Source: an uncultured Candidatus Saccharibacteria bacterium
GTDB taxonomy: Bacteria; Patescibacteriota; Minisyncoccia; Phycocordibacterales; G965230995
Reading direction: 5' to 3'
Length of the DNA stretch: 64,000 nucleotides
Assembly: GCA_965230995.1 (NCBI GenBank)
Contig: OZ246398.1
Location: 211,768 to 275,767 of the forward strand
Both the position numbers and the translations under genes were made by a program. The notes under the pieces are model-generated. The model did no database searches and had not been told where the DNA came from. It worked only from the letters and a program-made list of their open reading frames with translations. Of this stretch, positions 1-64,000 are shown in pieces (positions within the stretch are counted from its first letter, which is position 1; the number at the start of each line of letters is the position of its first letter).

Positions 1-113
1 AAAGCTTTGCTTCTTTTTTTCTTTGTATGTTTGTTCTTCATATAATATAGAGTATATACAATTGAAAGAACGAAGACAAAGCAAAAACGGGCGACGCCCG
101 TTTTTGCTTTTAA

Positions 114-287
114 TTACATATCATCCATATCATCAAAAGGATCTGCATCCAAGTCTTCTTCTTCCCCAAGCTCGTCTAGGGAAACAGTCTCGTCGTCACC
201 TTCCTCGAGAAGTTCTGCATCTACTGCACCCTCCTCGGTTTCTTCTTCATCATCGTGGCCAAATGCCTTTAATTCATCGTCACTCAT
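114..287 (-). CDS. Small, very acidic 58-aa ORF not in the supplied track (MSDDELKAFGHDDEEETEEGAVDAELLEEGDDETVSLDELGEEEDLDADPFDDMDDM). Function unknown.
   Basis: Hand-translated from the minus strand. ATG at 287-285, TAA at 116-114. Sits directly downstream of ruvC on the same strand. The opposite-strand track ORF 23..349 has a biased, implausible composition. Confidence 0.25.
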   Translation of the reverse strand: MSDDELKAFGHDDEEETEEGAVDAELLEEGDDETVSLDELGEEEDLDADPFDDMDDM

Positions 288-404
288 TGTTCTTTTTAAT
301 TTTTACAATGCTAATTGCGAGCTTGAAAATGTCGCTTTCATATTTGTAGCAAATTAATATTTTTTTGCAACCCCTAAAACAGGAGATACAGTTGGGGAAA
401 ACTT

Positions 405-881
405 TTAACCTCGATAATGAGCAAAAAAAGTGAGACCAACAGCAATCGCGTCATATTCGTCATCGTGTTTTATTATTTTGTCTATTTTAATTATCATTGG
501 CAACATTTTAATGATGTGCTCTTTGTCGCTTTTTCCATAACCCGTCGTTGCGACTTTTATCTGTGGCGGTGTGTATTCAAAAATAGGTAATCCGTTTTCT
601 GTTGCTCTAGCAAAAATAACACCTCTTGATTCGGCAACAAGCAGGGCTGTTTTTTGATTTGTATTAAAAAACAGAGATTCTATTGATAAACATTCGGGAG
701 AATATTTTTTTATAATCTCAGATATTCTTTTATCTATTTGGAGAAGTCTCTCTCCGTGCGTGTCTTTTGGTGATGTTTTAAAGCATTCCGAAAAAACGAG
801 ATTTTCTCTTTGACCTTTTTCTTTTTCAATTATTGCAATACCAAGTCTTTCATAACCAGGGTCTATTGAAATTATCCTCAT
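405..881 (-). CDS. ruvC: Crossover junction endodeoxyribonuclease RuvC (Holliday junction resolvase)
   Basis: N-terminus MRIISIDPGYERLGIAIIE is the classic RuvC start, with catalytic acidic residues. Length of 158 aa fits the family. Confidence 0.8.
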   Translation of the reverse strand: MRIISIDPGYERLGIAIIEKEKGQRENLVFSECFKTSPKDTHGERLLQIDKRISEIIKKYSPECLSIESLFFNTNQKTALLVAESRGVIFARATENGLPIFEYTPPQIKVATTGYGKSDKEHIIKMLPMIIKIDKIIKHDDEYDAIAVGLTFFAHYRG

Positions 882-939
882 TTATCTATTATATGTCATT
901 TCAATAAAAAATGTTTTATCTGATATAATAGATAAAAAT

Positions 940-3165
940 ATGAGTAATTTGCTAAAACAAATTAATTTTTGGAAATTTTGTCTGCTAGCGTTTAGTTTTT
1001 TTGTATTTTGTTTTGGTTTTTTTCTTGTGCCGACCATTACAAAAGCAGGACAAATTACCTTACCTCCAAACAACCTAGGTCTAGTAGGGTATTGGTCATT
1101 TGAAGATGCTACGGGCACTGTTGCAACTGATTTTTCTGGTAATGGTAATGTTGGAGCACTAACAAATGGACCGTTATGGTCAGCTGGTAAAGCTGGCAAG
1201 GCAATAGATCTAGATGGTACCGATGATTACGTGTCCTTAGGCAGTAATCTCTTAAATGGAGAAGCTGCTATAACAGTAGCAGCTTGGGTTAATATGAATG
1301 CCTTACCTGGACATGAGGGCACGTATTATATCCTGGCAGCAGATGATGGCAGTAGTAGTGGAAGTGAGTCGGTATTTTCAATGGGGGTGGCAACTTATAC
1401 ATCTATAAATTACATTTCTCAAAACTTTCTCGGGGTGAATGCCTTTTTTGGTGTCAGAACAACATCGGGACCAAACGGTGAAAGACCGATTGCTATATCA
1501 GACGCATCTTATGGCGGGGAGTATCTAAATGGTATGGCAATAGTTAATGATCCAGCTGGATTAGAGGCAAATAAATGGGTCCATATAATTGGGACATATG
1601 ATGGTTCAGAGACTAAAATTTATTTTAACGGTGTTCTTGCAGGTTCAAGCACAAATCAACCAGACGGGCAGAATAGGTCTATTACTGGTAATCTAAAATC
1701 TACTAATCAGGAAAGAAGAATCGGTGCGGGAAGTGGAGGTGGATATTATACAGACGGTACTGCAGACGAAGTCCGCATTTACAACCGAGCTCTTTCTGCA
1801 ACTGAAGTCTCTACTCTCTACAATCGCTCAAGCAAAATCCGCACAATACAATCATCACAAAGGAACCTAGTTCCTAATGGTCTAGTAGGCTACTGGTCTT
1901 TTGATGGTTCTGATATATCAGGAACATCAGCATATGACAGATCAGGTAACAACAACACTGGTACATTAACTAATGGCCCAACAGTTGCGATTGGAAAGAT
2001 GGGGCAAGCGATGAATTTTGATGGAAGTGATGATTATGTAGATTGCGGTTCTGGTGCTTCCTTAAATTTAAACACCTCTTTTACATACACAGCCTGGATT
2101 AAACCACAGAACGTTACGGGAGATAAAATGATCATTTCTAAAGGAACAACCGGACAATGGTATGTATATTTTTCTTTAAATGGTAATAAATTATACGTAG
2201 CAACTTATGATGATTCCACTGTTGCAACCCTTGATGGGTTAACAGTTCTTTCAGCGAGTGGATGGTCTCATGTGGTCGTTTCTTATGATGGTTCAAGTTT
2301 AAAACTTTATGTTAATGGTGTGCTGGACAACTCAACATCTTCGTTAATTAACCCATCGACTGGCGGAACTCAATTTACATATATTGGACGTCCAACATAT
2401 ACCAGTGGTTCATATTTTAATGGTTTGATTGACGACACCCGTATCTACAACCGCGCCCTCACCACATCAGAAATCAATCAGCTTTACAAAGCAGGTGAAG
2501 CCAAACTACAAGCCACACAAAACTCCAAATTAACAAACGGTCTTGTAGGTCTCTGGTCATTTGATGGTCCAGACATTTCTGGTACTACAGCGTATGACAG
2601 AAGCGGAAATGCCAACAATGGAACACTTACCAACGGCCCAACAGTTGCAATTGGAAAGATGGGTCAGGCAGTCAACCTCGACGGAAGCAATGACTATATA
2701 AACACATCAGCAACAGGACTAGATTTTAGCACCGGTGATTTCTCTATCAGCTTTTGGAATAAAACTAACGGATCAATAACAAGTATTGCTGAAGCATTAA
2801 GTACCCCAGACGAATCAATTCGTGTGTCATACAACAATGCATGCGTTTCAGATCAGCCTAAGGGGTTGGCAGTTGTGGCTGGTGGACAAATTGGATGTAC
2901 CTCAAACGCTATTGGAACATACACAGATGGAAATTGGCACCTTGGTACAATAGTCAGAACCTCTGGAACAGTTACCTTTTATCACGACGGGGTAAGCATT
3001 CTCTCATTTGCTTCATCTGGTAATGTAAATGCAAACAGCTTTCAACTGGGTAAATATGCTGGGGCAGCACTCAATCATTTTAATGGTTCTCTTGATGATA
3101 CTCGTATTTACAACCGCGCGCTTTCCACAGGTGAAATTCAGATGCTGTATAATATGGGGAGATAA
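940..3165 (+). CDS. Large secreted or membrane-anchored protein with about three LamG-like (concanavalin-like lectin) jellyroll repeats
   Basis: N-terminal hydrophobic segment. Repeated LVGYWSFDG..SGT.AYD.SGN.N.GTLTNGP blocks, each ending in a D(D/E)(T/V)RIYNRAL motif typical of LamG repeats. Paralog of 52843..55014 and 55017..57575. Confidence 0.75.
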   Translation: MSNLLKQINFWKFCLLAFSFFVFCFGFFLVPTITKAGQITLPPNNLGLVGYWSFEDATGTVATDFSGNGNVGALTNGPLWSAGKAGKAIDLDGTDDYVSLGSNLLNGEAAITVAAWVNMNALPGHEGTYYILAADDGSSSGSESVFSMGVATYTSINYISQNFLGVNAFFGVRTTSGPNGERPIAISDASYGGEYLNGMAIVNDPAGLEANKWVHIIGTYDGSETKIYFNGVLAGSSTNQPDGQNRSITGNLKSTNQERRIGAGSGGGYYTDGTADEVRIYNRALSATEVSTLYNRSSKIRTIQSSQRNLVPNGLVGYWSFDGSDISGTSAYDRSGNNNTGTLTNGPTVAIGKMGQAMNFDGSDDYVDCGSGASLNLNTSFTYTAWIKPQNVTGDKMIISKGTTGQWYVYFSLNGNKLYVATYDDSTVATLDGLTVLSASGWSHVVVSYDGSSLKLYVNGVLDNSTSSLINPSTGGTQFTYIGRPTYTSGSYFNGLIDDTRIYNRALTTSEINQLYKAGEAKLQATQNSKLTNGLVGLWSFDGPDISGTTAYDRSGNANNGTLTNGPTVAIGKMGQAVNLDGSNDYINTSATGLDFSTGDFSISFWNKTNGSITSIAEALSTPDESIRVSYNNACVSDQPKGLAVVAGGQIGCTSNAIGTYTDGNWHLGTIVRTSGTVTFYHDGVSILSFASSGNVNANSFQLGKYAGAALNHFNGSLDDTRIYNRALSTGEIQMLYNMGR

Positions 3166-3169
3166 ACAA

Positions 3170-3197
3170 AAGCCCCTTGCGGGGCTTTTGTTTTATT
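3170..3197. terminator. Bidirectional rho-independent terminator between the LamG gene (+) and yebC (-)
   Basis: aaaagcccc-ttgc-ggggctttt hairpin flanked by A and T runs. Approximate coordinates. Confidence 0.5.
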
Positions 3198-3726
3198 CAG
3201 CATTTGTGTAAACACCTTGGACATCATCATTTTCTTCGAGTTCGTCTATTAACGCGCCAAGTTTTTCACCGTCTTCTTCGGATATTTTGTTTGGTGTCTG
3301 AGCCGTCCACTCTCTGTTTTCATTTTTAGAAAAAGCCCAAGACGCCGCCCCTGCAGTTGCGAGACTACATCCATTTTTTGATAAAATATGTCGAACCTCT
3401 GCTGCTGTTTTGTTTCTGTTGTCTGTTAGAGCTTCTATTATGATTGCTGTTCCTCCCGGTCCGTAAGCTTCGTAGGTGACTTCTTCCATCTGTGCTCCGC
3501 CTGCTTCGGTAGCTTTTTTGATTGCTCTCTCGATGTTGTCGTTTGGCATATTTACTTCTTTTGCCTTTGCGATAGCCATTCGAAGACCAGGAGAATCAAC
3601 ATTTCCTTTTGCTTTCTTTGCTTCAACAGTAATCAAACGCACTGCTTTTCCAAAGAGTTTACTTTTTTGACCATCAGTTGCTTCTTTCTGTCTCTTTATC
3701 TTTGACCATTTGTTATGACCGGACAT
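3193..3726 (-). CDS. yebC: YebC/PmpR family probable transcriptional regulator (short form)
   Basis: MSGHNKWSKIKRQKEATDGQKSKLFGK matches the conserved YebC N-terminus. Classic position between ruvC and ruvB. Confidence 0.8.
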   Translation of the reverse strand: MSGHNKWSKIKRQKEATDGQKSKLFGKAVRLITVEAKKAKGNVDSPGLRMAIAKAKEVNMPNDNIERAIKKATEAGGAQMEEVTYEAYGPGGTAIIIEALTDNRNKTAAEVRHILSKNGCSLATAGAASWAFSKNENREWTAQTPNKISEEDGEKLGALIDELEENDDVQGVYTNAE

Positions 3727-4024
3727 ATATGCGAGTTTAATAGTAATTAAGAAAATACTACTTCAAACGTTGATGTTTTTCAATACGGTGTTTCTGTATA
3801 AAAATTCTAACGCAAAAAATGTTTGGCAGACAATGTTGACTGACGTTTTATTTATGCGTTCATAAGTAAAAAATACTTTCTAAACAACTTTGTCATTTTT
3901 AATTTTCTTTAGTCATCGTTGTTTAGAAAGGGTTTTTACGTTGCAACAAGATAATGTATAGATAAAAAGAATGGCAAGGTTGTTTAAAAAACCCTTTTGT
4001 TTCACTTTGTTGTTAACAATTGAG

Positions 4025-5029
4025 TTATTTCACCGGGTAATCAATTCCAATATGTGCGTATCCTTTTTCGGTGACGATTCTCCCTCGAGAAGTTCTCTCG
4101 ATTAGACCGAGTTGCAAAAGAAACGGCTCGTGGAATTCTTCTATCGTTGCTTGTTCTTCGGAGAGGGCAGCAGATAGTGTGTTTAGACCAACGGGGCCAC
4201 CTTTGTATTTGTTTACAATAGTTTCAAGCAGAGTCCTGTCGGCAGGAAAAAGACCGATTTCATCTACGCCAAGAAGGTTTAATGCCTCGGCCACTGTTTT
4301 TTTATCAAGAGGTTTTTTGTGAATTTGTGCAAAATCTCGAGCTCTCTTTAAAAAGTTGTTTGCGATTCTCGGTGTGCTTCGACTTCTTCGGGCTATTTCT
4401 TCAACGCCTCCATTGTCTATTGAAACGCCTAATATGCCAGCAGAACGCATTGTGATTCTTCCGATTTCTTCGGGTGTATAAAATTCAAGCTTATAAACAC
4501 CGCCACCAAAACGTGATCGGAGTGGAGAAGATATCATTGAAACTCTGGTAGTTGCGGCAATCAATGTAAATCTAGGCAAATCTAATTGTATTGTTCTCGC
4601 TGATGGGCCTTTACCGATAATAATATCGAGCACTCCCGATTCCATAGCAGGGTAGAGGACTTCTTCGATTGATTTGTTTAATCTGTGTATTTCGTCTATA
4701 AAAAGGATATCACCGGGAGAAAGGTTGGTTAAAATCGAAGCAAGATCACCGACTTTTTCTATTGCTGGGCCAGAAGTAATTTTAATTTGGCTTCCTGTTT
4801 CTTTGGCTATGAGGTGGGCGAGGGTAGTCTTTCCTAAACCTGGTGGACCATAAAATAATATATGTTCTGGGATATGACCGCGCTCTTTGGCTGCATCCAA
4901 AAGAATTTTTAAGTTCTTTTTTATGTTTTCTTGACCGACATAATCGGAAAAACACTCGGGGCGGAGAGCCTGATCGAGGGTTTTGCTATCCTCGTGATTG
5001 TGAAGTGGAGTACTTGACATAAAAATCAT
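4025..5029 (-). CDS. ruvB: Holliday junction branch migration helicase RuvB
   Basis: AAA+ Walker A GPPGLGKTTLA and the RuvB-specific N-terminal LRP..F..YVGQE motif. 334 aa. Confidence 0.9.
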   Translation of the reverse strand: MIFMSSTPLHNHEDSKTLDQALRPECFSDYVGQENIKKNLKILLDAAKERGHIPEHILFYGPPGLGKTTLAHLIAKETGSQIKITSGPAIEKVGDLASILTNLSPGDILFIDEIHRLNKSIEEVLYPAMESGVLDIIIGKGPSARTIQLDLPRFTLIAATTRVSMISSPLRSRFGGGVYKLEFYTPEEIGRITMRSAGILGVSIDNGGVEEIARRSRSTPRIANNFLKRARDFAQIHKKPLDKKTVAEALNLLGVDEIGLFPADRTLLETIVNKYKGGPVGLNTLSAALSEEQATIEEFHEPFLLQLGLIERTSRGRIVTEKGYAHIGIDYPVK

Positions 5030-5378
5030 TTTGTGCTAACGTGTTAAGCACAGATAAACGAAGCCGTATTGCGGTTTCGCGGACATTAAATCCAAAATAC
5101 AAATCTCTAAGCTACTGGGCCTCCCGGTCTAACAAGTTTTTTCGCAAGGACGTTCTGGCTTCAAGATTCGTCTTGATTGCGAGAGCTATCCTCAGGGAAA
5201 AACATGACTTTAAAGTACTTTTTAAAGTGTGGCTTAGAGATTTGTGCGTTGGATTTTTTTAATCTCTACAATTTCTATTATCCACAGAGGCTATTATATT
5301 GCAACAAAAAAACGGGGGATAAAGGAGTTTTAAATTCTTTTTATATAGTGTCAAATAGATGTTCTAATATGCTTTAGT

Positions 5379-7097
5379 CTAGTAGTCTGTTTCTAGATCT
5401 ACAACACGTCCAACTTCGTCGAAAGAAGTTTCTCCTCTTAATATTTTTAGGATAGCATCTTGTTTCATATTGAGAATATTTTGTGGTTTTGCTGCGTTCC
5501 AAATTTCTCTTTCACTTGGATAATTCATAACAGTATCTTCGATTGCTTTGTCGCTTAGGATTGCCTCATAGACACCAGTTCTGCCTTTGTAACCTGTGTT
5601 ATTACATTTATCGCAACCGGATGCGATAAAATGTTTTTCTGTTTGAATTCCTTCGAGATAACTTTTGTCGCCGATTGTTCCCAGTATTCTGTCTATAATG
5701 GTTCTTTCGTTTCCTGTAACGGGAACTTCTTTTTTACATTCGCTACATAATTTTCTAACGAGTCTTTGTGCCATACTCACGGTGAGGGCCGATGTGAGGA
5801 CTTTTGGACTGATTCCAAGATCAATTAATCTAGGGTATGTTCCAGCTGCATTGTTTGTGTGCAATGTAGAAAATACTATGTGTCCTGTGAGTGCCGAGTT
5901 TATAGCAATAGAAGCAGTTTCATTGTCTCGAATTTCACCGACCATAATTACGTCGGGGTCTTGTCTCAATGCTGCTTTAAGTCCAGAGGCAAAAGTGTAA
6001 TTCTTGTTTTCGTCAGTCTGTGTCTGGACGATACCTTTCATATGATATTCGATCGGGTTTTCAATCGTAATGATTTTTATTTCCGGATCATATTTTTTCT
6101 TTAGAAAGGCGTATAGGGAAGTGGTTTTTCCAGAACCTGTCGGACCAGTGGTGAGAATCATTCCGTTTGGTTTGTTCATTTCACGGATCAAAATATCAAG
6201 CAATTTTTTGTGTATGCCAAGTTTTTCGAGATCAACAGAAATAGAAGCTGGGTCGAGTACTCTCATTACAACAGAGTCATCATATGTGCTGGGTACGATA
6301 GATGTTCTGATTTCAATTTCTACTTCTCCGATTTTTATAGAAAAACGACCGTCTTGCGCACCTTGGATATTTACTTTCATCCCAGATATGAGCTTTATTC
6401 TTGAAAGTACCAGAGAATATGTTCGCAGATCAAACATCGACATATCTGTGAGTACTCCATCTAGTCTATATCTAAGTCGGACTTGTGTTTCGGTAGGTTC
6501 CAAATGTATATCTGAAGCTTTGAGAGAAAGAGCACCTGCGAGGATGACTTCCATTATCTTTGTGAGGCGATTGCTTTCGGTCGAAGAAACTAATTTTGCT
6601 ATTAGGTTAGTTACATTTACTATTGATTTTATTTCTTCACGGAGCCTGTTTATATTTTCTTCTGAAATAATGATAGAACCAGCAGTCGATGTGGTTGCGT
6701 GTGACAATTCTTCGTATCTGTCCCAGACTCTCTTTAGGCTCTGTTCAGAAACCATATACATTTCGACAACAAAACCTTTTCTTGTCATTTCTTCTTCGAG
6801 CATTTTTACTTCGTCGTTTTGTGGGGCGAGTGCGCCGACAGAAACTCTCTTTCCAACAATATTAAAAGGAGCAACTCTTATTTTTCTCGCTGTTTCTTCG
6901 TCTATTGCCCTCAGAGCGTCTATATTAATAGGAAAGAAAGATAGGTTTACATATGGAATACCAGATTTCTCTGATAAAGCTTTTGCGAGATCCTCGCCCT
7001 CGCGAGATCTTATTTTTGCAAGATCATCATCACGCTTTTTTTCATCGTCAAAATTTGTCATATTACATACATAATATACTTTATTTTTTCTACTCAC
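5379..7097 (-). CDS. pilB: Type IV pilus assembly / type II secretion ATPase (PilB/GspE family)
   Basis: GspE N-terminal domain, Walker A GPTGSGKTT, a VGEIRD box, and a C-terminal tetracysteine CSEC...CDKC zinc motif. Confidence 0.8.
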   Translation of the reverse strand: MSRKNKVYYVCNMTNFDDEKKRDDDLAKIRSREGEDLAKALSEKSGIPYVNLSFFPINIDALRAIDEETARKIRVAPFNIVGKRVSVGALAPQNDEVKMLEEEMTRKGFVVEMYMVSEQSLKRVWDRYEELSHATTSTAGSIIISEENINRLREEIKSIVNVTNLIAKLVSSTESNRLTKIMEVILAGALSLKASDIHLEPTETQVRLRYRLDGVLTDMSMFDLRTYSLVLSRIKLISGMKVNIQGAQDGRFSIKIGEVEIEIRTSIVPSTYDDSVVMRVLDPASISVDLEKLGIHKKLLDILIREMNKPNGMILTTGPTGSGKTTSLYAFLKKKYDPEIKIITIENPIEYHMKGIVQTQTDENKNYTFASGLKAALRQDPDVIMVGEIRDNETASIAINSALTGHIVFSTLHTNNAAGTYPRLIDLGISPKVLTSALTVSMAQRLVRKLCSECKKEVPVTGNERTIIDRILGTIGDKSYLEGIQTEKHFIASGCDKCNNTGYKGRTGVYEAILSDKAIEDTVMNYPSEREIWNAAKPQNILNMKQDAILKILRGETSFDEVGRVVDLETDY

Positions 7098-7136
7098 AAA
7101 CTGTCTTTTACCTGTTTTTTTGCTAGTATAGTCTAT

Positions 7137-7589
7137 ATGGAGAAAAGTATGACTTATGAATTAAAAGCGTCAGAAGATATGGCTGTACCCGCCAGAGACT
7201 TGTTTAATTTGATAGAAAAAAGAAAAGGCGAAGCGGTCGTCGTTGCTTTGAAAGGGGATTTGGGAGCTGGAAAAACAACTTTTTCAAAGGAATTTGCAAA
7301 ACTAATTGGTGTAAAAGAAGAAATAGTTAGTCCTACTTTTGTACTGATGAAAATATATGATATGGAAAGCAAAGGTTTCAAAAAATATATTCATATCGAT
7401 GCATATCGTTTTGCAAACGAAAAAGAGCTTTCTTCGCTCGGCTGGGACGATTTGATTTCAGATGAAAGTCATTTGATTTTTATAGAATGGCCGGAGATGG
7501 TTTCTGGTCTAATACCAGATAATGCAATTAGACTTTCGTTTGAACATGGTGAAAGGGAAAACGAGAGAAAACTTTCAATAGAAATATAA
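7137..7589 (+). CDS. tsaE: tRNA threonylcarbamoyladenosine biosynthesis protein TsaE (YjeE)
   Basis: P-loop GDLGAGKTTF followed by an SPTF motif. Length about 150 aa. Confidence 0.75.
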   Translation: MEKSMTYELKASEDMAVPARDLFNLIEKRKGEAVVVALKGDLGAGKTTFSKEFAKLIGVKEEIVSPTFVLMKIYDMESKGFKKYIHIDAYRFANEKELSSLGWDDLISDESHLIFIEWPEMVSGLIPDNAIRLSFEHGERENERKLSIEI

Positions 7590-9967
7590 TGAAAAAACAA
7601 GATAAAAAAACACTAGTATTGCTCGACTCACATGCCATATTGCATCGGGCATATCACGCACTGCCAGATTTTTCATCGAGCAAAGGTGAACCAACAGGAG
7701 CGCTCTATGGTGTTTCAACAATGCTTATCAAAATAATCTCTGATCTAAAACCAGATTATATTGTTGCTTGTTTTGACTTGGCTGACAAAACATACAGACA
7801 CGAAGCATACGAAAATTACAAAGCCGGCAGATCAAAAGCGGATGACGAATTGATTACTCAGATAAAAAGGTCGTACGATCTATTTAATGCTTTTGGCATA
7901 CCAATGTATTCGTATTCTGGATTTGAGGCAGACGATATGCTCGGAACGATTGTCGAACAAACCAAAGACAAAGATGATTTGAATATAATTATTGCTTCGG
8001 GTGATATGGATACTCTCCAGTTGGTATCAGGAGACAAGGTAAAAGTTTTTACTTTGAAAAAAGGAATTAAAGACACGATTATCTATAACGAAAAAAACGT
8101 AATAGAGAGATTTGGATTTGGGCCAAAACTAATCCCAGATTACAAAGGTTTGCGAGGTGATCCTTCGGATAATATTATCGGCATAAAAGGAATTGGTGAA
8201 AAAACCGCAACTGATTTGATTGTTAATTTTGGAACGATAGAAAATATTTATAAAACTCTCAAAAAAGACGAGGATGCTTTGCTCAAAAAAGGAATAAAAC
8301 CAAGGATCATTGATCTATTAAAACAAGGGGAAGAAGAGGCTCTGTTTTCAAAAATGCTCGCAACAATCAGGATAGATGCACCTATTGAATTCAAATTACC
8401 AGAAGAAAAATGGGTTGATAATGTGCCTTTTGAAAAAATAAAAGATTTCTTTTTGGAATTAGAATTCAGGACTCTTGCGGATAGACTGAGAATGGCTTTG
8501 GGTGTTGGCGAGACAAAGAGTCTTTTAGGTGAAGAAGTTTTATCCGAAGAAAACATTGATAGTGAAAAATTAATTAGAGCAAAAATCGGACTTTGGGTTT
8601 TGGATTCAAATATTACCGAACCAACCCTAGAAAATATTTTTTCTTTTGCAAAAACAAAGAATTTTGAAAACGCTCTCGTTATCATAGAAAATGAAATAGA
8701 AAAAAGAGGACTGGCTTTTGTTTTTAATAAAATAGAAATTCCGCTTGTGCCTATTGTTGCAAAAATGAAAGATAGAGGAGTCAAGATTGATACTGATGTG
8801 TTAAAAAATCTTTCGAAAGAATATACAAAAGAATTAGAATCACTTGAAAAAAACATTTTTGATTTGTCAGGAAAAGAATTCAATATAAAATCTCCAAAAC
8901 AGCTCGGGGGTATTTTGTATGATGATTTGGGTATAAAACCAAAAAGACAAAAGAAAACTGGTACCGGTCAAAGATCGACTGCAGAAAATGAATTGCAAAA
9001 GATGGCGGACTTACATCCGATCATTAAACCAATACTTGAATACAGGGAACTGCAAAAATTGCTTTCTACATATATAGACAATATTCCAACACAGGTTTCA
9101 GAAGATGGTAGGCTTCGTGCAACATTCCTCCAGACAGGAACAACGACAGGTAGAATGTCTTCGAAGGATCCTAATCTGCAAAATATTCCAATCAAAACAG
9201 AACTTGGAAGACATATAAGAAAAGCTTTTGTTGCTGAAAATGGTTTTTCTCTGGTTGCTTTGGACTATTCCCAAGTTGAGCTTAGAATTGCGGCATTTCT
9301 TTCAGAAGACAAGAGGCTTATCTCTGCTTTTGTGAACGGAGAAGATATTCACAGTGCTGTTGCAAGCGAGGTCTTTGGTGTCCCAATAGAAAAAGTAGAC
9401 AAAGAAATGAGAAGGCGAGCAAAGGTTATAAATTTTGGAATACTTTATGGTATGGGAGTAAATGCCCTTAGGCAGAATCTCGGTGAAAACATAGAAAGAA
9501 GCGAGGCACAACAATTTTATGATACCTATTTTGAAAAATTTTCTGGTCTAGCAAACTACATACAAAAGATAAAAGCAGAGGCCGAGAGGAAAGGGTACAC
9601 AGAAACTGTATTTGGAAGAAGAAGATATTTTGAAGGTTTCAAATCCAAATTACCCTTTATCAGAGCCCAGGCCGAGAGGATGGCGATAAATGCTCCAATA
9701 CAAGGAACGCAGGCTGATTTGATAAAATTATCTATGCTTGGAATTGATGAATATATCTCTTCGAAAATGAAAGACGAAGCTTTTCTAATATTACAAATAC
9801 ACGACGAAGTAATATATGAAGTTTCAAACGAAAAAGTTTCTGATTTTGCAAAACAAGCAAAGAAAATTATGGAAGGGATACTCGTTCCAGAAATGACAAA
9901 GGGAGTGCCAATAATTGCAAATGCGTCTTTCGGTAAAGATTGGGGAGATATGAAAGAAATAAAATAA
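7589..9967 (+). CDS. polA: DNA polymerase I (5'-3' exonuclease plus polymerase domains; short form)
   Basis: FEN-like N-terminus (LLDSHAILHRAYHA), polymerase motif B RRRAKVINFGILYGMG, and motif C LQIHDE. Confidence 0.9.
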   Translation: MKKQDKKTLVLLDSHAILHRAYHALPDFSSSKGEPTGALYGVSTMLIKIISDLKPDYIVACFDLADKTYRHEAYENYKAGRSKADDELITQIKRSYDLFNAFGIPMYSYSGFEADDMLGTIVEQTKDKDDLNIIIASGDMDTLQLVSGDKVKVFTLKKGIKDTIIYNEKNVIERFGFGPKLIPDYKGLRGDPSDNIIGIKGIGEKTATDLIVNFGTIENIYKTLKKDEDALLKKGIKPRIIDLLKQGEEEALFSKMLATIRIDAPIEFKLPEEKWVDNVPFEKIKDFFLELEFRTLADRLRMALGVGETKSLLGEEVLSEENIDSEKLIRAKIGLWVLDSNITEPTLENIFSFAKTKNFENALVIIENEIEKRGLAFVFNKIEIPLVPIVAKMKDRGVKIDTDVLKNLSKEYTKELESLEKNIFDLSGKEFNIKSPKQLGGILYDDLGIKPKRQKKTGTGQRSTAENELQKMADLHPIIKPILEYRELQKLLSTYIDNIPTQVSEDGRLRATFLQTGTTTGRMSSKDPNLQNIPIKTELGRHIRKAFVAENGFSLVALDYSQVELRIAAFLSEDKRLISAFVNGEDIHSAVASEVFGVPIEKVDKEMRRRAKVINFGILYGMGVNALRQNLGENIERSEAQQFYDTYFEKFSGLANYIQKIKAEAERKGYTETVFGRRRYFEGFKSKLPFIRAQAERMAINAPIQGTQADLIKLSMLGIDEYISSKMKDEAFLILQIHDEVIYEVSNEKVSDFAKQAKKIMEGILVPEMTKGVPIIANASFGKDWGDMKEIK

Positions 9968-9969
9968 AT

Positions 9970-10674
9970 ATGCTGTACGTATTTTATGGAAGTGACCAAA
10001 AGACATCAGGAAAAAAGGTGTCTGCCACAATAGAAAAGCTAAAGGAAAAAAGACCTAATGCTAATTTTTTTCGTATTGAATCAAAAGAAATACAACCGGG
10101 GAGATTAACCGAACTTTCAAAGAGTGTTGGTCTTTTTGAAAACAAACACATCGTCTTTCTTTCTTTTCCACTTGAAATAGAAGAAAAAAAAGAAATATTT
10201 TTGGCTTCAGTAGAAGAAATGCAGGATTCAGAAAGTGTTTTCATTGTTCTCGAGGGGGAGATCGATAAAAAAATCGTGACTTTGCTTGAAAAAAGTTCTG
10301 AAAAAATATTAGAAAGCCAAGCCGGCAAGGAAAAAGGAGATAAAAATTTTGCTTTTGGAGATGCTTTGGTCGGAAAGGATAAAAAAAATAGCTGGCTATT
10401 ATTTAGAGATATGGTTGATCACGGAGCTTCTGCCGAAGAATTACAAGCAATGATTTGGTGGAATTATAAAACCCTAAAAATAGCTAAAGATACAGAAAAC
10501 GCCAAAGAATCTGGCCTACATCCATTTGTTTTTCAAAAGATGAAAAGGGCAAGTAGTAAATTTACAGAAAAAGAAATATCAGAAAAACTGCAAACTTTAG
10601 TTGATATTTATTACAAAGGACATTCTGGCGATAAAGATATGATACTTTTGCTCGAGAAAATGATTTTGTCGTAA
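9970..10674 (+). CDS. Probable DNA polymerase III delta subunit (HolA-like), short
   Basis: Starts MLYVFYGSD like HolA, immediately after the polA stop. Call is from overall pattern only. Track start 9940 overlaps polA; the internal Met at 9970 is preferred. Confidence 0.4.
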   Translation: MLYVFYGSDQKTSGKKVSATIEKLKEKRPNANFFRIESKEIQPGRLTELSKSVGLFENKHIVFLSFPLEIEEKKEIFLASVEEMQDSESVFIVLEGEIDKKIVTLLEKSSEKILESQAGKEKGDKNFAFGDALVGKDKKNSWLLFRDMVDHGASAEELQAMIWWNYKTLKIAKDTENAKESGLHPFVFQKMKRASSKFTEKEISEKLQTLVDIYYKGHSGDKDMILLLEKMILS

Positions 10675-10767
10675 GTCTTTCTTTTTGTTTTTCAATATGG
10701 TATAAAGTTTAACTGTAATATGTTTATAACCAAGCAGGGTAGAGGATAACAATAAACATAAAAATAT

Positions 10768-10840
10768 GCGCCCATAGCTCAGTCGGTAGAGCAGTTGCCT
10801 TTTAAGCAAACGGTCGTAGGTTCGATTCCTACTGGGCGCA
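10768..10840 (+). tRNA. tRNA-Lys (anticodon UUU)
   Basis: Folded by hand: acceptor GCGCCCA/TGGGCGC, D-arm GCTC-AGTCGGTA-GAGC, anticodon loop CTTTTAA, T-arm GTAGG-TTCGATT-CCTAC, discriminator A. No encoded CCA. Confidence 0.85.
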
Positions 10841-10841
10841 C

Positions 10842-10872
10842 AAAATTAAAAGCCGAAAGGCTTTTTAATTTT
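10842..10872 (+). terminator. Long hairpin (about 13-bp stem, GAAA loop) plus T-run directly 3' of tRNA-Lys
   Basis: aaaattaaaagcc-gaaa-ggctttttaatttt. Confidence 0.4.
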
Positions 10873-11009
10873 GTGCGCCCAAGCAAGTCCGGGGGACTTG
10901 CGTGTAGGAATCGAAGCCCGATTGAGTATAATTACGAGTCCGTTTAGGACGAAGTAATTATCCAATCGGGGTACTGACCCTGTAAGGGTCGATTCCTCCT
11001 CTGCGCACA
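10873..11009 (+). repeat. A-type tRNA-linked structured element. Its 5' arm is the complement of the tRNA-Lys 3' end, followed by a conserved nested-stem core, then a near-copy of the tRNA-Lys 3' end.
   Basis: 5' part GTGCGCCCA-(hairpin)-GTGTAGGAATCGAA is the reverse complement of the tRNA 3' end. Core GAAGCCCGATTGAG..ATAATTACGAGTCCGTTTAGGACGAAGTAATTATCCAATCGGGGTACTGA is shared with 26868..27042 and partly with 30112..30271. 3' end GGGTCGATTCCTCCTCTGCGCACA resembles the tRNA-Lys 3' end. Confidence 0.5.
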
Positions 11010-11066
11010 TCGCAACAATAGAAAAACACCTCTGATTTTCAAGGTGTTTTTCTTTTGCGATGTGCG

Positions 11067-11231
11067 AGCCGGACTGAAGCGGAGCGGAGGGAGGCGGGGT
11101 CGCGACTTCGTCTTGAGTTCACGAAAGACGAAAGTTGTGACCACAAAATTAATAACAAAAGGTACACTGTCCATGTAATGGAAGATTCCTACTGCTGAAC
11201 TTTTTTAAGTGACCCCGTAAGGCTCGATTCC
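11067..11231 (+). repeat. B-type G-rich module plus two further degenerate tRNA-Lys T-arm/3' copies
   Basis: GCCGGACTGAAGCGGAGCGGAGGGAGGCGGGGTCGCGA motif shared with 27090..27316 and 25391..25514. Partial tRNA 3' copies GATTCCTACTG (about 11184) and GGCTCGATTCC (about 11221). Confidence 0.4.
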
Positions 11232-11235
11232 TTTT

Positions 11236-11670
11236 TTGACTTTTAATAAAAAATATTGCAACATTATACCGTCATCGGTTTTTAAAGCTGTTGACCTCGG
11301 TGGTATTGTGCCACTGAGAACTGTACCTTTGAGGTGTTTTATGGCTTTGCTTTGTGATGAAACTGGGAAAGACATTCGTTTTGGAGGTGTTCTCATGGCA
11401 GCTAAGCGCCGTGAGGAAACCACCTACTACGCACTGAGTGGCGAGGCGATCAATCGAATTCCGGTGTCCGAACGGCGCAATACCCCATGCCGTAAGGGGG
11501 AGTTGGGCGTGGACATCTATGAAGCAAGTTCCTCCTGCGGCTACAACGGAAGCTATACCCTGAGCGACTTTACTATGGGGGAGTTCAGCTTCTCCATCTC
11601 GAGACAGGTCGCCCAGAAGTACTTGCCGAATCACTACTCGCACTACCCGCCGGCTCAACGCAGGTCGTGA
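11236..11670 (+). CDS. Hypothetical protein in a GC-rich, apparently foreign segment. The likely true start is the internal ATG near 11395 (MAAKRREETTYYALSGE...).
   Basis: Clear switch to GC-rich, GC3-rich codons from about 11290. Long ORFs on both strands, as expected for GC-rich DNA. Function unknown. Confidence 0.3.
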   Translation: MTFNKKYCNIIPSSVFKAVDLGGIVPLRTVPLRCFMALLCDETGKDIRFGGVLMAAKRREETTYYALSGEAINRIPVSERRNTPCRKGELGVDIYEASSSCGYNGSYTLSDFTMGEFSFSISRQVAQKYLPNHYSHYPPAQRRS

Positions 11671-11777
11671 ACAGAGCTCGTGTGATCATCATCGAACCCC
11701 TCGCAGACTCACAATCTGTTAGGGGCTCTTTCTTTACCATCCTTGCTACTTTCTTCTCATTTTTATAGGATAACTTA

Positions 11778-12158
11778 ATGGAAAAAACTAAAGGGGAAAA
11801 TGGACGTGTTATTGCTTTTGATTTTGACGGCGTAATTGCAAGATATGAAGGCTTTGTTTCTGGTGAGCATACAAACGAACCAATAGAAGAAGTTAGAGAG
11901 GCGATAAGACTATTAAAAGAAAATAATTATCGCATACTGATACATTCAACTAGGGGAGATGAGGTTGTTAGAAAGTATTGTGTTGAACACTCGATACCTT
12001 TTGATTTTATAAACAGAAGGGATGATAAATTTGGCGATAATCCAGGAAAACCAATAGCTTTTGTTTATGTTGATGATCGAGCGATTTGTTATCGAGGTCA
12101 AAAAGCCAGCGAATTAGTAAAAGAGATAGAAAACTTTAAGGCACATTGGGAGAAATAA
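11778..12158 (+). CDS. Small HAD-superfamily-like phosphatase or hydrolase
   Basis: N-terminal FDFDGVI resembles HAD motif I (DxDG). Only 126 aa. Confidence 0.45.
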   Translation: MEKTKGENGRVIAFDFDGVIARYEGFVSGEHTNEPIEEVREAIRLLKENNYRILIHSTRGDEVVRKYCVEHSIPFDFINRRDDKFGDNPGKPIAFVYVDDRAICYRGQKASELVKEIENFKAHWEK

Positions 12159-12159
12159 A

Positions 12160-12636
12160 ATGTCTAAAAAAGAAATAATTCTGGTTCTGCACGATATTCG
12201 TAGCGCCCAAAATGTTGGGGCGATATTTCGTACTGCTGACGGGGTGGGGGTCTCTAGGATTATTATTTCAGGATATACTCCAGCACCGGTTGACCGCTTT
12301 GGACGGGAGAGAAAAGATATTTCAAAAACTGCACTTGGAGCCGAGAAAACTATTCCTTTTAAAGTTGTAAAAAATATTACAAACGAAATTAAAAAATTCA
12401 AAAACGAAGGTTTTGAAATAGTTTGTCTAGAACAATCAGAGGAAAGTATAGATTACAAAAAATATAAGCCAAAAAACAAAGTGGTTTTTATTGTCGGTAA
12501 TGAAGTCCTCGGTGTTTCAAAAAATATTTTAGAGAAAAGTGACAAGATAATCGAAATACCAATGCGAGGACAAAAAGAATCTCTAAATGTTTCCGTCGCA
12601 ACGGGAGTTGCTCTGTTTAGGATATTTGATTTTTAA
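12160..12636 (+). CDS. SpoU/TrmH family RNA 2'-O-methyltransferase (SPOUT)
   Basis: IILVLHDIRSAQNVGAIFRTADGVGV and a C-terminal IPM.G...SLNVSVATGVALF are SpoU motifs. Confidence 0.75.
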   Translation: MSKKEIILVLHDIRSAQNVGAIFRTADGVGVSRIIISGYTPAPVDRFGRERKDISKTALGAEKTIPFKVVKNITNEIKKFKNEGFEIVCLEQSEESIDYKKYKPKNKVVFIVGNEVLGVSKNILEKSDKIIEIPMRGQKESLNVSVATGVALFRIFDF

Positions 12637-13538
12637 TATCCGTAAGAATAGGTATCGACCACTTTTCCATTTTTGTCGAACATATCTAATGTGTCTTTGC
12701 TGATTCTCCAGAGCGGTTGTGAACTTCTGAGGAAAATCCTCCATTCATTTTTGTAAAAATCGTCGTCATTTTTGTGTTTAGAAACACAAGTAGGGTAGTT
12801 TACTTTTTGATTTATATATTCAGTACATTGACTGCTAAAATTTGGAATTGATTCAATTTGTACTTCGCATCTATTCATATCGTCGATAAAATCAAAACAC
12901 TTTTCATTATCGAGAGAATATGGAATACCCTCGACATCGTCGATAGGGTAAGGGCAGTATTCTGTAATGTAGGGTTTAAAATCATAGAATTGATTGTGAT
13001 AACCGCTGCAAATGTTTGCTCGGAAAGATTCCCCAATCGGAGATGTTCCTGTGTTTATATAAATATATTGGCTTTTTGAAACTTCTATATTAGATATGTA
13101 TGAATTATTGTTAGGTAAATATAGGTTTGAGCCTTTTGGTATCGTAATAGTATTTCCCGTCAAACGGCTTTTGATAGTCCAGCCCGTAATGTCTATTGGA
13201 GTGTCTATGTCGTAGGATGATCTGAGGGTTAAATATTCGTTATCTATATTTCTGTTTGATGGCGTGTAAACACCAGCGATTGTAACCATTTCAAAATATG
13301 GTGATCTCGTTTCTTTTTCTTTTGTTTCTCTGATTTCTTCTTCGAGCTCGGTGACTCTTTCTTTTGTTTCTTTTATCTTTTGTTCAATTTCTGTCTTTGT
13401 AAGAGGTTCGGTTTTTTCCGTTGTTTGTTTTGATTTGTTTGAATTTTGCTCGCCAGTTAGGGGAAAGTCAGTTCCAAAGAAAACTCCTATCATAAGGACA
13501 ATCATAAGAACTATAAAAAACCCTGTGTTGTCTTTCAT
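12633..13538 (-). CDS. Hypothetical membrane-anchored protein (N-terminal TM, coiled coil, Cys-rich beta-rich domain, possibly lamin-tail-like)
   Basis: TM segment FFIVLMIVLMIGVFF, a charged coiled-coil stretch, and an ITGWTIKS-type motif. Confidence 0.45.
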   Translation of the reverse strand: MKDNTGFFIVLMIVLMIGVFFGTDFPLTGEQNSNKSKQTTEKTEPLTKTEIEQKIKETKERVTELEEEIRETKEKETRSPYFEMVTIAGVYTPSNRNIDNEYLTLRSSYDIDTPIDITGWTIKSRLTGNTITIPKGSNLYLPNNNSYISNIEVSKSQYIYINTGTSPIGESFRANICSGYHNQFYDFKPYITEYCPYPIDDVEGIPYSLDNEKCFDFIDDMNRCEVQIESIPNFSSQCTEYINQKVNYPTCVSKHKNDDDFYKNEWRIFLRSSQPLWRISKDTLDMFDKNGKVVDTYSYGY

Positions 13539-14443
13539 TATCTTTGATGTTTATCACAATAATGAGCACTGCGTCCGCCCAAAACCGTTCTTTGTATTAT
13601 ACCCCCACATCCATTTTTTGGACACTTTTCTCCGCGTCTACCATACGCTTTGTGAAAGTTTTGGAAACCACCTTTTTCTCCAAAGGCATTTCTATAATCA
13701 GAAAGAGAATCACCTCCCATACCAATAGAACGAACTAATATTTTTCTTGTATGTTTAAAAATATTTTTCCATTCAGTATCTGTAACGTCTATTGTTTTTC
13801 GAAAAGGGGATACGCCGGCTTCAAAAAGTATTTCATCTGAATATATGTTTCCGATGCCCGACACAAGTGTCTGGTCGAGTAATGCTTGTTTCATCGGGAG
13901 ATTGGCTCTCTTTTGTATAAAGTCTCGCATTTCTTTCCATGTGTTTATGTCTGAAAGAGGGTCGGGACCGAGCTTGGCCAAATCTTTGTGGTCTTTGTGA
14001 TTGCCGATAAATAAAGTCACTGTTGCAAATTTTCTAGCATCAGAAAGCACGAGAGTCTTTCCTGATTTTAATATAAAAGCAGTGTGAACAAATCTATTAT
14101 ATGGATCGGCAAGGGGGCTGTTCTTGTCTTTTGGTGTCCAGCGATTTTCTTTTTTATGAAATATATAATCACCAACCATAAGATGGCCGGTCATTTTCAT
14201 GTGAACAATAATGTGAGTTTTCTTTTCCAGATGAATGACAATATATTTTGCCATTCTAGAAACACTGGTGATTTTTTTACCTCTGATTTCTTTTTTGAAG
14301 TGTGCAAAAAATTCCGGATCCTTTATATGTTCCTTGTTTTTGTAAAATGGGGAATTGAGGTCAGTCCAAACGTCAGTAATGGTTTCACCTATGAGAGTCC
14401 TCAAACCCCTTACGGTTGTTTCTACTTCTGGTAATTCTGGCAT
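13538..14443 (-). CDS. fpg: Formamidopyrimidine-DNA glycosylase (Fpg/MutM/Nei family)
   Basis: N-terminal MPELPEVET with catalytic Pro2 and Glu3. C-terminal zinc finger C..C....C..C. Confidence 0.85.
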   Translation of the reverse strand: MPELPEVETTVRGLRTLIGETITDVWTDLNSPFYKNKEHIKDPEFFAHFKKEIRGKKITSVSRMAKYIVIHLEKKTHIIVHMKMTGHLMVGDYIFHKKENRWTPKDKNSPLADPYNRFVHTAFILKSGKTLVLSDARKFATVTLFIGNHKDHKDLAKLGPDPLSDINTWKEMRDFIQKRANLPMKQALLDQTLVSGIGNIYSDEILFEAGVSPFRKTIDVTDTEWKNIFKHTRKILVRSIGMGGDSLSDYRNAFGEKGGFQNFHKAYGRRGEKCPKNGCGGIIQRTVLGGRSAHYCDKHQR

Positions 14444-14595
14444 ATTTTGATGCTAGCAAAAAAGGCCAGATAAAGCCATTGTGATTTTGTTTAGTATAAA
14501 TAGTTGACATAGCCTAGATAAAGGCGTATAATATATAGAGATAGTCAAAAGCACCTTTAAATAAGGATTTGCGAAAAATCTCAAACACAGATCAA

Positions 14596-14653
14596 GTAGC
14601 CACAGCTTTTTGTGTCTAATGTCCAAAATATGGACACAAAAAGCTGTGGCTAC
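14596..14653. promoter_or_regulatory. Perfect 21-bp inverted repeat with a 16-nt spacer, in the divergent region between fpg and a GC-rich ORF
   Basis: GTAGCCACAGCTTTTTGTGTC ... GACACAAAAAGCTGTGGCTAC. The spacer holds a second small palindrome, TGTCCA..TGGACA. Confidence 0.4.
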
Positions 14654-14715
14654 CATGTCGGTAGGCCAAGCGTAACATGCTATCCACAAGATAGCGCAAC
14701 ATAGGGGTAACCCTT

Positions 14716-15339
14716 ATGAGCACCGCAACGTTGGCGCAGGGAAAGCATCTGCTGGAACTCGCAGCACAGAATGGCTTGTCTTTCGAGGGGCACAACAGTC
14801 TCACTCAGAAAGGTCTTTTGGCCGATTTGTTCGAGGCTGCAGGTAATGGGAATCTCAACACTGTCAACCGGGATGAGTTTCGGAAGATCCTTGGTCTCGC
14901 GCCCCTCGCTATGGAAATGGTTTTGGACTACAGCCAGACGCTCGAGCAGATGATCGCCACCTGGCATTTTGACGGGTGGAATCGCGCCGTCACAATCGAG
15001 CGGTTTCCGATGCTCGGGACGGGCAAGGTTACACTTAAGCCCGAGCTCATACACTTCGACCACTGTATGTCCATCGAAGATGCGGGGGATACTATGGTAA
15101 AGCGCAAGCTCCGTCCTCCAACCCTCGCGGAACTTCTTGCTTTCGGGGCGAAGTATCCCGAACTGCAACGTAAGTTTCCGATCGTCGCGCTCGGTCAGTG
15201 TGCCAGGATCGGTGACTCTCTGTGCTTTCCGTTCCTCGACGGTACCGACGGTAGGCGCTGGCTCGATCTGGGTTGTTGCGAGGAAGGCTGTCAAAAATAC
15301 TGCCGTTTCCTCGGCGTTCGCAGTCTGAGTTCATTCTGA
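14716..15339 (+). CDS. Hypothetical protein encoded in a GC-rich (apparently foreign) island
   Basis: 207-aa ORF with balanced composition. The overlapping minus-strand ORF 14680..15294 is Arg-rich and is judged the spurious partner. GGGG-type ribosome-binding site upstream. Confidence 0.35.
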   Translation: MSTATLAQGKHLLELAAQNGLSFEGHNSLTQKGLLADLFEAAGNGNLNTVNRDEFRKILGLAPLAMEMVLDYSQTLEQMIATWHFDGWNRAVTIERFPMLGTGKVTLKPELIHFDHCMSIEDAGDTMVKRKLRPPTLAELLAFGAKYPELQRKFPIVALGQCARIGDSLCFPFLDGTDGRRWLDLGCCEEGCQKYCRFLGVRSLSSF

Positions 15340-15544
15340 TCTGGAAGCGAGAATCAGTCCTTCGCATACAACTAACCAAACGCTTGGGAGAATAGCGTTA
15401 AACTCCACCTCGTGCAATTTGTCCCTCGGACACTTTGACCCTTCAGTACACCTTGCTCGGCAAGCTCTGTACCGAAGGGTCGATTTTTTATATAAAAAGA
15501 CTGAGTATAATTTTGTAATTAGTAATGCAATTAGTGTTCTTGGG

Positions 15545-16831
15545 TTATTTCAAAACCTTCTCCAATTCTTCTCTCACCACGGTTGCATCATCCCAAGGTT
15601 CTTTGCTTCCGTTTGGACCCATAATATATGGGTCGGTGCCTTTTCCAGTAATAATCACAACATCGTTTTCTTTTGCATATTTTAGAGCTGTATTTATTGC
15701 TTCTCTTCGGTCCAAGATTATTTCATAAGGAGTTATCTCTATTCCTTTTGCCATTTGTTCCAATATTTCTTTTGGATCCTCGTCGTAAGGGTCTTCGTTG
15801 GTTAGAATTATTTTTGAACAAAAAGTGTCGGCAATTTTTCCCATTTCTGGTCTTTTCCAAACATCTCGCCCTCCACCCGTGTTACCTAAAATACATATTT
15901 TATTATCGTGTTCGTATGCACCGTAAATTGCTTCGAGAGAGCTCGGAGTGTGGGCATAGTCTACAATCACGGTAAACTTTTGTTTTTTTTCGAGAGGATT
16001 ATTTGATTCCAGTGTTATTTTCTCTCCTCGTCCTCTGATTAGATTTAAACCCGATACTCCTTTTCTAATATTTTCGAGAGACACACCGAAAGCCTGCGCC
16101 ATTTTTGCACAAGCTAAAATATTTAGGATATTAAATTTTCCAGGAAGTTTTGTTTGAATCAATGTCTTTTCTAAAAAGAAAGCAGAGCCGTCATTTTGTA
16201 ATTTTATGTCTGTGGCGTCAGAAATAGAGAAGGGGATTTTTGTTTTGATATTCAAAGCCAAAAAGTCTTTCCCGTGTTTGTCGTCTTCGTTTGCAACGAG
16301 AACCTTTTTTTGTTTGCTTGATCTGGCTAGGCTTTTTGCGATTGATAATTTTGCATTTAAATAATTTTCAAAACCTCCGTGAGATTCTATGTGTTCAGGT
16401 GATATATTGAGAAAAATCAAACCATTTAGGAAAGTAAAAAAATGTCGGAATTGTCTTGCTCCTTCGGATGTTATTTCTAATATTGCAATATCACATTTTG
16501 CATTAACAGAATCACGCAAAAACTTTTGTACAAAAAATCTTCCTGGTAGTGTCATTTTGTACATATTGCGAACACTTTTTTCTCCGATTTTTATACGAAG
16601 AGTTCCGGCGAGGGAAGTCTTTAAACCTTGCGCCTCGAACATTGCGTTTAATATTTCAGCAGAGCTGGTTTTTCCTTTTGTGCCTGTTATACCGATTACG
16701 GTGATATGTTTTCCGGGAAATCTGTAAACTATTGCCCCGATTAAAGCAAGTAGAAAATGATAGATCGGTCTTATGGAATCAACTATATTTTTTGGAACAA
16801 GTTTTTTTATGTTTCGAAGTATTCCTTCCAT
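15545..16831 (-). CDS. Mur ligase family protein (MurE/MurF-like, or MurT-like lacking the N-terminal domain)
   Basis: P-loop GITGTKGKTS, DYAHTP motif, C-terminal Mur ligase domain. Confidence 0.6.
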   Translation of the reverse strand: MEGILRNIKKLVPKNIVDSIRPIYHFLLALIGAIVYRFPGKHITVIGITGTKGKTSSAEILNAMFEAQGLKTSLAGTLRIKIGEKSVRNMYKMTLPGRFFVQKFLRDSVNAKCDIAILEITSEGARQFRHFFTFLNGLIFLNISPEHIESHGGFENYLNAKLSIAKSLARSSKQKKVLVANEDDKHGKDFLALNIKTKIPFSISDATDIKLQNDGSAFFLEKTLIQTKLPGKFNILNILACAKMAQAFGVSLENIRKGVSGLNLIRGRGEKITLESNNPLEKKQKFTVIVDYAHTPSSLEAIYGAYEHDNKICILGNTGGGRDVWKRPEMGKIADTFCSKIILTNEDPYDEDPKEILEQMAKGIEITPYEIILDRREAINTALKYAKENDVVIITGKGTDPYIMGPNGSKEPWDDATVVREELEKVLK

Positions 16832-16832
16832 G

Positions 16833-17408
16833 TTATTTTCCTAAAAATTTTAAAGCGTATTTTATCTTTTCTTCTGTTCTTTCAATATCTTTTGGCATAT
16901 TTTTTAGTGCGTCCCTTGCGTCTTTTTGTGTATATCCGAGAGAAATAAGCGCATCAATTGCATCGAGTCCCTTTGATTCTTTCCTTGCTTGTGCAATTTC
17001 TGATTCTATCGCCGATATTTTTCCAGACAGACCAGATACAATTTTTTCTGCGTTCTTTCTTCCGATCCCGGATATTTTTGTGAGGTGTTCAGGGTCTTCT
17101 GAAATTATTGCTGTTTTTATAATCTCAGGAGATGCGACTTCGAGTATTCCAAGCGCAGACTTTGGCCCTATACCTGGAAGGGTAATCAAAAGTTCAAAAT
17201 ATTCCAATTCATTTAATGTCGGGAAACCATAAAGGTCGAGAGCATCGTCTTTTACGGCAAGGTGGGTAAATAGGGAAATGGGGGCGTCTTTCGGGTGTTT
17301 TAATTTGGTCGCAGTAGTGACAAAAACCTTGTAACCAATGTTATTCGTTAAAACAACTATGTATTTGGGAGCAATGTGTATAACCGAGCCTTCTATATAT
17401 GAAATCAT
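16833..17408 (-). CDS. ruvA: Holliday junction DNA helicase subunit RuvA
   Basis: MISYIEGSVIHIAPKYIVVLTNNIGYKVFV aligns with the RuvA N-terminus. Contains a PGIG.K.A helix-hairpin-helix and a C-terminal domain. Track start 17504 adds 32 aa and overlaps rpsT, so the internal Met is preferred. Confidence 0.75.
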   Translation of the reverse strand: MISYIEGSVIHIAPKYIVVLTNNIGYKVFVTTATKLKHPKDAPISLFTHLAVKDDALDLYGFPTLNELEYFELLITLPGIGPKSALGILEVASPEIIKTAIISEDPEHLTKISGIGRKNAEKIVSGLSGKISAIESEIAQARKESKGLDAIDALISLGYTQKDARDALKNMPKDIERTEEKIKYALKFLGK

Positions 17409-17497
17409 AAGGTTATCATATCTCAATTTTGCTTTGTGATAAAGAAAGGCCAGACTCTTTACTTTTTCTTCGTTATTGTGTACTATTTCCCGCACAT

Positions 17498-17767
17498 ATG
17501 GCAATCATAAAATCAGCTAAAAAGAACATCCGAAAGTCGGCAAAAAACCGAGTTTTCAATTTGCGAAGATCAAGAGAAATCGAGAAAGTTGAGAAAGAAA
17601 TTTCAAAACTAGTTTCTGCAGGAAAAACAAAAGAGGCAAGAGAACTTTTGCCAAAGGCACAAAAAGCCCTCGACAAAGCAGCAAAGAAGGGGACAATAAA
17701 AGCCAATACTGCTTCAAGAAAAATCTCTCGACTATCTGCATTCGTTAAAAAAGCTTCAGTAAAATAA
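17498..17767 (+). CDS. rpsT: 30S ribosomal protein S20
   Basis: MAIIKSAKKNIRKSAKNR is the S20 N-terminus. Track ORF trimmed to this internal Met. Confidence 0.85.
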   Translation: MAIIKSAKKNIRKSAKNRVFNLRRSREIEKVEKEISKLVSAGKTKEARELLPKAQKALDKAAKKGTIKANTASRKISRLSAFVKKASVK

Positions 17768-17810
17768 ATTTTAAACAAAAACTCCGCGCAAGCGGAGTTT
17801 TTGTTAAAAA

Positions 17811-18593
17811 TCAATTTTTATCAAGCGCAGATATTATTCTTTTATTTGGTATCCAGCCAGCTTTTATCCATGCTTGGACAAATTTTCTAAATATTTCGGG
17901 ATGACCTCTGTGTCTATTTGCTAGATTTTCGAGTAATACTTGAGCTTTTCTACCGTTTACAAAATCAGTTATGTCCACTCCCGCTTTCTTCCAGTTTCTT
18001 ACAAGGTCTAAAAACATATCTGGATTTTCTCTGCCATATACATCGATATATATTTCTGTCACCAAAAATTCTAGAAAACTCCTAATTTTTAGTGTGTTAA
18101 TAGTATTCTCTACGTTCAAACCAAACATTTTCCATTCTTTTACGAATGCCATGAACATTTCTGGTCCGTTATGTGGGGGTGCTGTTATGACTACAATTGA
18201 AATGGCCTCTTTTTCAAAAAGAGCCTGGACTTCTTTTGAATATACTAGCACATCTATTTCCTTTTCTCCTACGCCTTTAGCTTTAGCTTCGCTTAAATAT
18301 TTTTTTAAGTCGTTTAGACTACGCGGTACTTCTTTTTTCGATTCACGTTTTTGTGTGTCGGTCTCCTTATCTAAAATTTTTTTCCAAGCAATGTTTATTC
18401 TTTTAGAAATTTCTAAGGCATGGGGATTCCTATTGGTATCGGGATGAAATACTTTTTGCAGTTCTCTCCATGCAAGTTTAACTTCTTCAATATTTGCAGT
18501 ATTTGATATTCCTAAAACCTCGTACGGGTCGTCGCTGTAAAAGTGCCTTAGTTCAGGTGTAATTTCATTTGGTTGTAAATTTTCCACGCTCAT
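17811..18593 (-). CDS. J-domain (DnaJ-like) protein with a long uncharacterised C-terminal region
   Basis: DPYEVLGIS...EEVKLAWRELQKVFHPD contains the HPD motif. Confidence 0.65.
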   Translation of the reverse strand: MSVENLQPNEITPELRHFYSDDPYEVLGISNTANIEEVKLAWRELQKVFHPDTNRNPHALEISKRINIAWKKILDKETDTQKRESKKEVPRSLNDLKKYLSEAKAKGVGEKEIDVLVYSKEVQALFEKEAISIVVITAPPHNGPEMFMAFVKEWKMFGLNVENTINTLKIRSFLEFLVTEIYIDVYGRENPDMFLDLVRNWKKAGVDITDFVNGRKAQVLLENLANRHRGHPEIFRKFVQAWIKAGWIPNKRIISALDKN

Positions 18594-18750
18594 ATTTTAT
18601 CACTAAATCTTAAAGTCTAAAAATAAGCGAATCTATTTTGTGTCCTCGCCAGGAATCGGACCTGGATCGCAAGTTCCGCAAACTCGCATTCTATCCATTG
18701 AACTACGAGGACAATGAAAACTTTAACAATAGAAAGCTATCACAAAAACT

Positions 18751-19236
18751 TTAAAAACCCAAGTATTCCAAAACTATTTGAATTAGAGATTCTTCGATTT
18801 TTTCTTGATCTAAATAGTAGCCGAGAAAGAATTGCACAATGTCAGGGTCAATGTCGTCTGCAAGAGGGATGACAATAAGATGCATAAAAAGTTTTTTTGA
18901 TTTTATGAGGACTCTCGGCACGCCGTATGTTGTCTCTATCCAAAAAGAATCGAGCGTGTCATAAGGATAGTGTTCGTTGTTTACATAAATACCTTTGTTG
19001 TCCATTGCGACTTTGAGTAATTCAGGATCGCGGTGTGAAGTAAAAAAAGTGATTATTGTTGCAAGCAAGATAACCACAGCAAAAGTGATATTTCCGAATA
19101 GGACAGAAGATACGATTATTGCAAGAGAAATTATCAAAACAACCCAATACCAGTCGCTACCTTTTTTGGTATGGTTATGTTCTAGTGCTTCGAAATAGAT
19201 AAAATCTTTACTTGTGATTTCTCTCAAAGGATCCAT
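18751..19236 (-). CDS. Hypothetical membrane protein
   Basis: Two predicted TM helices. Confidence 0.4.
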   Translation of the reverse strand: MDPLREITSKDFIYFEALEHNHTKKGSDWYWVVLIISLAIIVSSVLFGNITFAVVILLATIITFFTSHRDPELLKVAMDNKGIYVNNEHYPYDTLDSFWIETTYGVPRVLIKSKKLFMHLIVIPLADDIDPDIVQFFLGYYLDQEKIEESLIQIVLEYLGF

Positions 19237-19295
19237 TCAAAAATTATATCACACTAATTATTTTGTGTATGTGAATATAAAACCTAAACTGTTTT

Positions 19296-19772
19296 TTAAC
19301 CAAGAATAATTCTCCTTACAGAAACAGGTCGGTAGTTTTCGAGAAATTTTTCTTTTGTCCAAAAACAGCTTTTTCCTTCCTTTGCAGTTGCGTGCCAAAT
19401 TTCCTTTCCCGCTATCTTTGTAAACAGAGCAGTGTGGAGAGAAACAATATAATCATCTTCTGTTAAAAAGGTCTCTCGACCTTTATTTATTTTTTCTCCT
19501 TTTTTATTACGAATTGTTTCAGCAAAAATTATGTCACCATCATTTAAATTTTCAAAAGAAAATTCTTTTGAATCATCCCATATTAAATAGCCGGTTTCTC
19601 TATAAGAAGTGGGGCAGAGGACTTTTTGTGGTTCAAGAAAAATACCAAATTTTTCAAATATATAATATTGAACAGCTCGCCTGCAATTTCCGACCGTCCA
19701 ATTTTCAAGTAATTTTTCTTTACTTTCCAACGGACCTTCGTCAAATTTATATACAAACTCCTTTAATATCAT
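19296..19772 (-). CDS. Hypothetical protein, possibly an NlpC/P60-like cysteine peptidase
   Basis: Order GNC..., DGDIIFA, SLHTALF, WHA matches the Cys-His-His layout. Weak call. Confidence 0.3.
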   Translation of the reverse strand: MILKEFVYKFDEGPLESKEKLLENWTVGNCRRAVQYYIFEKFGIFLEPQKVLCPTSYRETGYLIWDDSKEFSFENLNDGDIIFAETIRNKKGEKINKGRETFLTEDDYIVSLHTALFTKIAGKEIWHATAKEGKSCFWTKEKFLENYRPVSVRRIILG

Positions 19773-20635
19773 ACAGATATAATACTATCTTTAATTAGGT
19801 TGTCTTCGTACATAACCTTTGCGACATTTTTCCACAAAAATTCTTCTTTAATTTTTTCTTTTGTGTTCTTTTTGTAAAAAACTCTGAACAATTCATTGCA
19901 TCGGTATATTAAATTAGACTTTTTTGATCTTACAAAATTATGATTCCTTTCTTCTATTTTTATGAAATAGTCCTGGCCTTCTTTGGAAGAAATAGATCCT
20001 CGCAATTGCGTATCTGTTACTCGCAGATTTATTTTTATAGAAAAAGAATATGTGTTTTTAACTTTTAAATCTATTAGGTTATAAAAAACGGTAGCTCCCG
20101 AAGCAAATGGGACTGTTCTACCAGAATCAGGAAAAACGTCTCTTGAATGGTGTTTTCTTTCAACAAAAGCGCATTCTGTTCTTGCGAACATATAAGCCAA
20201 GAGATTTGATAGTTGGCAAAGACCGCCACCAGTGTCTTCTTTTAATTTTCCATCACTTAAAACCAAACCATTTTTGAATCCTCTTTCTTTCGAAGGCTTT
20301 CCAACATATTTCCAAAATGAGAATATTTTTCCGGGTTCGATTGTAACTCCATCCAAATTTTTAATTGCGATTTTAATGTTTTCAATTTTTCCTTCGTCTA
20401 ATTCTCGTTTGTTGTATTTTCTGTAGAGTGGGGAAGAGTGTTCTGATAAATTGAACCATTTATTCAAGCTGGCTTTTTTGTGCAGAGAGAATTTTGGATG
20501 AGTAAAATATACAAGAGCATTAAAAAATCTCTTTGAATTTAATATCAAAGGCAAAACCAGGGGGTATTTTTTTGATAACGAAATACGAGTACTTTTCTCT
20601 TGCGCCTTAATTTCTTCTTTATAATATTCGAGCAT
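19769..20635 (-). CDS. VanW-like protein
   Basis: GGGLCQLSNLLAYM matches the VanW GGG.CQ.S motif. Confidence 0.65.
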   Translation of the reverse strand: MLEYYKEEIKAQEKSTRISLSKKYPLVLPLILNSKRFFNALVYFTHPKFSLHKKASLNKWFNLSEHSSPLYRKYNKRELDEGKIENIKIAIKNLDGVTIEPGKIFSFWKYVGKPSKERGFKNGLVLSDGKLKEDTGGGLCQLSNLLAYMFARTECAFVERKHHSRDVFPDSGRTVPFASGATVFYNLIDLKVKNTYSFSIKINLRVTDTQLRGSISSKEGQDYFIKIEERNHNFVRSKKSNLIYRCNELFRVFYKKNTKEKIKEEFLWKNVAKVMYEDNLIKDSIISV

Positions 20636-20756
20636 TTTATTGGAAAAAGTCTTCTTCGATCATATTTTAATTTTCTGGTTCTGTATAGTTCAGGCTGCTC
20701 TGGATTTAAACTTTTAGTATCAAGTCACTAATGGGTTTCTGAAAAGTTTTACGGGT

Positions 20757-21440
20757 TCAATTTAAGATATGAGGATGGCCCTTATATTTTAGAAGTGCTT
20801 CCTTGCTATTAGTTATAAATGCAGCGAGCTTTTTCTCTGAAAGGGAATACCTGTCTCGAGTTTCTCCATCTTGCACGCCACTTAGAATATCAAGTCCGTA
20901 AGGACTCGTCATTTTGATTAACTCGGAAACATTTTGTGGGTTGAGTCCACCAGCAAGTAGTATGGGGATTTTGAGTTTCTCGATGATTTTTTTACTTATA
21001 TTTGGATCACTTACGACACCAGTTCCTCCAAGCTTTCCTTCAAATCTGGTATCAATTAAGAACAAGTCGGAAAATTTTCTGCACTGCTCGTAATAATCGC
21101 TATTAGCAAAATATTTACTCGTGTCCACAGTTTTGATAATCTTCTTTCCTGTTTTTGTCCGTACTTGCTCTATTTGTTGTATGGTAATATCCTCAACGAT
21201 CTGTATCATACTACAGCCGATTTGTTCAGAGACATGGATGATTTCTTCAGTATTTTCAAAATGGGTTACTAGCACCGTCTCAATTCGTCCACTGACGACT
21301 GAGATTATTTTTTTTGCTGTTTCGATTGGGACAGGTTTTGTTAGGTTAGTTCCCCCAATAACGAAACCTAAAGCACTTGCCCCTTTACGCGTGGCCATTT
21401 CTGCTTCCTCTAGTGAAATTATTCCACAGATCTTTATCAT
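20757..21440 (-). CDS. trpF: Phosphoribosylanthranilate isomerase-like (TrpF family) TIM barrel
   Basis: MIKICGI start and LLAGGL / LDILSGVQ motifs. No other trp genes in the window. Confidence 0.55.
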   Translation of the reverse strand: MIKICGIISLEEAEMATRKGASALGFVIGGTNLTKPVPIETAKKIISVVSGRIETVLVTHFENTEEIIHVSEQIGCSMIQIVEDITIQQIEQVRTKTGKKIIKTVDTSKYFANSDYYEQCRKFSDLFLIDTRFEGKLGGTGVVSDPNISKKIIEKLKIPILLAGGLNPQNVSELIKMTSPYGLDILSGVQDGETRDRYSLSEKKLAAFITNSKEALLKYKGHPHILN

Positions 21441-21562
21441 TTTTTCTGAGTATTTTTTCTGAATACCTATGTTGCTATGCCTGAATATGTTGGTATCAAG
21501 TTCTTGTTGGGGTACGCGAGATTTGAATCCACAGGGACGTCCTTTTTAGGTTCTGTATAGTG

Positions 21563-21649
21563 CGGAGGAGGTGAGATTCGAACTCACGGGACCGTTTCCA
21601 GCCCTCCTGTTTTCAAGACAGGTGCAATCGACCTCTCTGCCACTCCTCC
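21563..21649 (-). tRNA. tRNA-Ser (anticodon UGA), long variable arm
   Basis: Reverse-complement folds to GGAGGAG-UG-GCAG..., anticodon stem CCUGU/ACAGG, loop CUUGAAA, long variable arm, T-arm GUGAG-UUCGAAU-CUCAC, discriminator G. Confidence 0.8.
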
Positions 21650-21722
21650 GCACTACAAACAACCTTATTAATATTTTATGGTGCAAATGCCGTCCGTATA
21701 TTTTGCTTTCGCAAAATAGGTC

Positions 21723-22058
21723 TTATTCTTTTGTTTCAGGATCTTTTTCTTCGGCTTCTGCTTCGTTTGATATTTCTTCTGTCTCTACTCTATATTTACT
21801 TGCAATAAAATAGATATAGATTATGTCCAATATTCCAACGGTGTTTAGAACAAGAAGGATAATAAACCATCTCTTATGTGAAATTCTCGCTGCTTTCCAC
21901 AATGCGATACCTTTCCATGCAATACTCCATGCCATAGCTATAGTAAGCACAACAAGAAAACTTGTTGGTAAATTCAAAGGATTTATACCTGCAGAAGGAA
22001 TGTTATCCATAGGCGACATAATATCAAAAAAATGATATTTGGCAATATGGCTATACAT
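21723..22058 (-). CDS. Small hypothetical membrane protein
   Basis: Two hydrophobic helices and an acidic tail. Confidence 0.35.
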   Translation of the reverse strand: MYSHIAKYHFFDIMSPMDNIPSAGINPLNLPTSFLVVLTIAMAWSIAWKGIALWKAARISHKRWFIILLVLNTVGILDIIYIYFIASKYRVETEEISNEAEAEEKDPETKE

Positions 22059-22086
22059 AACAGCTCACTTGATATAATCTATTTAT

Positions 22087-22818
22087 ATGAGATATATCGG
22101 AATAGATTTTGGTTCAAAGAGAATTGGTATCGCTGTTGGGGATAGTGAAAACAACGTAGCATTTCCAAAATGTGTTGTTCTAAATGACAAAGAAACTATT
22201 CTTGCTATCAAAAAAATAATCACAGAAGAAAAAATTGGGGAGATAGTAATTGGCGAATCAAAAAATCTCGACGGAAGTGACAATCCGATAATGAAAAAGA
22301 TTAAAGTCTTTGTGGAGGAAATTAAAAAAGAAACAAATTTGCCAATCCATTTTGAGCCAGAATTTTTTTCTTCAAAACAAGCTTCGCAGATTCAAGGGGA
22401 AAATGAAATGCTCGATGCATCATCGGCATCGATAATTTTAGGAAGTTATTTAAACAAATTAAAACATAAAGAATCAAAAAAAGAGATGGAAAAAATTACA
22501 ATTGATGATTTTGCAAAAGTAGAGATCAGGGCAGGAAGAATAATTTCTGCAGAAAAAATAGAGGGAAGCGACAAACTTTTGAAATTGTCTGTTGATTTTG
22601 GTGAAGAAAAACCTCGTCAGGTTTTGTCGGGGATAGCAAAATATTTTCCAGAAGGCGAAGGACTTGCAAATAAACTTTGTGCCTTTGTTACCAATTTGCC
22701 ACCAAGAGAAATGATGGGCCTTCTGAGCGAAGCGATGATTCTCGGTTTCAATACTGAAGATAATTTTTCTCTAATGAACGTTAGCGAAACGATACCAGCT
22801 GGTACAAAAGCAAAATAG
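22087..22818 (+). CDS. RuvX/YqgF-like putative pre-16S rRNA nuclease fused to a C-terminal tRNA-binding (Myf/CsaA-like) domain
   Basis: N-terminus MRYIGIDFGSKRIGIAVGD is YqgF-like. The C-terminal 100 aa resemble the tRNA-binding domain found at the MetG C-terminus and in CsaA. Confidence 0.7.
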   Translation: MRYIGIDFGSKRIGIAVGDSENNVAFPKCVVLNDKETILAIKKIITEEKIGEIVIGESKNLDGSDNPIMKKIKVFVEEIKKETNLPIHFEPEFFSSKQASQIQGENEMLDASSASIILGSYLNKLKHKESKKEMEKITIDDFAKVEIRAGRIISAEKIEGSDKLLKLSVDFGEEKPRQVLSGIAKYFPEGEGLANKLCAFVTNLPPREMMGLLSEAMILGFNTEDNFSLMNVSETIPAGTKAK

Positions 22819-22857
22819 CCCTAGAACTTTTTCGTTTGCACAGATATAATAGGGGAG

Positions 22858-23856
22858 ATGACAGTATCTGCAAAACAGCATAAAAAAAATTTCTTTGATT
22901 TTTTTCCTGCGCCAAGATTTTTAAAAATGTCCACTGTGGGACTCGCTTTTTCTGATGACGCAATTCGGATAATAGAATTCAAAGGCTCTGGTAATTCGGT
23001 TTCTCTCGGTAGATTTGGCGAAGTCGCTTTGCCGATTGGGACAATAAAAAACGGATATATAAACGACAAGGCTACTCTTTCTAGATTTTTAAAGGAAATA
23101 AAATCACGAAAAAATCTCTCTTTCGTGAATGCTTCTTTGCCAGAAGAAAAAGGTTATGTTTTTACATTAAAAGTTCCAGAGCTTTCATATAAAGAAATAA
23201 GAAGCAGTATAGAATTTAAAATTGAAGACAATGTTCCGGTTAATTTGTCCGAAGTTATTTTTGATTTTAATGTCGTCCCTAATTCGAGAGATGAAAACGG
23301 AATGATCGAGGTCGCCGTATCTGTATTGCCAGAGAAAGTCGTCAATTCATACGTGGATGCCTTGCATAGTGCTGAAATAGAGCCTGTTGCTTTTGAAATA
23401 GAATCACAAGCTATCGCTCGTTCTGTAATTTCAAGTGATGACAATAATGTTTATGCAATAGTAAACCTATCAAAATTTAAGATGGGTCTATACATAGTAA
23501 GTGGGGGTGTGGTTGTTTTTACTTCTACTGTATCAATGTTAGATAGGGAAAAAGAACAAACAGTAGAGGCTTTTATGATTGAAGAAATCGAAAAACTTTT
23601 TATCTTTTGGACCACAAGAAAAGGGGATGATATTAAACAAAGCGAGCATATTTCTGCGGTGAAATTAGTAGGGGATCATACAGATATAGAAAGGGTTAAA
23701 GCATTTTTGTCTGCCGGGCTTGTTGTGCCTGTTGAGATTGGTAACGTGTGGACTAATGCTTTTTCTCTGGAAACACACATTCCAGAAATTAAAAAGAAAG
23801 ATTCTCTCAGATTTTCTGCTTCGGTTGGGCTTGCTCTACCGCCATATAATAATTAA
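22858..23856 (+). CDS. pilM: Type IV pilus assembly protein PilM (actin-like ATPase fold)
   Basis: Length and the GLAFSDDAIRIIEF start pattern. Followed by pilN and pilO. Confidence 0.65.
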   Translation: MTVSAKQHKKNFFDFFPAPRFLKMSTVGLAFSDDAIRIIEFKGSGNSVSLGRFGEVALPIGTIKNGYINDKATLSRFLKEIKSRKNLSFVNASLPEEKGYVFTLKVPELSYKEIRSSIEFKIEDNVPVNLSEVIFDFNVVPNSRDENGMIEVAVSVLPEKVVNSYVDALHSAEIEPVAFEIESQAIARSVISSDDNNVYAIVNLSKFKMGLYIVSGGVVVFTSTVSMLDREKEQTVEAFMIEEIEKLFIFWTTRKGDDIKQSEHISAVKLVGDHTDIERVKAFLSAGLVVPVEIGNVWTNAFSLETHIPEIKKKDSLRFSASVGLALPPYNN

Positions 23857-23858
23857 AA

Positions 23859-24407
23859 ATGTTTAATTTATTACCAAAACAAGAAAAGGAAAAGATAATG
23901 AAGCAATACAAATTGCGTCGTTTGATAATAATTCTTTTCTTTTCTCTGTTTATTTTTATCTCCGGAGCAATATTCCTTTTACCTTCTTTTATACTCACTC
24001 TATATAGAGAAAAAGATATGCTGTCTCAGGCAAAAACTATCGAGGATGCAAACAAAGGCAACAACAAAGCCGAGCTTGTTTCAAATATAAGGGGAGTGAA
24101 CGATAAAATTAGAAACATAAAGACAAATGAAAACAGGCAAGAATATTACGATATCATTCAGAAAATTATCGAAGAAAAAGACGACAATCTAAAAATAAAT
24201 AGTTTTTTGGTTTTTGATAAACCTGAAGGTGATAAAACACAATACGAAATCCAAATAACAGGAATTGCTAAAACCAGAGACTCGCTTGTTAAATTTAAAA
24301 GCGAAATTGAAAAATCTTCTCTTGGTGCAAAAGTCGACCTACCTGTTGCAAGCCTTGCAAGCGATGTTGATGCCGAATTCGTAATGCGTATCACAATAAA
24401 ACAATGA
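23859..24407 (+). CDS. pilN: PilN-like inner-membrane pilus assembly protein
   Basis: MFNLLP start (INLLP motif) and a single TM. Confidence 0.6.
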   Translation: MFNLLPKQEKEKIMKQYKLRRLIIILFFSLFIFISGAIFLLPSFILTLYREKDMLSQAKTIEDANKGNNKAELVSNIRGVNDKIRNIKTNENRQEYYDIIQKIIEEKDDNLKINSFLVFDKPEGDKTQYEIQITGIAKTRDSLVKFKSEIEKSSLGAKVDLPVASLASDVDAEFVMRITIKQ

Positions 24408-24940
24408 AAGAATCAGGGATATTAAAAAAGGGACTTGCAGTTGTAATTGTTCTCAATTTGGGAGCTTTGATTGCATTTGGATATTTGCTTTATGAAATCA
24501 GAAGCAAAATAAAGGCGACAGATGAATTGTCATATAAAATATCAATAGAGAGAAATCAAAACGATATTATAAGTGAAGCAAAAAAATCCCTAAAAGAAGT
24601 CGAGGAAAAGGTCGTGGTGCTTGATGGATATATTTTAAACGAATCAGATTTTCCAGCATTTTTAACAAGTCTTGAAAAAATAGCGAAGGATTTGAACATT
24701 GTTTATAAAAACGAAATAAAAAAAGTAAATAATTCTGATACAAAAACAGAAAAGTTAGAAATAACTTTCGGAATCGAAGGCGAGTGGAAAAACATAATGA
24801 CGCTCGTTGCTTTGGTTGAAAATCTGCCTTTTGAAATCGATATTTCAAATTTCAACATTCGCGCGTCTGATGGATCAGAAAAGAAAATAGCTCCAGTATG
24901 GAAGGGAAGTCTGACCTTTAGCATCGTAACGGTAAAATAA
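24404..24940 (+). CDS. pilO: PilO-like pilus assembly protein
   Basis: Single N-terminal TM plus coiled coil. Overlaps pilN by 4 nt. Call rests on synteny. Confidence 0.5.
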   Translation: MKESGILKKGLAVVIVLNLGALIAFGYLLYEIRSKIKATDELSYKISIERNQNDIISEAKKSLKEVEEKVVVLDGYILNESDFPAFLTSLEKIAKDLNIVYKNEIKKVNNSDTKTEKLEITFGIEGEWKNIMTLVALVENLPFEIDISNFNIRASDGSEKKIAPVWKGSLTFSIVTVK

Positions 24941-24941
24941 T

Positions 24942-25265
24942 ATGGATATTGGAAACATATACAGAAAAATAAAAGACGTTGGCAAAATAAAAAAGCTTGG
25001 CCCTTCTTTTAATCCAGAGAGAGATTGGAAAATTATTTTTGTCATAGCAGTTTTGTTTTTTGTTGCCCAGGTTGCATTCAACGGATATATTTTCTGGAGT
25101 GTAAAAGAGGGAAACATATTCAACAGTCAAACAAAAATAGAAGATCATATACCAGAAATACTCGTTAAACAGCTTGAAAAAAACATCTCTTTCTTTGAAA
25201 GTAAAAAAATACGTTTTGACCAAATTAAACAAGATGGTTTAAAAACAGTTGACCCAGCGAGATAA
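24942..25265 (+). CDS. Small membrane protein, possibly a PilP-like component
   Basis: Single TM. Position after pilMNO. Confidence 0.3.
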   Translation: MDIGNIYRKIKDVGKIKKLGPSFNPERDWKIIFVIAVLFFVAQVAFNGYIFWSVKEGNIFNSQTKIEDHIPEILVKQLEKNISFFESKKIRFDQIKQDGLKTVDPAR

Positions 25266-25300
25266 TCTGTATATTCTATTTGCATACCATAGTGGTATAT

Positions 25301-25372
25301 CCTCTCGTAGTTCAATGGATAGAACTGCGGACTTCTAAGCCGTCAATGTTGGTTCGATTCCAACCGAGAGGA
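25301..25372 (+). tRNA. tRNA-Arg (anticodon UCU)
   Basis: Acceptor CCUCUCG/CGAGAGG, anticodon loop CUUCUAA, T-arm GUUGG-UUCGAUU-CCAAC, discriminator A. Confidence 0.8.
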
Positions 25373-25390
25373 CAATTGCGAAGCAATTTT

Positions 25391-25514
25391 ACGAACAGGT
25401 TGGAATCGAACCGTAGGAGGGGGTCGGGGAACCTGGGGTTTCCCGTGGAGGAAGGATTGGGAAAACCGTGGGTTTCCCAGGAGTTCGAAGCGAAGCGTCC
25501 AACCGAGAGGACAA
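25391..25514 (+). repeat. tRNA-Arg-linked element. 5' arm GGTTGGAATCGAACC is the complement of the tRNA-Arg T-arm. G-rich core related to the B-type module. 3' end copies the last 17 nt of tRNA-Arg.
   Basis: GTAGGAGGGGGTCGGGGAACC matches the GAGG.GGGGTCG.G motif. GAAGCGAAGCG repeat. TCCAACCGAGAGGACAA is identical to the tRNA 3' end. Preceded by hairpin CAATTGCGAAGCAATTTT. Confidence 0.4.
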
Positions 25515-25553
25515 AATTTTTGCCTATAAAACACAAAAGTATATAATCTCTGT

Positions 25554-26687
25554 ATGAACAGGATTTTTAAGAGGCTTTTGTGGGGAAGGAGAAAAGCAGA
25601 CTCTCTCGTGACTGTTTCCATATCTAAAAAAAATATTCTTCACAATCTTTCAGAATTTCAGAAACTGAGTGGTTCTGTTGCTCCGGTTCTAAAGAGCAAT
25701 GCCTATGGACATGGAATTTTGCAGGTGGCACAAATACTAGAAAACTCGAGTGTTCCTTTTTTTGTTGTTGATTCATATTACGAAGCTCATACTCTGAGAT
25801 ATAACGACATACAAAAACCGCTTTTGGTAATTGGTTACACATCAAAAAAAGTAATGGTAGAAAATCGTTTCAAAGAGATTTCTTTTATGGTTACTAGCCT
25901 AGAATCATTGAAAGAACTTTCTGATTTGAAAAAAAATATTTCCATACATTTGAAAATAGATACTGGTATGAATAGACAGGGAATATTGCCTTCGGAATTA
26001 AACGAAGCACTTTCGTTTATTTCATCAAACAGCCAGATATCTCTATTGGGAGTAGCTACACATTTTGCAGATGCCGACAATGAAGATAAAAAATATTCTT
26101 TGGAACAAATATCAATCTGGAATAAATGCGTAGAAATTGTAAAAGGAAAATTTCCTGAAATAAAATATATACACATATCAAATACGGCTGGCCACGCGTA
26201 TATAAACAAAGCCATATCAAATGTATCGAGGCTTGGTATTGGATTATATGGAATAAAAACAGGTGGACCGATTGACGATATGGTTTCTTTGAAGCCTGCG
26301 ATGAAAGTAAAGACAATAATTACAGGAATAAAAAATATTTCAAAAGGTTCTCGTGTTGGATATTCTGGAACTTTTGTTGCTCAGAAAGAAATGAAAATTG
26401 CTACTATACCTTTTGGATATTTCGAAGGTATGGATAGGAGGCTTTCTAATAAAGGCTATGTAAAAATAGGGGATAGTTTTTCAAAAATTGTCGGTAGAGT
26501 GAGTATGAACATTGCAACAATCGACGTTACGTCAAAAAAAGACATAAAGATCGGAGATGAAGTTTTGCTCATAAGCGATAATTCAAATGATAAAAACAGC
26601 ATAGAAAATATTGCCAGGCTGTGTTCGACGATTCCGTATGAGATTTCAGTCCACATTGAGAGAAGTCTAAAAAGAGAAGTTGTTTAA
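25554..26687 (+). CDS. alr: Alanine racemase
   Basis: PLP-lysine motif VAPVLKSNAYGHG. 377 aa. Confidence 0.85.
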   Translation: MNRIFKRLLWGRRKADSLVTVSISKKNILHNLSEFQKLSGSVAPVLKSNAYGHGILQVAQILENSSVPFFVVDSYYEAHTLRYNDIQKPLLVIGYTSKKVMVENRFKEISFMVTSLESLKELSDLKKNISIHLKIDTGMNRQGILPSELNEALSFISSNSQISLLGVATHFADADNEDKKYSLEQISIWNKCVEIVKGKFPEIKYIHISNTAGHAYINKAISNVSRLGIGLYGIKTGGPIDDMVSLKPAMKVKTIITGIKNISKGSRVGYSGTFVAQKEMKIATIPFGYFEGMDRRLSNKGYVKIGDSFSKIVGRVSMNIATIDVTSKKDIKIGDEVLLISDNSNDKNSIENIARLCSTIPYEISVHIERSLKREVV

Positions 26688-26736
26688 TCTATGTTGAAAA
26701 AAAATAATATTCATATATACTAGCCATATCGTTTAA

Positions 26737-26809
26737 GGGCGATTAGCTCAGTTGGTAGAGCAACCCGTTTACACCGGGAAGGTCATAGGTTCGAGTCCTG
26801 TATCGCCCA
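26737..26809 (+). tRNA. tRNA-Val (anticodon UAC)
   Basis: Acceptor GGGCGAT/ATCGCCC, anticodon loop TTTACAC, T-arm ATAGG-TTCGAGT-CCTGT, discriminator A. Confidence 0.85.
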
Positions 26810-26867
26810 CAGAAAGTAGTATAGAAAGATTATGTTCTACAATTTAGATAGAAATCTATTTTGAAAT

Positions 26868-27042
26868 CCTAGAAAGCTCCTGGGGAGCTTTCGTCCAGGA
26901 CTCGAAGCCCGATTGAGCGACATTGTTTGATTTATCAGACAAGAAGTACTCTTGTGGTGCATAATTACGAGTCCGTTTAGGACGAAGTAATTATCTAATC
27001 GGGGTACTGAACATGTAATGTTCGAGTCCTGTATCGCCCACA
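26868..27042 (+). repeat. A-type tRNA-linked element (tRNA-Val copy)
   Basis: Hairpin GAAAGCTCC-TGG-GGAGCTTTC. CAGGACTCGAA is the complement of the tRNA-Val T-loop and T-stem. The conserved core is identical to the tRNA-Lys copy over ATAATTACGAGTCCGTTTAGGACGAAGTAATTATC. The last 22 nt, TTCGAGTCCTGTATCGCCCACA, are identical to the tRNA-Val 3' end. Confidence 0.5.
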
Positions 27043-27089
27043 ATTACAAAATCCACCCACAAGGGTGTGATTTTGTTTGTGGGCGATAC

Positions 27090-27316
27090 ATGGCGAGAAG
27101 GCCGGAACCGCACGGAGCGAAGCGGAGTCTGAATTCTTTTTTGCTAAAAAGAATTCAGAAGTGAGGCGGGGTCGCGAACACTTAGTCCGCGCAATATTAC
27201 GAAGTAATATGAGCAGACTTAGTGATTCGTGACCGAGTCCTGGAACATATCGAGCGAACGAGCTTTTTATGAGCCCTTAGACGAAGTAAAAAACCACGAG
27301 AGTGACCGAGTCCCTT
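27090..27316 (+). repeat. B-type G-rich module with an inserted 14-bp-stem hairpin and two degenerate T-arm copies (GTGACCGAGTCC twice)
   Basis: GCCGGAACCGCACGGAGCGAAGCGGAG ... GAGGCGGGGTCGCGA is shared with 11067..11231. Confidence 0.4.
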
Positions 27317-27359
27317 TCTTTGAAGTGCTTGTTTATTTTTGTTATGTTATCATCTTATT

Positions 27360-28307
27360 ATGGATAAATTACCTGTATCGTTAGTCGGTCTTAAACATTC
27401 CTTTGGTGAAAGAACTGTTCAGAATCATGAAATTGAAGAAAAATATGGTTTACCACCCGGTTGGATTTTAGGTAAAACTGGTAAAGAACAAGGTCATGCT
27501 TGGGACAATGGACCAGAGGCACCAGTGGAAGCTTCTGTTAATTGTCTTAATTTATTATTGGAACAGACAGGGATTAAAAAAAAGGATATAAAGGCAATTT
27601 TTGGAACAACTAATCCAATTACTATTGATGGGGTAACAGATGAAATTTCCTTAACAAAGAAATTTGCTATTAAAGCTGGGTTTCCGGAAGATGTACATAT
27701 TTCAGATGAAGGCTTTGGTTGTGGCGGAGCGGCCGTCGGAGTTGACTCTATGTGTTCATGGTTACGTGATCAACCCGTTGGAACCTATGCTGTTTACGTA
27801 ACACAGGATTGGTCAACAAAAATGGTAAAAGATCGTAATGTTGAAGCTCTTTTTTCTGATGCGATAAGTGTTTCAATCTGGACAAACGGAGAAAGTGGCA
27901 CAATGGAAGTTGTAGATGTCTTTTCTGCTACATCAACAATAGCCGACAGCGCTTTAGGTATAGTCGGAGGATTCTGGGAAATGGATGGAAAAGAGGTTAG
28001 TAAGGCAGCTTCAGAAGTGCCAGCATTGGTGGCAGAAAAATTAGGCATAGAACTAAAAAATTATAATATTGTACCCCATCAACCAAATGCTAAACTTCTC
28101 GAGACAATTGAAAGATTGTATGGAATAGAAGTATATAAAGAAGTGGCAAGGGAACACGGTAATCCGACCTGTTCCGGTGCGTTTATTGCTTTAGAGAGAG
28201 CTTTAGAAAAAGACAGCAAGTTTATTGATACAGAGAAAGATATACTTGTTATGCCTTTTGGTGCGGGGGGTGTTGGTGGTTTTATTCTAAGAAGAAAAAA
28301 TAAATAG
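27360..28307 (+). CDS. Thiolase-fold condensing enzyme, 3-oxoacyl-ACP synthase III (FabH)-like
   Basis: Overall FabH-like pattern and a GFGCGGAAVG segment. Start chosen at MDKLPVSL. Confidence 0.45.
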   Translation: MDKLPVSLVGLKHSFGERTVQNHEIEEKYGLPPGWILGKTGKEQGHAWDNGPEAPVEASVNCLNLLLEQTGIKKKDIKAIFGTTNPITIDGVTDEISLTKKFAIKAGFPEDVHISDEGFGCGGAAVGVDSMCSWLRDQPVGTYAVYVTQDWSTKMVKDRNVEALFSDAISVSIWTNGESGTMEVVDVFSATSTIADSALGIVGGFWEMDGKEVSKAASEVPALVAEKLGIELKNYNIVPHQPNAKLLETIERLYGIEVYKEVAREHGNPTCSGAFIALERALEKDSKFIDTEKDILVMPFGAGGVGGFILRRKNK

Positions 28308-28313
28308 TATTTT

Positions 28314-28724
28314 TTGAACTATAATTTGAAGATTAATAATAAGTTTAAAGTAAAAAAAATGGAACAAACAAATCAAGAAAATTCATCTCCAGTATCACCT
28401 CAAAACAATATTAATGAACCAAAATTAAATATAATACTACCAGCTGTTCTGGCTTACATTTTATTTTTCCTACCTTTGTTTTTTAGAAGTGAAGTAAAGA
28501 ATCATCCTTTTGTTAAATTTCATACAAAGCAAGGTTTTATCCTTTTTGTTTTTAGTCTAATTGTTTCTATACTCGGCTATGTACCTACTGTAAGTGGCTT
28601 TGTTTGGATATTGTCGCTTGCAAACTTTGTGCTATTTATCATCGGAGTACTGAATGTATTTGGAAAAAAAGAAAAAGAATTACCTGTTATCGGTCAGTTT
28701 GCAAAAGAGATAAATTTTCTCTAG
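28314..28724 (+). CDS. Small integral membrane protein (DUF4870-like)
   Basis: Two or three TM helices. Start may be the internal Met at about 28359. Confidence 0.4.
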   Translation: MNYNLKINNKFKVKKMEQTNQENSSPVSPQNNINEPKLNIILPAVLAYILFFLPLFFRSEVKNHPFVKFHTKQGFILFVFSLIVSILGYVPTVSGFVWILSLANFVLFIIGVLNVFGKKEKELPVIGQFAKEINFL

Positions 28725-28771
28725 TTGCGTCTTGGCTATAAATCCCCAGAGTCTTGTGCTAGAGTACCAAT

Positions 28772-29506
28772 ATGGAAAGGATTCCAGAGATTGAAATTTT
28801 GTATGAAGATAAAGATTTTATCGCGATAAACAAACCAGCCGGTTTGATTGTTCACGCTGATGGAAAAACAAAAGAACCAGCTGTTACTGATTGGATAATT
28901 GCTAATTATCCGGAAATAGTTTCTGTAGGTGAGCCGATAAAAACAGAAAAAGGCCAAATAGAAAGACCGGGAATAGTGCACAGGATAGACAGAGAAACAT
29001 CTGGTGTGCTTGTGATTGCAAAAAACAAAGAAGCCTTTAATTTCTTGAAAGACAAATTTAAAAATAGAGAAGTTTCAAAAGTATACAGAGCTTTTGTTTT
29101 TGGTGTACCAAAAAACTCACGCGGAGTAATAGAAAGAGATATTCAAAGAAGCAAAAGTGACTTTAGAAAATGGACTGCGTATTCTGGAAGGGGAACACAA
29201 AGACCAGCCATAACACATTATCGTGTTCTTTCCAGCATACCGGGTATGTCATATATAGAAGCAAGACCAAAAACGGGCAGGACACATCAAATAAGAGTCC
29301 ATCTTTCCTCGATAGGACACCCAATAATCGGCGATGTTTTGTATGGTAGCAGGGTTAAAGATAACTTAGGCTTTGAGAGAACGGCTCTGCACGCAATGTC
29401 TGTAAGTTTTACTGACAGAAACGGTAGAGAAATAGAGATAAAAGCCCCTTTGCCAGACGATTTTATCAAAGCAGAACAAGTCTTTAAAAATATTGCCAAA
29501 AACTAG
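28772..29506 (+). CDS. RluA-family pseudouridine synthase
   Basis: ILYEDKDFIAINKPAGLIVH and the catalytic HRIDRETSGVLVIAK motif. Confidence 0.8.
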   Translation: MERIPEIEILYEDKDFIAINKPAGLIVHADGKTKEPAVTDWIIANYPEIVSVGEPIKTEKGQIERPGIVHRIDRETSGVLVIAKNKEAFNFLKDKFKNREVSKVYRAFVFGVPKNSRGVIERDIQRSKSDFRKWTAYSGRGTQRPAITHYRVLSSIPGMSYIEARPKTGRTHQIRVHLSSIGHPIIGDVLYGSRVKDNLGFERTALHAMSVSFTDRNGREIEIKAPLPDDFIKAEQVFKNIAKN

Positions 29507-29531
29507 GACGTGTGCTAGATTACTACCTGTT

Positions 29532-29951
29532 ATGAAAACCGCTGTAAAAATATCCCCAGTTGATATAGAAGCACGAAAAAAGCTCAACATCAGAGCGGGG
29601 GACACTGTAAAGGTGTATCAAAAAATTCAAGAAAAAGACAAAACTCGAATTCAGATATTTGAAGGTCTTGTTCTTGCTGTAAAGCACGGAAAAGAAGCCG
29701 GTGGAACATTCACTGTTCGAAAGATTGCAAGCGGAGTGGGTGTAGAAAAAATATATCCAATCTATTCTCCAAATATTGATAAGATAGAAATCACAAAGAG
29801 ATCAAAAGTTAGACAATCAAAACTCTATCACATCAGAGAAAAGGCAGCTAAAGCCATAAAGAGAGAGATGAGAAATGTTAGAGAAATAAAAGAAGAGGTT
29901 AATCCAGAAGTCAAAACAGAAACAGAAGCTAAAAAAGAAGAAACAAAATAA
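29532..29951 (+). CDS. rplS: 50S ribosomal protein L19 with a Lys/Glu-rich C-terminal extension
   Basis: GDTVKVYQKIQEKDKTRIQIFEGLVLA...FTVRKIASGVGVEKIYP is L19. Track start trimmed to the internal Met. Confidence 0.85.
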   Translation: MKTAVKISPVDIEARKKLNIRAGDTVKVYQKIQEKDKTRIQIFEGLVLAVKHGKEAGGTFTVRKIASGVGVEKIYPIYSPNIDKIEITKRSKVRQSKLYHIREKAAKAIKREMRNVREIKEEVNPEVKTETEAKKEETK

Positions 29952-30029
29952 TCCAAAACGCCCGGCTTACGCCGGGCGTTTTGCTTGAAAAACATTTTTT
30001 ATTTCTGTATAGTCAAAGACGTAGAAAAT

Positions 30030-30111
30030 GCCCAGGTGGTGAAATTGGTATACACGTATCCTTGAGGTGGATATGCCGTAAGGTGTGGAGGTTCAAGTCC
30101 TCTCCTGGGCA
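30030..30111 (+). tRNA. tRNA-Leu (anticodon GAG), long variable arm
   Basis: Acceptor GCCCAGG/CCTGGGC, anticodon loop TTGAGGT, variable arm, T-arm GGAGG-TTCAAGT-CCTCT, discriminator A. Confidence 0.8.
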
Positions 30112-30271
30112 CAAACGAATGAAATGAGTATGGGCACAGGAGGTCCAGCTCTTTTGTCTTAAAAGAGCGTTGGACGGATTTGAAGCTGTTGTGAGATAGA
30201 TTGCGAGGAACGAAGCAATATATCCACAACGGGTACTGAACATGTAATGTTCAAGTCCTCTCCTGGGCACA
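30112..30271 (+). repeat. A-type tRNA-linked element (tRNA-Leu copy) with covarying stems
   Basis: GGGTACTGAACATGTAATGT is identical to the tRNA-Val copy. 3' end TTCAAGTCCTCTCCTGGGCACA is identical to the tRNA-Leu 3' end over 22 nt. Core stem A is CTGTTGTG/CACAACGG where the others have CCCGATTG/CAATCGGG. Core stem B is TAGATTGC/GCAATATA where the others have ATAATTAC/GTAATTAT. Confidence 0.5.
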
Positions 30272-30359
30272 GACGAAAGATATACTTAATAATAAGTGTC
30301 ATTTGCTATTTATGGTTTTTTTGTGTTATAAATAGCTAGTTCTGCAAATGCAGACGTAT

Positions 30360-30432
30360 GGTGCCTATAGTGTAATGGTTAGCACAAGAGTTTGTGGAAC
30401 TCTTAGTTCGGGTTCAAATCCCGATAGGCACC
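30360..30432 (+). tRNA. tRNA-His (anticodon GUG) with a genomically encoded G-1
   Basis: G-1 followed by acceptor GUGCCUA/UAGGCAC, D-arm GUGU-AAUGGUUA-GCAC, anticodon loop UUGUGGA, discriminator C. Confidence 0.85.
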
Positions 30433-31763
30433 CAAGATGAAATGGAACTGTATAAAACATATATAGTTAAAAGAAAGAATTACCCTTTGTATTCCTTATA
30501 ATATTTTAATGTGCTGGATTAAATGATATTATTTGTTATATGGAAAATCTAAATCAAACACAAAGTCATGTTGGTACTACTAGATTAATAAGTAGGACAC
30601 AACTGATAAGTACTATTACTTTTTTTTCAATTTCTGTTTTGTTAGGAATAATAGTTTATATAAAAGAACCTCGTGCTCTCGATTTGCTCGGATTTTATGC
30701 TTTCGGTCTTTTTATCCACGCTGTTGCCTTTTTTCTTTCGGTTTATCTAAGGCCAAAAATCAATTCAACAAGATATTTATTGGGCCATGTTTTTGCATAT
30801 TTATCGCTGTTGTTTGCGATTCTGAATGCGTTGATTATTTTAAGTGATGATGAGTATGCCGGTTTTGCATTCATTTTGACATTGCCCGCACTTGGCATTG
30901 CTGTATTCATATCAATCATGTTTTTATTAATTGGTATGATTGGTAGAAAAACAAATAGTGACCAATTCGTTTCGACCAGCGGTGATCTAGATAATCCTAA
31001 TCAGACAGGAATTAAGACAAAAATAGGCATTATAATTAAAAAAATTTTTATCTCAATTGGTGCTATTGTAATTGCAATATTAATTTCTATCCCTTCAGCC
31101 GTTTTTGTCGGCATGCTTTTGGATGGCAGATCAGTGCGTGAGGCTTTAAATATTAGCTTAGGCGTCTATGGTTTTAACGTAAAATTTCCATTTATATGGA
31201 CAGATCGTATGATTGAGCATGATAACGTTAAAATTGAATTTAAAACTCCCGGTGGTAGTAGGGACTATTATTCTCCGAGCGGTGGTAATTATGATAAGTA
31301 CGGTTGGTATAAGATATACATATATAGCGATGGATTTGGCGGAGATGATTTTAATTTTGATCTAAATATTGGCGATGATGATAGGTACATAAAAACTTGC
31401 AAAATATGTTATGAGGGTTATGTATCAGGGGATAAGGTAATATACACCAAAACAAAAGATAGTTATTCTGATGATGATTACTCTTATTATAATAAATACA
31501 ATTTTCTTTTAAGTTTTAGATATAACGAAAAAAACTATCATCTTTCTTTTAGATATTCTGATATTAATTCTAGATACAAAGAAACTTTTTACTCAGAAGA
31601 AGAAATGACAGATATATTTGAAAGAGTTATGGATTCTATAAAAATTAGTTCATAGGCCAGATTATATTTTGTCGGCTAAAAATGTATTTGTTTGAGGTTT
31701 AATTTCGGACACCGAGTTTGTGGAACTCTTAGTTCGGGTTCAAATCCCGATAGGCACCCAAAA
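30389..31763 (+). mobile_element. Integrated island of about 1.3 kb in the tRNA-His 3' end, bounded by 48-bp direct repeats of the tRNA-His 3' two-thirds. Single cargo ORF, no integrase.
   Basis: GAGTTTGTGGAACTCTTAGTTCGGGTTCAAATCCCGATAGGCACCCAA occurs at about 30389..30436 (within the tRNA) and again at about 31715..31763. Confidence 0.45.
30540..31655 (+). CDS. Hypothetical multi-pass membrane protein with a Tyr/Asn/Asp-rich C-terminal region
   Basis: Four to six TM helices, then YSDDDYSYYNKYNFLLSFRYNEKNYHLSFRYSD-type low-complexity repeats. It is the cargo of the tRNA-His island. Confidence 0.5.
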   Translation: MENLNQTQSHVGTTRLISRTQLISTITFFSISVLLGIIVYIKEPRALDLLGFYAFGLFIHAVAFFLSVYLRPKINSTRYLLGHVFAYLSLLFAILNALIILSDDEYAGFAFILTLPALGIAVFISIMFLLIGMIGRKTNSDQFVSTSGDLDNPNQTGIKTKIGIIIKKIFISIGAIVIAILISIPSAVFVGMLLDGRSVREALNISLGVYGFNVKFPFIWTDRMIEHDNVKIEFKTPGGSRDYYSPSGGNYDKYGWYKIYIYSDGFGGDDFNFDLNIGDDDRYIKTCKICYEGYVSGDKVIYTKTKDSYSDDDYSYYNKYNFLLSFRYNEKNYHLSFRYSDINSRYKETFYSEEEMTDIFERVMDSIKISS

Positions 31764-31782
31764 ACAATGAGGACAAAACAAG

Positions 31783-32046
31783 ATGATGGCCAAGGACAAT
31801 AGACCCTTCAAAGAAAAAGTTTTTGAAATTGTTTCAAAAATAAAAAGAGGGGAGACGATGACTTACAAACAAGTTGCAATTTTGGCTGGCAGACCAAAAG
31901 CCTTTAGAGCTGTTGGAAATATTCTAAATAAAAATTACGATCCAAAAATTCCTTGTCATCGGGTAATCCGAAGCGACGGAAAGACAGGGGGATATAACAG
32001 GGGAGCTAGTCAAAAAGCTAAAATACTTGTATCTGAAAAACTTTGA
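31783..32046 (+). CDS. MGMT-family DNA-binding domain protein (O6-alkylguanine-DNA alkyltransferase C-terminal domain-like)
   Basis: PCHRVI active-site-type motif inside a helix-turn-helix. Confidence 0.65.
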   Translation: MMAKDNRPFKEKVFEIVSKIKRGETMTYKQVAILAGRPKAFRAVGNILNKNYDPKIPCHRVIRSDGKTGGYNRGASQKAKILVSEKL

Positions 32047-32118
32047 CAAAGTGCTAATTTTATGTGAATATAAAGACGGAAATGAACGTTCAATTTCGTA
32101 ACTTCTCTGGAGGTTTGT

Positions 32119-34248
32119 ATGGGTCTTCCACGCGAACGGCATGTGGATGGGCTGAGAGCGGTCGCCGTAATAGACGTCATTCTCGCTCATCTGAAGCTCC
32201 TTCTCGGAGCTTTCATCGGTGTCGATGTGTTTTTTGTCATCTCAGGGTATGTCATCACCAAAATTGGGAGACATACCATTGGGAAGAAAGACGAGCACGG
32301 CAGGGATATGTTTACAATTCCTGGTTTCTACAACCGGCGTGTAAAGAGAATCCTTCCTGCTGCGTTGGTGTGTCTAGCTGTAACCGTAATCGCTGGGTAC
32401 TTCTTCATCGGGCCAAGCGATTACAAAGAGACAGGAGAAGGAGCACTTGCGGCTACCTTGATGGCTGGAAACATCCATGAGGGACAGCTACCGATTGGGT
32501 ACTTTGACCACGACTTTCAGGCGAGACCAGTCAACCACTTTTGGAGTCTGGGTGGGGAAGAACAGTTTTACCTGATCTTTCCAATGGCCCTTATGCTCCT
32601 CTTGAGGTTTTGTCCAAAGAAAGCACCTGTGGTCCTTGTACTGATTGGACTGGGTCTTCTGTGCTGGAGCGGGTACTCGGTACTTGCATTCAAGGTGTGG
32701 AGGTTCTATTGCCCTGCAAACAGGGCATGGGAACTGATTGCTGGTGCGTTGCTAGCTTTCCCGCCGATTGGTGTCAAAACCAAGATGGGGGGAAAGATAG
32801 TGATTGTTTTGGTGGGGGTGTCTCTCGTTCTGACTGTCGGCGGAGTCCTGCAGGGTATGTTCCTGTTCGTAATTTCCGCCGTGCTTATGCTCGGGACTGG
32901 TGCTTTAGTCTTGTATCGTCCGGAGAATCCGACACGGTGGCAAGGCGAGGTACTTAGCCTGATTGGTATGGCACTCATCGTGACCGGTTGTGTCGTCTTC
33001 GATCGAGAAACTCTGTTTCCAGGCTTTCTGGCTCTCGTGCCAGTACTGGGAGCAATGCTCGTAATTGTGGGCGCTTCAAACAAGGAGGTACTCCTGAATC
33101 GCCTGCTATTGGCTAAACCAGTATTGTACATCGGGGCAATATCGTTCTCGGTCTACCTCTGGCACTGGCCGATAATCGTCTACACCGACTTCTACTCGCC
33201 GATACCTCTCGGTCTGTGGCACAAGTTGGTGTTGATAGCGGTCACTCTTGCGGTCGCTAGTGTGAGCTACCACTTCATAGAGAAACCGTTCCAGGAAAGC
33301 AAGGCAAAGAAAGAGTCTGTGTTCTTCGCAGGCCTTATTGCTGTGCTAACTGTGTACGCCGTAGCTCTTTTGGTGGTAGACAAGAACGGTTGGCCGGAAA
33401 GATTCGGGAAGCTGGCAACGCCAGTTGTGCTGAATACTTCCGGTATCGAAATCAACGACAGCCTCGGCAAAGACGGGACATGGCTGAAACAAAAAGGCCT
33501 GCCTGTCATCGGGGACGTCAAAACAACCCCAACATTCCTTCTTGCTGGAGATTCACACGTCAACGCGTTTGTGGAGATCTTCGACAAGTTGGGAAAGGAG
33601 AAAGAAGTTTCCGGATTTGTGTCGTTTAGGTCGGGCAGTTTACCGGTTCCCGGTATATGGACCACCCGAGAGAACGACACGCCGGAAAGCTTTATGGGCT
33701 ACAACCGAGCACTCGAGCAATTCGTGCACGAGAGAAATCTCAAGCATGTATTTCTCGTTGGCAGGTGGAGCAATGCCGTAGTTGGCGATATGCTCGTATC
33801 CGAAGACCCAACGAGGAAAGAGGTAGAAAAAGAGCTGTCTGCAAGGACGCTCGAAAAAAACCTCTTTGCTCTGGTTGCGAGGCTCAAGGCTTCGGGTGTG
33901 GATGTTGTGATCGTACAACAGCTACCAGAACACCCGTTCCACGCCTACAAGAAACTGGTAGCGAGAAGGGGTCGCTTGAAAGGTGTGAGCCGAGAAGCCT
34001 ACCTTTCAAAGCAGGGGACAACGATTGATATGATCCTTCGCTCCGGCGCAAGGACTGTCGATCTATCCTCGCTCCTCTTTGAGGGGGACTGTGTGAGACT
34101 CATTGATCCCAAAGGCTATCCGATATGGTGGGACTATGACCACATCGGTGGTAGAGAGATCACGAGAATTGCTGGTCCTACGTTCGAGACGTTCTTTAAA
34201 GAAATCGCAAACCAAAAAGGAGACTTTGCGATGAACAAAAGGGAGTGA
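32119..34248 (+). CDS. Acyltransferase family 3 membrane protein fused to a C-terminal SGNH hydrolase domain (OatA/OafA-like O-acetyltransferase). GC-rich, apparently horizontally acquired.
   Basis: N-terminal DGLRAVAV...GVDVFFVISGYVIT acyltransferase-3 signature and about 10 TM helices. C-terminal domain of about 250 aa. Many overlapping alternative-frame ORFs are typical of GC-rich DNA. Confidence 0.7.
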   Translation: MGLPRERHVDGLRAVAVIDVILAHLKLLLGAFIGVDVFFVISGYVITKIGRHTIGKKDEHGRDMFTIPGFYNRRVKRILPAALVCLAVTVIAGYFFIGPSDYKETGEGALAATLMAGNIHEGQLPIGYFDHDFQARPVNHFWSLGGEEQFYLIFPMALMLLLRFCPKKAPVVLVLIGLGLLCWSGYSVLAFKVWRFYCPANRAWELIAGALLAFPPIGVKTKMGGKIVIVLVGVSLVLTVGGVLQGMFLFVISAVLMLGTGALVLYRPENPTRWQGEVLSLIGMALIVTGCVVFDRETLFPGFLALVPVLGAMLVIVGASNKEVLLNRLLLAKPVLYIGAISFSVYLWHWPIIVYTDFYSPIPLGLWHKLVLIAVTLAVASVSYHFIEKPFQESKAKKESVFFAGLIAVLTVYAVALLVVDKNGWPERFGKLATPVVLNTSGIEINDSLGKDGTWLKQKGLPVIGDVKTTPTFLLAGDSHVNAFVEIFDKLGKEKEVSGFVSFRSGSLPVPGIWTTRENDTPESFMGYNRALEQFVHERNLKHVFLVGRWSNAVVGDMLVSEDPTRKEVEKELSARTLEKNLFALVARLKASGVDVVIVQQLPEHPFHAYKKLVARRGRLKGVSREAYLSKQGTTIDMILRSGARTVDLSSLLFEGDCVRLIDPKGYPIWWDYDHIGGREITRIAGPTFETFFKEIANQKGDFAMNKRE

Positions 34249-34270
34249 GAGACTCCTTAAGTCTCTCGAG

Positions 34271-34300
34271 GCGCGGTGGCCCAACGGTACCGCGCTTTTT
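34271..34300 (+). terminator. GC-rich rho-independent terminator after the acyltransferase gene
   Basis: GCGCGGT-ggcccaacg-GTACCGCGC followed by TTTTTC. Confidence 0.5.
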
Positions 34301-34312
34301 CTTTGTCAAAAT

Positions 34313-34341
34313 ATTGACATACCCCCGTAGGGTATATATAA
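34313..34341 (+). promoter_or_regulatory. Sigma70-type promoter (TTGACA-17-TATAAT) with a CsoR-type operator palindrome ATACCCCCGTAGGGTAT in the spacer
   Basis: Read directly from the sequence. Same layout repeated before copA and the following gene. Confidence 0.55.
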
Positions 34342-34348
34342 TTAGGGG

Positions 34349-34621
34349 ATGAAAAAACAAGCTGATGAAAAAGCAAAGATTGTTCGCAGACTTTCTATAA
34401 TAGAAGGGCAGGTGAGAGGTCTCAAAGAAATGATTGAAAACGGCACATATTGTATTGATGTTATTACTCAAACATCAGCAGTAAAGCAAGCACTGTCAAA
34501 TGTTGAAGATATGCTTCTGGAACAACATCTCGGTTCTTGTGTCTTGGGACAGGTAAAAGACGGCAAAGTAGGCAAGGCGACAGAAGAAATCCTCAAGGTC
34601 TATAAATTAAAGAGAAAGTAG
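34349..34621 (+). CDS. csoR: CsoR/RcnR-family copper-sensing transcriptional repressor
   Basis: 90-aa all-helical protein. C..H..C metal-ligand spacing (YCIDV...H...C) of the DUF156 family. Confidence 0.75.
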   Translation: MKKQADEKAKIVRRLSIIEGQVRGLKEMIENGTYCIDVITQTSAVKQALSNVEDMLLEQHLGSCVLGQVKDGKVGKATEEILKVYKLKRK

Positions 34622-34632
34622 TTTTTTGTTTC

Positions 34633-34665
34633 TTGACCTATACCCCCTAGGGGGTATAGAATGGG
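34633..34665 (+). promoter_or_regulatory. Promoter TTGACC-17-TAGAAT with a perfect CsoR-type palindrome TATACCCCCTAGGGGGTATA in the spacer
   Basis: Read directly from the sequence. Confidence 0.5.
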
Positions 34666-34668
34666 GAT

Positions 34669-36987
34669 ATGGAAAAAACAAAAGCAAAAAACATTTATCC
34701 AATTGTCGGTATGCATTGCGCCTCTTGCGCCGGCATTATCGAAGAAACTTTAAAAGAGGAAAAAGGGGTGAGCGGTGTTTCGGTAAACTTTGGCACTGAA
34801 AAAGCTGTTATTGTTTTTGATGAAAAACAAACAAATATAAAAACTCTTTCAAAGAGTATAGAAAAATTAGGCTATACAATTACTGACACAAAAGAAAATC
34901 TTTCTGCATCGGAAATGGGAATGAGTGAAGAACTCCATAGGGAACACAGCGGTATCGGACAATCAAAAGAACAAAAACTCGAAGAACTTTCTTCTATGAA
35001 AAAGATGCTTTTTTCTGCTATACCAATTGCAATATTTAGTGTCATTGTAATGGTTTGGGAAATATCATCAGAGTATGGTTTCTTACCAAAAATGAATGAA
35101 GTAACAGATGAATTTGTTCATCACCTTTTGCCTATGTTTGCTACATACATGCTTCTTGTGGTTGGTAAACCTTATCTTTTGGGGTTGTTTAGATTCATAA
35201 AATACGGCAAGGCAAATATGGATACTTTGATTGGGCTCGGCACTAGCGTTGCTTTTATTTACAGCTTTGCGATTTCGGCCTTTGGTACTTTGCTTGCGCC
35301 ATATATCAATGTTGAATATCAATACTACGACGTCACCGTCGTTGTTATTGCTTTTATTACTCTTGGAAAATATTTGGAAGCAAGATCAAAAATCAAAACA
35401 GGTGACGCAATAGAAAAATTATTAGGTCTACAAGTAAAAACTGCAATTGTCATTCGCGATGGAAAAGAAACAGAATTACCAGTCAGTGAAGTCGTGCATG
35501 GTGACAGTGTAATCATCAAACCAGGAGGAAAGATTCCCGTTGACGGAATCGTGCTTTCCGGGAATTCTTTTGTGGATGAATCAATGATTACGGGCGAACC
35601 AATGCCAGTCTCAAAAAAGCAAGGCGACAATGTGACTGCCGGAACTCTAAACACAAACGGCACTTTCACTTTTAAAGCAACGAAAATAGGGGAAGAAACA
35701 TTGCTTGCGGAAATAATCAGAATGGTAGAGGAAGCACAAGGAAGCAAAGCTCCAATTCAAGCCTTGGCCGACAAAATATCAAGTATTTTTGTGCCAATAG
35801 TTTTGGCAATCGCTGTTGTTGCTCTGGGTTCGTGGCTAATTATCGGTTCACAATATCTGGGTTTTTCACAAGCGCTTTCTTTTGGGCTAGTTTCTTTTGT
35901 CGGTGTTTTGGTTATTGCTTGTCCTTGTGCACTAGGACTTGCAACACCCACAGCAATTATTGTCGGTGTAGGCAAGGGCGCTCGCGAAGGAATTTTAATC
36001 AAGGACGCTGGGACTTTGGAGACTTTGCACAAAGTTAATACTGTAGTGGTTGATAAAACAGGGACAATAACTGAAGGTAAACCAACATTGTCTGATGTTA
36101 AAAATTATTCCGAAAAAAGCGATGAGGAATTTATCTCTCTGCTTGCATCTCTTGAAAATAATTCAGAACACCCCATTGCTCGCGCGATAACCTCTACTGT
36201 AAACGAGAGGAAGGGAATTGCTTTGAGTGAGGTCGCAGATTTCAAAGCAATTGAAGGTAAGGGAATACAGGGTTTTATAAAAAATGAAATGTATTATGCC
36301 GGTAGTCCAAAATTTATTTTAGAGCTCGGGTTATCTATTAATGAACAAGAAATAAACATATTTACAAAGCAAGGCAAAACGCCAGCGTTGCTTGCAACAA
36401 AAAACAAAGTATTAGGACTTGTGACGGTTTCCGATAAAATAAAAGACGCTTCAAAGCAAGCTGTCTCTGATTTGCACAAACTCGGTATAAAAGTCGTGAT
36501 GCTCACCGGTGACAATGAAAAAACCGCGCGATACATAGCAGAGCAAGTCGGTATAGATAATGTAATTGCAAATGTTATGCCGACAGAAAAACTTTTTCAT
36601 ATAGAAAAATTACAATCAGATGGCAGTGTTGTGGCTATGGCAGGGGATGGAGTAAACGACGCACCAGCACTAGCAAAAGCAGATGTCGGTATCGCAATGG
36701 GAACGGGGACAGATGTTGCAATAGAATCAGCAGGTATTACTTTACTTGCTGGTGATATTTCAAAATTAGTTAAAGCCGTGAGACTCTCAAAGATGACAAT
36801 GCGAGGAATAAAACAAAATTTATTCTGGGCTTTTGCGTATAACGTAATAGGAATACCTCTTGCAACAGGAATCTTTTATCCGATATTTGGCTGGGTGCTC
36901 AGCCCTGTATTCGCAGGTTTTGCAATGGCACTTTCAAGTGTGTCAGTAGTCGGCAATTCGTTAAGAATAAAAGGGAAGAGATTATAA
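34669..36987 (+). CDS. copA: Copper-translocating P-type ATPase
   Basis: N-terminal [15 protein letters not shown] ion-channel motif, DKTGTIT phosphorylation site, GDGVNDAP. Confidence 0.9.
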
Positions 36988-36989
36988 TT

Positions 36990-37018
36990 TTGACTTGATA
37001 CCCCACGGGGGTATAGAA
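36990..37018 (+). promoter_or_regulatory. Promoter TTGACT-17-TAGAAT with CsoR-type palindrome ATACCCCACGGGGGTAT in the spacer
   Basis: Read directly from the sequence. Confidence 0.5.
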
Positions 37019-37019
37019 T

Positions 37020-38075
37020 ATGAATATGACACAAAAAGTAGAGAATAGTGGTAACCAAACAAAAAAATATCTTTTTCACGTAGAAGGAATGCATTGTAAA
37101 TCTTGCGTCCTTCTCACAGAATCAAAAGTTGGTAGTCAAAGTGGTGTAAGGGAAGTGCGCGCCAATCTCCACAAGCAAACAATAGAAATAATGGGTGATT
37201 TTGGAGAAAAGACAGATTTAGAAATTGCTAATTATCTTTCACAAAGCATAGAGCCAAACGGCTACAAAATTGTTCTAGAAAAAACAGAGGGACAAAAAAA
37301 GAACAATGAATTTATTATTGCAGTACCAATTGCGGTTGCTTTTATTGGACTATTTATCGCTCTTCAGAAAATGGGGATTGTTAATCTTGTGGATGCAAGT
37401 TCAGTTTCTTTTGGTACTGCTTTTGTAATAGGAATTGTTGCTTCACTTTCTACTTGCATGGCTGTCGTTGGCGGTCTTGTTTTGTCTATGTCGGCAGTGT
37501 TTGCAAAGGAGGGAAGTAAGGCCCGCCCACATATTTATTTTCATCTATCTAGGCTGGTCACTTTCTTTTTGCTTGGTGGCGTGATCGGTCTTGTTGGTAA
37601 ATCATTTGCCCTTAATACGGTTTCTACTTTTGTCCTTGGTTTGGCTGTGGGATTGGTTATACTTGTTATGGGTCTCAACTTGCTCGACCTTAAATTTGCA
37701 AAAAGATTTTCCGTCAGTATGCCAAAGAGATTAGGAAAGATTACACACGGTATGACAACCATAAACCATTCTGCTGTGCTAATGATTGCTGGACTTGCGA
37801 CTTTCTTTTTGCCTTGCGGGTTTACACAGTCAATGCAAATCTATACTCTTTCTGTTGGTGGTTTTATCCCCGGCGCTTTGACTATGTTTGCTTTTGCTCT
37901 TGGTACATTGCCAGTTTTGGCTCTGATAAGTTTTGGATCATTTGAGGTGAGAAAATTATCTTGGCGAGGAATATTTTTCAAGACTGCTGGCATAATAGTT
38001 ATCGCTTTCGCATTGTTCAATATTATAAACAGTGCTGTTGTAATCGGCATCATCCCGCCAATATTTAATTTTTAA
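37020..38075 (+). CDS. HMA-domain membrane protein, putative metal transporter or thiol-disulfide transporter-like (DsbD/CcdA-like TM core)
   Basis: N-terminal HMA GMHCKSC. About six TM helices with conserved Cys (STCMAV, FLPCGF). Confidence 0.4.
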   Translation: MNMTQKVENSGNQTKKYLFHVEGMHCKSCVLLTESKVGSQSGVREVRANLHKQTIEIMGDFGEKTDLEIANYLSQSIEPNGYKIVLEKTEGQKKNNEFIIAVPIAVAFIGLFIALQKMGIVNLVDASSVSFGTAFVIGIVASLSTCMAVVGGLVLSMSAVFAKEGSKARPHIYFHLSRLVTFFLLGGVIGLVGKSFALNTVSTFVLGLAVGLVILVMGLNLLDLKFAKRFSVSMPKRLGKITHGMTTINHSAVLMIAGLATFFLPCGFTQSMQIYTLSVGGFIPGALTMFAFALGTLPVLALISFGSFEVRKLSWRGIFFKTAGIIVIAFALFNIINSAVVIGIIPPIFNF

Positions 38076-38078
38076 AAT

Positions 38079-38462
38079 ATGAAATTAACAATCATAGCAA
38101 TTGTGTCTTCTGTTGTTCTTGTTGTTTTTTCGATTTTAGTTTCTTCTCCTTCTGTAAGAGAAAATGAACAGAGCATAAACAATGTTTCTGTTGTAGATGG
38201 GGTGCAGGTTGTTTTAATAAAAGCAAAAGGTGGATATTTTCCTAAAAGAAGCATAGCGAAAGCAGGTACTCCGACGATTATTAAATTCGATACAAAGGGA
38301 ACGTTCGATTGTTCCAGTTCTGTCCGTATTCCAAGTATGGATATAAGCAGGGTCTTACCATCTACTGGCAAAACAGAAATTAACATTGGAAGCCAAGAAA
38401 AAGGAATTTTGCGTGGTTCTTGTGGTATGGGTATGTATCCATTTGAAATTGTTTTTGAATAG
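38079..38462 (+). CDS. Small secreted or anchored Met- and Cys-containing putative copper-binding (cupredoxin-like) protein
   Basis: Signal/TM at the N-terminus. C...SCGMGMYP motif. Fourth gene of the copper regulon. Confidence 0.3.
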   Translation: MKLTIIAIVSSVVLVVFSILVSSPSVRENEQSINNVSVVDGVQVVLIKAKGGYFPKRSIAKAGTPTIIKFDTKGTFDCSSSVRIPSMDISRVLPSTGKTEINIGSQEKGILRGSCGMGMYPFEIVFE

Positions 38463-38474
38463 GGGATAGCTGTA

Positions 38475-38504
38475 TTGACTGGTGAACGTTCGTTCACTTA
38501 TAAT
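38475..38504 (+). promoter_or_regulatory. lexA promoter TTGACT-17/18-TATAAT with a Gram-positive-type SOS (Cheo) box GAAC-N4-GTTC in the spacer
   Basis: tgtaTTGACTggtGAACgttcGTTCacTTATAATaaa. Palindrome GTGAACGTTCGTTCAC. Confidence 0.6.
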
Positions 38505-38525
38505 AAAGGCATAAGAAATGTCTTT

Positions 38526-39101
38526 ATGGAAAAGAATTTTCAAAAAATAGAAAAAAAGATAAGAGATTTTTATGAGTCTTTTCAGAGGATGCCTTCTTTT
38601 TCAGAATTGGGACAAATTACAGGTTTGCGTTCCAAAAATTCTGTATCTAGATTGGTCAGCAGATTAACCAAAGACGGTTTTATTAAAAAAGATAAAAAAG
38701 GAAAAATAATTCCAAATGAAAATTGGAACGGTATTAGAATGTTCGGTTTGGTAGAAGCGGGTTTTCCTTCGCCTGCTGACGAAGATCAAAGCGATGTAAT
38801 ATCTCTGGATGACTTTCTAATCGAAGATAAAGATTCTAGTTTTATTTTAAAAGTGAAAGGCGATTCTATGATAGAAGCCGGAATTCACGACGGCGATCTT
38901 GTTATCGCTCAAAGGGGTAGAGAAGCAAAAATCGGCGATATCGTCGTAGCAGATGTCGATGGCGGATGGACGATGAAATACCTACGCAAAAAATCTGGCA
39001 AATTATATTTAGAACCAGCAAATAAAAATTACAGAGATATTTATCCAGAAGGGGAACTGTGTATTGGTGCTGTGGTCAAAGCCGTCGTAAGAAAATATTA
39101 A
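38526..39101 (+). CDS. lexA: LexA repressor (S24 peptidase family)
   Basis: HTH N-domain. A cleavage-site-like region (VEAGFPS). Catalytic VKGDSM Ser and a Lys in RKKSGKLYLEP. Start moved to the Met downstream of the promoter. Confidence 0.8.
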   Translation: MEKNFQKIEKKIRDFYESFQRMPSFSELGQITGLRSKNSVSRLVSRLTKDGFIKKDKKGKIIPNENWNGIRMFGLVEAGFPSPADEDQSDVISLDDFLIEDKDSSFILKVKGDSMIEAGIHDGDLVIAQRGREAKIGDIVVADVDGGWTMKYLRKKSGKLYLEPANKNYRDIYPEGELCIGAVVKAVVRKY

Positions 39102-39102
39102 T

Positions 39103-40338
39103 ATGAAAGCAATTATACATATGGATGCGGATAGTTTTTTTGCTTCTTGCGAAATATCTCGTAATCCAAAATACAAAAATAAACCAGTCGTTGTCGGTGG
39201 TTCTGATCGTGGCATTGCTGTTGCCATCAGTATCGAAGCAAAAAAGAGAGGTCTGTTTCGTGGTATGACAATGAGAGATATGCGTTCTGTTTGCCCGGAT
39301 GTAATTGCTCTACCTGTTGATTTACGGCTGTATGGTCTGTATTCGGATTCTATGATGAATATTGTTCAAAAATATGTTGGAAAAATAGAAAGATACAGTA
39401 TCGATGAATGTTTTGCTGAAATTAAAGTGACTTGTTTGGAAGAAGCCGAAAACATTGCAAAGGTTATAAAAGAAGAAATAAAACAAAAATTAGCAATCAC
39501 TGTTTCGATAGGAATTTCAACTACAAAAGTTTTAGCAAAGATCGCATCAAAGAGAAATAAACCAGACGGCATTTTTGTGTTACCTCCAAAAGGTTCTGTC
39601 GCAGAAACGGTTTTTAGTGACACTTCTGTAGGCAAAGTCTGGGGGATCGGAGGAAAGACAGCTTTGTTCCTTTCATCAAAAGGAATTACGACAATAAAAC
39701 AATTTGTTTCTTTGGATCCATTATTTGTTTCTTCTAATTTTTCTAAACCTCTAAGAGAAATATGGTCTGAATTATCAGGTATATCGGTAATGTGCGTTGA
39801 CGAAGAAAATGTAAAACAAAAAAGCATACAGAAGACCAGAACTTTTAAGCCATCCTCGTCAGATTTGTCTGTAATAAAAACAGAACTTTCACAAAACATA
39901 GAGAGAGCCTTTGCAAAGGCAAGAGGTGTCGGTGTTTCTCCGCGGGTAATGCATATAATGTTAAAGACATCAGAATTCAAATATTTTCGAGAGACAATTA
40001 ATTTTAGTAAAGATTTGATTAACGAAGCTGTTGCTCACAAAGAAGGGGCAGAGGCTTGCGAACGTCTTTGGCAAAAAGGTTTGCTCTATCGAGCAACAGG
40101 GGTGACTTTGTCAGATTTACATCCAATAGGGCTCCAGGTAGATTTGTTTAGCGATAATGCACAAAATAGCAGATTGATTTCAATGATGAATGTGATTGAT
40201 CATGTTTCTGCAAAGTACGGAAAAAAATTAGTTAAATTCGGAACAAGTGTCATAAAAAACCGTCAGTATTTTTATGCCAACCAAAGAGAGGTAGACATAA
40301 AAAGATTAGGGCTCCCTTTTTTAGGCGAAGTCGTTTGA
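39103..40338 (+). CDS. dinB: DNA polymerase IV (Y-family, DinB)
   Basis: MKAIIHMDADSFFASCEI start. Y-family palm, fingers and little-finger layout. Directly downstream of lexA. Confidence 0.85.
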   Translation: MKAIIHMDADSFFASCEISRNPKYKNKPVVVGGSDRGIAVAISIEAKKRGLFRGMTMRDMRSVCPDVIALPVDLRLYGLYSDSMMNIVQKYVGKIERYSIDECFAEIKVTCLEEAENIAKVIKEEIKQKLAITVSIGISTTKVLAKIASKRNKPDGIFVLPPKGSVAETVFSDTSVGKVWGIGGKTALFLSSKGITTIKQFVSLDPLFVSSNFSKPLREIWSELSGISVMCVDEENVKQKSIQKTRTFKPSSSDLSVIKTELSQNIERAFAKARGVGVSPRVMHIMLKTSEFKYFRETINFSKDLINEAVAHKEGAEACERLWQKGLLYRATGVTLSDLHPIGLQVDLFSDNAQNSRLISMMNVIDHVSAKYGKKLVKFGTSVIKNRQYFYANQREVDIKRLGLPFLGEVV

Positions 40339-40409
40339 TGTTTGGTCTTTTGTAATTCACATATTATTTTAAAAAAACATTTTGCATATTTTCTTCGTGG
40401 TATAATAAA

Positions 40410-41729
40410 TTGCAAATGGACGACAAAAGCATTCCAATTCCGCCAGCGGGAAATACAAATACAAATATGGCGGACGATCAAAATAACAGTGCACCCAAAA
40501 AGGTATCTGATGAATTTGATTTGTCCTTGATAAAAACCCCTTTTTCACAAAAAGGTGAAATTTCTGGTGAATTTGTCACAAAAGGCAAAGATTTGATATC
40601 GAGAATAGACTCAGGAATTTATGGTGTAGCAAAACCAGAGGCGGCTCCACAGGAAAAAAACGACATAGCAGAACTAGAGGAACCTACCGATAGTTTGCCA
40701 CCCGCCCCAATTTCTAACAAAACACAATCTACTGCAGAAGACGAAGAAGATGCTATTGATTTAGACAAAAACGATCCTTTATTTGTTCTTCCAAAAGTAA
40801 AAAGTGTTCAACCAGAAGAAACTCCAGTTTCAGATCCGTTACCGAAAATAGAAAAACAATTCATACCAGTTGTAAAAGAAGCTGATGATATTAAAGCCGG
40901 TGTAGAATTTGTCCGTGATACAGAAGCCGTCAGAAGGGAATTGGACGATTTGCGAGCAGAAACAGAAAGACTATCCATAAAAAAGAGAAGTCTTCAATCA
41001 GAATTGTATTCTTTACGTGAGAGAAAACAAGAAGTAGAGAGAAACAGAATAGATCTAGAAAAACGTGAAGTAGAAATCGAACAGAGAGAAAAAGAAATTG
41101 AAACAAAGATAAGAGAAACCCTCACAGATGAAGAAAGAAAAAATCTAGAACAAAAGAGATGGGGGCTTGAAGAAGAAAGACAAAGAATAGAAAACGAAAG
41201 ATGGCAGTATGATCAGGTTGTTGGTCAAATCGAATCAGACATTGCCGGAGTGGATGCCGAATTTGCTTCTCAGGGTGAATTGTTGCAAAAAATAACATCC
41301 AACCAGAGAAAGCTCGAGCTTGAAATGAAAAAGATCGATATGGCAAGGAGAAAGAGAGAGATAGAAGAACAGGTTGCCCAGATCGAGGTATTACGTGAAA
41401 AAGTCACAGACAAACAGAAAGAGCTTCGCGACGAGGAAAGAAAACTTCACGATTCTCTGGATATGAACGAAGCAAGAGAAAGAGCTTTGGTTTTGCAAAT
41501 AAAAACCGCCGAAGAAAACGAGCACAGGGCAGAAGATTCCGCAAAAAGACATGAATTTGAAAAACAAAGATGGCAGATGGAAAAAGACAGAAGAGTAGCC
41601 CAAGATTTAGTTTGGAAAATTCAGTCAGATATAAAAATGGTTGAACAAAAAAGAATAGATTGGTCGAGACGAGACGAAAAATTTCAAGAAGCAATTAAAA
41701 AACTTAAGAGCGAGATAATCTCGCTATAA
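40410..41729 (+). CDS. Hypothetical protein with a long E/R/K-rich coiled coil
   Basis: About 250 aa of heptad-like charged repeats. Confidence 0.4.
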   Translation: MQMDDKSIPIPPAGNTNTNMADDQNNSAPKKVSDEFDLSLIKTPFSQKGEISGEFVTKGKDLISRIDSGIYGVAKPEAAPQEKNDIAELEEPTDSLPPAPISNKTQSTAEDEEDAIDLDKNDPLFVLPKVKSVQPEETPVSDPLPKIEKQFIPVVKEADDIKAGVEFVRDTEAVRRELDDLRAETERLSIKKRSLQSELYSLRERKQEVERNRIDLEKREVEIEQREKEIETKIRETLTDEERKNLEQKRWGLEEERQRIENERWQYDQVVGQIESDIAGVDAEFASQGELLQKITSNQRKLELEMKKIDMARRKREIEEQVAQIEVLREKVTDKQKELRDEERKLHDSLDMNEARERALVLQIKTAEENEHRAEDSAKRHEFEKQRWQMEKDRRVAQDLVWKIQSDIKMVEQKRIDWSRRDEKFQEAIKKLKSEIISL

Positions 41730-41730
41730 A

Positions 41731-41961
41731 ATGGGTTTAGTAGATAGACTAAAAAAAATTAGAGAAGACGAAAAATATAATCCAATACTAGCGGTATTGT
41801 TCTTTGTTTCTGTCTTAACATTTATAGGAATAAACCTAGAACATTTTCCAGAGAAGGATTTTAATTTACGTCCGTTTGTGGATGCTACAGCCACAACTTT
41901 TTTGACAGTTCGAGATTTAGCAGGGGAGTCTTTTGGCTTAAACCAAACTCGAAACTTTTAA
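41731..41961 (+). CDS. Small hypothetical membrane protein
   Basis: One TM helix. Start adjacent to the preceding ORF. Confidence 0.25.
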   Translation: MGLVDRLKKIREDEKYNPILAVLFFVSVLTFIGINLEHFPEKDFNLRPFVDATATTFLTVRDLAGESFGLNQTRNF

Positions 41962-42223
41962 AATCTTTACACTTGCTTTTTTTGGTGTCAGAGCGGGTTC
42001 TAAAAAGTTTTTTTGAAAGCCCCGTTTGGCGTTCTTTTGCCATGCAATATTTTTTAAAAAAGAAAAGGGTGTTTTTTTGAGTTATCCACAGAGTATTTAT
42101 CGGACATAAGGGGTACAATAATTACAACAGTAGGGGTTCAAAGAACATTAGAAAGGTTCGAGATAATCTTCAAAAAACGAAGATTTTTTTGTCCCCCAAA
42201 TTACAAGAAAAAAGAATACAAAT

Positions 42224-44956
42224 ATGGATATAACAATAACAAAGAGAGATGGGACGAAAGAATCTTTCAATGCTGACAGAATCAATCGTTCTATCGAGAG
42301 AGCTTGCGCTGGTCTTCCAGATAGCGTAAGCAAAGTTACCCAGGTTGCAACAGAGACAAGGCTAACCTTGTATAACGGAATTACAACAGAAGAATTAGAT
42401 CAGGCCACAATCAGTGCTGCTTTGCAAAATGTTAAAGATGATCCAGATTACGATATTGTCGCCACAAGACTTCTCCTCAAAACAATTTACAAAGCTGTTC
42501 TCGGTGATTACGACGAAGACAATCGCGAAGAATTACGAAGACTACATCGTGATATGTTCGTGTCTTATGTCCGAAAGGGAATCGAAGAAGGGCTTTTGGA
42601 CAAAAGAATGATGGATCTATTTAATGTTGGTGAACTTTCTATGGCCCTAGAAATTGATAGAGATGAAATATTTACATACGCCGGGCTATCTACTTTAGTC
42701 GACAGATACACAATAAAAGGAAAAAACGGAAAGGCAATCGAAACACCACAGTTTTCTTTTATGAGAATTGCAATGGGGCTTGCATACAACGAAGACAATC
42801 CAACATTGTGGGCAAAAAAGTTTTACGAAAAAATGTCGAAATTGGAATATGTGGCCGGAGGTTCGACAAATATTGGCGCAGGAACATCTAGACCCGCTCT
42901 TTCAAACTGTTTTCTTCTTGAAATTCACGATGATATAGAGCACATTGCAAAATCTGTTTCTGATGTAATTAAAATATCAAAAGCTACAGGGGGAATTGGT
43001 GCTTCGATTACAAAGCTAAGAGCGACAGGTTCTCCGCTTTCGTCAAACAATACGACTTCTTCTGGACCGACACCTTTTGCAAAAATAATCGACACAGCTA
43101 TTAGGGCAATTGCAAGAGCCGGAAAGAAAAAAGGTGCACTCGCTTTCTATATGGAAAACTGGCATATAGATTTTCCAGAATTTTTGGAATGGAAGCATAA
43201 TGCCGGTGATGACTATGTCAGAATGAGAACTGCAAACACCGCAGCCTATCTTTCTGATGAATTTATGAAGAGGGTAGAGAGTGATGATTCTTGGTATATG
43301 TTTGATCCAAAAGAGACCCCAGATCTAAATGAATTGTACGGAAAACAATTTAGCGAAAGATACGCTTTTTATATTGCCAAAGCAGAAAGGGGAGAAATGA
43401 GAATATTTAAAAAAGTCCCAGCAAGAGAGCAATGGCGACAAATAATAACCCAGCTTATGGGTACAGCTCATCCTTGGATTACATGGAAAGACGCAATAAA
43501 CTTGCGAGCGCTAAATAACAATACTGGAACCATCCATATGTCTAATCTCTGTACAGAAATTTGTTTGCCACAGGATAAAGATAATATTGCTGTCTGTAAC
43601 CTTGCGTCTCTAAACTTAGTGACTCATCTTGAGGGAAGGGAAATAAACTGGAGAAGACTTGAAGAAAGCATCAGGCTTGCCATCAGGCAGTTGGATAACT
43701 TGATTGATATAAACGAATTGCCAATTCCGGAAGCTATAAAATCTGACAGAGAAAACCGAGCCGTCGGTCTCGGTGTTATGGGTTTTGCGGATACAGTAGA
43801 GAGACTCGGCTTTGCTTACGACAGCGAAGACGCATACAATTTCTGCGATAAAGTTTTTGAATTTTTCAGTTTTGTTGCAATAGACGAGAGTGCAAACCTG
43901 GCACAGACGAGAGGTTCATACAAACACTTTGTAGGTTCTGGTTGGTCAAAAGGAATGGTGCCGGTTGATTCTATAAAAACACTAGAAGATGGCAGGGGAA
44001 GAACAGTACTCGTCTCGAGAACTGGCCAAAACAACAATTTGGATTGGAATGGTTTGCGAGAAAAAGTCAAGAAAGGAATGAGAAATGCAACACTTATGGC
44101 CGTTGCTCCGAATGCCAACATCGGACTTGTTGCAGGTACAACACCAGGGTTTGATCCTCGATTTGCACAAATATTTTCTCGAAACAAAATTTCCGGAAAA
44201 TATCTCGAGGTAAACAGAAATCTTGTAAAAGATTTAAAGACAATTGGTATTTGGGATGATGTAAAAGAAGGTGTTCTAGAATCGCACGGAGATATTATGG
44301 ATATCGAAGGCATACCTTTTGATATAAAGAAAATTTACAAAACTTCTTTCTCGACATCACCATATGCGTATATCGAGGTTGCAGCCAGGGCCCAGAAATG
44401 GATTGATCAATCATTGTCTAGAAATATGTATCTCCGCTCAAGAGACGTTGAAGAAATTATGAATATTTATAAAGCAGCTTGGGACAAAGGCGTGAAGACT
44501 ACATATTATCTACATATGGAACCTAGACACACTGCTGAACAGAGCACGACTTCTGTAAACAAAGCAAAGAAAATTGGAAAGAAGGGTTTTGGTAGTCTTT
44601 CTTTGATGACTCCAGGAGCAGACGATAGGGTAAAATCAGAGCAGCAAGAAATTTCTCGAGGGCCAGCCGTGGCTTCTCCGTGGACGACTCCAAAGACAGA
44701 CGTTGAACCCGTAATTGCAAAAACAAATCAAGTCGTAACACCAGAAGCAAAAGGATTCGGAGCATTTTCATCAGTAAAACAAACTGAGAATCAAATAAAT
44801 CAAAATACCGTTTTGCAGACTGCACCAAAAGTTGGTTTTGGAATCGTTGCAAACCAGACACAAAATGCAGTTAACCCTTCGCCAATATCTCAAAAGAAAG
44901 ATGTCGATGGACCAGTTGATCCAATGGAATTTCTCGTTTGCGATAGTTGTCAATAA
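42224..44956 (+). CDS. nrdA: Ribonucleoside-diphosphate reductase alpha subunit (class I) with an N-terminal ATP-cone
   Basis: ATP-cone start. NLCTEI active site. C-terminal CDSCQ redox pair. An unusual Gly/Phe/Gln-rich low-complexity segment of about 150 aa precedes the C-terminus. Confidence 0.85.
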   Translation: MDITITKRDGTKESFNADRINRSIERACAGLPDSVSKVTQVATETRLTLYNGITTEELDQATISAALQNVKDDPDYDIVATRLLLKTIYKAVLGDYDEDNREELRRLHRDMFVSYVRKGIEEGLLDKRMMDLFNVGELSMALEIDRDEIFTYAGLSTLVDRYTIKGKNGKAIETPQFSFMRIAMGLAYNEDNPTLWAKKFYEKMSKLEYVAGGSTNIGAGTSRPALSNCFLLEIHDDIEHIAKSVSDVIKISKATGGIGASITKLRATGSPLSSNNTTSSGPTPFAKIIDTAIRAIARAGKKKGALAFYMENWHIDFPEFLEWKHNAGDDYVRMRTANTAAYLSDEFMKRVESDDSWYMFDPKETPDLNELYGKQFSERYAFYIAKAERGEMRIFKKVPAREQWRQIITQLMGTAHPWITWKDAINLRALNNNTGTIHMSNLCTEICLPQDKDNIAVCNLASLNLVTHLEGREINWRRLEESIRLAIRQLDNLIDINELPIPEAIKSDRENRAVGLGVMGFADTVERLGFAYDSEDAYNFCDKVFEFFSFVAIDESANLAQTRGSYKHFVGSGWSKGMVPVDSIKTLEDGRGRTVLVSRTGQNNNLDWNGLREKVKKGMRNATLMAVAPNANIGLVAGTTPGFDPRFAQIFSRNKISGKYLEVNRNLVKDLKTIGIWDDVKEGVLESHGDIMDIEGIPFDIKKIYKTSFSTSPYAYIEVAARAQKWIDQSLSRNMYLRSRDVEEIMNIYKAAWDKGVKTTYYLHMEPRHTAEQSTTSVNKAKKIGKKGFGSLSLMTPGADDRVKSEQQEISRGPAVASPWTTPKTDVEPVIAKTNQVVTPEAKGFGAFSSVKQTENQINQNTVLQTAPKVGFGIVANQTQNAVNPSPISQKKDVDGPVDPMEFLVCDSCQ

Positions 44957-44989
44957 TTTTAAAAGTTATTAATTTAATTAAACAAAAAT

Positions 44990-45985
44990 ATGTTACTCGG
45001 AAAAGCGTCACCAGACGATATGAATTTGCACCCCATTAGATATCAGTGGGCTTATGATCTATACAATCAAGCTGTGAGAAATACTTGGTTTCCACACGAG
45101 ATTGCATTAAAGGAAGATTTGGATGATTGGCAGAAAATGACAGAAGACGAAAAACATGCGGTGTCTTTCTTGATGGCATTTTTTAATCCAGCTGAACTAA
45201 TAGTCAACCGTTCAATTGCTCTGGGGCAGTACCCTTATCTAAAATCACCAGAGGCTCATCTGTACCTCGCTAAACAAATGTGGGAAGAAGCAAATCACTG
45301 TGTTTCTTTTGAATATGTTTTGGAAACATTTCCTTTCGACAAAGAAAAAATATACAACGTACATCTAAACACTCCTTCTATGCTCGCAAAGGAAGCATAT
45401 ATAACAAAATATATGAAGAGAATGACTGAGGATGTTTTGGATATAGAATCCAGAGAAGGGAAGAAAGATTTTATCAGAAATCTTGTTGCTACAAATATAG
45501 TGATGGAAGGAATCTGGTTCTATTCTGGTTTTATGGTTGCTCTGTCTTTCAGACAAAGAAATCAGCTTAGAAATTTCGGTTCAATGATTAACTGGGTACT
45601 TAGGGACGAATCATTGCACCTACAATTCGGAATGAATCTCATTCACAATGTTCTAGAAGAAAATGCAGAATTGGTAACAGAGGATTTTGCAAATGAAATA
45701 AGAAATATAATTATCGAAGGAGTAAATCTTGAAAGTGATTACAATAAAGACCTGTTTCCACGGGGAATTCTCGGCCTAAATGCTGACTATGTGAATCAAT
45801 ATGTTCAGTATGTTGCAGACAGAAGACTCGAAGAATTGGGACTTGCAAAACACTACAATGCGACAAACCCAGCAAAATGGATGAGTACAGCAACGGATGT
45901 GTATGAGCTCGTGAATTTCTTTGAAGCACAAAATACAAGCTACGAAGTAGATGGAGGAGGTCACCAAAAGAAAAAAGAAGAATAG
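44990..45985 (+). CDS. nrdB: Ribonucleoside-diphosphate reductase beta subunit
   Basis: Di-iron ligand motifs EEANHC and the radical Tyr region. 331 aa. Confidence 0.85.
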   Translation: MLLGKASPDDMNLHPIRYQWAYDLYNQAVRNTWFPHEIALKEDLDDWQKMTEDEKHAVSFLMAFFNPAELIVNRSIALGQYPYLKSPEAHLYLAKQMWEEANHCVSFEYVLETFPFDKEKIYNVHLNTPSMLAKEAYITKYMKRMTEDVLDIESREGKKDFIRNLVATNIVMEGIWFYSGFMVALSFRQRNQLRNFGSMINWVLRDESLHLQFGMNLIHNVLEENAELVTEDFANEIRNIIIEGVNLESDYNKDLFPRGILGLNADYVNQYVQYVADRRLEELGLAKHYNATNPAKWMSTATDVYELVNFFEAQNTSYEVDGGGHQKKKEE

Positions 45986-46074
45986 TTAAAAATGATGTTA
46001 TCAACATCAAAGCTATTTTTTTATTTCAAATCAAATATAATATAAACTATATTATAAATTTATATTCTTTCTAA

Positions 46075-48228
46075 ATGAAAAAAACCATCTCGATTATCTC
46101 CCTTTTTTTGTTGTCTCTTGTTTTTGCAACACCTCTATCTGCATACACATGTACAGAACTAACTCAAAATCTAAAATTTGGTTCAAATGATGAAAAAATA
46201 GGTGGAACTGAGGTTTTGCAATTAAAGCAATTTCTAAAAGATGGTGGATATCTAAAAACTAAATTAAATGGTTCGTTTGGAGGTGAGACAACAGTAGCTC
46301 TGCGTAAATTCCAAAAAGAACAAGGTATTATCGCTTCAGGTACTGTTGCAACTGGTTATGGAGCGACGGGTCCGCTTACAAGAGAGAGAATAAAAGCAAT
46401 ATCCTGTTCTACGAACCCGCCAACAGAAGATGATAACGTTCCGACACAACCAACTATAGTTCCAACTATCAATATAACTGCACCAACCTCTGGTTCATTT
46501 GAAGCGGGAAAGAACGTAACTGTAAAATGGACATATACAAATCTTAAGGCGTCAGATACTGTTGATATAGTTCTCAAAAAGGGTAACGAAGAAGTTTTTA
46601 AATTAGAAAAGACGAAAAACGACAAAAATCAGTCAGTTACATTACCGTCAAATTTAACCACGGGATCGGATTACAAGTTTTTTGTTGCTTATACAAATAC
46701 TAAGGGCATAAAATACGAAGGATTCACTAGTAATCTTTATATTAATGGGTTAGTGTTAGATTCAATGTTTGTCTTACCTAAACCAGGAAGCAGTTTTCAA
46801 AGTGGCGGAAAGATAAAGATTGAATTAAAAGAAGCTGTCTCACAGGATGTTAAACTTTCTTTGTTCAAAAAAGAAAACGGGTACGAAGATGTTTTTTATT
46901 ATGCAATGTATAGTACAGATCTAACTGAAAAGAAAACTACTATAAATTTGCCAAAAAATATTTCTTCAGGAAACTATTATTTTAAACTAAATAATAGCAC
47001 GGAAGAGTCCCTTGATGGTATAGGTATTGCCAGTGGCGTATTTACAATAGAAAATAAAAAAGAATTACCAAACATTTCTTTTTATGGAAACGGACCTCAA
47101 AAACCATTAATTATCGGTACTGAAAATAATATAAAATGGACTGCTGAAAATATTGGAAGTAAGGAGTTAAGAGTTGATATGGATTTTTGTGCCCGTTTTT
47201 CTCAAGAAATAAGTGATGTGGAATGTGTAGGAGTAGGAAAAATCTTAGTGTCTGGTAATGGTAGTGGTGAGAAAAATATCTTACCTGTTTTGCCTAATAC
47301 TAAAGTTCCTACCAAATACATTGCCGGATTAGATAAAACAATGATTCCACATTACTTTTCGCTTCTTCCTGGTGAAAAATATGTCGCTTTTTATACTTAC
47401 GAAGATAATAGCGATTATTTAACAAGGGGAAAAATTAAAACTGTATATCCGTTTAATATTGACATGCCAATTACGACAGAAACTGTATCTGCTGGATCTG
47501 AGGTTAAAGTAAATGCCACATCACCGCTTCCAGAAGGCTCCGAAGTTACTGTTTCTGTTGATTTAAAAACTAGCGGTACATCTGAACAAAAGGATTATTT
47601 TGTTGAAAATCTAAAAGTCATAGACGGTAAGATAAGTACTAGTTTTAAAATTCCTGAAATTACAAATTTAGGGGTGGCTATAGTAAAAGTCACCTACAAA
47701 ACCGTAACGATGTTTGCAAAAGTAAATTATAAGGCAAACACAAATAGAAAAGTTTACTTTGGGGAAGGATTACCCAAGAAAGCTAATTATTCAAACATGT
47801 TTTTTTGCGATGTACCGATGAAACTTAGATTAGAAGGATTTCCTTCTTATGATACATTAACTTTCGCAATACCAGTTGGATATGCCTATGATAAATTAGG
47901 TAGGACCGGATATTCTTACAAGAGTGTATCATCCACGATTGATGCTGATGGCTATGCAAATATAACCTTTCCAAAAGCACTGAACGATCTCAAGGGACAT
48001 GAGTTCACTTATATTGATATTATGGGTGCAGATGGAACAAACTATGGAAGTAATTTAGATCGGTTTCGTTTCGAACAAGAAGTAGTAAATGTCAGCCGGC
48101 TTCGATGTATGATGTGGGTAAGAGAAAAAACCACAGCTGTAGAAAATCAAAAAATCAATAGTGTTGCAACAATTATTGAGTCATCAAGAGATATTCTTGA
48201 ATTGATTTTCCACATATTTAAAAGATAA
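46075..48228 (+). CDS. Secreted protein with an N-terminal peptidoglycan-binding (PGB1-like) domain followed by Ig-like repeats
   Basis: Signal peptide. GGTEVLQLKQFLKDGGYL...ALRKFQKEQGI resembles PG_binding_1. Confidence 0.5.
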   Translation: MKKTISIISLFLLSLVFATPLSAYTCTELTQNLKFGSNDEKIGGTEVLQLKQFLKDGGYLKTKLNGSFGGETTVALRKFQKEQGIIASGTVATGYGATGPLTRERIKAISCSTNPPTEDDNVPTQPTIVPTINITAPTSGSFEAGKNVTVKWTYTNLKASDTVDIVLKKGNEEVFKLEKTKNDKNQSVTLPSNLTTGSDYKFFVAYTNTKGIKYEGFTSNLYINGLVLDSMFVLPKPGSSFQSGGKIKIELKEAVSQDVKLSLFKKENGYEDVFYYAMYSTDLTEKKTTINLPKNISSGNYYFKLNNSTEESLDGIGIASGVFTIENKKELPNISFYGNGPQKPLIIGTENNIKWTAENIGSKELRVDMDFCARFSQEISDVECVGVGKILVSGNGSGEKNILPVLPNTKVPTKYIAGLDKTMIPHYFSLLPGEKYVAFYTYEDNSDYLTRGKIKTVYPFNIDMPITTETVSAGSEVKVNATSPLPEGSEVTVSVDLKTSGTSEQKDYFVENLKVIDGKISTSFKIPEITNLGVAIVKVTYKTVTMFAKVNYKANTNRKVYFGEGLPKKANYSNMFFCDVPMKLRLEGFPSYDTLTFAIPVGYAYDKLGRTGYSYKSVSSTIDADGYANITFPKALNDLKGHEFTYIDIMGADGTNYGSNLDRFRFEQEVVNVSRLRCMMWVREKTTAVENQKINSVATIIESSRDILELIFHIFKR

Positions 48229-48242
48229 GTTTAAATAAAAAA

Positions 48243-48277
48243 GGCACGGACGTCGTAGGCGTCCGTGCCTTTTTTTA
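48243..48277 (+). terminator. Rho-independent terminator
   Basis: aaggcacggacgc-cgtag-gcgtccgtgcc followed by TTTTTTT. Confidence 0.6.
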
Positions 48278-48312
48278 TTGTGATACCACAAAATATAATG
48301 TAGTATAGCGTT

Positions 48313-49182
48313 ATGTCAAAAAAGGCTGATTTTATCGCAAAAGCAGATTCTGGGTATGAACTCATTGATTCAGGAGAAGGCGAAAAGCTCGAACGCTTTG
48401 GAGAATATATTTTGAGGAGACCTGATCCGCAAGCTTTGTGGCAAAAGAAACTCGGCGAAGATATCTGGAATGAAAACCACGGACATTTTTTGTCTTCTAA
48501 AACAGGAGGAAGTTGGAAAAATAAAAAAGTTCCAGAAAAATGGACAGCAAAAATTGCAGACATCACATTTGAACTTTCTCTGTCTACTTTTAAACACGTC
48601 GGAGTTTTTCCAGAACAAATGCCGAATTGGTTATGGATGAGAGATGTGATAAAAAATGCAGGAAGACCAATCAAAGTCTTGAATCTCTTTGGTTATACAG
48701 GAGGGGCTACAATCAGCGCTCTTCTCGCTGGTGCTTCTGTAACTCACATTGACGCTTCGAAAGTTGCACTGACATCTGCAAATAGAAATGCAGAATTATC
48801 AGGCGTGTCGGGTATGCCTGTTCGTTGGATTCCAGAAGATGCAAGAAAGTTTGTCGAACGGGAAATTAGACGTGGTTCAAAATATGATGCCATCATTATG
48901 GATCCACCGTCTTTTGGACACGGAGCAAAAAATGAATTATGGAAAATAGAGGATGATTTGCTACCTTTAATTCAATTAACTTCAAAAATTTTATCTAATG
49001 AACCACTATTTTATATCCTAAACGGATACGCTTCTGGTTTTTCACCTGCTGTTTACAAACAAAATATTGATTGGCTAGAAAAAGAATACGGAGGAAATAT
49101 TGAATACGGAGAATTGTTAATCGAAGAGCGAGGAGGGGATAGACATCTGCCCGCTGGAATTTGCGCTCGCTATTCAAAATAA
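48313..49182 (+). CDS. Class I SAM-dependent methyltransferase, RlmI/RlmK-like rRNA methyltransferase fold
   Basis: VLNLFGYTGGATI SAM motif I and IIMDPPSF motif IV. Confidence 0.55.
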   Translation: MSKKADFIAKADSGYELIDSGEGEKLERFGEYILRRPDPQALWQKKLGEDIWNENHGHFLSSKTGGSWKNKKVPEKWTAKIADITFELSLSTFKHVGVFPEQMPNWLWMRDVIKNAGRPIKVLNLFGYTGGATISALLAGASVTHIDASKVALTSANRNAELSGVSGMPVRWIPEDARKFVEREIRRGSKYDAIIMDPPSFGHGAKNELWKIEDDLLPLIQLTSKILSNEPLFYILNGYASGFSPAVYKQNIDWLEKEYGGNIEYGELLIEERGGDRHLPAGICARYSK

Positions 49183-49209
49183 TCTATATCTTTGTGATAT
49201 AATTTTCGT

Positions 49210-49692
49210 ATGAAAAAGAGTTTTTCTTTTGCTAAAGATATTACTGGAGAATTCAAAAAATTTGCTTTACGCGGAAGTGTTATTGATTTGGCAGTCGGTG
49301 TCATAGTCGGAGCGGCTTTTAACAAAATAGTTAATTCGCTTGTGAGCGATATTATTATGCCTCCGCTTGGGTTTATCCTTGGTAGAGTAGACTTTTCGGA
49401 ACTGTATCTCACTTTATCTAGTTCAAAATTTGAATCACTAGCAAAGGCAAGAGAAGCTGGGGTTCCGGTAATTGCTTATGGGCTATTTATAAACGCGTTA
49501 ATTGCTTTTGTAATCACCGCATTTGCAATATTTATTGTAGTAAAATTCATAAATAAACTTAAAGACAAAAACGAAAAAGAACCAGAAGCAACACCCACAA
49601 CCAGAGCCTGTCCGTTTTGCTTTACTTCGGTATCGGTAAAGGCATCTAGATGCTCGGCTTGCACAGAAAAAATAGAGCCACTTTCGATGTAA
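49210..49692 (+). CDS. mscL: Large-conductance mechanosensitive channel MscL with a C-terminal four-Cys zinc-ribbon extension
   Basis: [23 protein letters not shown] is the MscL TM1 signature. C-terminal CPFC...CSAC. Confidence 0.8.
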
Positions 49693-49720
49693 TAAAGCCA
49701 AAATACAAACGTCTATATAT

Positions 49721-50212
49721 ATGGGAGATATTGGAAAAAAAGATTTTTTTGAAAAAGTATATGATGAAATGGCGGATCCAATATACCGGCACTGTTTTTT
49801 CAGAGTAAACAATAAAGAAACAGCCGAAGACCTCGTTTCAGAAATTTTTCTCAGATTTTGGAGAGAAATTGAAAAGGGGACTGTTATAAACGATCCAAAA
49901 AGCTGGCTTTATCATATAGCACGTAATGCAATAATCGACTATTACCGAAAGAAAAAATCCGATTCTCTCGATTCTAAAATGGAGGATGGCTTCGAAGCAT
50001 CAAATCCCGAAGATAGTGAAAATATAGAAATAAATGCCGAAATCAGTCTCGTGATGAAAAGGATAGAAAACCTTTCTTCTGATGAAAAAGAAATAATCAT
50101 AATGCGTTTTATGGACGGACTAGAAGTAAAAGAGATTGCAAAAATAATCGGCAAATCACCAAATGCAACCAGTGTAGTAATTCATAGGGCAATAGAAAAG
50201 ATCAAAAAATAA
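49721..50212 (+). CDS. ECF-family RNA polymerase sigma factor
   Basis: Region 2 (LVSEIFLRFWR) and a region 4 helix-turn-helix (EVKEIAKIIGKSPNATSV). Confidence 0.8.
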   Translation: MGDIGKKDFFEKVYDEMADPIYRHCFFRVNNKETAEDLVSEIFLRFWREIEKGTVINDPKSWLYHIARNAIIDYYRKKKSDSLDSKMEDGFEASNPEDSENIEINAEISLVMKRIENLSSDEKEIIIMRFMDGLEVKEIAKIIGKSPNATSVVIHRAIEKIKK

Positions 50213-50213
50213 T

Positions 50214-51005
50214 ATGGAAAATGAAAAAGACATTGCGAATATGTTTCAGGTAGGGGATAGAATAAAGCTTGACCCGAAGAAAAAACAGGATATTAAAATG
50301 TCTATTTTAAATTCGCGTTTGGTTTTTGAGAAAAACAACTTTTTCTCGATGTCATTTGTCTTTAAATATGCGTATATTCCTCTTGCTTTGGTTTTGATTT
50401 TTGTTGGAAGTTTTGGAATAAAAATTGGAAAGGATAGCAGAGATTTGAAAACTGCTATGGAAAAGGTTGTTATGGAAAGCGATGGAAATTCTCCTGTGTC
50501 TATGAATATATCTACAGGCCAAGAAGGTGGTAGAGGAAGTGCGTCTGGTATGGGTGCGGGGGGAGAAGACGTATTCAGAAGCGCTCCAAAAATGCAGAGC
50601 GCAACTGCTCCTGTACCAGAATCTTTTGCGCCTGCTACTGCTATGGTATTGCCAGAACCCACTCCAGAAATAATTTTTGATTACAAAACAGAAGGTCTTT
50701 TGGGAGGATATGACAGATTAAAACCTATTGTTCTAAAAGTTATTGCTACAAACATAACATCAGAAAAACAAACAATCATATCAAACAAAGGTTGTGTTTC
50801 GTATTATGTTGTTGACTCATTCGATTCTAGGGAAGGAAGATCTTGTTCTGATGCGTATGGTGAAGCTGTAGTTGCACCGGGCGAAAATTTTGAATGGACT
50901 ATTGAAATTCCAATTCAAAATATGAATTTGTCTTTTGGAACACACACCCTAACTTTTGGTATTGAGAAATATTTCGAAAAGACTGCCGAGTTTGTGGTAG
51001 AATAG
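50214..51005 (+). CDS. Putative membrane-spanning anti-sigma factor
   Basis: Starts 2 nt after the sigma factor gene. Single TM then an extracytoplasmic domain. Confidence 0.45.
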   Translation: MENEKDIANMFQVGDRIKLDPKKKQDIKMSILNSRLVFEKNNFFSMSFVFKYAYIPLALVLIFVGSFGIKIGKDSRDLKTAMEKVVMESDGNSPVSMNISTGQEGGRGSASGMGAGGEDVFRSAPKMQSATAPVPESFAPATAMVLPEPTPEIIFDYKTEGLLGGYDRLKPIVLKVIATNITSEKQTIISNKGCVSYYVVDSFDSREGRSCSDAYGEAVVAPGENFEWTIEIPIQNMNLSFGTHTLTFGIEKYFEKTAEFVVE

Positions 51006-51006
51006 A

Positions 51007-51873
51007 ATGATGAAATCTCTTTCTGGAAAAATAATTAAAAAAGAAATAGGCGAAGCTCTAAAGGAGAGGATTCAGGGTTTTGATGAAAAATTATCTCTGT
51101 CAATAATCCAAATCGGTAATAGAGAAGATTCTACTGCATATATAGAACAAAAAAATAAATTCGGCGAGGAAATCGGTGTGGATGTATCCATACACAAATT
51201 TTCAGAGAGAACTTCCGAGGACGAAGTAATATCTTTGATAGAAAAATTAAATTCTGATAATTCTGTAACGGGAATTATTGTTCAGTTGCCAATTCCAGAA
51301 TATTTGGATGAAAAGAGAATAATCAATTCTATTGATGTAGGTAAAGATGTTGATGGTTTGACTTTCAAAAATTTGGCTCTTTTGTATCAAAATAAAAGGG
51401 GGATATTACCTGCAACTGCAAGAGCCGTGATGACTTTGGTAGATTATTACGATATCGAAGCCTCTGGGAAAAACGTGGTTGTTGTCGGCAGATCAATGTT
51501 AGCAGGAAAACCTATTGCAATGTCTTTTTTGAATAGAAACGCAACAGTGACAATTTGCCACAGCCAAACAAAAGATTTGCCTTCGATAACAAAAACAGCA
51601 GATATAATTGTCGTCGCAACAGGGGTAAAACATTTGATTAAAAAAGAACACGTGAAGGACGGACAGATTGTAATTGATGTCGGAATACACAGTGTGATGT
51701 CTGAAAAGGGGGAATTAGAAATTGCCAACAAAAAATACACTGGAGATGTTGATTCGAAAGAAGTTTCAGAAATAGTAGAAGCCCTAAGCCCTGTTCCTGG
51801 TGGGGTAGGCCAGCTCACAGTGGCTTGTTTGTTTGAAAACTTGCTAGATGTGTACAGAGAAGCAAATAATTAA
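51007..51873 (+). CDS. folD: Bifunctional methylenetetrahydrofolate dehydrogenase / methenyl-THF cyclohydrolase
   Basis: VVVVGRSMLAGKP and PVPGGVG motifs. 288 aa. Confidence 0.85.
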   Translation: MMKSLSGKIIKKEIGEALKERIQGFDEKLSLSIIQIGNREDSTAYIEQKNKFGEEIGVDVSIHKFSERTSEDEVISLIEKLNSDNSVTGIIVQLPIPEYLDEKRIINSIDVGKDVDGLTFKNLALLYQNKRGILPATARAVMTLVDYYDIEASGKNVVVVGRSMLAGKPIAMSFLNRNATVTICHSQTKDLPSITKTADIIVVATGVKHLIKKEHVKDGQIVIDVGIHSVMSEKGELEIANKKYTGDVDSKEVSEIVEALSPVPGGVGQLTVACLFENLLDVYREANN

Positions 51874-51935
51874 TTGTAATATTTTTCCTTTTCTCGCGTC
51901 TTAATAAATGTATCAATAAAATTAATATAAAAAAT

Positions 51936-52733
51936 ATGAATACACCATTTGAAGAAATGCAGGGAAGAAGTTCATTAAAAACAACAGCAATCGTCGTGCT
52001 TGCTGTATTAGGAATATTCCTTGTTGCACAAACCGTTGGAACTATACTTACATATAAGAATATAGACAACGGACAGTATCCATCAAAAACTATGACCTTT
52101 TCAGGAAAATCTGAAGTCATGGCAGTTCCAGATGTCGCCACATTTACTTTTTCAGTAACAAAAGAAGCTAAGACTGTAGATGAAGCACAAAAAATGGTTC
52201 AGGATATTATTTCAAAAGCAAAAGAAGCACTTGATAAATCAGGAATAGAGAATAAAGACATAAAAACAGTCAGCTATAATGTAAATCCAAGATATGAATA
52301 TACTGGTGGCACAGCCTATGTTGCACCAAAGAGAAATTTTGTTGGATATGAGGTGACCCAAACAACACAGGTTAAAGTTCGAGACGCAAGCAAGAGTGGA
52401 GAGGTTCTAGGAAAAATGGGTTCAGTTGGAGCCACAGACATAAGTAGCATAATGTTTGATATAGATGATAAAGAAGCATTGCAAAAGCAAGCAAGAGAAG
52501 AAGCGATAGCAGAAGCAAAAGCAAAAGCCGAATCTCTTTCAAAGGAATTAGGTATAAAATTGGTTGGAATTATAAGTTTCTATGAAGACAACAATAATTA
52601 CCCACAACCATACTACGCTTACGATTCAGCTATGGTAAAGGGAATGGGAAGTGCAGAGGCGGTAGCGCCAACACTTTCTCCAGGAGAAAACAAAATAATA
52701 TCTAATGTAAATATCACTTACGAGATAAAATAA
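51936..52733 (+). CDS. SIMPL-domain (DUF541, BP26/YggE-like) protein
   Basis: N-terminal TM. Pattern typical of the SIMPL family. Moderate certainty. Confidence 0.5.
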   Translation: MNTPFEEMQGRSSLKTTAIVVLAVLGIFLVAQTVGTILTYKNIDNGQYPSKTMTFSGKSEVMAVPDVATFTFSVTKEAKTVDEAQKMVQDIISKAKEALDKSGIENKDIKTVSYNVNPRYEYTGGTAYVAPKRNFVGYEVTQTTQVKVRDASKSGEVLGKMGSVGATDISSIMFDIDDKEALQKQAREEAIAEAKAKAESLSKELGIKLVGIISFYEDNNNYPQPYYAYDSAMVKGMGSAEAVAPTLSPGENKIISNVNITYEIK

Positions 52734-52749
52734 AAAAACAAACAAGAAA

Positions 52750-52781
52750 AGCGGGTTGCCTAACGGCAACCCGCTTTTCTA
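52750..52781 (+). terminator. Rho-independent terminator
   Basis: aaaagcgggttgcc-taac-ggcaacccgctttt. Confidence 0.55.
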
Positions 52782-52842
52782 ATCCACAATCTAATAAAAA
52801 TATCTCCAAATAAATGTTATTATTAATACAATAGCTATATTT

Positions 52843-55014
52843 ATGCACGAAGAAAGAATTTTAAAAAACAAAATAAAATCCTTCGTTTTTCCGATGGAAT
52901 TTTTTGCTGTTTTTATTTTATTTTTTCTTACATTTCCGTATTTTGCTTCTGCTGGTCAAGTTACACTACCTCCAAACAATCTCGGTCTAGTGGGGTATTG
53001 GTCCTTTGAGGACGCTACGGGTACTGTCGCAACAGATTTTTCTGGTAATGGCAATGCAGGAACACTCACAAACGGCCCTACATGGACAACAGGTAAAATC
53101 GGCAAGGCAGTGAGTTTTGACGGATCAAATGATTTTGTTGAAATAGCAAATGCCTCTAGTCTTAATAATTCAAATGGAACTATTAGTACATGGGTCTATG
53201 TCACTGAAACAGTCCTAGTCAACGCAGGACAAATAGTTTCTATATCAAATGGGGCATCGACACAAAACTATATTCAATTTTACTATTATAATAACAAGGT
53301 ATACTTTTCCCTTGCTGATAATTCTACAACCTTGTTTGGGTTTAATACCCCAATCAGTTACAGTCAATGGTTTAATGTTACAGTTGTTGGCGGGTCAAGT
53401 GGAAATGCAGTCTACATAAATGGTGTGGCAGTATCTCCAACTTATTACGTTGGTGATAATACTGTTACTGCGTGGCTGGATGACTTAACTAGTATTACTA
53501 ATGCAAGGATCGGTGCTACTAGGTACAACAATACAGACGATAATTTTTTTAAAGGATATATCGATGACGTCCGCATCTACTCCCGCGCACTCTCTGCCAC
53601 CGAAATCTCAAACCTCTACAATCGTTCAAGCAAAAACCGCACAATACAATCATCACAAAAGAATCTAGTTCCAAATGGTCTAGTAGGCTACTGGTCTTTT
53701 GATGGTTCTGATATATCAGGAACATCAGCATATGACAGATCAGGTAACAACAATACTGGTACACTAACTAATGGCCCAACAGTTGCGATTGGAAAGGTAG
53801 GTCAGGCATTGGTTTTAAGCGGTAATGTTGCTGTAGTAGATTTTTCTTTTAAAAATAGTCACAATATACCAATCGCGTATTCTTTTTGGGTAAAAAACAC
53901 ACTTGCTGAAACAAAATATTTATTTGCAGACATATCACAAACTGAGGGCATACAGTCCTATATTGATGCTAGTGGTAAATTTAATTTTCAGATTTGTTCT
54001 TCCGGATCTTGCTATACATTAACCTCAAATACAGCAGTTAATAATGGCAACTGGAGACATGTTGTGGTTGCCTGGGACGGAACAACAAATGTTAATACTG
54101 TTCAAATATACGTAGATGGTATTCTTGATGCACAAGGGACATCAACTAAAACAACAACCACGCCAGATTGTGGTTTTGTAATAGGTGGGTATAGGCCAAG
54201 TAATGCATGTGGTGCCGTAGAAACATTAAATACTTATGTTGGTTCAATTGATGAATTTAGAATCTACAACCGCGCACTCACCACATCAGAAATCAATCAG
54301 CTCTACAAAGCAGGTGAAGCCAAACTTCAAGCAACACAAAACTCTAAACTAACAAACGGTCTGGTAGGTCTCTGGTCCTTTGATGGTCCAGATATTTCTG
54401 GAACTACAGCGTATGACAGAAGCGGTAACGGTAACAACGGAACGCTCACCAACGGCCCAACAGTTGCAATTGGAAAAGTAGGGCAAGCACTGCAGTTTGA
54501 TGGAACGAATGATATCGTCGCCATTTCAGATAGCGCCTCTCTGGAACCTGGTGCAAGTGATTGGACAATTTCACTTTGGTCATATGTTAATGATATTAGT
54601 AGATACAACCAAGTAATGGGCAAATGGACAGCAACAGGAGAAGACCAGAGAACTTACGCTTTTGTATATGACACAGGAAGTAACGGCAAAATGTATCTCG
54701 TAACATCAAATAATGGCACTAGTGCCAAGGTGACATACAGTGATGGTGGGGCAATAGTACAACAAACTTGGCAACACGTTGTTGTGGTTAAATCTGGTAC
54801 AGAAGTCACATTTTACGTTAATGGAGTAGCTGTTGGAGACGATGGAACTGCAGTTGATTCAACAATGTACAGTTCAACATCAGGAACGTACCTTGGAAAT
54901 TATGAAGTCACCTCAAATGCATATAACTTTGGTGGGAAGCTCGACGACGTCCGTATTTACAACCGCGCGCTTTCCACAAGTGAAATACAAATGCTGTATA
55001 ATATGGGGAGATAA
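52843..55014 (+). CDS. LamG-like repeat surface protein, paralog 2
   Basis: Same N-terminal module (AGQVTLPPNNLGLVGYWSFEDATGTVATDFSGNGN) and C-terminal module (DDVRIYNRALSTSEIQMLYNMGR) as 940..3165, with different middle domains. Confidence 0.75.
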   Translation: MHEERILKNKIKSFVFPMEFFAVFILFFLTFPYFASAGQVTLPPNNLGLVGYWSFEDATGTVATDFSGNGNAGTLTNGPTWTTGKIGKAVSFDGSNDFVEIANASSLNNSNGTISTWVYVTETVLVNAGQIVSISNGASTQNYIQFYYYNNKVYFSLADNSTTLFGFNTPISYSQWFNVTVVGGSSGNAVYINGVAVSPTYYVGDNTVTAWLDDLTSITNARIGATRYNNTDDNFFKGYIDDVRIYSRALSATEISNLYNRSSKNRTIQSSQKNLVPNGLVGYWSFDGSDISGTSAYDRSGNNNTGTLTNGPTVAIGKVGQALVLSGNVAVVDFSFKNSHNIPIAYSFWVKNTLAETKYLFADISQTEGIQSYIDASGKFNFQICSSGSCYTLTSNTAVNNGNWRHVVVAWDGTTNVNTVQIYVDGILDAQGTSTKTTTTPDCGFVIGGYRPSNACGAVETLNTYVGSIDEFRIYNRALTTSEINQLYKAGEAKLQATQNSKLTNGLVGLWSFDGPDISGTTAYDRSGNGNNGTLTNGPTVAIGKVGQALQFDGTNDIVAISDSASLEPGASDWTISLWSYVNDISRYNQVMGKWTATGEDQRTYAFVYDTGSNGKMYLVTSNNGTSAKVTYSDGGAIVQQTWQHVVVVKSGTEVTFYVNGVAVGDDGTAVDSTMYSSTSGTYLGNYEVTSNAYNFGGKLDDVRIYNRALSTSEIQMLYNMGR

Positions 55015-55016
55015 AA

Positions 55017-57575
55017 ATGTTGAATCATAACAATAAACAAAATATTAAAATAAAGAATCTCGCACAATTCGCGAAGCGAATTGTGCCGGTTATATATTTC
55101 TGTTTAATTTTTCTATTTGCCATTACACTTCTACCTTCAATTACAAAAGCTGGACAAATTACTTTACCTCCAAACAATCTCGGTCTAGTGGGGTACTGGT
55201 CTTTTGAAGACGCCACAGGCACCAAGGCAACCGATTTTTCTGGTAATGGTAATACAGGCACACTTACAAATGGTCCAGCATGGATTGCTGGTAAAGTCGG
55301 CAAGGCGGTGAGTTTTGATGGAAGCAATGATTATGTAACTGTGCCAAACAGTTCTTCACTTGCTTTGGGAACAGGTGATTTTAATGTTTCTATGTGGTTA
55401 AAGACAACAACATCTGCAAGTTCATTTTTGTTGAATAAATATATTAACGGTGAGGGTCAATTTGCTATTCTAATAAACTTTGCCGGTTATGGAGGGTCTG
55501 GTGGAAAAGTTACTTTTTATACATATAAATCTGGATCAGAAGTTTATAGGCCATCATCGATAGCGGTTAACGACGGGTTGTGGCATCACTTGTCTTTTGT
55601 AAGAACCGGCACAACATTAAATATATATATTGATGGTGTTTTAAGTAATGGCACACAAACCGGAAGTACTGCTTTGGATGTTACGTCCACTGGCGCCTTA
55701 GGTATTGGTTATAATGGATATGATTCCCCTGACGATAGTGGGTATACAAATGGAACTCTAGATGACATTCGTATCTACTCACGCGCTCTCTCTACCACCG
55801 AAATCTCAAATCTCTACAATCGTTCAAACAAAATCACAAAAGTAAAATCCGGTGTACCAAACAGTCGTCTTGTTGGATATTGGTCTTTTGAAGATGGATC
55901 GGGCTCACAAGCAAGAGACTATTCTGGTAATGGTAATACAGGAACTCTGACTAATATGGACACTAGTGCAGACTGGGTAAGCGGAGCGGTGGGTACAGCA
56001 CTTGATTTTGACGGAACAAACGATTATGTAACGGTGCCAGATAGTAATAGTTTAGATTTTGGTACTTCTGATTTTTCTATTGCCTTTTGGCACAAATCAA
56101 GTGGAACAGGGGAAAGACCCATCTTTGTTAAAGTTGGCGATTGGGACACTGATCAGTCACCAGATAATGATAAAGGATTTATCATTGAACAGAATGGTAC
56201 CAATAAGCTTTTTGCCGGCCTCATTTCTAATAACTGGGGAAAGTACTTATATTCAGTTACAAGTTCCACAATCAACGATAATACATGGAGACATTTTGTC
56301 GTTAAATTTAATAGGTCAGCAAACACCATTGATATATTTATAAATGGTGTTGAGTCTGGATATACTACAGACAGTAGTGCTGTCGGTGGTTATAGCTCGG
56401 CAGATACAGTTACAAATACATATCCAATGCAAATAGGTGTCTTTATTCTGGCAGACTTTGATTATCACCAGGGCCAGCTTGATGATATACGAATCTATGA
56501 TCGTGCATTGACTACTTCAGAAATTACCAGTCTATATACAAACCCAACCTATTCAAACAAGGTAACCAAAGTAAATTCTTCGCAAAACAATAAACTCACA
56601 AATGGCCTTGTAGGTCTATGGTCTTTTGATGGCAAGGATATGTCAATCACAGCGGGAGGCGGGGTAGACTATGTTGTGTCTGGTGCAGACAATACTAATT
56701 ACAATGGCGATTACACAAACAATGGACAAACACAAGGCGGTCAACCTGTTTATGAAAAAAGCGGCGGTGGATATTATCTATTATTTGATAGTCAGATGAT
56801 GTTCTGGGCGTTGCAGGATTCAATTACTGAGAATCATCCATGTTCGGCATATATTCAATGGCAAGATGTGAATGATCCGATTGGTGCCGCTTGGGAAGGA
56901 TTTTGCGAAATGGGTACACCGACTGTAACTGCTGGTGGTGGAGGTGGCGCCGCCTCAACCATTGTATATGACCGTTCTGGTAACAATAATACTGGAACAC
57001 TTACAAATGGTCCGCAACCCGTTGCAGGTAAAATAGGTCAAGGGCTTTCTTTTGATGGAACAGACGACTATGTCACAGTTCCGAATAGCAACACTTTTGA
57101 TTTTGGCACAGGCCCATTTACTTTCTCTGCTTGGGCAAAAACTACAAGTACGGCATATAGCATGTTATTTCTAAGATATAATTCAAGTGGGGGTGGTGGT
57201 CAGATATTCATGTCATTTTCAAGAGGGGGTGGTGCCGATACTGGAAAGGTTGAATTATATACATGGAATTCTACACAGGAAGAAGTATATAGAAAATCTT
57301 CAGGTACCATAAATGATGGACAGTGGCATCATGTGGTGGGTGTAAGGGACGGTGGAACAATCACAATTTATGTTGATGGAGCAGTAAACCAGGGTACTCA
57401 AACTGGTAGTGCCACCATCAATGCAAGCTCTGATGGAACATTTGGTATTGGGTATAACAGTAACGAAGGGGGCGCACCAGGAGGCTATTTTGATGGCTCT
57501 CTTGATGATGTCCGTGTTTACAACCGCGCTCTTTCTATTTCAGAAATCAAACAGCTATATAACATGGGAAGGTGA
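55017..57575 (+). CDS. LamG-like repeat surface protein, paralog 3
   Basis: Starts 2 nt after paralog 2. Same N- and C-terminal modules. Glycine-rich middle. Confidence 0.75.
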   Translation: MLNHNNKQNIKIKNLAQFAKRIVPVIYFCLIFLFAITLLPSITKAGQITLPPNNLGLVGYWSFEDATGTKATDFSGNGNTGTLTNGPAWIAGKVGKAVSFDGSNDYVTVPNSSSLALGTGDFNVSMWLKTTTSASSFLLNKYINGEGQFAILINFAGYGGSGGKVTFYTYKSGSEVYRPSSIAVNDGLWHHLSFVRTGTTLNIYIDGVLSNGTQTGSTALDVTSTGALGIGYNGYDSPDDSGYTNGTLDDIRIYSRALSTTEISNLYNRSNKITKVKSGVPNSRLVGYWSFEDGSGSQARDYSGNGNTGTLTNMDTSADWVSGAVGTALDFDGTNDYVTVPDSNSLDFGTSDFSIAFWHKSSGTGERPIFVKVGDWDTDQSPDNDKGFIIEQNGTNKLFAGLISNNWGKYLYSVTSSTINDNTWRHFVVKFNRSANTIDIFINGVESGYTTDSSAVGGYSSADTVTNTYPMQIGVFILADFDYHQGQLDDIRIYDRALTTSEITSLYTNPTYSNKVTKVNSSQNNKLTNGLVGLWSFDGKDMSITAGGGVDYVVSGADNTNYNGDYTNNGQTQGGQPVYEKSGGGYYLLFDSQMMFWALQDSITENHPCSAYIQWQDVNDPIGAAWEGFCEMGTPTVTAGGGGGAASTIVYDRSGNNNTGTLTNGPQPVAGKIGQGLSFDGTDDYVTVPNSNTFDFGTGPFTFSAWAKTTSTAYSMLFLRYNSSGGGGQIFMSFSRGGGADTGKVELYTWNSTQEEVYRKSSGTINDGQWHHVVGVRDGGTITIYVDGAVNQGTQTGSATINASSDGTFGIGYNSNEGGAPGGYFDGSLDDVRVYNRALSISEIKQLYNMGR

Positions 57576-57649
57576 ACCGGATAATTTTGCAACATTTTAT
57601 ACCCCTTGACGTCTGGTTTTGTCGGGTGTATTATATATGTAATAGATTA

Positions 57650-57672
57650 ACGCCAGCGGGGCGTTTTTTAAT
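57650..57672 (+). terminator. Hairpin plus T-run between the LamG gene and secE. A TTGACG-17-TATTAT promoter-like element lies just upstream at about 57606..57634.
   Basis: aacgcc-agcgg-ggcgtttttt. The promoter-then-hairpin order suggests either an attenuator in the secE leader or a LamG terminator with a coincidental promoter match. Confidence 0.35.
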
Positions 57673-57680
57673 ACAAAAAT

Positions 57681-57857
57681 ATGAAAATAATTGATTATAT
57701 AAAGGACACAAAAGCAGAGCTTAGACACGTAAGCTGGCCATCAAGAAAGCAGGCTATGGGTTTTACTGTTGTAACGGTAATCATATCAATAGCAGTTGCA
57801 GTCTATCTTGGAATCTTTGATTATATCTTTACACAGATACTTAGAATTACTCTTTAA
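57681..57857 (+). CDS. secE: Preprotein translocase subunit SecE, 58 aa (not in the supplied ORF track)
   Basis: Hand-translated: MKIIDYIKDTKAELRHVSWPSRKQAMGFTVVTVIISIAVAVYLGIFDYIFTQILRITL. Single TM. Canonical position before nusG. Confidence 0.7.
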   Translation: MKIIDYIKDTKAELRHVSWPSRKQAMGFTVVTVIISIAVAVYLGIFDYIFTQILRITL

Positions 57858-57882
57858 TTAGTTCTTTAATCTTCTTTAATTT

Positions 57883-58428
57883 ATGTCAAAACAAAAAATA
57901 CAAGAAGGGAGAAATTGGTATGTGATCCACACATACGCAGGATACGAAAACGCTGTGATGAACAATCTAAAGCAACGTATCGAATCTCTCGGTATGCAGG
58001 ACAAAATTTTTAATGTACTTGTTCCTACTGAAAAGAAAATCAAAGTAAAAGCAGGAAAGAGGGTAGAAGAATTAGAAAAAATATACCCAGGATATATTCT
58101 TGTTGATATGGTGGTTACTGACGATTCTTGGTATGTCGTGAGAAACACACCGAGAGTCACAGGTTTCGTCGGTTCTGGTGTTACCCCGGTTCCCCTAGGT
58201 AAAAAAGAAGCAGACGAACTATTTGCTCGAATGAATGCAGAGACTCCAACCCATAATATTGACCTTGCAATCGAAGACATAGTAAAGATCGCAGACGGTC
58301 CTTTCAAAGATCTAGAGGGTAGGGTAAGCGAAATTGACCAAAGCAGAGGAAAGGTTAAAGTCTTGGTTTCTATGTTTGGTAGAGAAACACCGGTTGAACT
58401 AGATTTCTTGCAAATAAAGAAGATTTAG
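57883..58428 (+). CDS. nusG: Transcription termination/antitermination factor NusG
   Basis: NGN domain start (WYVIHTYAGYENAV) and a C-terminal KOW. Confidence 0.85.
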   Translation: MSKQKIQEGRNWYVIHTYAGYENAVMNNLKQRIESLGMQDKIFNVLVPTEKKIKVKAGKRVEELEKIYPGYILVDMVVTDDSWYVVRNTPRVTGFVGSGVTPVPLGKKEADELFARMNAETPTHNIDLAIEDIVKIADGPFKDLEGRVSEIDQSRGKVKVLVSMFGRETPVELDFLQIKKI

Positions 58429-58494
58429 GAATTAAAGGGGCAGAGCTAGACTTTTTTCGGAAAATACATATTATAAGCACTACAAAATAAATTT

Positions 58495-58917
58495 ATGGCA
58501 AAGAAAATATTAAAAAAGCTAAAATTACAGATTCCAGCAGGAAAAGCCAATCCAGCTCCACCAGTTGGACCTGCTTTGGGACAAGCCGGTATTAACATCG
58601 GAGATTTCGTTCAAAAATTCAATGCAGCTACTGCAAAAATGATGGGCGATATCGTTCCTGTTGAAATATCAGTTTACGAAGACAGAACATATACTTTTGT
58701 TCTTAAGACACCACCAGCAGCAAATCTTATTATGAAAGCAGCTGGTATTGAAAAAGGATCTAGCAAGAATGCACTATCTAGAGCAGGAAAGATAACAAAA
58801 GCTCAGGTAAGAGAAATTGCAGAGAAAAAACTTCCAGACCTAAACGCTCACGACATCGAAGCTGCTTCAAAAATAATCGAAGGAACAGCAAGATCAATGG
58901 GGGTAGAAGTTAAATAA
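58495..58917 (+). CDS. rplK: 50S ribosomal protein L11
   Basis: [35 protein letters not shown]. Confidence 0.9.
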
Positions 58918-58928
58918 TACAAAAACAC

Positions 58929-58953
58929 AAAAACCGCCTAGGCGGTTTTTGTG
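58929..58953 (+). terminator. Rho-independent terminator after rplK. No rplA follows.
   Basis: aaaaccgcc-tag-gcggttttt. Confidence 0.55.
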
Positions 58954-58967
58954 TTATCATAATAAAT

Positions 58968-59315
58968 ATGAATACAGAAACTATTCCAAATAAAGCAAAT
59001 GTAGAGAAGATATTAACTAAACAAGAAATCATTTCTTTATTAAAAGGCATTGCAGGTGAACCTACATATTATGTTGACAAACGTGAAGATGAAAGAGGTG
59101 TAGGATTGTGTTTCGTTGAAAGTAGTCCAGATAAAAATGGTGACTATCGAGTATATCAATATGCAAGAGCTGGCTTTACGTTGCCGATCACAGAGAAAAA
59201 ACAAGATGATGGTTCATTACCAGAGAGAACAATAATACAAGAAAGTAGTGTATTGGTTATTTATTATAATAAAGAAAAGGAAGTTATAGACACTAAGTAT
59301 TTTCCTTGTAATTAA
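58968..59315 (+). CDS. Hypothetical protein
   Basis: 115-aa ORF with no recognisable motif. Confidence 0.3.
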   Translation: MNTETIPNKANVEKILTKQEIISLLKGIAGEPTYYVDKREDERGVGLCFVESSPDKNGDYRVYQYARAGFTLPITEKKQDDGSLPERTIIQESSVLVIYYNKEKEVIDTKYFPCN

Positions 59316-59800
59316 TTCTTTGTGAGGTCTATAAAAGTATAAGCAGGAGAATTTTCTAGATGTTCTTCTTTAAATTTTTCTATTTTGAAATCTTTGTAGT
59401 CTGGAAAGAAAGTATCTCCTTCAAAATTTCCGTGGACTATTGTTAGATGCAAAATGTCAGCAAGGTTCATAAACTGCTCATAGACCTTTGCTCCACCAAT
59501 AATAAACACATCCTCACCACCAGGTGATTTTTTTGCAATCTCCAAAGCATTTTCTATGTTTGGGCAGGTGACACAACCAGCAATTTCTTCTGCTTCCCTT
59601 GATAAAACAATATTTGTTCTGTCTGACAGAGGTTTGCCGATGGATTCAAAAGTCCTTTTACCCATAATGATAGGGTGTCCAGATGTAATCTCTTTGAATC
59701 GTTTAAAATCAGCAGGTATATGCCAAGGTATTTTCCCTTTGTTTCCGATTACACGGTTGCCTTTGCCAACCGCAACAATAATGTGGATTTTTTGGTTCAT
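59312..59800 (-). CDS. folA: Dihydrofolate reductase
   Basis: IIVAVGKGNRVIGNKGKIPWHIPADFKRFKEIT. Confidence 0.85.
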   Translation of the reverse strand: MNQKIHIIVAVGKGNRVIGNKGKIPWHIPADFKRFKEITSGHPIIMGKRTFESIGKPLSDRTNIVLSREAEEIAGCVTCPNIENALEIAKKSPGGEDVFIIGGAKVYEQFMNLADILHLTIVHGNFEGDTFFPDYKDFKIEKFKEEHLENSPAYTFIDLTKN

Positions 59801-59825
59801 TTATAAATATTAACATAAAAAAGAA

Positions 59826-59860
59826 CGTGCCCACCGCCACGGGGCGGTAGGCACGTATTG
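59826..59860 (-). terminator. GC-rich hairpin and U-run on the minus strand just downstream of the GC-rich HIT gene
   Basis: acgtgcc-caccgccacggggcggt-aggcacgt. Confidence 0.4.
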
Positions 59861-59879
59861 CAATCAGACCGCCTGGGCA

Positions 59880-60497
59880 TCACTCATTCATGTGATACGC
59901 CCGGACGAGTTCCTCTTCGGTATTTGCATTGAAAAGGAGGTGATCCCTTTCGGTCTGAAGCCCCCGTTCTGCGTAGACGCGCGCGTAAACCTCCATCCGG
60001 GCAATCTGCGCCTCGCGTACCTCTTCGGGCTTCCCGAAGACCTGCAGGACACTTCCTTTGCCTGTCGGCCGGATGAGGTGTGCGTGCGGATGCTTCAGGG
60101 TTGCCCCCGAGAGATCCGGCCTGTCACCGAACCGGAGAGCCAGACCTCCCCCTCGGATGTTGTACATCCCGCAGAGAGTGTTGAAGAAGGAAAAGAGCTC
60201 CGCGCCTTCTTCGGGCTTGAAAACAAAACCAGCGACATCCTTCGGGTGCCTCTTGAGGACTAGCACGAAGGGTTGATGTTGGGAGGGGTTTTCCTTGTAG
60301 ATTGCGTTCTCAATCACAGTCCAGAACATCCCCACGAGGACTGCTCTGTTCGGTTCCTTGATTTTGCAAAACGGGCAAACATCTTGTTCGATAGCCCGCC
60401 TCATGATTTCGTAGTAGTGGTAGCCCCAGCAGTTTTCGAGCCAACAAATCCAGTTTTTCACCGCATTTTCTCCGTTGAGGGTTTCGCCAAAGATCAC
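59880..60497 (-). CDS. HIT-superfamily protein (GalT-like / Ap4A-phosphorylase-like) on a GC-rich, apparently foreign segment
   Basis: CPFC zinc knuckle and histidine-triad LKHPHAHLI. Homologous to the AT-rich native paralog 62036..62476 (CPFC ... LSGAT.SHLHLHII). Confidence 0.5.
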   Translation of the reverse strand: MIFGETLNGENAVKNWICWLENCWGYHYYEIMRRAIEQDVCPFCKIKEPNRAVLVGMFWTVIENAIYKENPSQHQPFVLVLKRHPKDVAGFVFKPEEGAELFSFFNTLCGMYNIRGGGLALRFGDRPDLSGATLKHPHAHLIRPTGKGSVLQVFGKPEEVREAQIARMEVYARVYAERGLQTERDHLLFNANTEEELVRAYHMNE

Positions 60498-60600
60498 ATC
60501 TCAAATAATATTATATTATAAGTATAAGCTTTTGTAAAGAATGATGAAAGCTTAAGAAAAAAGATATATAATAGGGTTATACAAATAATATAAAAATAAA

Positions 60601-61197
60601 ATGCCAGATGTAGAACTACTTGAAGAAGATTTTTTTCATCGGGAATCAAATTTGGAGAAAAGAAAGATAGACACCTATGATGATCTGGCTGTTGTGTTAA
60701 AGAAATTAAGAGAAAAGGGGAAAAGGATTGTTTTGACTCAAGGTGTGTGGGATCTCATACACGAGGGTCATGCAATGTATCTTGAAGCAGCAAAGAGACA
60801 TGGCGATGTTCTGATTGTTGGCGTTGATTCTGACAGGTTAACAAAAATTAGAAAAGGGGAGAATAGGCCCATTGTCCCAGAATCAGAGCGATTGCGAATG
60901 TTATCGCATCTTAGATCGGTCGATCTTCTTTTCGTTAGAGATAATGAAAACGATATGGAAGATTTAGTTAGATTTGTTCATCCTGACGTATTTGTGATGT
61001 CAAAAAGCACAAAAGATATTCCTTTGGAAAAAGGTCACTTTGATAATTTTGCAGATAAAATAGTGTGTCTTGAACCTCAGGCAACATCTTCTACAACAGC
61101 AAGAATTAGAAATTTGACAATAGAAGGAGCAGAAAAACTTGCAAAGGAAATAAACAAATTAACGTTGGACTTTTTAGATAAGATAAAAAATAGTTGA
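60601..61197 (+). CDS. Cytidylyltransferase-like (HIGH-motif) nucleotidyltransferase, RfaE domain II / glycerol-3-phosphate cytidylyltransferase-like
   Basis: TQGVWDLIHEGH is a (T/H)xGH motif. Confidence 0.55.
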   Translation: MPDVELLEEDFFHRESNLEKRKIDTYDDLAVVLKKLREKGKRIVLTQGVWDLIHEGHAMYLEAAKRHGDVLIVGVDSDRLTKIRKGENRPIVPESERLRMLSHLRSVDLLFVRDNENDMEDLVRFVHPDVFVMSKSTKDIPLEKGHFDNFADKIVCLEPQATSSTTARIRNLTIEGAEKLAKEINKLTLDFLDKIKNS

Positions 61198-61198
61198 T

Positions 61199-62035
61199 AT
61201 GAAAAAAGCGATTGTTGCTCTAGTGCCTGTAATACATTCGAACTATCTAAAGTTTTTTGAAAAAGACGTGGATGTTTTGTATATAATTGGTGAATCGATT
61301 CTAGAAAAATGGGATCACAATATCCATTTGCACAGGGATCTAAGAAGAATTGATCAACAAAAAATTGCACAACTAATAGAAAAATCCAACCTGGTTAAAA
61401 AAGTTTTTGTTTTGGAAGAAAAAAATATTTCAGAACTGCTTGAATATGAGAATATTATTATGCCAGATGAAGATGTTTCTCGTTGGTTTGCAGATAAATT
61501 CTTACCAGAAAAAAGGGTTTCTTTTGAAAATATTTTTTTGAGATGGAATAAACCAGTAAGCACTACCGAAATGCAGATTGTTCCAGATAGAGTAATCACA
61601 GAAGAAGCCATTCATAAAGATTTTATCGGAAAAGCAGAAATTTTATCGGAAAAGAGCGCAAATTGGTGGAGACAGATTGGGGCACTAGCGGTTTTAGATG
61701 GTAGGGTTATTGCAAGTTCATACAATAGACATGTGCCAACTCAATATAATATTGAGGTTTATGGAGATTTAAGAGCTGACTTTAATGCAGGAGAGCATCA
61801 TGAGCTTTCTAATTCTATTCATGCCGAAGCCTCCTTAATAGCAAAATGTGCAAAAGATGGGATAAAGATTTCAGGGGCTGATTTATATGTTACGACCTTT
61901 CCATGCCCAACATGTGCAAAACTAGTTGCTGATGCTGGAATCAAACGAGTTTTTTACAAAGACGGTTATTCTCTTGCTGATGCTGAAGATGTGCTAAAGA
62001 ATGTAGGTGTAGAGATAATTTTGGTTAAAAAATAA
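61199..62035 (+). CDS. CMP/dCMP deaminase family zinc enzyme with an N-terminal extension of about 150 aa
   Basis: HAE...PCPTC zinc-binding signature. Confidence 0.6.
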   Translation: MKKAIVALVPVIHSNYLKFFEKDVDVLYIIGESILEKWDHNIHLHRDLRRIDQQKIAQLIEKSNLVKKVFVLEEKNISELLEYENIIMPDEDVSRWFADKFLPEKRVSFENIFLRWNKPVSTTEMQIVPDRVITEEAIHKDFIGKAEILSEKSANWWRQIGALAVLDGRVIASSYNRHVPTQYNIEVYGDLRADFNAGEHHELSNSIHAEASLIAKCAKDGIKISGADLYVTTFPCPTCAKLVADAGIKRVFYKDGYSLADAEDVLKNVGVEIILVKK

Positions 62036-62476
62036 TTATCCAACTCTCGCCATTACTTTATCTGCAGAATTCTTTGCAGATATAATATGTAAATGAAGAT
62101 GGGAGACCGTAGCCCCTGATAGAGTAGGGTCGCCTAATCTTCCTAGTATTGACGCACTTTTTAGATTAAAATTTTGTTTAATATTTTTTTGAATTTCTTT
62201 TACATCAAGCCATTCTTCATCCGTAAGTTCGTCGACGGTTTTTATATGTCTTTGTGATATGAGCAGAATATGTTTTTGGGTATTTTCATATGGCCATGCG
62301 TTTTCAGTCACAATCCAAGATTTTGTTTCAAACAATATTGGCTTGCTGTGATATTTTTCTATATTTTCTCTACAAAAAGGACACACTCCATCGTTAATGA
62401 TTTTTTGCATTACCTGTATTTGTTCGTCTTTTCTTGCGTTTGCAATAGAGAGTCCGCTTTTTTGATCTGTCGTCAT
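62036..62476 (-). CDS. HIT-family protein (native AT-rich paralog of 59880..60497)
   Basis: CPFC and SHLHLHII histidine triad. Confidence 0.55.
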   Translation of the reverse strand: MTTDQKSGLSIANARKDEQIQVMQKIINDGVCPFCRENIEKYHSKPILFETKSWIVTENAWPYENTQKHILLISQRHIKTVDELTDEEWLDVKEIQKNIKQNFNLKSASILGRLGDPTLSGATVSHLHLHIISAKNSADKVMARVG

Positions 62477-62480
62477 ATTT

Positions 62481-63425
62481 TTAAATTGGTGTTGGTATAG
62501 TAACCCAAGGATGTGGATTGTAATCTTCTAATACAAAATCCTCAGGTCTAAAATCTGATAATTTTTCTATTTTTCTATTCGTTTCGATTCGAACAGTGGG
62601 GAAGGGTCTTGGTTCGCGTGATAGTAATGTGTCGATAGCTTCATTTTGAACATCATAATAGTGTGGGTTTGATAGAAAATGAGTGTATCTTGTAAAAGTG
62701 TATCCAAGTATATGTGAAGCCATAAGCCCTAGTGATGCCCATTCAATCAAATTGAATTGTAAACCAACTGGAACATCCGCTGATCTTTGAGTGTGGGTGA
62801 GCTCTAATTCTTTTGTATGGTCAAACAAAGTAAAATGTAAAAAGTTTCCGTGACATGGTGCCACTACGACTTTTCGTTTGAATCCTTGTGATTCATCTCC
62901 CATAGAAAGTGCTGGGTGCCATGTTGTCATTACATGTGTGCGTAAAAATGGCATTTTTTTCATTTGATTCATTACCGCTTCTACTTGATTGAAGAAACCG
63001 GTTGCTGTTTGGAATTTTCCAAGTGAGGCTCCATAAGAACCGTCTCCTAGATGATGCTCCTCTAGACCGAATTTTTCGCATTTTTCTTTTGTAACCCAGT
63101 TCTCCCACCAAATTTTCGGCATACCAAAAGTCTCTAACTCTTCTAGTGTTTCTGCTCCGTTTAAAAAACCAATCACTTCTCCAAGCGCGCCTTTGAAAGG
63201 ATTTTTTAGATTTCTCTCTGTTAGGACAGGGAAACCATTGCTCATATCAAAAGAGAGCATTCTGCCTGTTACTTCTCTTGAATTTTGATGACCAGTTTTT
63301 TTGTTTTCGTCCAACCTTGCATGTATTGGGACTTTGTCTTTGCCGTTTTCCCTGATGTCTTTTAGGAGGTTTTTATATTGAAAATCAGGTGTTCTTTCGC
63401 TGTATGGTTTGTAGTTTATCATCAC
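62481..63425 (-). CDS. thyA: Thymidylate synthase (ThyA family), divergent, with an N-terminal extension
   Basis: VAPCHGNFLHF active-site Cys region. QRSADVPVGLQFN. LSREPRPFPTV and EDYNPHP match ThyA C-terminal motifs. Confidence 0.7.
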   Translation of the reverse strand: MMINYKPYSERTPDFQYKNLLKDIRENGKDKVPIHARLDENKKTGHQNSREVTGRMLSFDMSNGFPVLTERNLKNPFKGALGEVIGFLNGAETLEELETFGMPKIWWENWVTKEKCEKFGLEEHHLGDGSYGASLGKFQTATGFFNQVEAVMNQMKKMPFLRTHVMTTWHPALSMGDESQGFKRKVVVAPCHGNFLHFTLFDHTKELELTHTQRSADVPVGLQFNLIEWASLGLMASHILGYTFTRYTHFLSNPHYYDVQNEAIDTLLSREPRPFPTVRIETNRKIEKLSDFRPEDFVLEDYNPHPWVTIPTPI

Positions 63426-63602
63426 TACATTTTACTCTGAAGTTACCTCAATTCAAAGAAAAAAGAGAGGGGGAATTAAAATAGTCTACACGTCAATATG
63501 TTGCATATTGAGGCTTGGCGTATAATAAAGTGATAACAAAAATTCCATGTTGTAATCAAATTAAAAGTGGGAATATCATTACAATTTAATCGCTGTTTTA
63601 CT

Positions 63603-64000
63603 ATGAAAGACAAAGAAATAGAGAAATTAATCAAGGCAGAAGAAAAAAGACAAAAGAGCGTTGTGAATCTGATTGCTTCAGAGAATTTTGTATCAAAAGA
63701 TGTACTATCTGCATTGGGTTCTGTTCTAACAAATAAATATTCCGAAGGATATCCTGGAAAGAGGTATTATGGCGGTCAGACTTTTACAGACAAAGTAGAA
63801 GTCTTGGCACAAAAAAGAGCCTTAAAGGCTTTTGGACTTTCTTCTAAAAATTGGCATGTTAATCTCCAGCCTCTGTCAGGTTCGCCAGCCAACGTTGCTG
63901 TCTATTTAGGACTAGTTCCAAAGGGAGAAAAAATTATGGGTATGAGCCTAACCAATGGCGGACATCTTACCCACGGACACAAGGTCTCTATTACGGGAAT
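63603..64000 (+). CDS. glyA: Serine hydroxymethyltransferase, N-terminal part only (continues past the window end)
   Basis: [11 protein letters not shown]...[13 protein letters not shown]...GGHLTHG. Confidence 0.85.

What the first reader, a model, noticed from the sequence alone, without database searches (positions are those of the whole stretch)
26737..27316. tRNA-Val copy of the same element: the 3' end reproduces the last 22 nt of tRNA-Val exactly and the 5' arm is complementary to its T-arm
The core here is identical to the tRNA-Lys copy over ATAATTACGAGTCCGTTTAGGACGAAGTAATTATC and GAAGCCCGATTGAG. The tRNA-specific parts have switched. The 5' arm CAGGACTCGAA is the complement of the Val T-arm, where the Lys copy has GTAGGAATCGAA. 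The terminal 22 nt TTCGAGTCCTGTATCGCCCACA equal the tRNA-Val 3' end. The small hairpin before the 3' arm changes from CCCTGTAAGGG (Lys copy) to ACATGTAATGT (Val copy), keeping the stem and the GUA loop. An optional hairpin of about 40 nt is inserted in the core. As in the Lys locus, the 3' end forms a 13-bp hairpin with downstream TTGTGGGCGATAC. The B-type G-rich module follows, carrying a perfect 14-bp-stem inserted hairpin and two degenerate GTGACCGAGTCC T-arm copies. A near-identical core attached to two different tRNAs, with locus-specific arms, is hard to explain with a single-site integrase.
Basis: seen in the sequence. Interest (0 to 1): 0.8.

Follow-up and report, generated by a model that had tools for sequence, protein, structure and literature searches.

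The report
tRNA-end hairpin insertion elements of Patescibacteria
Behind tRNA-Val sits a 231-base insertion from an undescribed family of small folded elements, widespread in Patescibacteria, that land behind many different tRNA genes carrying a direct and an inverted copy of that tRNA's own 3' end, with no enzyme gene of their own.

Summary
tRNA-Val (26737-26810) is followed by a 231-bp unit bounded by an exact 23-nt repeat of the tRNA's T-loop-to-3'-end segment (X: 26789-26811 and 27020-27042). The unit holds an inverted copy of X (26896-26906) and a conserved three-way-junction core. A second core type (B) follows, built on the same plan.

With a pattern scan and a covariance model I found 79 copies in 60 Patescibacteria loci, behind 14 tRNA identities. 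The 3' arm matches the upstream tRNA at a median of 20 of 21 positions, against 11.6 for other tRNAs. The helices covary strongly. Rfam, IMG/VR and the literature searches gave nothing.

A related genome has tRNA-Val joined directly to the flank that follows the second repeat in the window, which amounts to a filled site against an empty site. Orthologous tRNAs in relatives carry different core variants. Arrays decay away from the tRNA, and some enclose cargo genes. No integrase, transposase or reverse transcriptase lies nearby.

Best reading: small non-autonomous insertion elements with arms matched to their target, acting through a folded single strand (RNA or ssDNA) and an unknown enzyme supplied in trans. 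The mechanism is inferred, not shown.

The parts
26737..26810 (+). tRNA-Val(tac) gene, the target. A promoter-like site lies at 26694-26721.
   Evidence: ARAGORN; Rfam 67.9 bits; promoter scan
26789..26811 (+). X1: left copy of the 23-nt direct repeat, running from G53/T-loop to the 3' end of the tRNA plus CA
26812..26871 (+). Spacer S behind the tRNA. It weakly resembles the native tRNA-Val flank of another genome (L129). No terminator lies here, so the element is probably co-transcribed with tRNA-Val.
26872..26892 (+). P0 hairpin (GAAAGCUCC UGG GGAGCUUUC) with the G-rich triloop typical of the family
   Evidence: fold; family folds
26896..26906 (+). Inverted arm (antiT) CAGGACTCGAA, the complement of the T-loop plus the T-stem 3' strand. 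It forms P1 with the 3' arm.
26907..27004 (+). P2 domain of the A-type core. The base GCCCGATTG / AATCGGGG and the arm 26961-26995 are identical to the Lys copy. It holds a 43-nt optional insertion at 26918-26960.
27005..27021 (+). Conserved junction strand (G)TACTGA and the P3 hairpin ACAT-GTA-ATGT
27020..27042 (+). X2: right copy of the 23-nt direct repeat, and the 3' arm of P1
27043..27077 (+). Intrinsic terminator T1. In relative L136 the stretch that comprises this terminator plus the 13 bases after it (27078-27090, the inverted acceptor copy listed under the next part) directly follows tRNA-Val; the two versions match at 44/46 positions by my count of the alignment columns.
27078..27244 (+). 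B-type element. It begins with an inverted copy of X (27078-27099, 83% complementary), continues with a G-rich core holding an inserted perfect 14-bp hairpin (27128-27159), and ends in TTCGTGACC|GAGTCCTGG, a truncated copy of X.
27245..27316 (+). Degenerate further 3' end: the second GTGACCGAGTCC at 27302-27313, taken as an older, decayed unit
10870..11009 (+). A-type copy behind tRNA-Lys: inverted acceptor 10870-10880, P0, antiT 10904-10915, core, and a diverged X2 at 10986-11009
11063..11232 (+). B-type module and two degenerate A-like 3' ends (11168-11190 and 11210-11232) behind the Lys copy
30131..30272 (+). A-type copy behind tRNA-Leu(gag). Its 35-nt direct repeat (91% identity) runs 12 nt beyond the tRNA end.
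25374..25514 (+). A third core type (C) behind tRNA-Arg(tct). Its 15-nt inverted arm (25398-25412) is perfectly complementary to the tRNA T-arm, and its 17-nt direct repeat lies at 25498-25514.

Best explanation
The Val feature is one copy of a family of small (about 150-230 bp) insertion elements of Patescibacteria that encode no protein and sit at the 3' ends of tRNA genes. Each unit has the order [spacer or terminator] - [inverted copy of the tRNA 3' end, usually split by hairpin P0] - [conserved core: long hairpin P2, junction strand GUACU, hairpin P3] - [direct copy of the tRNA segment from the T-loop to the 3' end].

Shown: the unit lies between two direct copies of that tRNA segment. 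The inverted and direct copies can pair to close a three-way junction. The helices covary. Copies occur behind 14 tRNA identities, with arms that follow the local tRNA. Units stack in arrays, sometimes enclosing cargo genes. Orthologous tRNAs in related genomes carry different variants or none.

Inferred: the unit moves as a piece that supplies a replacement tRNA 3' end, so the tRNA stays intact and the old 3' end is left downstream. The active form is a folded single strand, either ssDNA or the read-through transcript. In it the helix formed by the inverted and direct copies reproduces the double-stranded target next to a conserved junction, and an enzyme encoded elsewhere recognises that junction. 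This is the logic of integron attC sites, the CTX-phage attP(+) hairpin and the guide pairing of IS200/IS605. The enzyme, the strand and the chemistry are unknown.
For: Direct and inverted repeats. Filled site against empty site: the flank behind X2 in the window (27043-27090) matches the flank directly behind tRNA-Val in relative L136 at 44/46 positions (my count on the alignment), so 231 bp are extra in the window. The same tRNA-Val has no element in L129. Family: 79 copies at E<1e-6 in 60 loci, 63 of them with a same-strand tRNA within 450 nt upstream, covering 14 identities. The 3' arm matches its own tRNA at a median of 20/21 against 11.6 for other tRNAs. Structure: 88% of cells paired, 25 of 33 pairs with changes on both sides, 0 of 500 shuffles as good, and the signal collapses when partners are slid. 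Fold z-scores are -5 to -6. Turnover: orthologous tRNA-Leu(gag) and tRNA-Arg(tct) in relatives carry other core variants. Arrays of different variants with the same arms: L112, L051 and L038. Cargo between tRNA and element: L035, 3.3 kb, and L082, 1.6 kb. The inverted arm follows X1 and its flank, not the flank of X2: L113, window Lys, L084, L085. Three core types share the same arm plan.
Against: No integrase, transposase, reverse transcriptase or HUH gene lies in the 64-kb window, and none recurs near the 60 loci. No copy turned up in IMG/VR with two patterns. No free, circular or junction form was seen. How both arms are reset for a new tRNA is unexplained. Strand asymmetry in the stems is weak, with 115 G.T against 73 A.C. 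The strongly conserved, covarying core and co-transcription with the tRNA at the Val locus would fit a functional RNA equally well. The filled-against-empty comparison is between species (Alr 71% identical), and both lineages have rearranged.
Confidence: 0.5

Rival explanations
1. A host cis-acting structured RNA. The element would be a 3' trailer domain of tRNA transcription units, for example acting in termination, 3' processing or control of that tRNA. Its closing helix would happen to be built from a copy of the tRNA end and be kept matched by local gene conversion and quasi-palindrome correction. It would not be mobile.
For: It always lies on the tRNA strand and downstream. At the Val locus there is no terminator between the tRNA and the element, and there is a terminator right behind X2. 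Covariation is strong, and the loops and junction strand are conserved. A U.G pair occurs at one P2 position in 19 of 39 copies.
Against: Only part of the tRNAs carry it, and the same tRNA-Val lacks it in L129. Orthologous tRNAs carry different variants. Arrays include decayed units and units with truncated X2 whose cores are intact. Cargo genes lie between the tRNA and the element. Most loci have a terminator between the tRNA and the element. Three unrelated cores share the same arm plan.
Confidence: 0.2
2. A retro- or RNA-guided mobile element. The read-through transcript (tRNA 3' end, spacer, core, X2) would be the mobile intermediate, and the arms would pair with both strands of a tRNA gene end to direct insertion. 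Insertion would be primed from the target or carried out by a recombinase guided by the RNA. The arms would then be a true programmable guide.
For: The RNA would carry one segment complementary to the target and one identical to it, as bridge RNAs do. The spacer that came in with the Val element weakly resembles a native tRNA-Val flank from another genome. The left boundary of the repeat is fixed in the T-loop for each core type. Bases after X2 read CCA in 8 of 32 loci against 2 of 32 after X1.
Against: No reverse transcriptase or IS110-type gene was found nearby. Group II introns are reported absent from Patescibacteria (PMC13011429). Most X2 copies repeat the genomic flank rather than CCA. 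The guide would be locked in a helix of about 20 bp.
Confidence: 0.15
3. Ordinary scars: leftover attachment sites of conventional integrase-borne islands or prophages that once sat in these tRNA genes.
For: Direct repeats running from the T-loop to the tRNA 3' end are the classical signature of tRNA-integrating elements (my knowledge of P4-type integrases). Degenerate tRNA-end fragments occur behind several tRNAs in the window.
Against: The sequence between the repeats is a conserved, covarying fold of 90-130 nt shared by deep Patescibacteria lineages. An inverted copy of the target is present and follows the tRNA identity. The family covers 14 tRNA identities and no integrase is nearby.
Confidence: 0.07
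4. Chance: the arm matches only reflect the general similarity of T-arms.
For: The T-loop TTCGAnTCC is shared by most tRNAs, so about 8 of 12 arm positions match any tRNA.
Against: The 23-nt exact repeat includes the acceptor strand specific to each tRNA. Own tRNA scores a median of 20/21 against 11.6/21 for others. Shuffled windows give no such matches.
Confidence: 0.01

Closest known systems
Integron gene cassettes and attC sites
   Same: Units without a recombinase gene are stacked in one orientation behind a fixed entry point. Each unit ends in an imperfect inverted repeat that folds as a single strand. The order is core site, cargo, inverse core site, variable central structure, core site. 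Some units hold cargo and many hold no ORF. The boundary lies at G|TT.
   Different: The entry point is a tRNA gene, not attI. The paired boxes are 20-25 nt copies of the local tRNA end rather than GTTRRRY/RYYYAAC. The central structure is conserved in sequence. No IntI gene was seen.
CTX-phage type ssDNA integration (folded attP(+) used by host XerCD; IMEX elements)
   Same: The integrated form carries two inverted copies of the target-like site, roughly 90-130 nt apart, at one end of the element, and a functional target site at the other end. The element encodes no recombinase. Tandem arrays occur.
   Different: The target is a tRNA 3' end, not dif. No Xer-like sites were recognised. The elements are about 200 bp and were not found in viral contigs.
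tRNA-integrating genomic islands and phages (P4-type integrases)
   Same: The direct repeat runs from the T-loop to the 3' end of the tRNA, and the inserted DNA supplies a new tRNA 3' end.
   Different: There is no integrase. The size is 150-230 bp. There is an inverted copy of the site and a conserved folded core. One family covers 14 tRNA identities.
IS200/IS605 elements and their PATE derivatives
   Same: Folded hairpins define the ends, and an internal guide sequence pairs with the flanking target, so the target can be reset. Protein-free derivatives exist.
   Different: The guide there is 4-5 nt and not Watson-Crick only. There is no target duplication. TnpA/TnpB genes and omega-RNA are absent here. 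Rfam models give no match.
IS110 bridge RNA / seekRNA
   Same: One RNA carries segments that read both strands of a target, and specificity is set by sequence.
   Different: Bridge RNAs use short guides in internal loops next to a DEDD recombinase gene. Here the two segments are 20-nt arms paired with each other, and there is no such gene.
MITEs
   Same: Small, non-coding, multi-copy, with terminal inverted repeats and flanking direct repeats.
   Different: The terminal repeats differ at each locus and equal the neighbouring tRNA end. The inside is a conserved, covarying fold.

Membership tests
Integron cassette / attC | R''/R' boxes RYYYAAC ... GTTRRRY | tested here: not met
   The boxes are tRNA-specific. 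The T-loop reads GTTCGAG or GTTCAAG, with C at box position 4.
Integron cassette / attC | An IntI integrase next to the array | tested here: not met
   No recombinase in the window or recurrent in the 60 loci.
Integron cassette / attC | Folded single-strand hairpin conserved in structure, with cassettes in arrays | tested here: met
   Covariation; arrays; cargo.
tRNA-integrating island (tyrosine integrase) | Direct repeat of the tRNA 3' part flanking the insert | tested here: met
   23-nt exact repeat; family-wide 20-21 of 21.
tRNA-integrating island (tyrosine integrase) | Integrase gene inside the insert | tested here: not met
   The insert is 231 bp with no ORF. The cargo loci L035 and L082 also lack one.
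IS200/IS605 / PATE | No target duplication; a specific 4-5 nt target; TnpA/TnpB or omega-RNA | tested here: not met
   23-nt duplication; no Rfam match; no such ORFs.
Group I / group II intron | Match to the intron covariance models, and interruption of the host gene | tested here: not met
   Rfam finds only tRNAs. The tRNA is intact upstream.
Retron ncRNA | Adjacent reverse transcriptase and an msr/msd fold | tested here: not met
   The next gene is a KAS-III-like ORF. No RT lies in the window.
IS110 bridge RNA | Adjacent DEDD/RuvC-like recombinase, with guides in two internal loops | tested here: not met
   No such gene. The only RuvC hit is the housekeeping RuvC at 405-881. The arms are paired helices.
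Self-cleaving ribozyme (hammerhead and others) | Match to a known ribozyme consensus or model | tested here: not met
   No Rfam hit even at E<=10. By my reading of the fold, the order of the junction strands (GUACUGA, then none, then GAAR) does not fit the hammerhead order. Self-cleavage itself is not testable here.
tRNA-like structure with free acceptor end | 7-bp acceptor helix with single-stranded NCCA | tested here: not met
   The inverted arm also pairs with the discriminator, CA/CCA and flank bases.

The most novel reading that the evidence does not exclude
The elements are a new class of protein-free mobile elements whose target is written in their own arms. In the folded single strand (RNA or ssDNA), a 20-25 nt inverted copy and a direct copy of the target form a duplex that imitates the tRNA gene end beside a conserved catalytic or recognition junction. 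Re-writing the arms would be enough to send the same core to any tRNA gene. That would make this a naturally programmable insertion system, with an enzyme supplied in trans or even ribozyme chemistry.
Probability: 0.2. Interest if true: 0.9.

Novelty: new variant of a known kind. Interest (0 to 1): 0.72.

Why it matters
Patescibacteria have some of the smallest bacterial genomes, yet in the sampled loci a sizeable share of tRNA genes carries one or several of these 150-230 bp structured units. They are not annotated, are not in Rfam, and did not appear in the literature searched. If they are mobile, they show a way of entering tRNA genes without a resident integrase, with specificity carried by arms that pair with each other. 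That bears on how att sites and guide-directed recombination evolve, and it could be exploited as a programmable system. If they are instead host RNAs, they are a large new family of tRNA-linked structured RNAs. In both cases they explain the many tRNA-end fragments and assembly breaks next to tRNA genes in these genomes, and they mark places where accessory genes enter.

Tried and rejected
1. Known RNA families. Rfam at gathering score on the window and on 8 loci, and at E<=10 on 26700-27400, gave only tRNAs and one RNase P.

2. Hammerhead or k-turn reading of CUGA/GAA. By my reading of the fold, the order of the junction strands does not fit. GAA is simply the complement of T-loop TTC, because it is kept even in variants whose X2 lacks TTC.

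3. Copy of the mature tRNA made by reverse transcription. Most X2 copies repeat the genomic CA/flank rather than CCA. Only a weak CCA excess remains, 8/32 against 2/32.

4. Phage or plasmid origin. Two pattern scans of IMG/VR gave only chance hits inside coding sequence.

5. A linked enzyme. Clustering all ORFs of the 60 loci gave no recurrent recombinase. The top cluster, a 228-aa HTH protein, proved to be merely syntenic with tRNA-Arg(tcg) and tRNA-Gly(gcc). Its model (pLDDT 87) has no PDB fold match.

6. Pfam sweep of 40 window ORFs: housekeeping genes only.

7. An obligate A+B pair. B accompanies A in only 5 of 64 cases.

8. Strand test. G.T against A.C is only 115 to 73, so RNA cannot be told from ssDNA and the strand is only weakly supported.

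9. Exact-protein look-up of the neighbouring gene gave only a short contig that starts about 140 nt upstream of that gene, beside the element.

10. The metagenome scan with the tRNA-Val sequence gave a single locus.

11. Reading P0 as an anticodon arm or the unit as a permuted tRNA. The P0 loops are GGG triloops.

Full report
WHAT IS THERE. The window looks like a Patescibacteria (CPR) chromosome, about 37% G+C, with seven tRNA genes. Its alanine racemase is closest to proteins from Patescibacteria or Parcubacteria assemblies.

tRNA-Val(tac) lies at 26737-26810. Its last 23 bases (G53, T-loop, T-stem 3' strand, acceptor 3' strand, discriminator, CA) recur exactly at 27020-27042. The segments between the two copies, in order, are:
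- a 60-nt spacer;
- hairpin P0 (26872-26892);
- an 11-nt perfect inverted copy of the T-loop and T-stem 3' strand (26896-26906);
- a core made of a long hairpin P2 (26907-27004, with a 43-nt optional insertion at 26918-26960), the strand (G)TACTGA, and the small hairpin P3, ACAT-GTA-ATGT.

The RNA fold closes a three-way junction by pairing the inverted arm with the second direct copy. Its energy is -64 kcal/mol, z = -5.6. The Lys and Leu copies fold the same way, with z of -6.0 and -5.1.

THE SAME PLAN, SEVERAL CORES. Behind X2 come a terminator and then an inverted copy of the acceptor strand (27078-27090). This starts a second unit with a different, G-rich core (B type) that ends in TTCGTGACC|GAGTCCTGG, a truncated tRNA-Val end. 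A further degenerate end follows.

The Lys locus has A, then B, then two decayed A-like ends. tRNA-Arg(tct) carries a third core. Its 15-nt inverted arm is perfectly complementary to the tRNA T-arm, and its direct repeat is 17 nt. B-type units with the same arm plan occur in L035, L051 and L109.

A WIDESPREAD FAMILY. I scanned one genome per species for CGGGTACTGA-N4-GTAA-N3-TC. Of 123 pattern matches (window included), 61 passed a family filter that requires an upstream GAAGC/GAAAC and a complementary P3. The filter let through at least one chance hit, L075 in Pseudarthrobacter. The rest lie almost entirely in Patescibacteria: Saccharibacteria, Paceibacteria, and Kaiser-, Taylor-, Nomura-, Lloyd- and Zambryskibacteria.

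A covariance model built from 39 copies finds 79 copies (E<1e-6) in 60 loci plus the window, often several per 8 kb. Of these, 63 have a tRNA on the same strand within 450 nt upstream, covering 14 identities.

The 3' arm equals the upstream tRNA at a median of 20 of 21 positions, against 11.6 for other tRNAs. The inverted arm follows the T-arm as well. Full folds show the general architecture: tRNA, terminator, inverted acceptor strand, P0 (often with a GGG triloop), inverted T-arm, GAAR, P2, GUACU, P3, then the direct copy of the T-loop-to-3'-end segment, then a terminator. In some copies the tRNA's own terminator takes the place of P0.

The helices covary. 88% of cells are paired, 25 of 33 pairs have changes on both sides, no shuffle out of 500 reaches this, and the signal collapses when partners are slid. 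GUACU(GA) and the P3 loop are nearly invariant even where the neighbouring base pairs change. The GAA of the other junction strand is simply the complement of T-loop TTC.

Rfam has no such family, IMG/VR holds no copy, and six literature searches found no description. The nearest paper concerns group I introns in anticodon loops (PMC13011429).

THE ARMS ARE COPIES OF THE GENE END. The inverted arm also pairs with the discriminator, the following CA or CCA, and one to three flank bases. The direct repeat often runs into the flank: 35 nt at the Leu locus and more than 40 nt in L043. This points to an event at the DNA level or on the primary transcript. It does not point to a mimic of a free acceptor end or a copy of mature tRNA.

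Where the two direct copies differ, the inverted arm usually follows the tRNA copy and its flank (window Lys, L084, L085, L113). This fits the reading that the tRNA-proximal copy, spacer, inverted arm and core belong together and that the distal copy is the displaced original.

EVIDENCE FOR INSERTION AND TURNOVER. In relative L136 (alanine racemase 71% identical), tRNA-Val is followed directly by AAATACAAAATCCACCCGCAAGGGTGTGATTTTGTTTGTGGGCG. In the window the same sequence follows X2 instead, matching at 44/46 positions by my count of the alignment. Relative to that arrangement the window therefore holds 231 extra bases bounded by the 23-nt repeat.

Another genome has the identical tRNA-Val with no element, and its flank weakly resembles the window's spacer. 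L136 has its own A-type copy behind that flank, and there the tRNA-plus-element block is inverted relative to the neighbouring genes.

Orthologous tRNA-Leu(gag) in L136 and tRNA-Arg(tct) in L138 carry other core variants than the window. Arrays hold different variants with the same arms (L112, L051, L038). Units decay with distance from the tRNA.

In L035, 3.3 kb lie between tRNA-Ser and a B+A pair. They hold two ORFs: one of 261 aa that looks to me like a DUF4263/Shedu-type nuclease (not scanned) and one of 469 aa. In L082, 1.6 kb with two small ORFs lie between two units at tRNA-Tyr.

WHAT IS MISSING. No integrase, transposase, reverse transcriptase or HUH protein is encoded in the 64-kb window, and none recurs near the 60 loci. 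The one recurrent neighbour, a 228-aa HTH protein, is merely syntenic with tRNA-Arg(tcg) and tRNA-Gly(gcc). Stems show only a mild excess of G.T over A.C, 115 against 73. So RNA and ssDNA cannot be told apart, and even the folding strand is only weakly supported.

At the Val locus there is a promoter-like site before the tRNA, no terminator between the tRNA and the element, and a terminator right after X2. The element is therefore probably transcribed there as a tRNA trailer.

INTERPRETATION. The best-supported reading is a family of small, non-autonomous insertion elements at tRNA 3' ends. Each brings a replacement tRNA end and folds, as a single strand, so that an inverted and a direct copy of the target form a helix beside a conserved junction. 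The formal layout matches integron cassette arrays and the integrated CTX prophage: functional site, cargo, inverted site, a structured centre of about 100 nt, then site. It also recalls the guide pairing of IS200/IS605. However, the defining sequence boxes and enzymes of those systems are absent, so this is a resemblance in logic, not membership.

Three things remain unexplained: which enzyme acts, how both arms are reset for a new tRNA, and what the conserved core does. A host cis-acting RNA role is the main rival and is not excluded. It fits the decay, arrays, cargo, patchy distribution and turnover poorly. Ordinary integrase scars and chance are disfavoured or refuted.

VERDICT. The finding is real, is not explained by a known family, and generalises to a large unannotated family. 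I rate the mechanism at 0.5 for mobile elements with target-matched arms. I give about 0.2 to a truly programmable system, whether RNA- or ssDNA-guided.

Noticed in passing
window 11236-11700 and 14680-15339: Two stretches richer in G+C (about 45%, against a background of about 36%). Their long ORFs, on both strands, have no Pfam match. The first lies just beyond the Lys element array. They may be foreign DNA or unrecognised RNA.
   Followed up: partly
window 14562-14663: A long, near-perfect palindrome (AGCCACAGCTTTTTGTGTC ... GACACAAAAAGCTGTGGCT) gave weak hits to the element model on both strands. It is probably an unrelated bidirectional terminator.
   Followed up: no
window 32119-34248: A 709-aa acyltransferase-3/SGNH fusion gene in a region of about 50% G+C, far above the window mean. 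It is likely horizontally acquired.
   Followed up: partly
window 21505-21530 (- strand), behind tRNA-Ser(tga): GGATTCAAATCTCGCGTACCCCAACA resembles the T-loop-to-3'-end segment of some tRNA but not of the adjacent tRNA-Ser. It may be a relic of an older element or of a rearrangement.
   Followed up: no
window tRNA genes; loci L001-L115: Most tRNA genes here are followed by CA (CAA or CAG) after the discriminator rather than CCA. The distal repeat X2 is followed by CCA in 8 of 32 loci, against 2 of 32 for the tRNA itself.
   Followed up: partly
window 10986-10990, 25484-25497, 27116-27124; many loci: The motif GCGAAGC, which I recall as an unusually stable DNA mini-hairpin, or close variants of it, recurs in the tips of P2, in the B and C cores and in the spacers of these elements.
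   Followed up: no
L052 (contig labelled Nostocoides, Actinomycetota), 1-8000: G+C falls from 0.69 to 0.47 to 0.33 along the locus, near the end of a 402-kb contig. The best-scoring element copy lies in the 0.47 part with no tRNA upstream. This looks like a chimeric assembly rather than a true host outside Patescibacteria.
   Followed up: partly
L139-L142, L001, L054, L020, L068: A conserved 225-230 aa protein of unknown fold with an N-terminal HTH sits between tRNA-Arg(tcg) and tRNA-Gly(gcc). In L139 to L141 its 3' end overlaps the tRNA-Gly gene by about 14 nt. Many homologues are on contigs of about 1 kb.
   Followed up: yes
L035 561-1346: The ORF between tRNA-Ser and the elements looks like a DUF4263/Shedu-type nuclease, judging by its motifs only. 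That would make the cargo a defence gene.
   Followed up: no
L136 1040-1115: A relic of an element 3' end (GTTCATGTAATGAAAGATATCCAACCGAGA) that matches tRNA-Arg(tct). ARAGORN found no tRNA-Arg anywhere in the 6.4-kb locus, so the tRNA gene seems to have moved or been lost while the relic stayed.
   Followed up: partly
L113/L034/L092, behind X2 of tRNA-Ser elements: The same sequence, CCAAGTCGTGCTAGCACGAGACG, with a palindromic centre, follows X2 in three genomes and behind two different tRNA-Ser isoacceptors. It may be the start of yet another conserved module.
   Followed up: no

Follow-up and report, generated by a model that had tools for sequence, protein, structure and literature searches.

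A single-stranded fold on the tRNA-sense strand, maintained by selection, is supported for the 159-nt element (30113-30271) lying directly 3' of tRNA-Leu in the window, the 64-kb stretch of DNA analysed here. With a probability of roughly 40%, we read it as a non-autonomous, tRNA-gene-associated element with an RNA fold under selection; its membership of a large undescribed family of small (~130-230 nt), protein-less elements of the Patescibacteria is proposed just as tentatively.

The element behind tRNA-Leu and the other units of the window

A unit is built of three consecutive stem-loops: SL-I, SL-II (hairpin 1) and SL-III (a three-way junction). SL-I is a long terminator-type hairpin. An acceptor 3' strand, which in the first unit belongs to the tRNA itself, makes up its 5' arm together with the discriminator, and the antisense of this its 3' arm. 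The helix closing SL-III, P1, pairs an antisense with a sense copy of T-loop positions 55-60 and the T-stem 3' strand. Of the two arms of SL-III, the long one, P2, consists of stem A, stem B and a tip with tandem GA; the short one, P3, has the loop UGUAA and passes without a linker into the sense copy. The span 30030-30271 comprises the tRNA (30030-30112), with a promoter-like TTGAAA-17-TATAGT upstream (29985-30013), and the element (30113-30271), with the following parts:

30030-30112, forward strand: intact tRNA-Leu(GAG) (ARAGORN; Rfam tRNA, 52.6 bits)
30114-30131, forward strand: spacer/tip AACGAAUGAAAUGAGUA (sequence, alignment, terminator scan)
30132-30142, forward strand: segment antisense to the acceptor/T-stem 3' strand (RNAfold)
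30143-30175, forward strand: hairpin 1 (SL-II), GUCCAGCUCUUUUG UCU UAAAAGAGCGUUGGAC (RNAfold)
30176-30181, forward strand: P1 5' strand, GGAUUU (RNAfold, alignments, model R1)
30182-30185, forward strand: junction J1/2, GAAG (alignment of 84 copies)
30186-30232, forward strand: P2 arm (RNAfold, alignments)
30233-30237, forward strand: junction J2/3, GUACU (alignment of pattern-selected copies)
30238-30252, forward strand: P3 hairpin, GAACA UGUAA UGUUC (two alignments)
30249-30271, forward strand: sense copy, downstream, of the end of the tRNA, matching 30091-30113 at 23/23 positions

The initial annotation had described the element as ending in the last 22 nt of tRNA-Leu, and the repeat is exact over 23 nt when the preceding g is counted (30249-30271 = 30091-30113); it begins one base ahead of the T-loop and runs through ACA. 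The 5' half of the element, as the initial annotation had overlooked, holds antisense copies of this segment, and they pair with the terminal sense copy: CAGGAG, within 30132-30142, pairs with CUCCUG of either sense copy in RNAfold, an acceptor pairing weaker than in most copies, and GGAUUU complements AAGUCC (30253-30258) in the T-loop/T-stem copy, with one U.G wobble. In model R1, P1 has 10 pairs and starts at 30172, the four outer pairs being poor in the Leu copy. Within the sense copy, 30253-30258 is the P1 3' strand and 30259-30271 the acceptor 3' strand plus ACA; the last P3 bases, UC, are U55 and C56 of the T-loop copy. A hairpin is found at the SL-II position in nearly all copies. The spacer at 30114-30131 is the counterpart of the SL-I cap, which elsewhere is a terminator hairpin or a GAGCGAAGCGAG mini-hairpin; the terminator scan found none there in the Leu copy, so co-transcription of the element with the tRNA is likely.

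RNAfold of the Leu element gives the stem A and stem B helices (z = -5.0). Stem A is CTGTTGTG (30186-30193)/CACAACGG (30225-30232), where the Lys and Val copies have CCCGATTG/CAATCGGG, exactly as initially read. Stem B had been read as TAGATTGC (30197-30204)/GCAATATA (30215-30222), against ATAATTAC/GTAATTAT in other copies; these sequences and the helix (30196-30204/30215-30223 in our delimitation) are confirmed, but the helix contains one G.A mismatch (G30199/A30220). The P2 internal loop is formed by AG (30194-30195) opposite C30224, and where the other copies form an inner GTCC/GGAC stem the Leu copy indeed has a loop, GAGGAACGAA (30205-30214), which retains the GAG...CGAA tandem-GA motif.

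Units are carried by 4/7 tRNAs in the window, and covariance model R1 matches exactly three copies there, after tRNA-Lys, tRNA-Val and tRNA-Leu. The units behind the other tRNAs are:

10842-11009, forward strand: family-1 unit after tRNA-Lys (10768-10841) (model R1, 83 bits; fold)
11010-11235, forward strand: older/degenerate units of the tRNA-Lys array (sequence comparison)
25374-25514, forward strand: unit of a third core type in the same frame, after tRNA-Arg(UCU) (weak fold, z = -1.6)
26811-27042, forward strand: family-1 unit after tRNA-Val (26737-26810) (model R1, 65.6 bits; fold)
27043-27318, forward strand: family-2 unit(s) of the tRNA-Val array (fold, z = -7.1)

SL-I of the Lys unit (10834-10880) includes the tRNA acceptor 3' strand, with the antisense TGTGCGCCCA at 10872-10881, and is followed by hairpin 1 (10883-10901), the P1 5' strand (10904-10915), the core (10903-11002) and a sense copy (10989-11009) differing from the tRNA at 3 positions. 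The Val unit has hairpin 1 at 26871-26894, the P1 5' strand at 26895-26906, an extra insertion of ~43 nt in the core (26919-26960) and an exact 23-nt sense copy (27020-27042). It shares GGGTACTGAACATGTAATGT with the Leu copy, and these two occurrences (27002-27021 and 30231-30250; 0 expected by chance) are the only ones, in agreement with the initial annotation. The Lys array continues with a family-2-type core (GAAGCGGAGCGGAGGGAGGCGGGGUCGCGA...GUGACC) that bears a family-1-like 3' module (11162-11193), and then a remnant (11205-11235). In the Val array, the antisense TGTGGGCGATACA belongs to an SL-I, the core reads GAGCGAAGCGGAG...GAGGCGGGGUCGCGA-hairpin-GUGACC, and the sense copies, GAGUCCUGG and GAGUCCC, are truncated. 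The Arg unit combines the antisense GGUUGGAAUCGAACC (25393-25407) with a 16-nt sense copy, UCCAACCGAGAGGACA (25499-25514). A tRNA-His repeat of 48 nt flanks 1.3 kb in the window.

Covariation, folding strand and the conserved junction

Copies were aligned with MAFFT (84) and to the model (118); the alignment behind the covariation has a mean column identity of 65% and draws on many taxa, not on a handful of recent clonal copies. In the 118 model-aligned copies 88% of cells pair, compared to 66% when shuffled, and 30/32 pairs show double substitutions. Stem A is 96-97% paired, with 6-8 of its 8 pairs changed on both sides across the two alignments; stem B covaries at 9/9 pairs; P3 is 98.8-99.5% paired, with 3-4 covarying pairs and an invariant pentaloop, UGUAA. 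The covariation score is 0.49-0.54 against 0.16 for shuffled alignments (0/500 reach it), and slid partners give at most 0.15. The earlier claim of selection on secondary structure, drawn from the window copies, is thereby sustained: with more copies collected, compensatory change holds in stems A, B and P3.

Functionless scars, either attL/attR remnants of integrase insertion at tRNA genes or decayed tandem tRNA duplicates, are a scarcely credible explanation of this pattern. Integrases that target tRNA genes characteristically leave duplications of the tRNA 3' end which start in the T-loop or anticodon loop, the 48-nt tRNA-His repeat encloses its 1.3 kb, and some units of hairpin 1 plus core follow partial tRNA 5' copies; relics, however, would lose the 88% pairing, the 30/32 covarying pairs and the junction bases that are invariant from Saccharibacteria to Paceibacteria, the element is not called as a tRNA by ARAGORN or Rfam, and no integrase lies nearby, so that this explanation is largely refuted by the covariation.

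In well-aligned pairs, G:U greatly outnumbers A:C both in stem A (columns 15-19; 34 vs 2) and in P1 (columns 5-6; 35 vs 4), indicating that the tRNA-sense strand is the folding strand and favouring RNA over duplex DNA. The initial annotation had left the choice between folded RNA and ssDNA; the single-strand fold is upheld, and the G:U excess over A:C favours RNA. A folded ssDNA site for recombination, comparable to attC or CTX-phage attP(+), whose strand would rebuild the tRNA-gene 3' duplex for integration by a host tyrosine recombinase, is very unlikely. Arms that conserve structure and not sequence, a folded strand that re-forms the target duplex, and direct repeats of 16-48 nt around units (in L021, around a 1-kb gene-bearing segment) would suit it; the frequent tandem U.G/G.U pairs (21-27 copies at one stem A pair) suit RNA well and DNA poorly, the units have no associated recombinase, viral contigs carry no copies, and we know of no ssDNA replicon in these bacteria.

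Structural variants of the right-hand sense copy are inherited (many loci have a 2-nt bulge, and 9 have a 14-nt hairpin that covaries), indicating that it is part of the fold and not a plain target duplication; its acceptor part diverges ~3 times faster per site than its T part. Since these variants lie in the right-hand copy and the tRNA copy is normal, a classical integrase scar with a crossover in the T-loop is excluded; a crossover nearer position 65/66 is possible. An apparent preference of the guide for the tRNA copy over the downstream copy (15/15, gapless) was an artefact of the 2-nt-bulge variants and vanished in gapped comparison (no difference, p = 0.83). The element was also considered as a T-loop intron of a mini-tRNA and rejected: a T-loop of 7 nt is not in every case regained when the core is taken out (a U is missing in the Lys copy), and both the T-loop and the discriminator have their complement in the antisense.

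The junction holds ~20 invariant unpaired bases, its strands being GAAG, GUACU(GA) and zero nt. In J1/2 the G, A and A are invariant (84/84) and the final G nearly so (81/84); GUACU of J2/3 is invariant in the pattern-selected set, with GGUGUAC and CCUGUACAG variants elsewhere. Strong covariation combined with so many invariant unpaired bases (~20) marks a ribozyme, an aptamer or a specific protein-binding RNA, and a loop-to-internal-loop contact is possible in the modelled fold. Purine-type riboswitch aptamers and the hammerhead have a similar free-sequence closing helix P1, two hairpin arms and invariant junction nucleotides, likewise with a possible loop-to-internal-loop contact; in contrast to these three-way-junction RNAs, the unit has no Rfam match and no CUGANGA/GAAA core, is found 3' of tRNAs and not in mRNA leaders, and builds P1 from tRNA sense plus antisense. 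The loose hammerhead-like flavour noted initially was not borne out (no such core; no Rfam ribozyme family at E<=10).

A putative new small ribozyme, or an antisense effector against the cognate tRNA, is quite unlikely. As a ribozyme, the three-way junction would cleave or ligate at the linker-less P3/P1 junction, between C56 and R57 of the sense copy: the sense strand crosses the junction with zero linker in a reactive-looking geometry, GAAG, GUACU and UGUAA are invariant, the substrate helices vary in sequence and follow the target, and multicopy, repeat-associated spread is typical of self-cleaving ribozymes. Against this, no ribozyme of Rfam 15 resembles the element, the hammerhead core motifs are absent, and cleavage of an essential tRNA would be harmful. 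As an antisense effector, the element would release the cis copy, after which its bipartite arms could pair with the identical 22 nt of the tRNA or of the tRNA gene, the guide being in two parts with a hairpin between, as in H/ACA pockets and RNase P external guide sequences.

Occurrence at tRNA genes and candidate identities

The genome scan with a 16-base core pattern gave at least 99 genuine copies among the 130 pattern matches listed; among these matches, nearly all genuine copies are in Patescibacteria (CPR), at least 80 have a same-strand tRNA end 75-366 nt upstream (median ~125), and the preceding tRNAs represent at least 17 amino-acid types. Model R1 gives 133 matches in 715 kb of CPR loci. 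Adjacency and orientation to the tRNA are strict, the core fold is kept across Saccharibacteria and Paceibacteria, and at least three core types occur in one common frame. The 11 pattern matches in viral contigs are all due to chance, without complementary P3 arms and without the core, and a phage origin was rejected on these grounds.

At the Rfam 15 gathering score only tRNAs pass in the window; sub-threshold searches (E<=10) gave no relevant match in 10700-11300 and 25200-31900, nor in 8 related loci, and the literature searched holds no description of a tRNA-trailing element with arms tailored to the neighbouring tRNA. As no described RNA family matches the element, it probably represents a new RNA linked to tRNAs, either mobile or regulatory. 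Several identities were tried and rejected: a known ribozyme, intron or tmRNA (none by Rfam at gathering or E<=10); a tRNA gene or pseudogene (not called by ARAGORN or RF00005; only acceptor-like and T-stem-like helices, with the T-loop paired); a group I intron in the tRNA (the upstream tRNA is complete, with no RF00028 match); a MITE or REPIN (the inverted arms vary with each tRNA, and neighbour clustering gave no partner gene); and a TIGR array (no 36-nt periodicity, units of 130-230 nt, no Nop-domain gene neighbour). A conserved ~200-nt region upstream of copy 2 in L079 is found also in L092 (3' end GGTTCGrGCAAAGGyTArTATCTCACCGC); it was suspected to be a tmRNA and has no Rfam match.

Neighbour clustering within 2.5 kb of 93 loci revealed no recurrent recombinase, transposase or RT; the recurrent neighbours are housekeeping families (RbfA, YraN, CCA-adding enzyme, IF-2, ClpB), and a protein partner was rejected accordingly. 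The window copies likewise have housekeeping genes, and no recombinase, transposase or RT, beside them. In terms of integrase islands, a flanking direct repeat of the tRNA 3' segment is present (23-nt exact, Leu and Val), and no integrase or recombinase lies inside or adjacent (insert of 138-230 nt; 93 loci). Arrays with progressively degraded units occur at the Lys and Val loci of the window and in L021, L084, L092 and L133; repeats reach ~40-45 nt including the trailer in L079, L021 and L133. Cores are exchanged within a genome: those within L040 and within L079 are ~97% identical, with locus-specific arms and hairpin 1. In relatives with 83-85% L19 identity, units sit at the same tRNA-Leu and tRNA-Val, but stem A, hairpin 1 and the number of units are different; tRNA-His has a unit in L133 and none in L132. 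Strain-level comparison gave no empty sites: the only contig encoding an identical L19 (Logan contig L131, which ends inside tRNA-His) is identical across the compared region, and the three P0006 contigs agree except for a single-base indel, with no empty/filled pair.

tRNA-targeting integrative elements (tyrosine-integrase islands and phages, casposons at tRNA 3' ends) similarly leave the tRNA intact, accrete in tandem at one tRNA, duplicate the tRNA 3' segment from the T-loop or anticodon loop as a direct repeat, and bring a new 3' end and terminator. Unlike them, the unit is only 130-230 nt and has no integrase or casposase, adds an antisense copy, shows bulge and hairpin variants in the core-side repeat, and is under selection for a single-stranded fold with G:U pairs. 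REPIN/REP elements with RAYT, and MITEs such as Correia and ERIC, are also short, multicopy, intergenic and non-coding, with compensatory changes in their hairpins and homogenisation within a genome; the present units, in contrast, hold a strict position and orientation behind tRNA genes, have arms that are locus-specific copies of the neighbouring tRNA instead of fixed terminal repeats, and possess a conserved multi-helix junction with invariant unpaired bases and no RAYT or transposase. Group I introns of Patescibacteria tRNAs interrupt the anticodon loop, match RF00028 and are spliced (PMC13011429); they share the phylum, the tRNA-gene association and the nature of a protein-less structured RNA, whereas the unit, smaller by a factor of two to three and without a match in Rfam, lies behind a tRNA that is intact.

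Proposed propagation, tRNA-linked function and significance

SL-I forms in nearly all loci where it was compared: the tRNA acceptor 3' strand pairs with the downstream antisense in 23/25, in helices of 20-26 bp that are long perfect duplexes. About 60% of first units have a terminator-like hairpin with a U-run upstream of the core, so that transcription of the core is not assured. We consider it unlikely that the unit is a host device acting in cis on tRNA expression, as a module by which the tRNA transcript is processed, terminated or switched. In such a device the antisense would have two alternative partners, the downstream sense copy and the 3' part of the tRNA itself (SL-I), the junction would stabilise P1 in the manner of a riboswitch aptamer, and the balance of pairings would leave the tRNA 3' end free, terminated or given to a double-strand-specific nuclease. 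The (+)(-)(+) layout does offer mutually exclusive pairings, P1 closes an aptamer-like junction with ~20 invariant unpaired bases, the SL-I duplexes are long and perfect, several core types in one frame could be different sensors, and the same tRNAs carry units in related, streamlined genomes. However, only some tRNAs carry units (4/7 in the window; tRNA-His empty in L132), arrays of decaying units and tandem duplicates are unexpected for a regulator, the antisense is made only after the tRNA has been transcribed and folded, and the terminator often precedes the core.

In the preferred reading, a non-autonomous element, units abut; the T-part of a sense copy, joined to the acceptor part of the unit that follows, mimics a duplicated tRNA 3' end, so that an integrated unit resembles a circular permutation opened near tRNA position 65/66 (or 54/55). 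As the unit provides a replacement acceptor strand and a terminator, the tRNA gene stays intact. We infer that recombination through the repeated tRNA segment, carried out by host machinery or some trans-acting enzyme, is the route by which units reach tRNA genes and multiply there; they would be transcribed by read-through from the tRNA promoter, and the conserved junction may be a catalytic, ligand-binding or protein-binding module for propagation or processing of the element. Several points count against this reading: no mobilising enzyme or free (circular) form was identified, strain-level comparison gave no clean filled/empty pair, retargeting to 17 tRNA types needs joint change of the antisense and sense arms, and the terminator-like hairpin of many first units may stop transcription ahead of the core. 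Persistence at the same tRNA (relatives with 83-85% L19 identity) fits a host function equally well as a selfish element.

It is conceivable, if rather doubtful, that the antisense/sense frame works as an address that can be programmed: an RNA independent of proteins, or dependent on a host enzyme, would be a bipartite guide to the last ~22 nt of one tRNA or tRNA gene, with a new catalytic or ligand-sensing three-way junction working there. Bipartite guides (H/ACA pocket, RNase P external guide sequences, IS110 bridge RNA, TIGR tigRNA) likewise place two antisense parts around a hairpin on one contiguous ~22-nt target in a cellular RNA or gene; in H/ACA pockets and RNase P external guide sequences it is a hairpin that splits the guide. 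The unit differs in having the target copy in cis, no Cbf5/Nop, IS110 or Tas gene nearby, no ACA box rule and no 36-nt tandem array; TIGR arrays (Tas systems of CPR and phages) are tandem 36-nt dual-spacer units beside a Nop-domain protein gene (PMC12045711). If true, the programmable address would place the unit among RNA-guided mobile elements, ribozymes specific for a tRNA, or riboswitches governing a tRNA and not an mRNA, with interchangeable core types across the candidate phyla radiation.

Units cause assembly breaks (as where L131 ends in tRNA-His) and apparent tRNA fragments, and could confuse tRNA and att-site annotation in CPR genomes. Patescibacteria have tiny genomes under strong deletion pressure, in spite of which many of their tRNA genes carry one or more units. 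If mobile, the family would be a protein-less element with a new use of tRNA genes as safe landing sites; if a host device, it would add a further layer of tRNA maturation or control in Patescibacteria, which lack many standard RNA-processing enzymes.

Copies in the window and anatomy of the unit

The window holds seven tRNA genes, and a covariance model built from 84 copies matched exactly three elements in it (83, 80 and 36-66 bits), located after tRNA-Lys, tRNA-Leu and tRNA-Val:

30030-30112: tRNA-Leu(GAG)
30113-30271: Leu copy, 159 non-coding nt directly after tRNA-Leu(GAG)
30249-30271: last 23 nt of the Leu copy, exact repeat of the tRNA 3' end at 30091-30113
26811-27042: Val copy, with GGGTACTGAACATGTAATGT at 27002-27021 and an exact 23-nt repeat of the tRNA-Val 3' end at 27020-27042
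10842-11009: Lys copy, after tRNA-Lys

The 20-mer GGGTACTGAACATGTAATGT, which sits just before the 23-nt repeat of the Leu copy and occurs a second time in the Val copy, had no match in shuffled sequence. The stems that the initial annotation had described for the Leu copy were found in the sequence and recovered by RNAfold in all three copies (z-scores of -5.0 for the Leu copy, -9.0 and -5.6 for the other two); stem B is present, but carries one G.A mismatch. The neighbouring genes are housekeeping genes (alanine racemase, pseudouridine synthase, L19, DNA polymerase III delta subunit), and the nearest relatives of the contig's L19 protein are Taylorbacteria- and Parcubacteria-type proteins. 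A weak match to the family-1 model (family-1 being the core of these three copies) at 14560-14663 (-), with 16.9 bits and E = 0.03 (E-values of this custom-built model are rough), has none of the junction's invariant bases and probably represents a long hairpin unrelated to the family.

The initial annotation missed that each element also carries, in its 5' half, antisense copies of this tRNA 3' segment. On either side of the GC-rich hairpin 1, the Lys copy has TGTGCGCCCA, complementary to the acceptor 3' strand, discriminator and two more bases, and GTAGGAATCGAA, complementary to the T-stem 3' strand and T-loop; the antisense is CAGGACTCGAA in the Val copy and GGATTTGAA in the Leu copy, where the pairing includes a U.G wobble. 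These segments pair with the terminal sense copy and close a three-way junction: P1; P2, a long arm made of stem A, an internal loop and stem B; and P3, a short hairpin (GANNN-UGUAA-NNNUC) whose 3' strand enters the T-loop copy without a linker. That the closing helices are sense and antisense copies of the last ~22 nt of the tRNA is firmly established. This aptamer-like junction closed by P1, and the (+)(-)(+) arrangement with its exclusive pairings, would suit a processing or switch module of the host, which we nevertheless consider unlikely.

In 23 of the 25 analysable first units, folded from the tRNA acceptor 3' strand up to the P1 antisense, the acceptor strand and discriminator pair with the downstream antisense. 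The resulting hairpin, SL-I, is long and of terminator type, often near-perfect (up to 26 bp) and capped in other loci by a GAGCGAAGCGAG mini-hairpin; hairpin 1 starts 2-4 nt after it. The natural unit is therefore composed of three stem-loops:

SL-I: acceptor 3' sense, tip, antisense
SL-II: hairpin 1
SL-III: T antisense, core, T sense

The module GAGCGAAGCGA(G/A), a GCGAAGC mini-hairpin with flanking G.A pairs, recurs at many loci of other genomes (e.g. L005, L017, L054, L111), as the SL-I cap right after tRNA ends, at the P2 arm tip and inside family-2 cores (a second core type).

Where units form arrays, each T-sense end adjoins the acceptor-sense start of the following unit, and both together look like a duplicate of the tRNA 3' end; in the Val and Lys arrays of the window, the acceptor part of the right-hand copy, seemingly divergent, finds its pairing partner in the antisense of the next unit. 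The integrated unit thus resembles a circular permutation with its opening near tRNA position 65/66, and the tRNA receives a new acceptor strand and terminator from it. The T-part on the right belongs to the fold as a built-in component. This right-hand T-part diverges per site ~3x slower than the acceptor part after it and is inherited in one of three forms: an exact one, one with 2 bulged nt following UCGAN, and one that has a covarying 14-nt hairpin at this point (9 loci). An antisense guide tracking the tRNA rather than the downstream copy was rejected, the apparent preference being an alignment artefact.

Distribution, covariation and folding strand

The family is widespread, restricted to CPR (Patescibacteria) and strictly tied to tRNA genes. 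The pattern GGGTACTGANNNTGTAANNNTC, scanned over one genome per species, gave at least 119 loci, many of them from MAGs. Among the matches listed, window included, 99 of 130 have the upstream TCGAAGC core motif, all of them in Patescibacteria or unclassified 'bacterium' MAGs (Taylor-, Lloyd-, Zambryski-, Kaiser- and Nomurabacteria, other Paceibacteria, Saccharibacteria); the listed matches in Bacteroidales, Proteobacteria and others have no core and are due to chance, and none of 11 matches in viral contigs was genuine. A same-strand tRNA ends 75-366 nt upstream (median ~125) of 80 of these 99 listed copies, with 17 amino-acid specificities (most commonly Ser 18, Arg 10, Leu 9, Val 8); the remaining 19 are mostly at contig ends or within arrays. 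The covariance model found 133 copies in 715 kb of CPR loci.

Pairing and covariation in two alignments of the family
Cells paired: MAFFT, 84 copies, 85.9% (shuffled 66.7%); model-aligned, 118 copies, 88.2% (shuffled 66.3%)
Covariation score: MAFFT 0.488 (shuffled 0.164; 0/500 reach it); model-aligned 0.543 (shuffled 0.164)
Best slid control: MAFFT 0.146; model-aligned 0.135
Pairs with both sides changed: MAFFT 26/32; model-aligned 30/32

The model-fitted alignment is biased toward structure, and the independent MAFFT alignment agrees with it. The paired fraction reaches 96-97% in stem A and 99% in P3. Inert scars are contradicted by this covariation and are very improbable. Practically no variation occurs in GAAG (final G in 81/84), GUACU and UGUAA, and very little in the internal-loop A, G and C; since the sample was seeded by one sequence pattern, this is in part a circular result for the patterned bases, and relatives located through synteny have GGUGUAC and CCUGUACAG variants.

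In well-aligned pairs, G:U greatly exceeded A:C (34 vs 2 in stem A, columns 15-19; 35 vs 4 in P1, columns 5-6), and one stem A pair, adjoining a U.G, is G.U in 21-27 copies. The folding strand is therefore the tRNA-sense strand, with an RNA-type pattern, and its single-stranded fold is firmly under selection. A folded-ssDNA attachment site, disfavoured by the same G.U pattern, is improbable. We take the UGUAA pentaloop to be consistent with a five-base T-loop motif (U1.A5), and GAG...CGAA at the P2 tip presumably with tandem sheared G.A pairs. GUAC, which is self-complementary, recurs in the loop of the hairpin that is optionally inserted, suggesting a tertiary or kissing contact.

Core diversity and variation between genomes

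The same frame is used by at least two further core types: GAGCGAAGCGGA...GAGUCGGGGUCGCGA-hairpin-GUGACC, present in the Lys and Val arrays of the window and also in L019, L021, L092 and L133; and a third one after tRNA-Arg(UCU). In L036, a family-1 core is nested within a family-2 unit; in L040 and L079, cores are near-identical within the genome and arms and hairpin 1 differ. Genomes at 83-85% L19 identity have units behind the same tRNA-Leu(GAG) and tRNA-Val(UAC), which differ in stem A, hairpin 1, bulge state and unit number and share modules mosaic-wise.

Hairpin 1 and core also occur upstream of tRNA genes, after a copy of tRNA positions 1 to ~23-50:

L042, 5525-5666: upstream-type unit
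L045, 2587-2712 (-): upstream-type unit
L103 (-): upstream-type unit, upstream of tRNA-Ser 3111-3198
L092, 341-417: upstream-type unit

Their core is family-1-like (AAGACC...GGUGUACUG...UGUAA), preceded by the first 23-50 nt of that tRNA; the context mirrors that of the 3' units, without P1 antisense.

The tRNA-His gene is bare in L132 and followed by a unit in L133; in the window it has instead a 48-nt repeat around 1.3 kb. Its 3' 48 nt (anticodon stem to end, 30388-30435) are repeated exactly 1326 bp downstream (31714-31761), enclosing one 371-aa ORF (30540-31655) without Pfam match, apparently a membrane protein on inspection; the segment looks like a small integrated islet without integrase or structured core. 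In L021 (633-1784), ~1 kb separates a tRNA-Leu 3' sense copy from a family-1 core ending in another sense copy, with an ORF that we take by eye to be DUF218/YdcF-like (801-1229) followed by one of 63 aa in a different frame (1236-1427); gene cargo can thus also lie between the repeats.

Other features were seen near tRNA genes and units. An orphan tRNA 3' fragment, GGATTCAAATCTCGCGTACCCCA (window ~21495-21535 (-)), consisting of T-loop, T-stem 3' and acceptor 3' of a different tRNA, lies just downstream of tRNA-Ser(UGA) (21562-21649), with no recognisable core between them. A conserved ~200-nt region without Rfam match lies directly upstream of units in L079 (6840-7060) and L092 (3430-3640), with common blocks (CACCACG, GAGCGTAC, ACCACGCGCnCCGCGCGTGCGAAGT) and the 3' end GGTTCGrGCAAAGGyTArTATCTCACCGC. 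The L079 unit after it keeps tRNA-Ser antisense arms and has a different flanking 3' end, TCGACTCCTGTCCCATCCACCA, in which CCA is encoded and position 70 is a U, so that a G3:U70 pair like that of tmRNA or tRNA-Ala could form. Elsewhere in the window, a promoter-like module, TTGAC...TATAGAAT, containing the GC palindrome TACCCCCTAGGGGGTA, is repeated (34313-34358, 34633-34678, 36990-37035) ahead of three genes in a row and may serve them as a common operator; and three large paralogous ORFs (940-3165, 52843-55014, 55017-57575; 741, 723 and 852 aa) have 70-86% identical DNA blocks in common and a repeated C-terminal motif (…IYNRALS..EI..LY…; five DNA copies).

Nature of the element

No Rfam family matched the element, ribozyme classes, introns, tmRNA and RNase P all included. 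The hammerhead-like flavour perceived in the initial annotation was not supported: the hammerhead core is absent and no Rfam ribozyme matches. Nothing like the element was described in the full-text literature searched, including two papers on CPR RNA elements, one on group I introns located in the anticodon loop (PMC13011429) and one on TIGR arrays (PMC12045711). A candidate new ribozyme or antisense effector, whose site of action might be the P3|P1 junction with its zero linker or else the cognate tRNA, is a still less likely reading than the host module.

Clustering all ORFs within 2.5 kb of 93 loci gave no recurrent recombinase, transposase or reverse transcriptase. The lack of a mobilising enzyme, the long residence at the same loci and the co-change of both arms across 17 tRNA types, which it leaves unexplained, speak against a non-autonomous element. 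It is favoured by the arrays and decay gradients, by nested and tandem units, by the exchange of cores and by the differences seen between relatives, and we tentatively prefer it, at a probability of roughly 0.4. Such a non-autonomous element would enter and multiply at tRNA genes through recombination across the repeated tRNA segment, and may be expressed by read-through from the tRNA promoter; at the Leu copy, a promoter-like site lies upstream of the tRNA, with no terminator in between.

Follow-up and report, generated by a model that had tools for sequence, protein, structure and literature searches.

Short-tract gene conversion at conserved domain junctions as the probable origin of a mosaic LamG paralog family

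Introduction

Patescibacteria/CPR bacteria encode LamG-type proteins in great abundance, and the usual presumption is that these serve in attachment. The window analysed here, a 64-kb stretch of DNA from a tiny Patescibacteria bacterium, carries three such genes (P1, P2 and P3) in which blocks of shared sequence alternate with domain interiors that differ from gene to gene. The original prediction saw in these blocks recombination "handles" around exchangeable cassettes, the layout of gene-conversion-based surface variation systems. The question raised by the locus is whether the blocks serve to vary the domains, whether they reflect constraint on the proteins, or whether the blocks themselves are what recombination acts on.

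Results

The three open reading frames lie on the + strand at exactly the coordinates first reported: P1 at 940..3165 (741 aa), P2 at 52843..55014 (723 aa) and P3 at 55017..57575 (852 aa), with P2 and P3 in tandem across a 2-nt spacer (TAA-AA-ATG). Every copy is full-length, with a start codon, a predicted signal/anchor sequence (aa 1-36 in P1, with the boundary between TKA and GQ) and three Laminin_G_3 domains (Pfam PF13385) scoring far above the gathering threshold. A fourth paralog, P0112 (P4), resides on the same 743-kb contig, away from the other three. From their sequences, all four are predicted to be secreted or surface-exposed proteins of three LamG (concanavalin-A-like lectin) domains each. 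The AF2 model of P2 consists of three beta-sandwiches, in which the conserved blocks correspond to terminal strands, helix and linker, and its Foldseek matches are laminin LG and neurexin LNS arrays. P3 and P4 share an extra insertion of 104-115 aa, which in P3 occupies 104 aa within the first loop of LamG3 (56646..56957, +) and matches no known family.

P1 is flanked by ruvC (405-881, -) on one side and yebC (3193-3726, -) on the other. The P2-P3 tandem (52843..57575, +) is a lineage-specific insertion between a SIMPL gene (51936-52733) and secE-nusG-rplK (starting at 57681): SIMPL lies directly upstream of secE/nusG in 69/80 related genomes, and LamG matches at this locus were found in 0/80. 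Neither flanking repeats nor a tRNA gene or recombinase turned up around the insertion, and none of the LamG genes had a recombinase, a reverse transcriptase or another dedicated element beside it. A terminator-like hairpin follows P3 (57649..57665, +). Just ahead of the P3 ATG, the last codons of P2 read TATAAT and GGGGAG.

Four segments of shared DNA can be defined. The N-terminal block (P1 1036..1232, +, AGQITLPPNNLGLVGYWSFEDATGT...; P2 52942-53138; P3 55140-55336) is real in all three genes, as described, but is only 79-82% identical at the nucleotide level in all pairs. Junction 1 runs from the final strand and helix of LamG1 across the linker into the opening strands of LamG2; P1 1765..2009 (+) and P2 53563..53807 (+) are 89.8% identical over 245 bp, rising to 96.4% over a central 165 bp (P1 1834-1998; 6 differences) that contains an 80-bp perfect run (P1 1876-1955, P2 53674-53753). 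Junction 2, from the end of LamG2 through the linker to the start of LamG3 (P1 2443..2693, +; P2 54262..54512, +), is 87.6% identical over 251 bp. The C-terminal block (P1 3103..3165, +, ...STGEIQMLYNMGR followed by the stop codon; P2 54952..55014, +) is 95.2% identical over 63 bp; here the proposed three-way similarity holds for P1 and P2 but not for P3, which has about 75% DNA identity to either. The internal blocks of about 95% identity that had been proposed for P1 and P2 do exist, although the figure applies only to the centre of junction 1. Their paired coordinates were 8-9 nt out of register, with 29% identity at those offsets; in true register, 1830-2020 against 53628-53818 gives 91.6% and 2440-2680 against 54259-54499 gives 87.6%. 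With P3 the internal blocks match no better than protein constraint predicts. Exact P1-P2 runs measure 80, 32, 29, 27 and 26 bp, lengths sufficient to initiate homologous pairing.

Much of this similarity has an ordinary source. When 233 domains from 108 proteins were aligned and a consensus of 21 three-domain proteins was drawn up, the supposed handles proved to be a short linker together with the two ends of every Laminin_G_3 domain, ~48 residues at the start and ~24 at the end. These termini are kept family-wide, whereas the interior of each domain, ~130 residues long, is hypervariable. The handles are scaffold: the final long beta-strand of one domain with its C-terminal helix, the short linker, and the 4-5 beta-strands that open the next domain. 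As a null we used the nucleotide identity expected from codon usage at identical amino acids, 0.75-0.79. Purifying selection on the termini together with codon bias accounts for the ~75-80% DNA identity between any two copies and explains most of what was first noticed. Likewise, P3 fits the null against P1 and P2 at junction 2 (z about 0), the centre of junction 1 and the C-terminus (z about 0-1.8 across the three), so that protein constraint and codon usage alone suffice for its matches there.

P1 and P2 depart from this null. At codons for identical amino acids their identity is 0.969 in the centre of junction 1 (z=7.6), 0.912 in junction 2 (z=6.4) and 0.965 over the last 21 codons (z=4.1); the N-terminal blocks show a modest excess (z 3-4, pS ~0.5). 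Counted as shared codons, the P1-P2 excess is confined to the junction blocks (z=9.8, against -1.3 at conserved core residues), and seven paralog pairs from four genomes behave in the same way (junctions z 3.4-10.5, cores z -1.3 to 1.5). Comparisons of the window genes with three other genomes gave z of -3.2 to +1.1. A same-codon excess (z=5.1) was present as well in two pairs formed between the other genomes, and part of the excess elsewhere could therefore be unsaturated common ancestry. The P3 comparisons and between-genome controls rule out site-specific codon preference as the cause of the excess.

The tracts also have edges. Junction 1 of P2 is chimeric: its left part (53563-53635) is P3-like, with 89% identity to P3 55761-55833, and its right part (53632-53796) is P1-like, with 96%. 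Left of a breakpoint at about 53625-53630, 5 informative sites unite P1 with P2 and 16 unite P2 with P3; to its right the counts are 58 and 8 (Fisher p=7e-8). A second breakpoint lies in the C-terminal region at P2 54951-54955 (p=7e-4). Same-codon counts are unequal between blocks, 27/45 in the N-terminal block against 49/54 in the centre of junction 1 (p=6e-4), which indicates that the blocks differ in age.

P1 has positional orthologs in two related genomes (O90 in L090 and O91 in L091), and the LamG gene is absent in L092. The N-segments of O90 and O91 are 56-58% identical to the domain-2 segment of P1, whereas that of P2 is 90% identical. In these segments P1 and P2 are closer to each other within the genome than P1 is to its orthologs, the pattern of concerted evolution.

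Discussion

The silent-site excess, the sharp breakpoints, the differing block ages and the chimeric junction together point to repeated short-tract gene conversion between paralogs. The view of these genes as mosaics, with DNA exchanged at conserved blocks, is thereby borne out. Our preferred reading, to which we assign a probability of roughly 70%, is that they are members of the known LamG family whose conserved segments evolve in concert through ordinary paralog-to-paralog gene conversion. Short-tract, non-reciprocal homologous recombination would repeatedly copy conserved stretches among the paralogs of one genome. The most recent event may have been conversion between P1 and P2 at junction 1, with an older one at junction 2, another across the last 63 bp, a P2-P3 conversion at the end of domain 1, and a more ancient conversion among all N-terminal blocks. 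Conversion would be limited to conserved stretches because only there is sequence identity sufficient for pairing; the cores would be too diverged, and each would remain unique. The mechanism is probably RecA-type gene conversion, and would be a passive side effect, not a device favoured by selection. With two to three sequences and no close outgroup, homogenisation of the junctions cannot formally be distinguished from the reverse history of a young duplicate pair with replaced cores.

A different role for the junctions is conceivable but unlikely. As homology arms, they might allow entire LamG cores to be exchanged among paralogs or brought in from other strains, altering binding specificity, with the near-identical P1-P2 junctions as remnants or by-products of such swaps. 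Breakpoints do lie inside the junctions, and the lineage-specific P2-P3 insertion implies that such genes are gained and lost. Core similarity among P1-P4 is independent of domain position, the best pairs being P4 domains 1 and 2 (53% aa), P3 domains 1 and 3 (47%), and P2 domain 2 with P4 domain 3 (41%). N-segment types are not tied to position either, since the N1 type of the window sits at domain 2 in O90 and O91. Moreover, the cores of P1 and its positional orthologs have turned over completely (20-30% identity) despite 71-76% identity in the flanking RuvC, YebC and RuvB, a pattern that rapid divergence and cassette replacement fit equally well. Against core swapping, the cores show no exchange, and no core pair has recent shared ancestry. 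The intervening domains, originally called unrelated, all belong to PF13385, with 22-34% amino acid identity among P1, P2 and P3 cores (24-25% for P1-P2), no detectable DNA similarity and, for P1-P2, silent sites at the null. For the 139-aa core of P2 LamG2 (53824..54240, +), whose best relatives include domain 3 of P4 (41%), a search of 1.84 billion protein representatives returned no close copy; the best outside matches reached 24-46%. The blocks are of unequal age and the two-donor junction 1 of P2 has no matching core similarity, so short-patch conversion is needed in any case. The sequencing runs examined, described below, showed no variation.

That the genes are plain paralogs, their linkers and domain termini held by purifying selection and no DNA ever exchanged, has very little probability. 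The family-wide conservation profile and the behaviour of P3 at the codon null are what it predicts, but P1-P2 silent sites far above that null, the 80-bp perfect run, and sharp breakpoints with phylogenetic incongruence are not. Paralogy without exchange is refuted by the silent-site tests.

Programmed antigenic or phase variation, in which one expressed gene undergoes high-frequency diversification from silent donors in the manner of pilE/pilS, vlsE or msp2, has a slimmer chance still and is largely refuted for the window. Conserved blocks around variable segments, presumed surface products and two genes in tandem recall such systems; the complete reading frames with signal sequences, the cores that are not variants of one another and the lack of a recombinase, reverse transcriptase or dedicated element beside the genes do not. 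The search for further silent cassettes that had been suggested found neither silent nor truncated LamG cassettes in the whole 64 kb, at the DNA or the protein level. Nor did the sequencing runs differ: P3 is 100% identical in a Logan contig (L093) recorded in six samples (sequencing runs), and two runs agree completely over the 5′ 900-970 bp of P1. As far as these limited data show, there is neither population variation nor any extra cassette, the two observations named in advance as counting against a variation system, and that reading fails; exchange affects the conserved blocks rather than the supposed cassettes.

Least probable of all is an assembly artefact, with near-identical or chimeric junctions produced by an assembler mis-joining paralogs: independent short-read assemblies (k=31) do break at the repeats, but exactly k-1 bases into them, which shows the repeats to be real, and the tracts are similar rather than identical (6 mismatches over 165 bp), both loci keep their flanking synteny on either side, and independent Logan contigs are 100% identical to the window right up to the repeats.

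Among known systems, the LamG domain-containing proteins of Patescibacteria/CPR are the closest, sharing the Pfam family and an N-terminal signal/anchor followed by tandem LamG domains. Homologs number >2700, annotated as "LamG domain-containing protein" in Moranbacteria, Pacebacteria and others, and these thousands of proteins have 3, 4 or 5 domains. Nothing essential separates the window genes from this family, of which they are members, although their cores are without close relatives (37% or less; 24-46% for the P2 LamG2 core) and P3 and P4 add their insertion. LamG/concanavalin proteins are listed among CPR cell-surface features proposed for host attachment (PMC11310336), and such general statements, together with sequence, suggest that P1, P2, P3 and P0112 may be adhesins. 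Eukaryotic LG/LNS arrays (laminin alpha LG1-5, neurexin LNS1-6), also tandem, are the closest solved folds to the predicted structure, but sequence identity is only 9-16%, and the LamG proteins have different linkers, no EGF spacers and a bacterial secretion signal.

Antigenic variation by gene conversion is established for Neisseria pilE/pilS, Borrelia vlsE, Anaplasma msp2 and Mycoplasma genitalium MgPa. The LamG genes resemble these systems in their conserved blocks around variable segments, their presumed surface location and the evidence of non-reciprocal recombination. They differ in having no expression-site/silent-cassette organisation and no population heterogeneity in the runs examined, in variable segments that are not variants of each other, and in exchange that falls in the conserved rather than the variable parts.

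Ectopic gene conversion between bacterial paralogs is known from tufA/tufB, Helicobacter babA/babB and other outer-membrane protein paralogs, and Neisseria opa. Here the likeness extends to silent-site identity tracts with sharp breakpoints, to a closer resemblance among paralogs of one genome than between orthologs of different genomes, and to conversion only in segments with enough homology. In those cases concerted evolution covers most of the gene, whereas in the LamG paralogs it is restricted to short (60-250 bp) inter-domain junctions of otherwise unalignable genes.

LamG genes and protein family

Analysis of the LamG genes confirmed the gene layout of the original prediction exactly. 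P1 (940..3165, 741 aa), P2 (52843..55014, 723 aa) and P3 (55017..57575, 852 aa) are all on the + strand, with P2 and P3 in tandem and 2 nt between them. Each encodes three Laminin_G_3 domains, with PF13385 scores of 254.9, 219.4 and 257.9 bits over three stretches per protein, well above the gathering cut-off of 27.6. A fourth paralog of the same architecture, P0112 (P4, 855 aa), lies outside the window, and all four genes are on a single NCBI contig of 742,714 bp. The nearest relatives of the NusG, RuvC and LamG proteins come from Paceibacteria, Taylorbacteria, Zambryskibacteria and Moranbacteria MAGs, and the host is a Patescibacteria (Paceibacteria-type) bacterium with a GC content of ~37%. 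P1-P3 belong to a known CPR multi-LamG protein family, which has more than 2700 matches at E<1e-10, including three-, four- and five-domain versions. LamG/concanavalin proteins are listed among the CPR surface features proposed for host attachment (PMC11310336).

An AlphaFold2 model of P2 (mean pLDDT 71.5) contains three beta-sandwich domains, for which Foldseek returned laminin LG1-3 and neurexin LNS arrays at E values of 1e-15 to 1e-17; the other nearest solved folds are the lectin-like domains of trans-sialidases and clostridial neurotoxins. The N-termini of P1-P3, as read from sequence, have a hydrophobic segment and an A-x-A-like putative site (TKA-GQ or ASA-GQ), and the model of P2 has a predicted hydrophobic helix at aa 3-30; these features may constitute a secretion signal or a membrane anchor. 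P3 also carries an insertion (56646-56957, aa 544-647) straight after the first strand (LVGLWSFDGKD) of its third LamG domain, and P0112 has a matching one (aa ~545-660) at the same place in its own third domain. The two insertions (~104-115 aa) are homologous, with 30% identity and E=4e-7, and a Pfam search with them returned no family even at E<10.

Shared blocks and the family profile

With each LamG gene as a blastn query against the 64-kb window, P1 and P2 were found to share two internal blocks. Junction 1, which spans the LamG1-LamG2 boundary, pairs 1765-2009 with 53563-53807 (89.8% over 245 bp) and includes an 80-bp perfect run (1876-1955 = 53674-53753); junction 2, at the LamG2-LamG3 boundary, pairs 2443-2693 with 54262-54512 (87.6% over 251 bp). 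A shorter patch, 53563-53635 = 55761-55833, is shared by P2 and P3 at 89%. These internal blocks had been put at ~95% identity from paired coordinates that were 8-9 nt out of register; the blocks exist, but in correct register the spans given there are 91.6% and 87.6% identical, with 96.4% reached only in a 165-bp stretch at the centre of the first block. The gene ends, described as near-identical in all three copies, are indeed shared, but the N-terminal blocks agree at 79-82% over 160-197 bp, and the C-terminal block reaches 95% (over 63 bp) for P1-P2 only, against ~75% for comparisons with P3. Conserved blocks flank variable segments in all three genes. The view that the intervening domains are unrelated was not borne out: all are LamG cores, the variable middles of the domains, with 22-34% amino acid identity to one another, no detectable DNA similarity in core-core blastn among the window genes, and silent sites at the null expectation.

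The blocks, called handles in the original prediction, consist of the end of one LamG domain (G.lDdvRIYNRALS..Ei..LY), a short linker, and the start of the next domain (LVGYWSFDG....D.SGNGN.GTLTNGP....GK.GqAl.FDG). On the P2 model, a block takes in the final long strand and the C-terminal helix of domain n, then a linker modelled at low confidence, then the first 4-5 strands of domain n+1. Across 233 aligned domains, drawn from 108 homologs in many genomes, conservation is confined to the first ~48 and last ~24 positions, where the most common residue reaches 50-90%; the ~130 residues between them are not conserved. Twenty-one three-domain proteins from different genomes gave a consensus with the same position-specific junction peptides, and the periodic identity profile recurs in paralog pairs from four other genomes. 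Because these three lines of evidence agree, conserved ends around a variable middle represent the normal profile of the family. Judged from the alignments and the predicted fold, the handles are best described as family-wide conserved structural termini and linkers of LamG domains.

Smaller features also lie in the conserved ends. Two antisense ORFs of ~100 aa, at 882-1199 (-) and 55025-55327 (-), have similar translations and mirror the conserved N-terminal stretches of P1 and P3; in all likelihood they are spurious, a side effect of conservation on the sense strand. At 54973-55016, the closing codons of P2 (LYNMGR*) contain a TATAAT hexamer and a GGGGAG a few bases 5′ of the P3 start, which may be an embedded candidate promoter or ribosome-binding site for P3. 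Identical DNA is present at the 3′ end of P1 (3124-3165), which no + strand gene follows.

Silent sites and breakpoints

Amino acid conservation alone generates DNA similarity, and we evaluated the blocks against a null model in which residues identical in two copies are encoded by codons drawn randomly from window codon usage. The expected nucleotide identity at identical residues is 0.75-0.79. Comparisons of P3 with P1 or P2 agree with this expectation at junction 2, the junction 1 centre and the C-terminus (z ~0 to 1.8) and depart from it in the N-terminal block and the patch at the end of domain 1; most of the DNA similarity of P3 therefore needs no special cause. For P1-P2, identity at identical-residue codons is 0.969 in the junction 1 centre (z 7.6), 0.912 in junction 2 (z 6.4) and 0.965 in the last 21 codons (z 4.1). 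In the N-terminal blocks, all three pairs exceed the null by a modest margin (z 3-4, pS ~0.5).

A same-codon test of P1-P2, in which the junction blocks score z=9.8 and the conserved core residues agree in codon no more often than the null predicts (z=-1.3), rules out a recent duplication with rapid subsequent evolution of the cores. The same pattern was obtained with paralog pairs from three other genomes (junctions z 3.4-10.5, cores z -1.3 to 1.5). Site-specific codon preference is ruled out by the P3 comparisons together with between-genome controls, in which window genes set against six genes from three other genomes gave z values of -3.2 to +1.1. For three tandem LamG genes of another genome (L082), a junction identity of 70-83% by blastn had been read as showing no conversion; the codon test revealed a silent-site excess for the B-C pair.

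A three-way informative-site scan of P1, P2 and P3 located a breakpoint near 53625-53630 in P2. On the left side P2 matches P3 at 16 sites versus 5, and on the right it matches P1 at 58 versus 8 (Fisher p=7e-8), in agreement with the extent of the P2-P3 patch. Junction 1 of P2 is therefore a two-donor chimera, and the cores flanking it are unlike the donors' cores. A second breakpoint in P2 is C-terminal, at 54951-54955 (p=7e-4). The same-codon fraction is 49/54 at the centre of junction 1 and 27/45 in the N-terminal block (p=6e-4), which argues that the blocks were homogenised at different times and not by one duplication. P3 and P4 may form another pair undergoing conversion, as hinted by their junction peptides and the insertion common to both. 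The homologous-recombination genes RuvB and RuvC are encoded within the window.

Comparison with related genomes

P1 lies 58 bp from the RuvC gene and interrupts a ruvB-yebC-ruvC block that is contiguous, with the LamG gene absent, in a relative whose RuvC is 65% identical (L092). Two other relatives, L090 (RuvC 71% identical to window) and L091 (RuvC 72%, YebC 71%, RuvB 76%), have a 713-aa three-domain LamG gene in the position and orientation of P1. These positional orthologs, O90 and O91, are 34-36% identical to P1 and 37% identical to each other, and their cores are at family background (20-30%) at every position; the cores of LamG genes turn over completely between related genomes. The conserved N-segments of the domains keep their positional identity between O90 and O91 (65-78%). 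The domain 2 N-segment of P1 is 90% identical in amino acids to that of P2 and 56-58% identical to those of O90 and O91. Likewise, the domain 1 N-segments of all four paralogs in the window genome are of one type (76-87%) and match their O90/O91 counterparts at 50-63%; this type sits at domain 2 in both O90 and O91. Greater similarity among the paralogs of a single genome than among orthologs, as these segments show, is the textbook mark of concerted evolution by gene conversion.

The P2-P3 pair is an insertion specific to this lineage. A counterpart of the SIMPL gene (51936-52733) is directly upstream of secE-nusG-rplK in 69/80 related genomes, and no LamG gene was found at the 80 related NusG loci (1.3 Mb), so there are no P2/P3 orthologs there. 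Together with the interruption by P1, this indicates that the LamG genes are accessory, gained at particular spots in housekeeping blocks. A mobile element carrying P2-P3 was rejected, since the pair has neither flanking repeats nor an accompanying tRNA gene or recombinase. The next-closest RuvC shares 76% identity, and a metagenome scan with the degenerate junction peptide FDGxDI[ST]GT[ST]AYDR[ST]GN returned three contigs at ~70-76% nucleotide identity, at most 86% over 80 bp; neither route yielded a close strain.

L091 has an additional Trp-repressor/HTH gene (5451-5894) between its LamG gene and ruvC, which is missing from the window and L090. Mobile-element or defence-type genes (Y1 transposase, AbiEii, a nucleotidyltransferase/HepT toxin-antitoxin pair) flank LamG genes elsewhere (L082 13552-14226; L086 7491-8105; L087 8048-8702), which fits a location in variable genome regions. 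Standalone GIY-YIG nuclease-like genes (89-98 aa) adjoin multi-LamG genes in two unrelated genomes (L086 6775-7071; L087 388-657), and none was seen beside the window LamG genes; the association could be coincidence, or such nucleases could be a source of double-strand breaks that initiate gene conversion. A five-domain LamG gene immediately precedes a type IV pilus cluster (PilC/T2SSF, N_methyl pilin, PilM, PilN) in L081 (10001-21354), and a T2SSE (PilB-like) ATPase gene is two genes from the P1 site in the window (5379-7097 (-)) and likewise in L091 and L092; LamG proteins may be linked to pilus genes. In the window itself, a 2-kb segment with an AT3 + SGNH acyltransferase gene (32119-34248) has a GC content of 0.50, compared with 0.33-0.43 in the rest, and may have been acquired horizontally.

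Search for donor cassettes and population variation

Gene-versus-window comparison by blastn and six-frame translation found no further LamG-like copies in the 64 kb, and no silent or truncated cassettes; all LamG copies in the window are complete ORFs. The closest core pairs, P4D1-P4D2 (domains 1 and 2 of P4; 53%), P3D1-P3D3 (47%) and P2D2-P4D3 (41%), are not recent relatives. No full-length core relative above ~37% was present among the top 120 family members, and the P2 domain 2 core alone found nothing better than 24-46% among 1.84 billion representative proteins. Neither a recombinase, a reverse transcriptase, a tRNA gene nor flanking repeats were found beside the LamG genes. The possibility of a DGR target was rejected, as there is no template repeat (no second core copy in the window) and no reverse transcriptase in a scan of 18 ORFs that were either neighbours or large.

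Independent Logan short-read assemblies of the same strain contain contigs that are 100% identical to window positions 1-1905 (L088) and 1-1852 (L089), so that the 5′ part of P1 is identical in two runs, and a third, recorded in six samples, that is 100% identical to 55166-58953 and includes nearly all of P3 unbroken (L093). In these data, which are consensus contigs, no population variation at the variable regions was seen. An exact search of the contig index with P2 and P0112 gave no match. L088 stops exactly 30 nt (k-1, for k=31) into the 80-bp P1/P2 shared run, and L093 starts inside a 31-bp run shared by P2 and P3, again k-1 bases in. Such contig ends show that the repeats are real and account for the absence of complete P1 and P2 genes from short-read assemblies; identity to the window up to the repeats rules out an assembly artefact.

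Discussion

We propose that two layers account for these genes, and assign this explanation a probability of about 0.7. In the first, purifying selection would act family-wide on the structural termini of LamG domains and on the linkers; in the second, sporadic gene conversion between paralogs would proceed in short tracts limited to those same termini and linkers. If this is correct, the window offers a clean but ordinary case of a surface-protein family in which segments evolve in concert, and its chief use would be practical. It would caution that conserved ends flanking a variable middle should not be called a cassette system unless silent sites have been compared with a null model. Two further points follow for CPR genomes: junction repeats systematically fragment k=31 short-read assemblies, and the gain of LamG genes at fixed spots, with turnover of their cores, bears on how attachment specificity changes in host-dependent bacteria.

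The main surviving alternative is that, over evolutionary time, the junctions serve as homology arms for replacing whole cores. Complete core turnover at the P1 locus is compatible with such replacement, although rapid divergence accounts for it equally well, and we regard this alternative as improbable. A fuller version, to which we give similarly little credence, is that in episymbiotic Patescibacteria the strongly conserved, position-specific junctions of multi-LamG adhesins act as arms for core swaps with paralogs or with DNA acquired from other strains, so that host-attachment specificity turns over completely at a fixed locus, as P1 and its positional orthologs would exemplify, and conversion at the junctions keeps the arms matched within a genome. 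Were core replacement through the junctions to prove correct, it would constitute a mechanism of modular adhesin diversification across a large branch of bacteria that is still uncultivated.

The evidence is against a cassette-switching system. The original prediction is partly supported: the blocks have indeed recombined, as silent sites and breakpoints demonstrate, but its interpretation as a gene-conversion-based variation system is unsupported. As in antigenic variation at pilE/pilS, vlsE and msp2, conserved blocks flank variable segments in the window genes. Unlike those systems, the 64-kb window holds no silent, truncated or promoterless donors, its variable regions are not alleles of each other, and the Logan consensus contigs show no within-population heterogeneity. 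The closer likeness is to ectopic gene conversion between paralogs, with which the P1-P2 silent-site tracts, the incongruent breakpoints and the greater similarity of paralogs than of orthologs all agree. Both CPR multi-LamG proteins and concerted evolution of paralogs are of known kinds, and the window genes are an added example.
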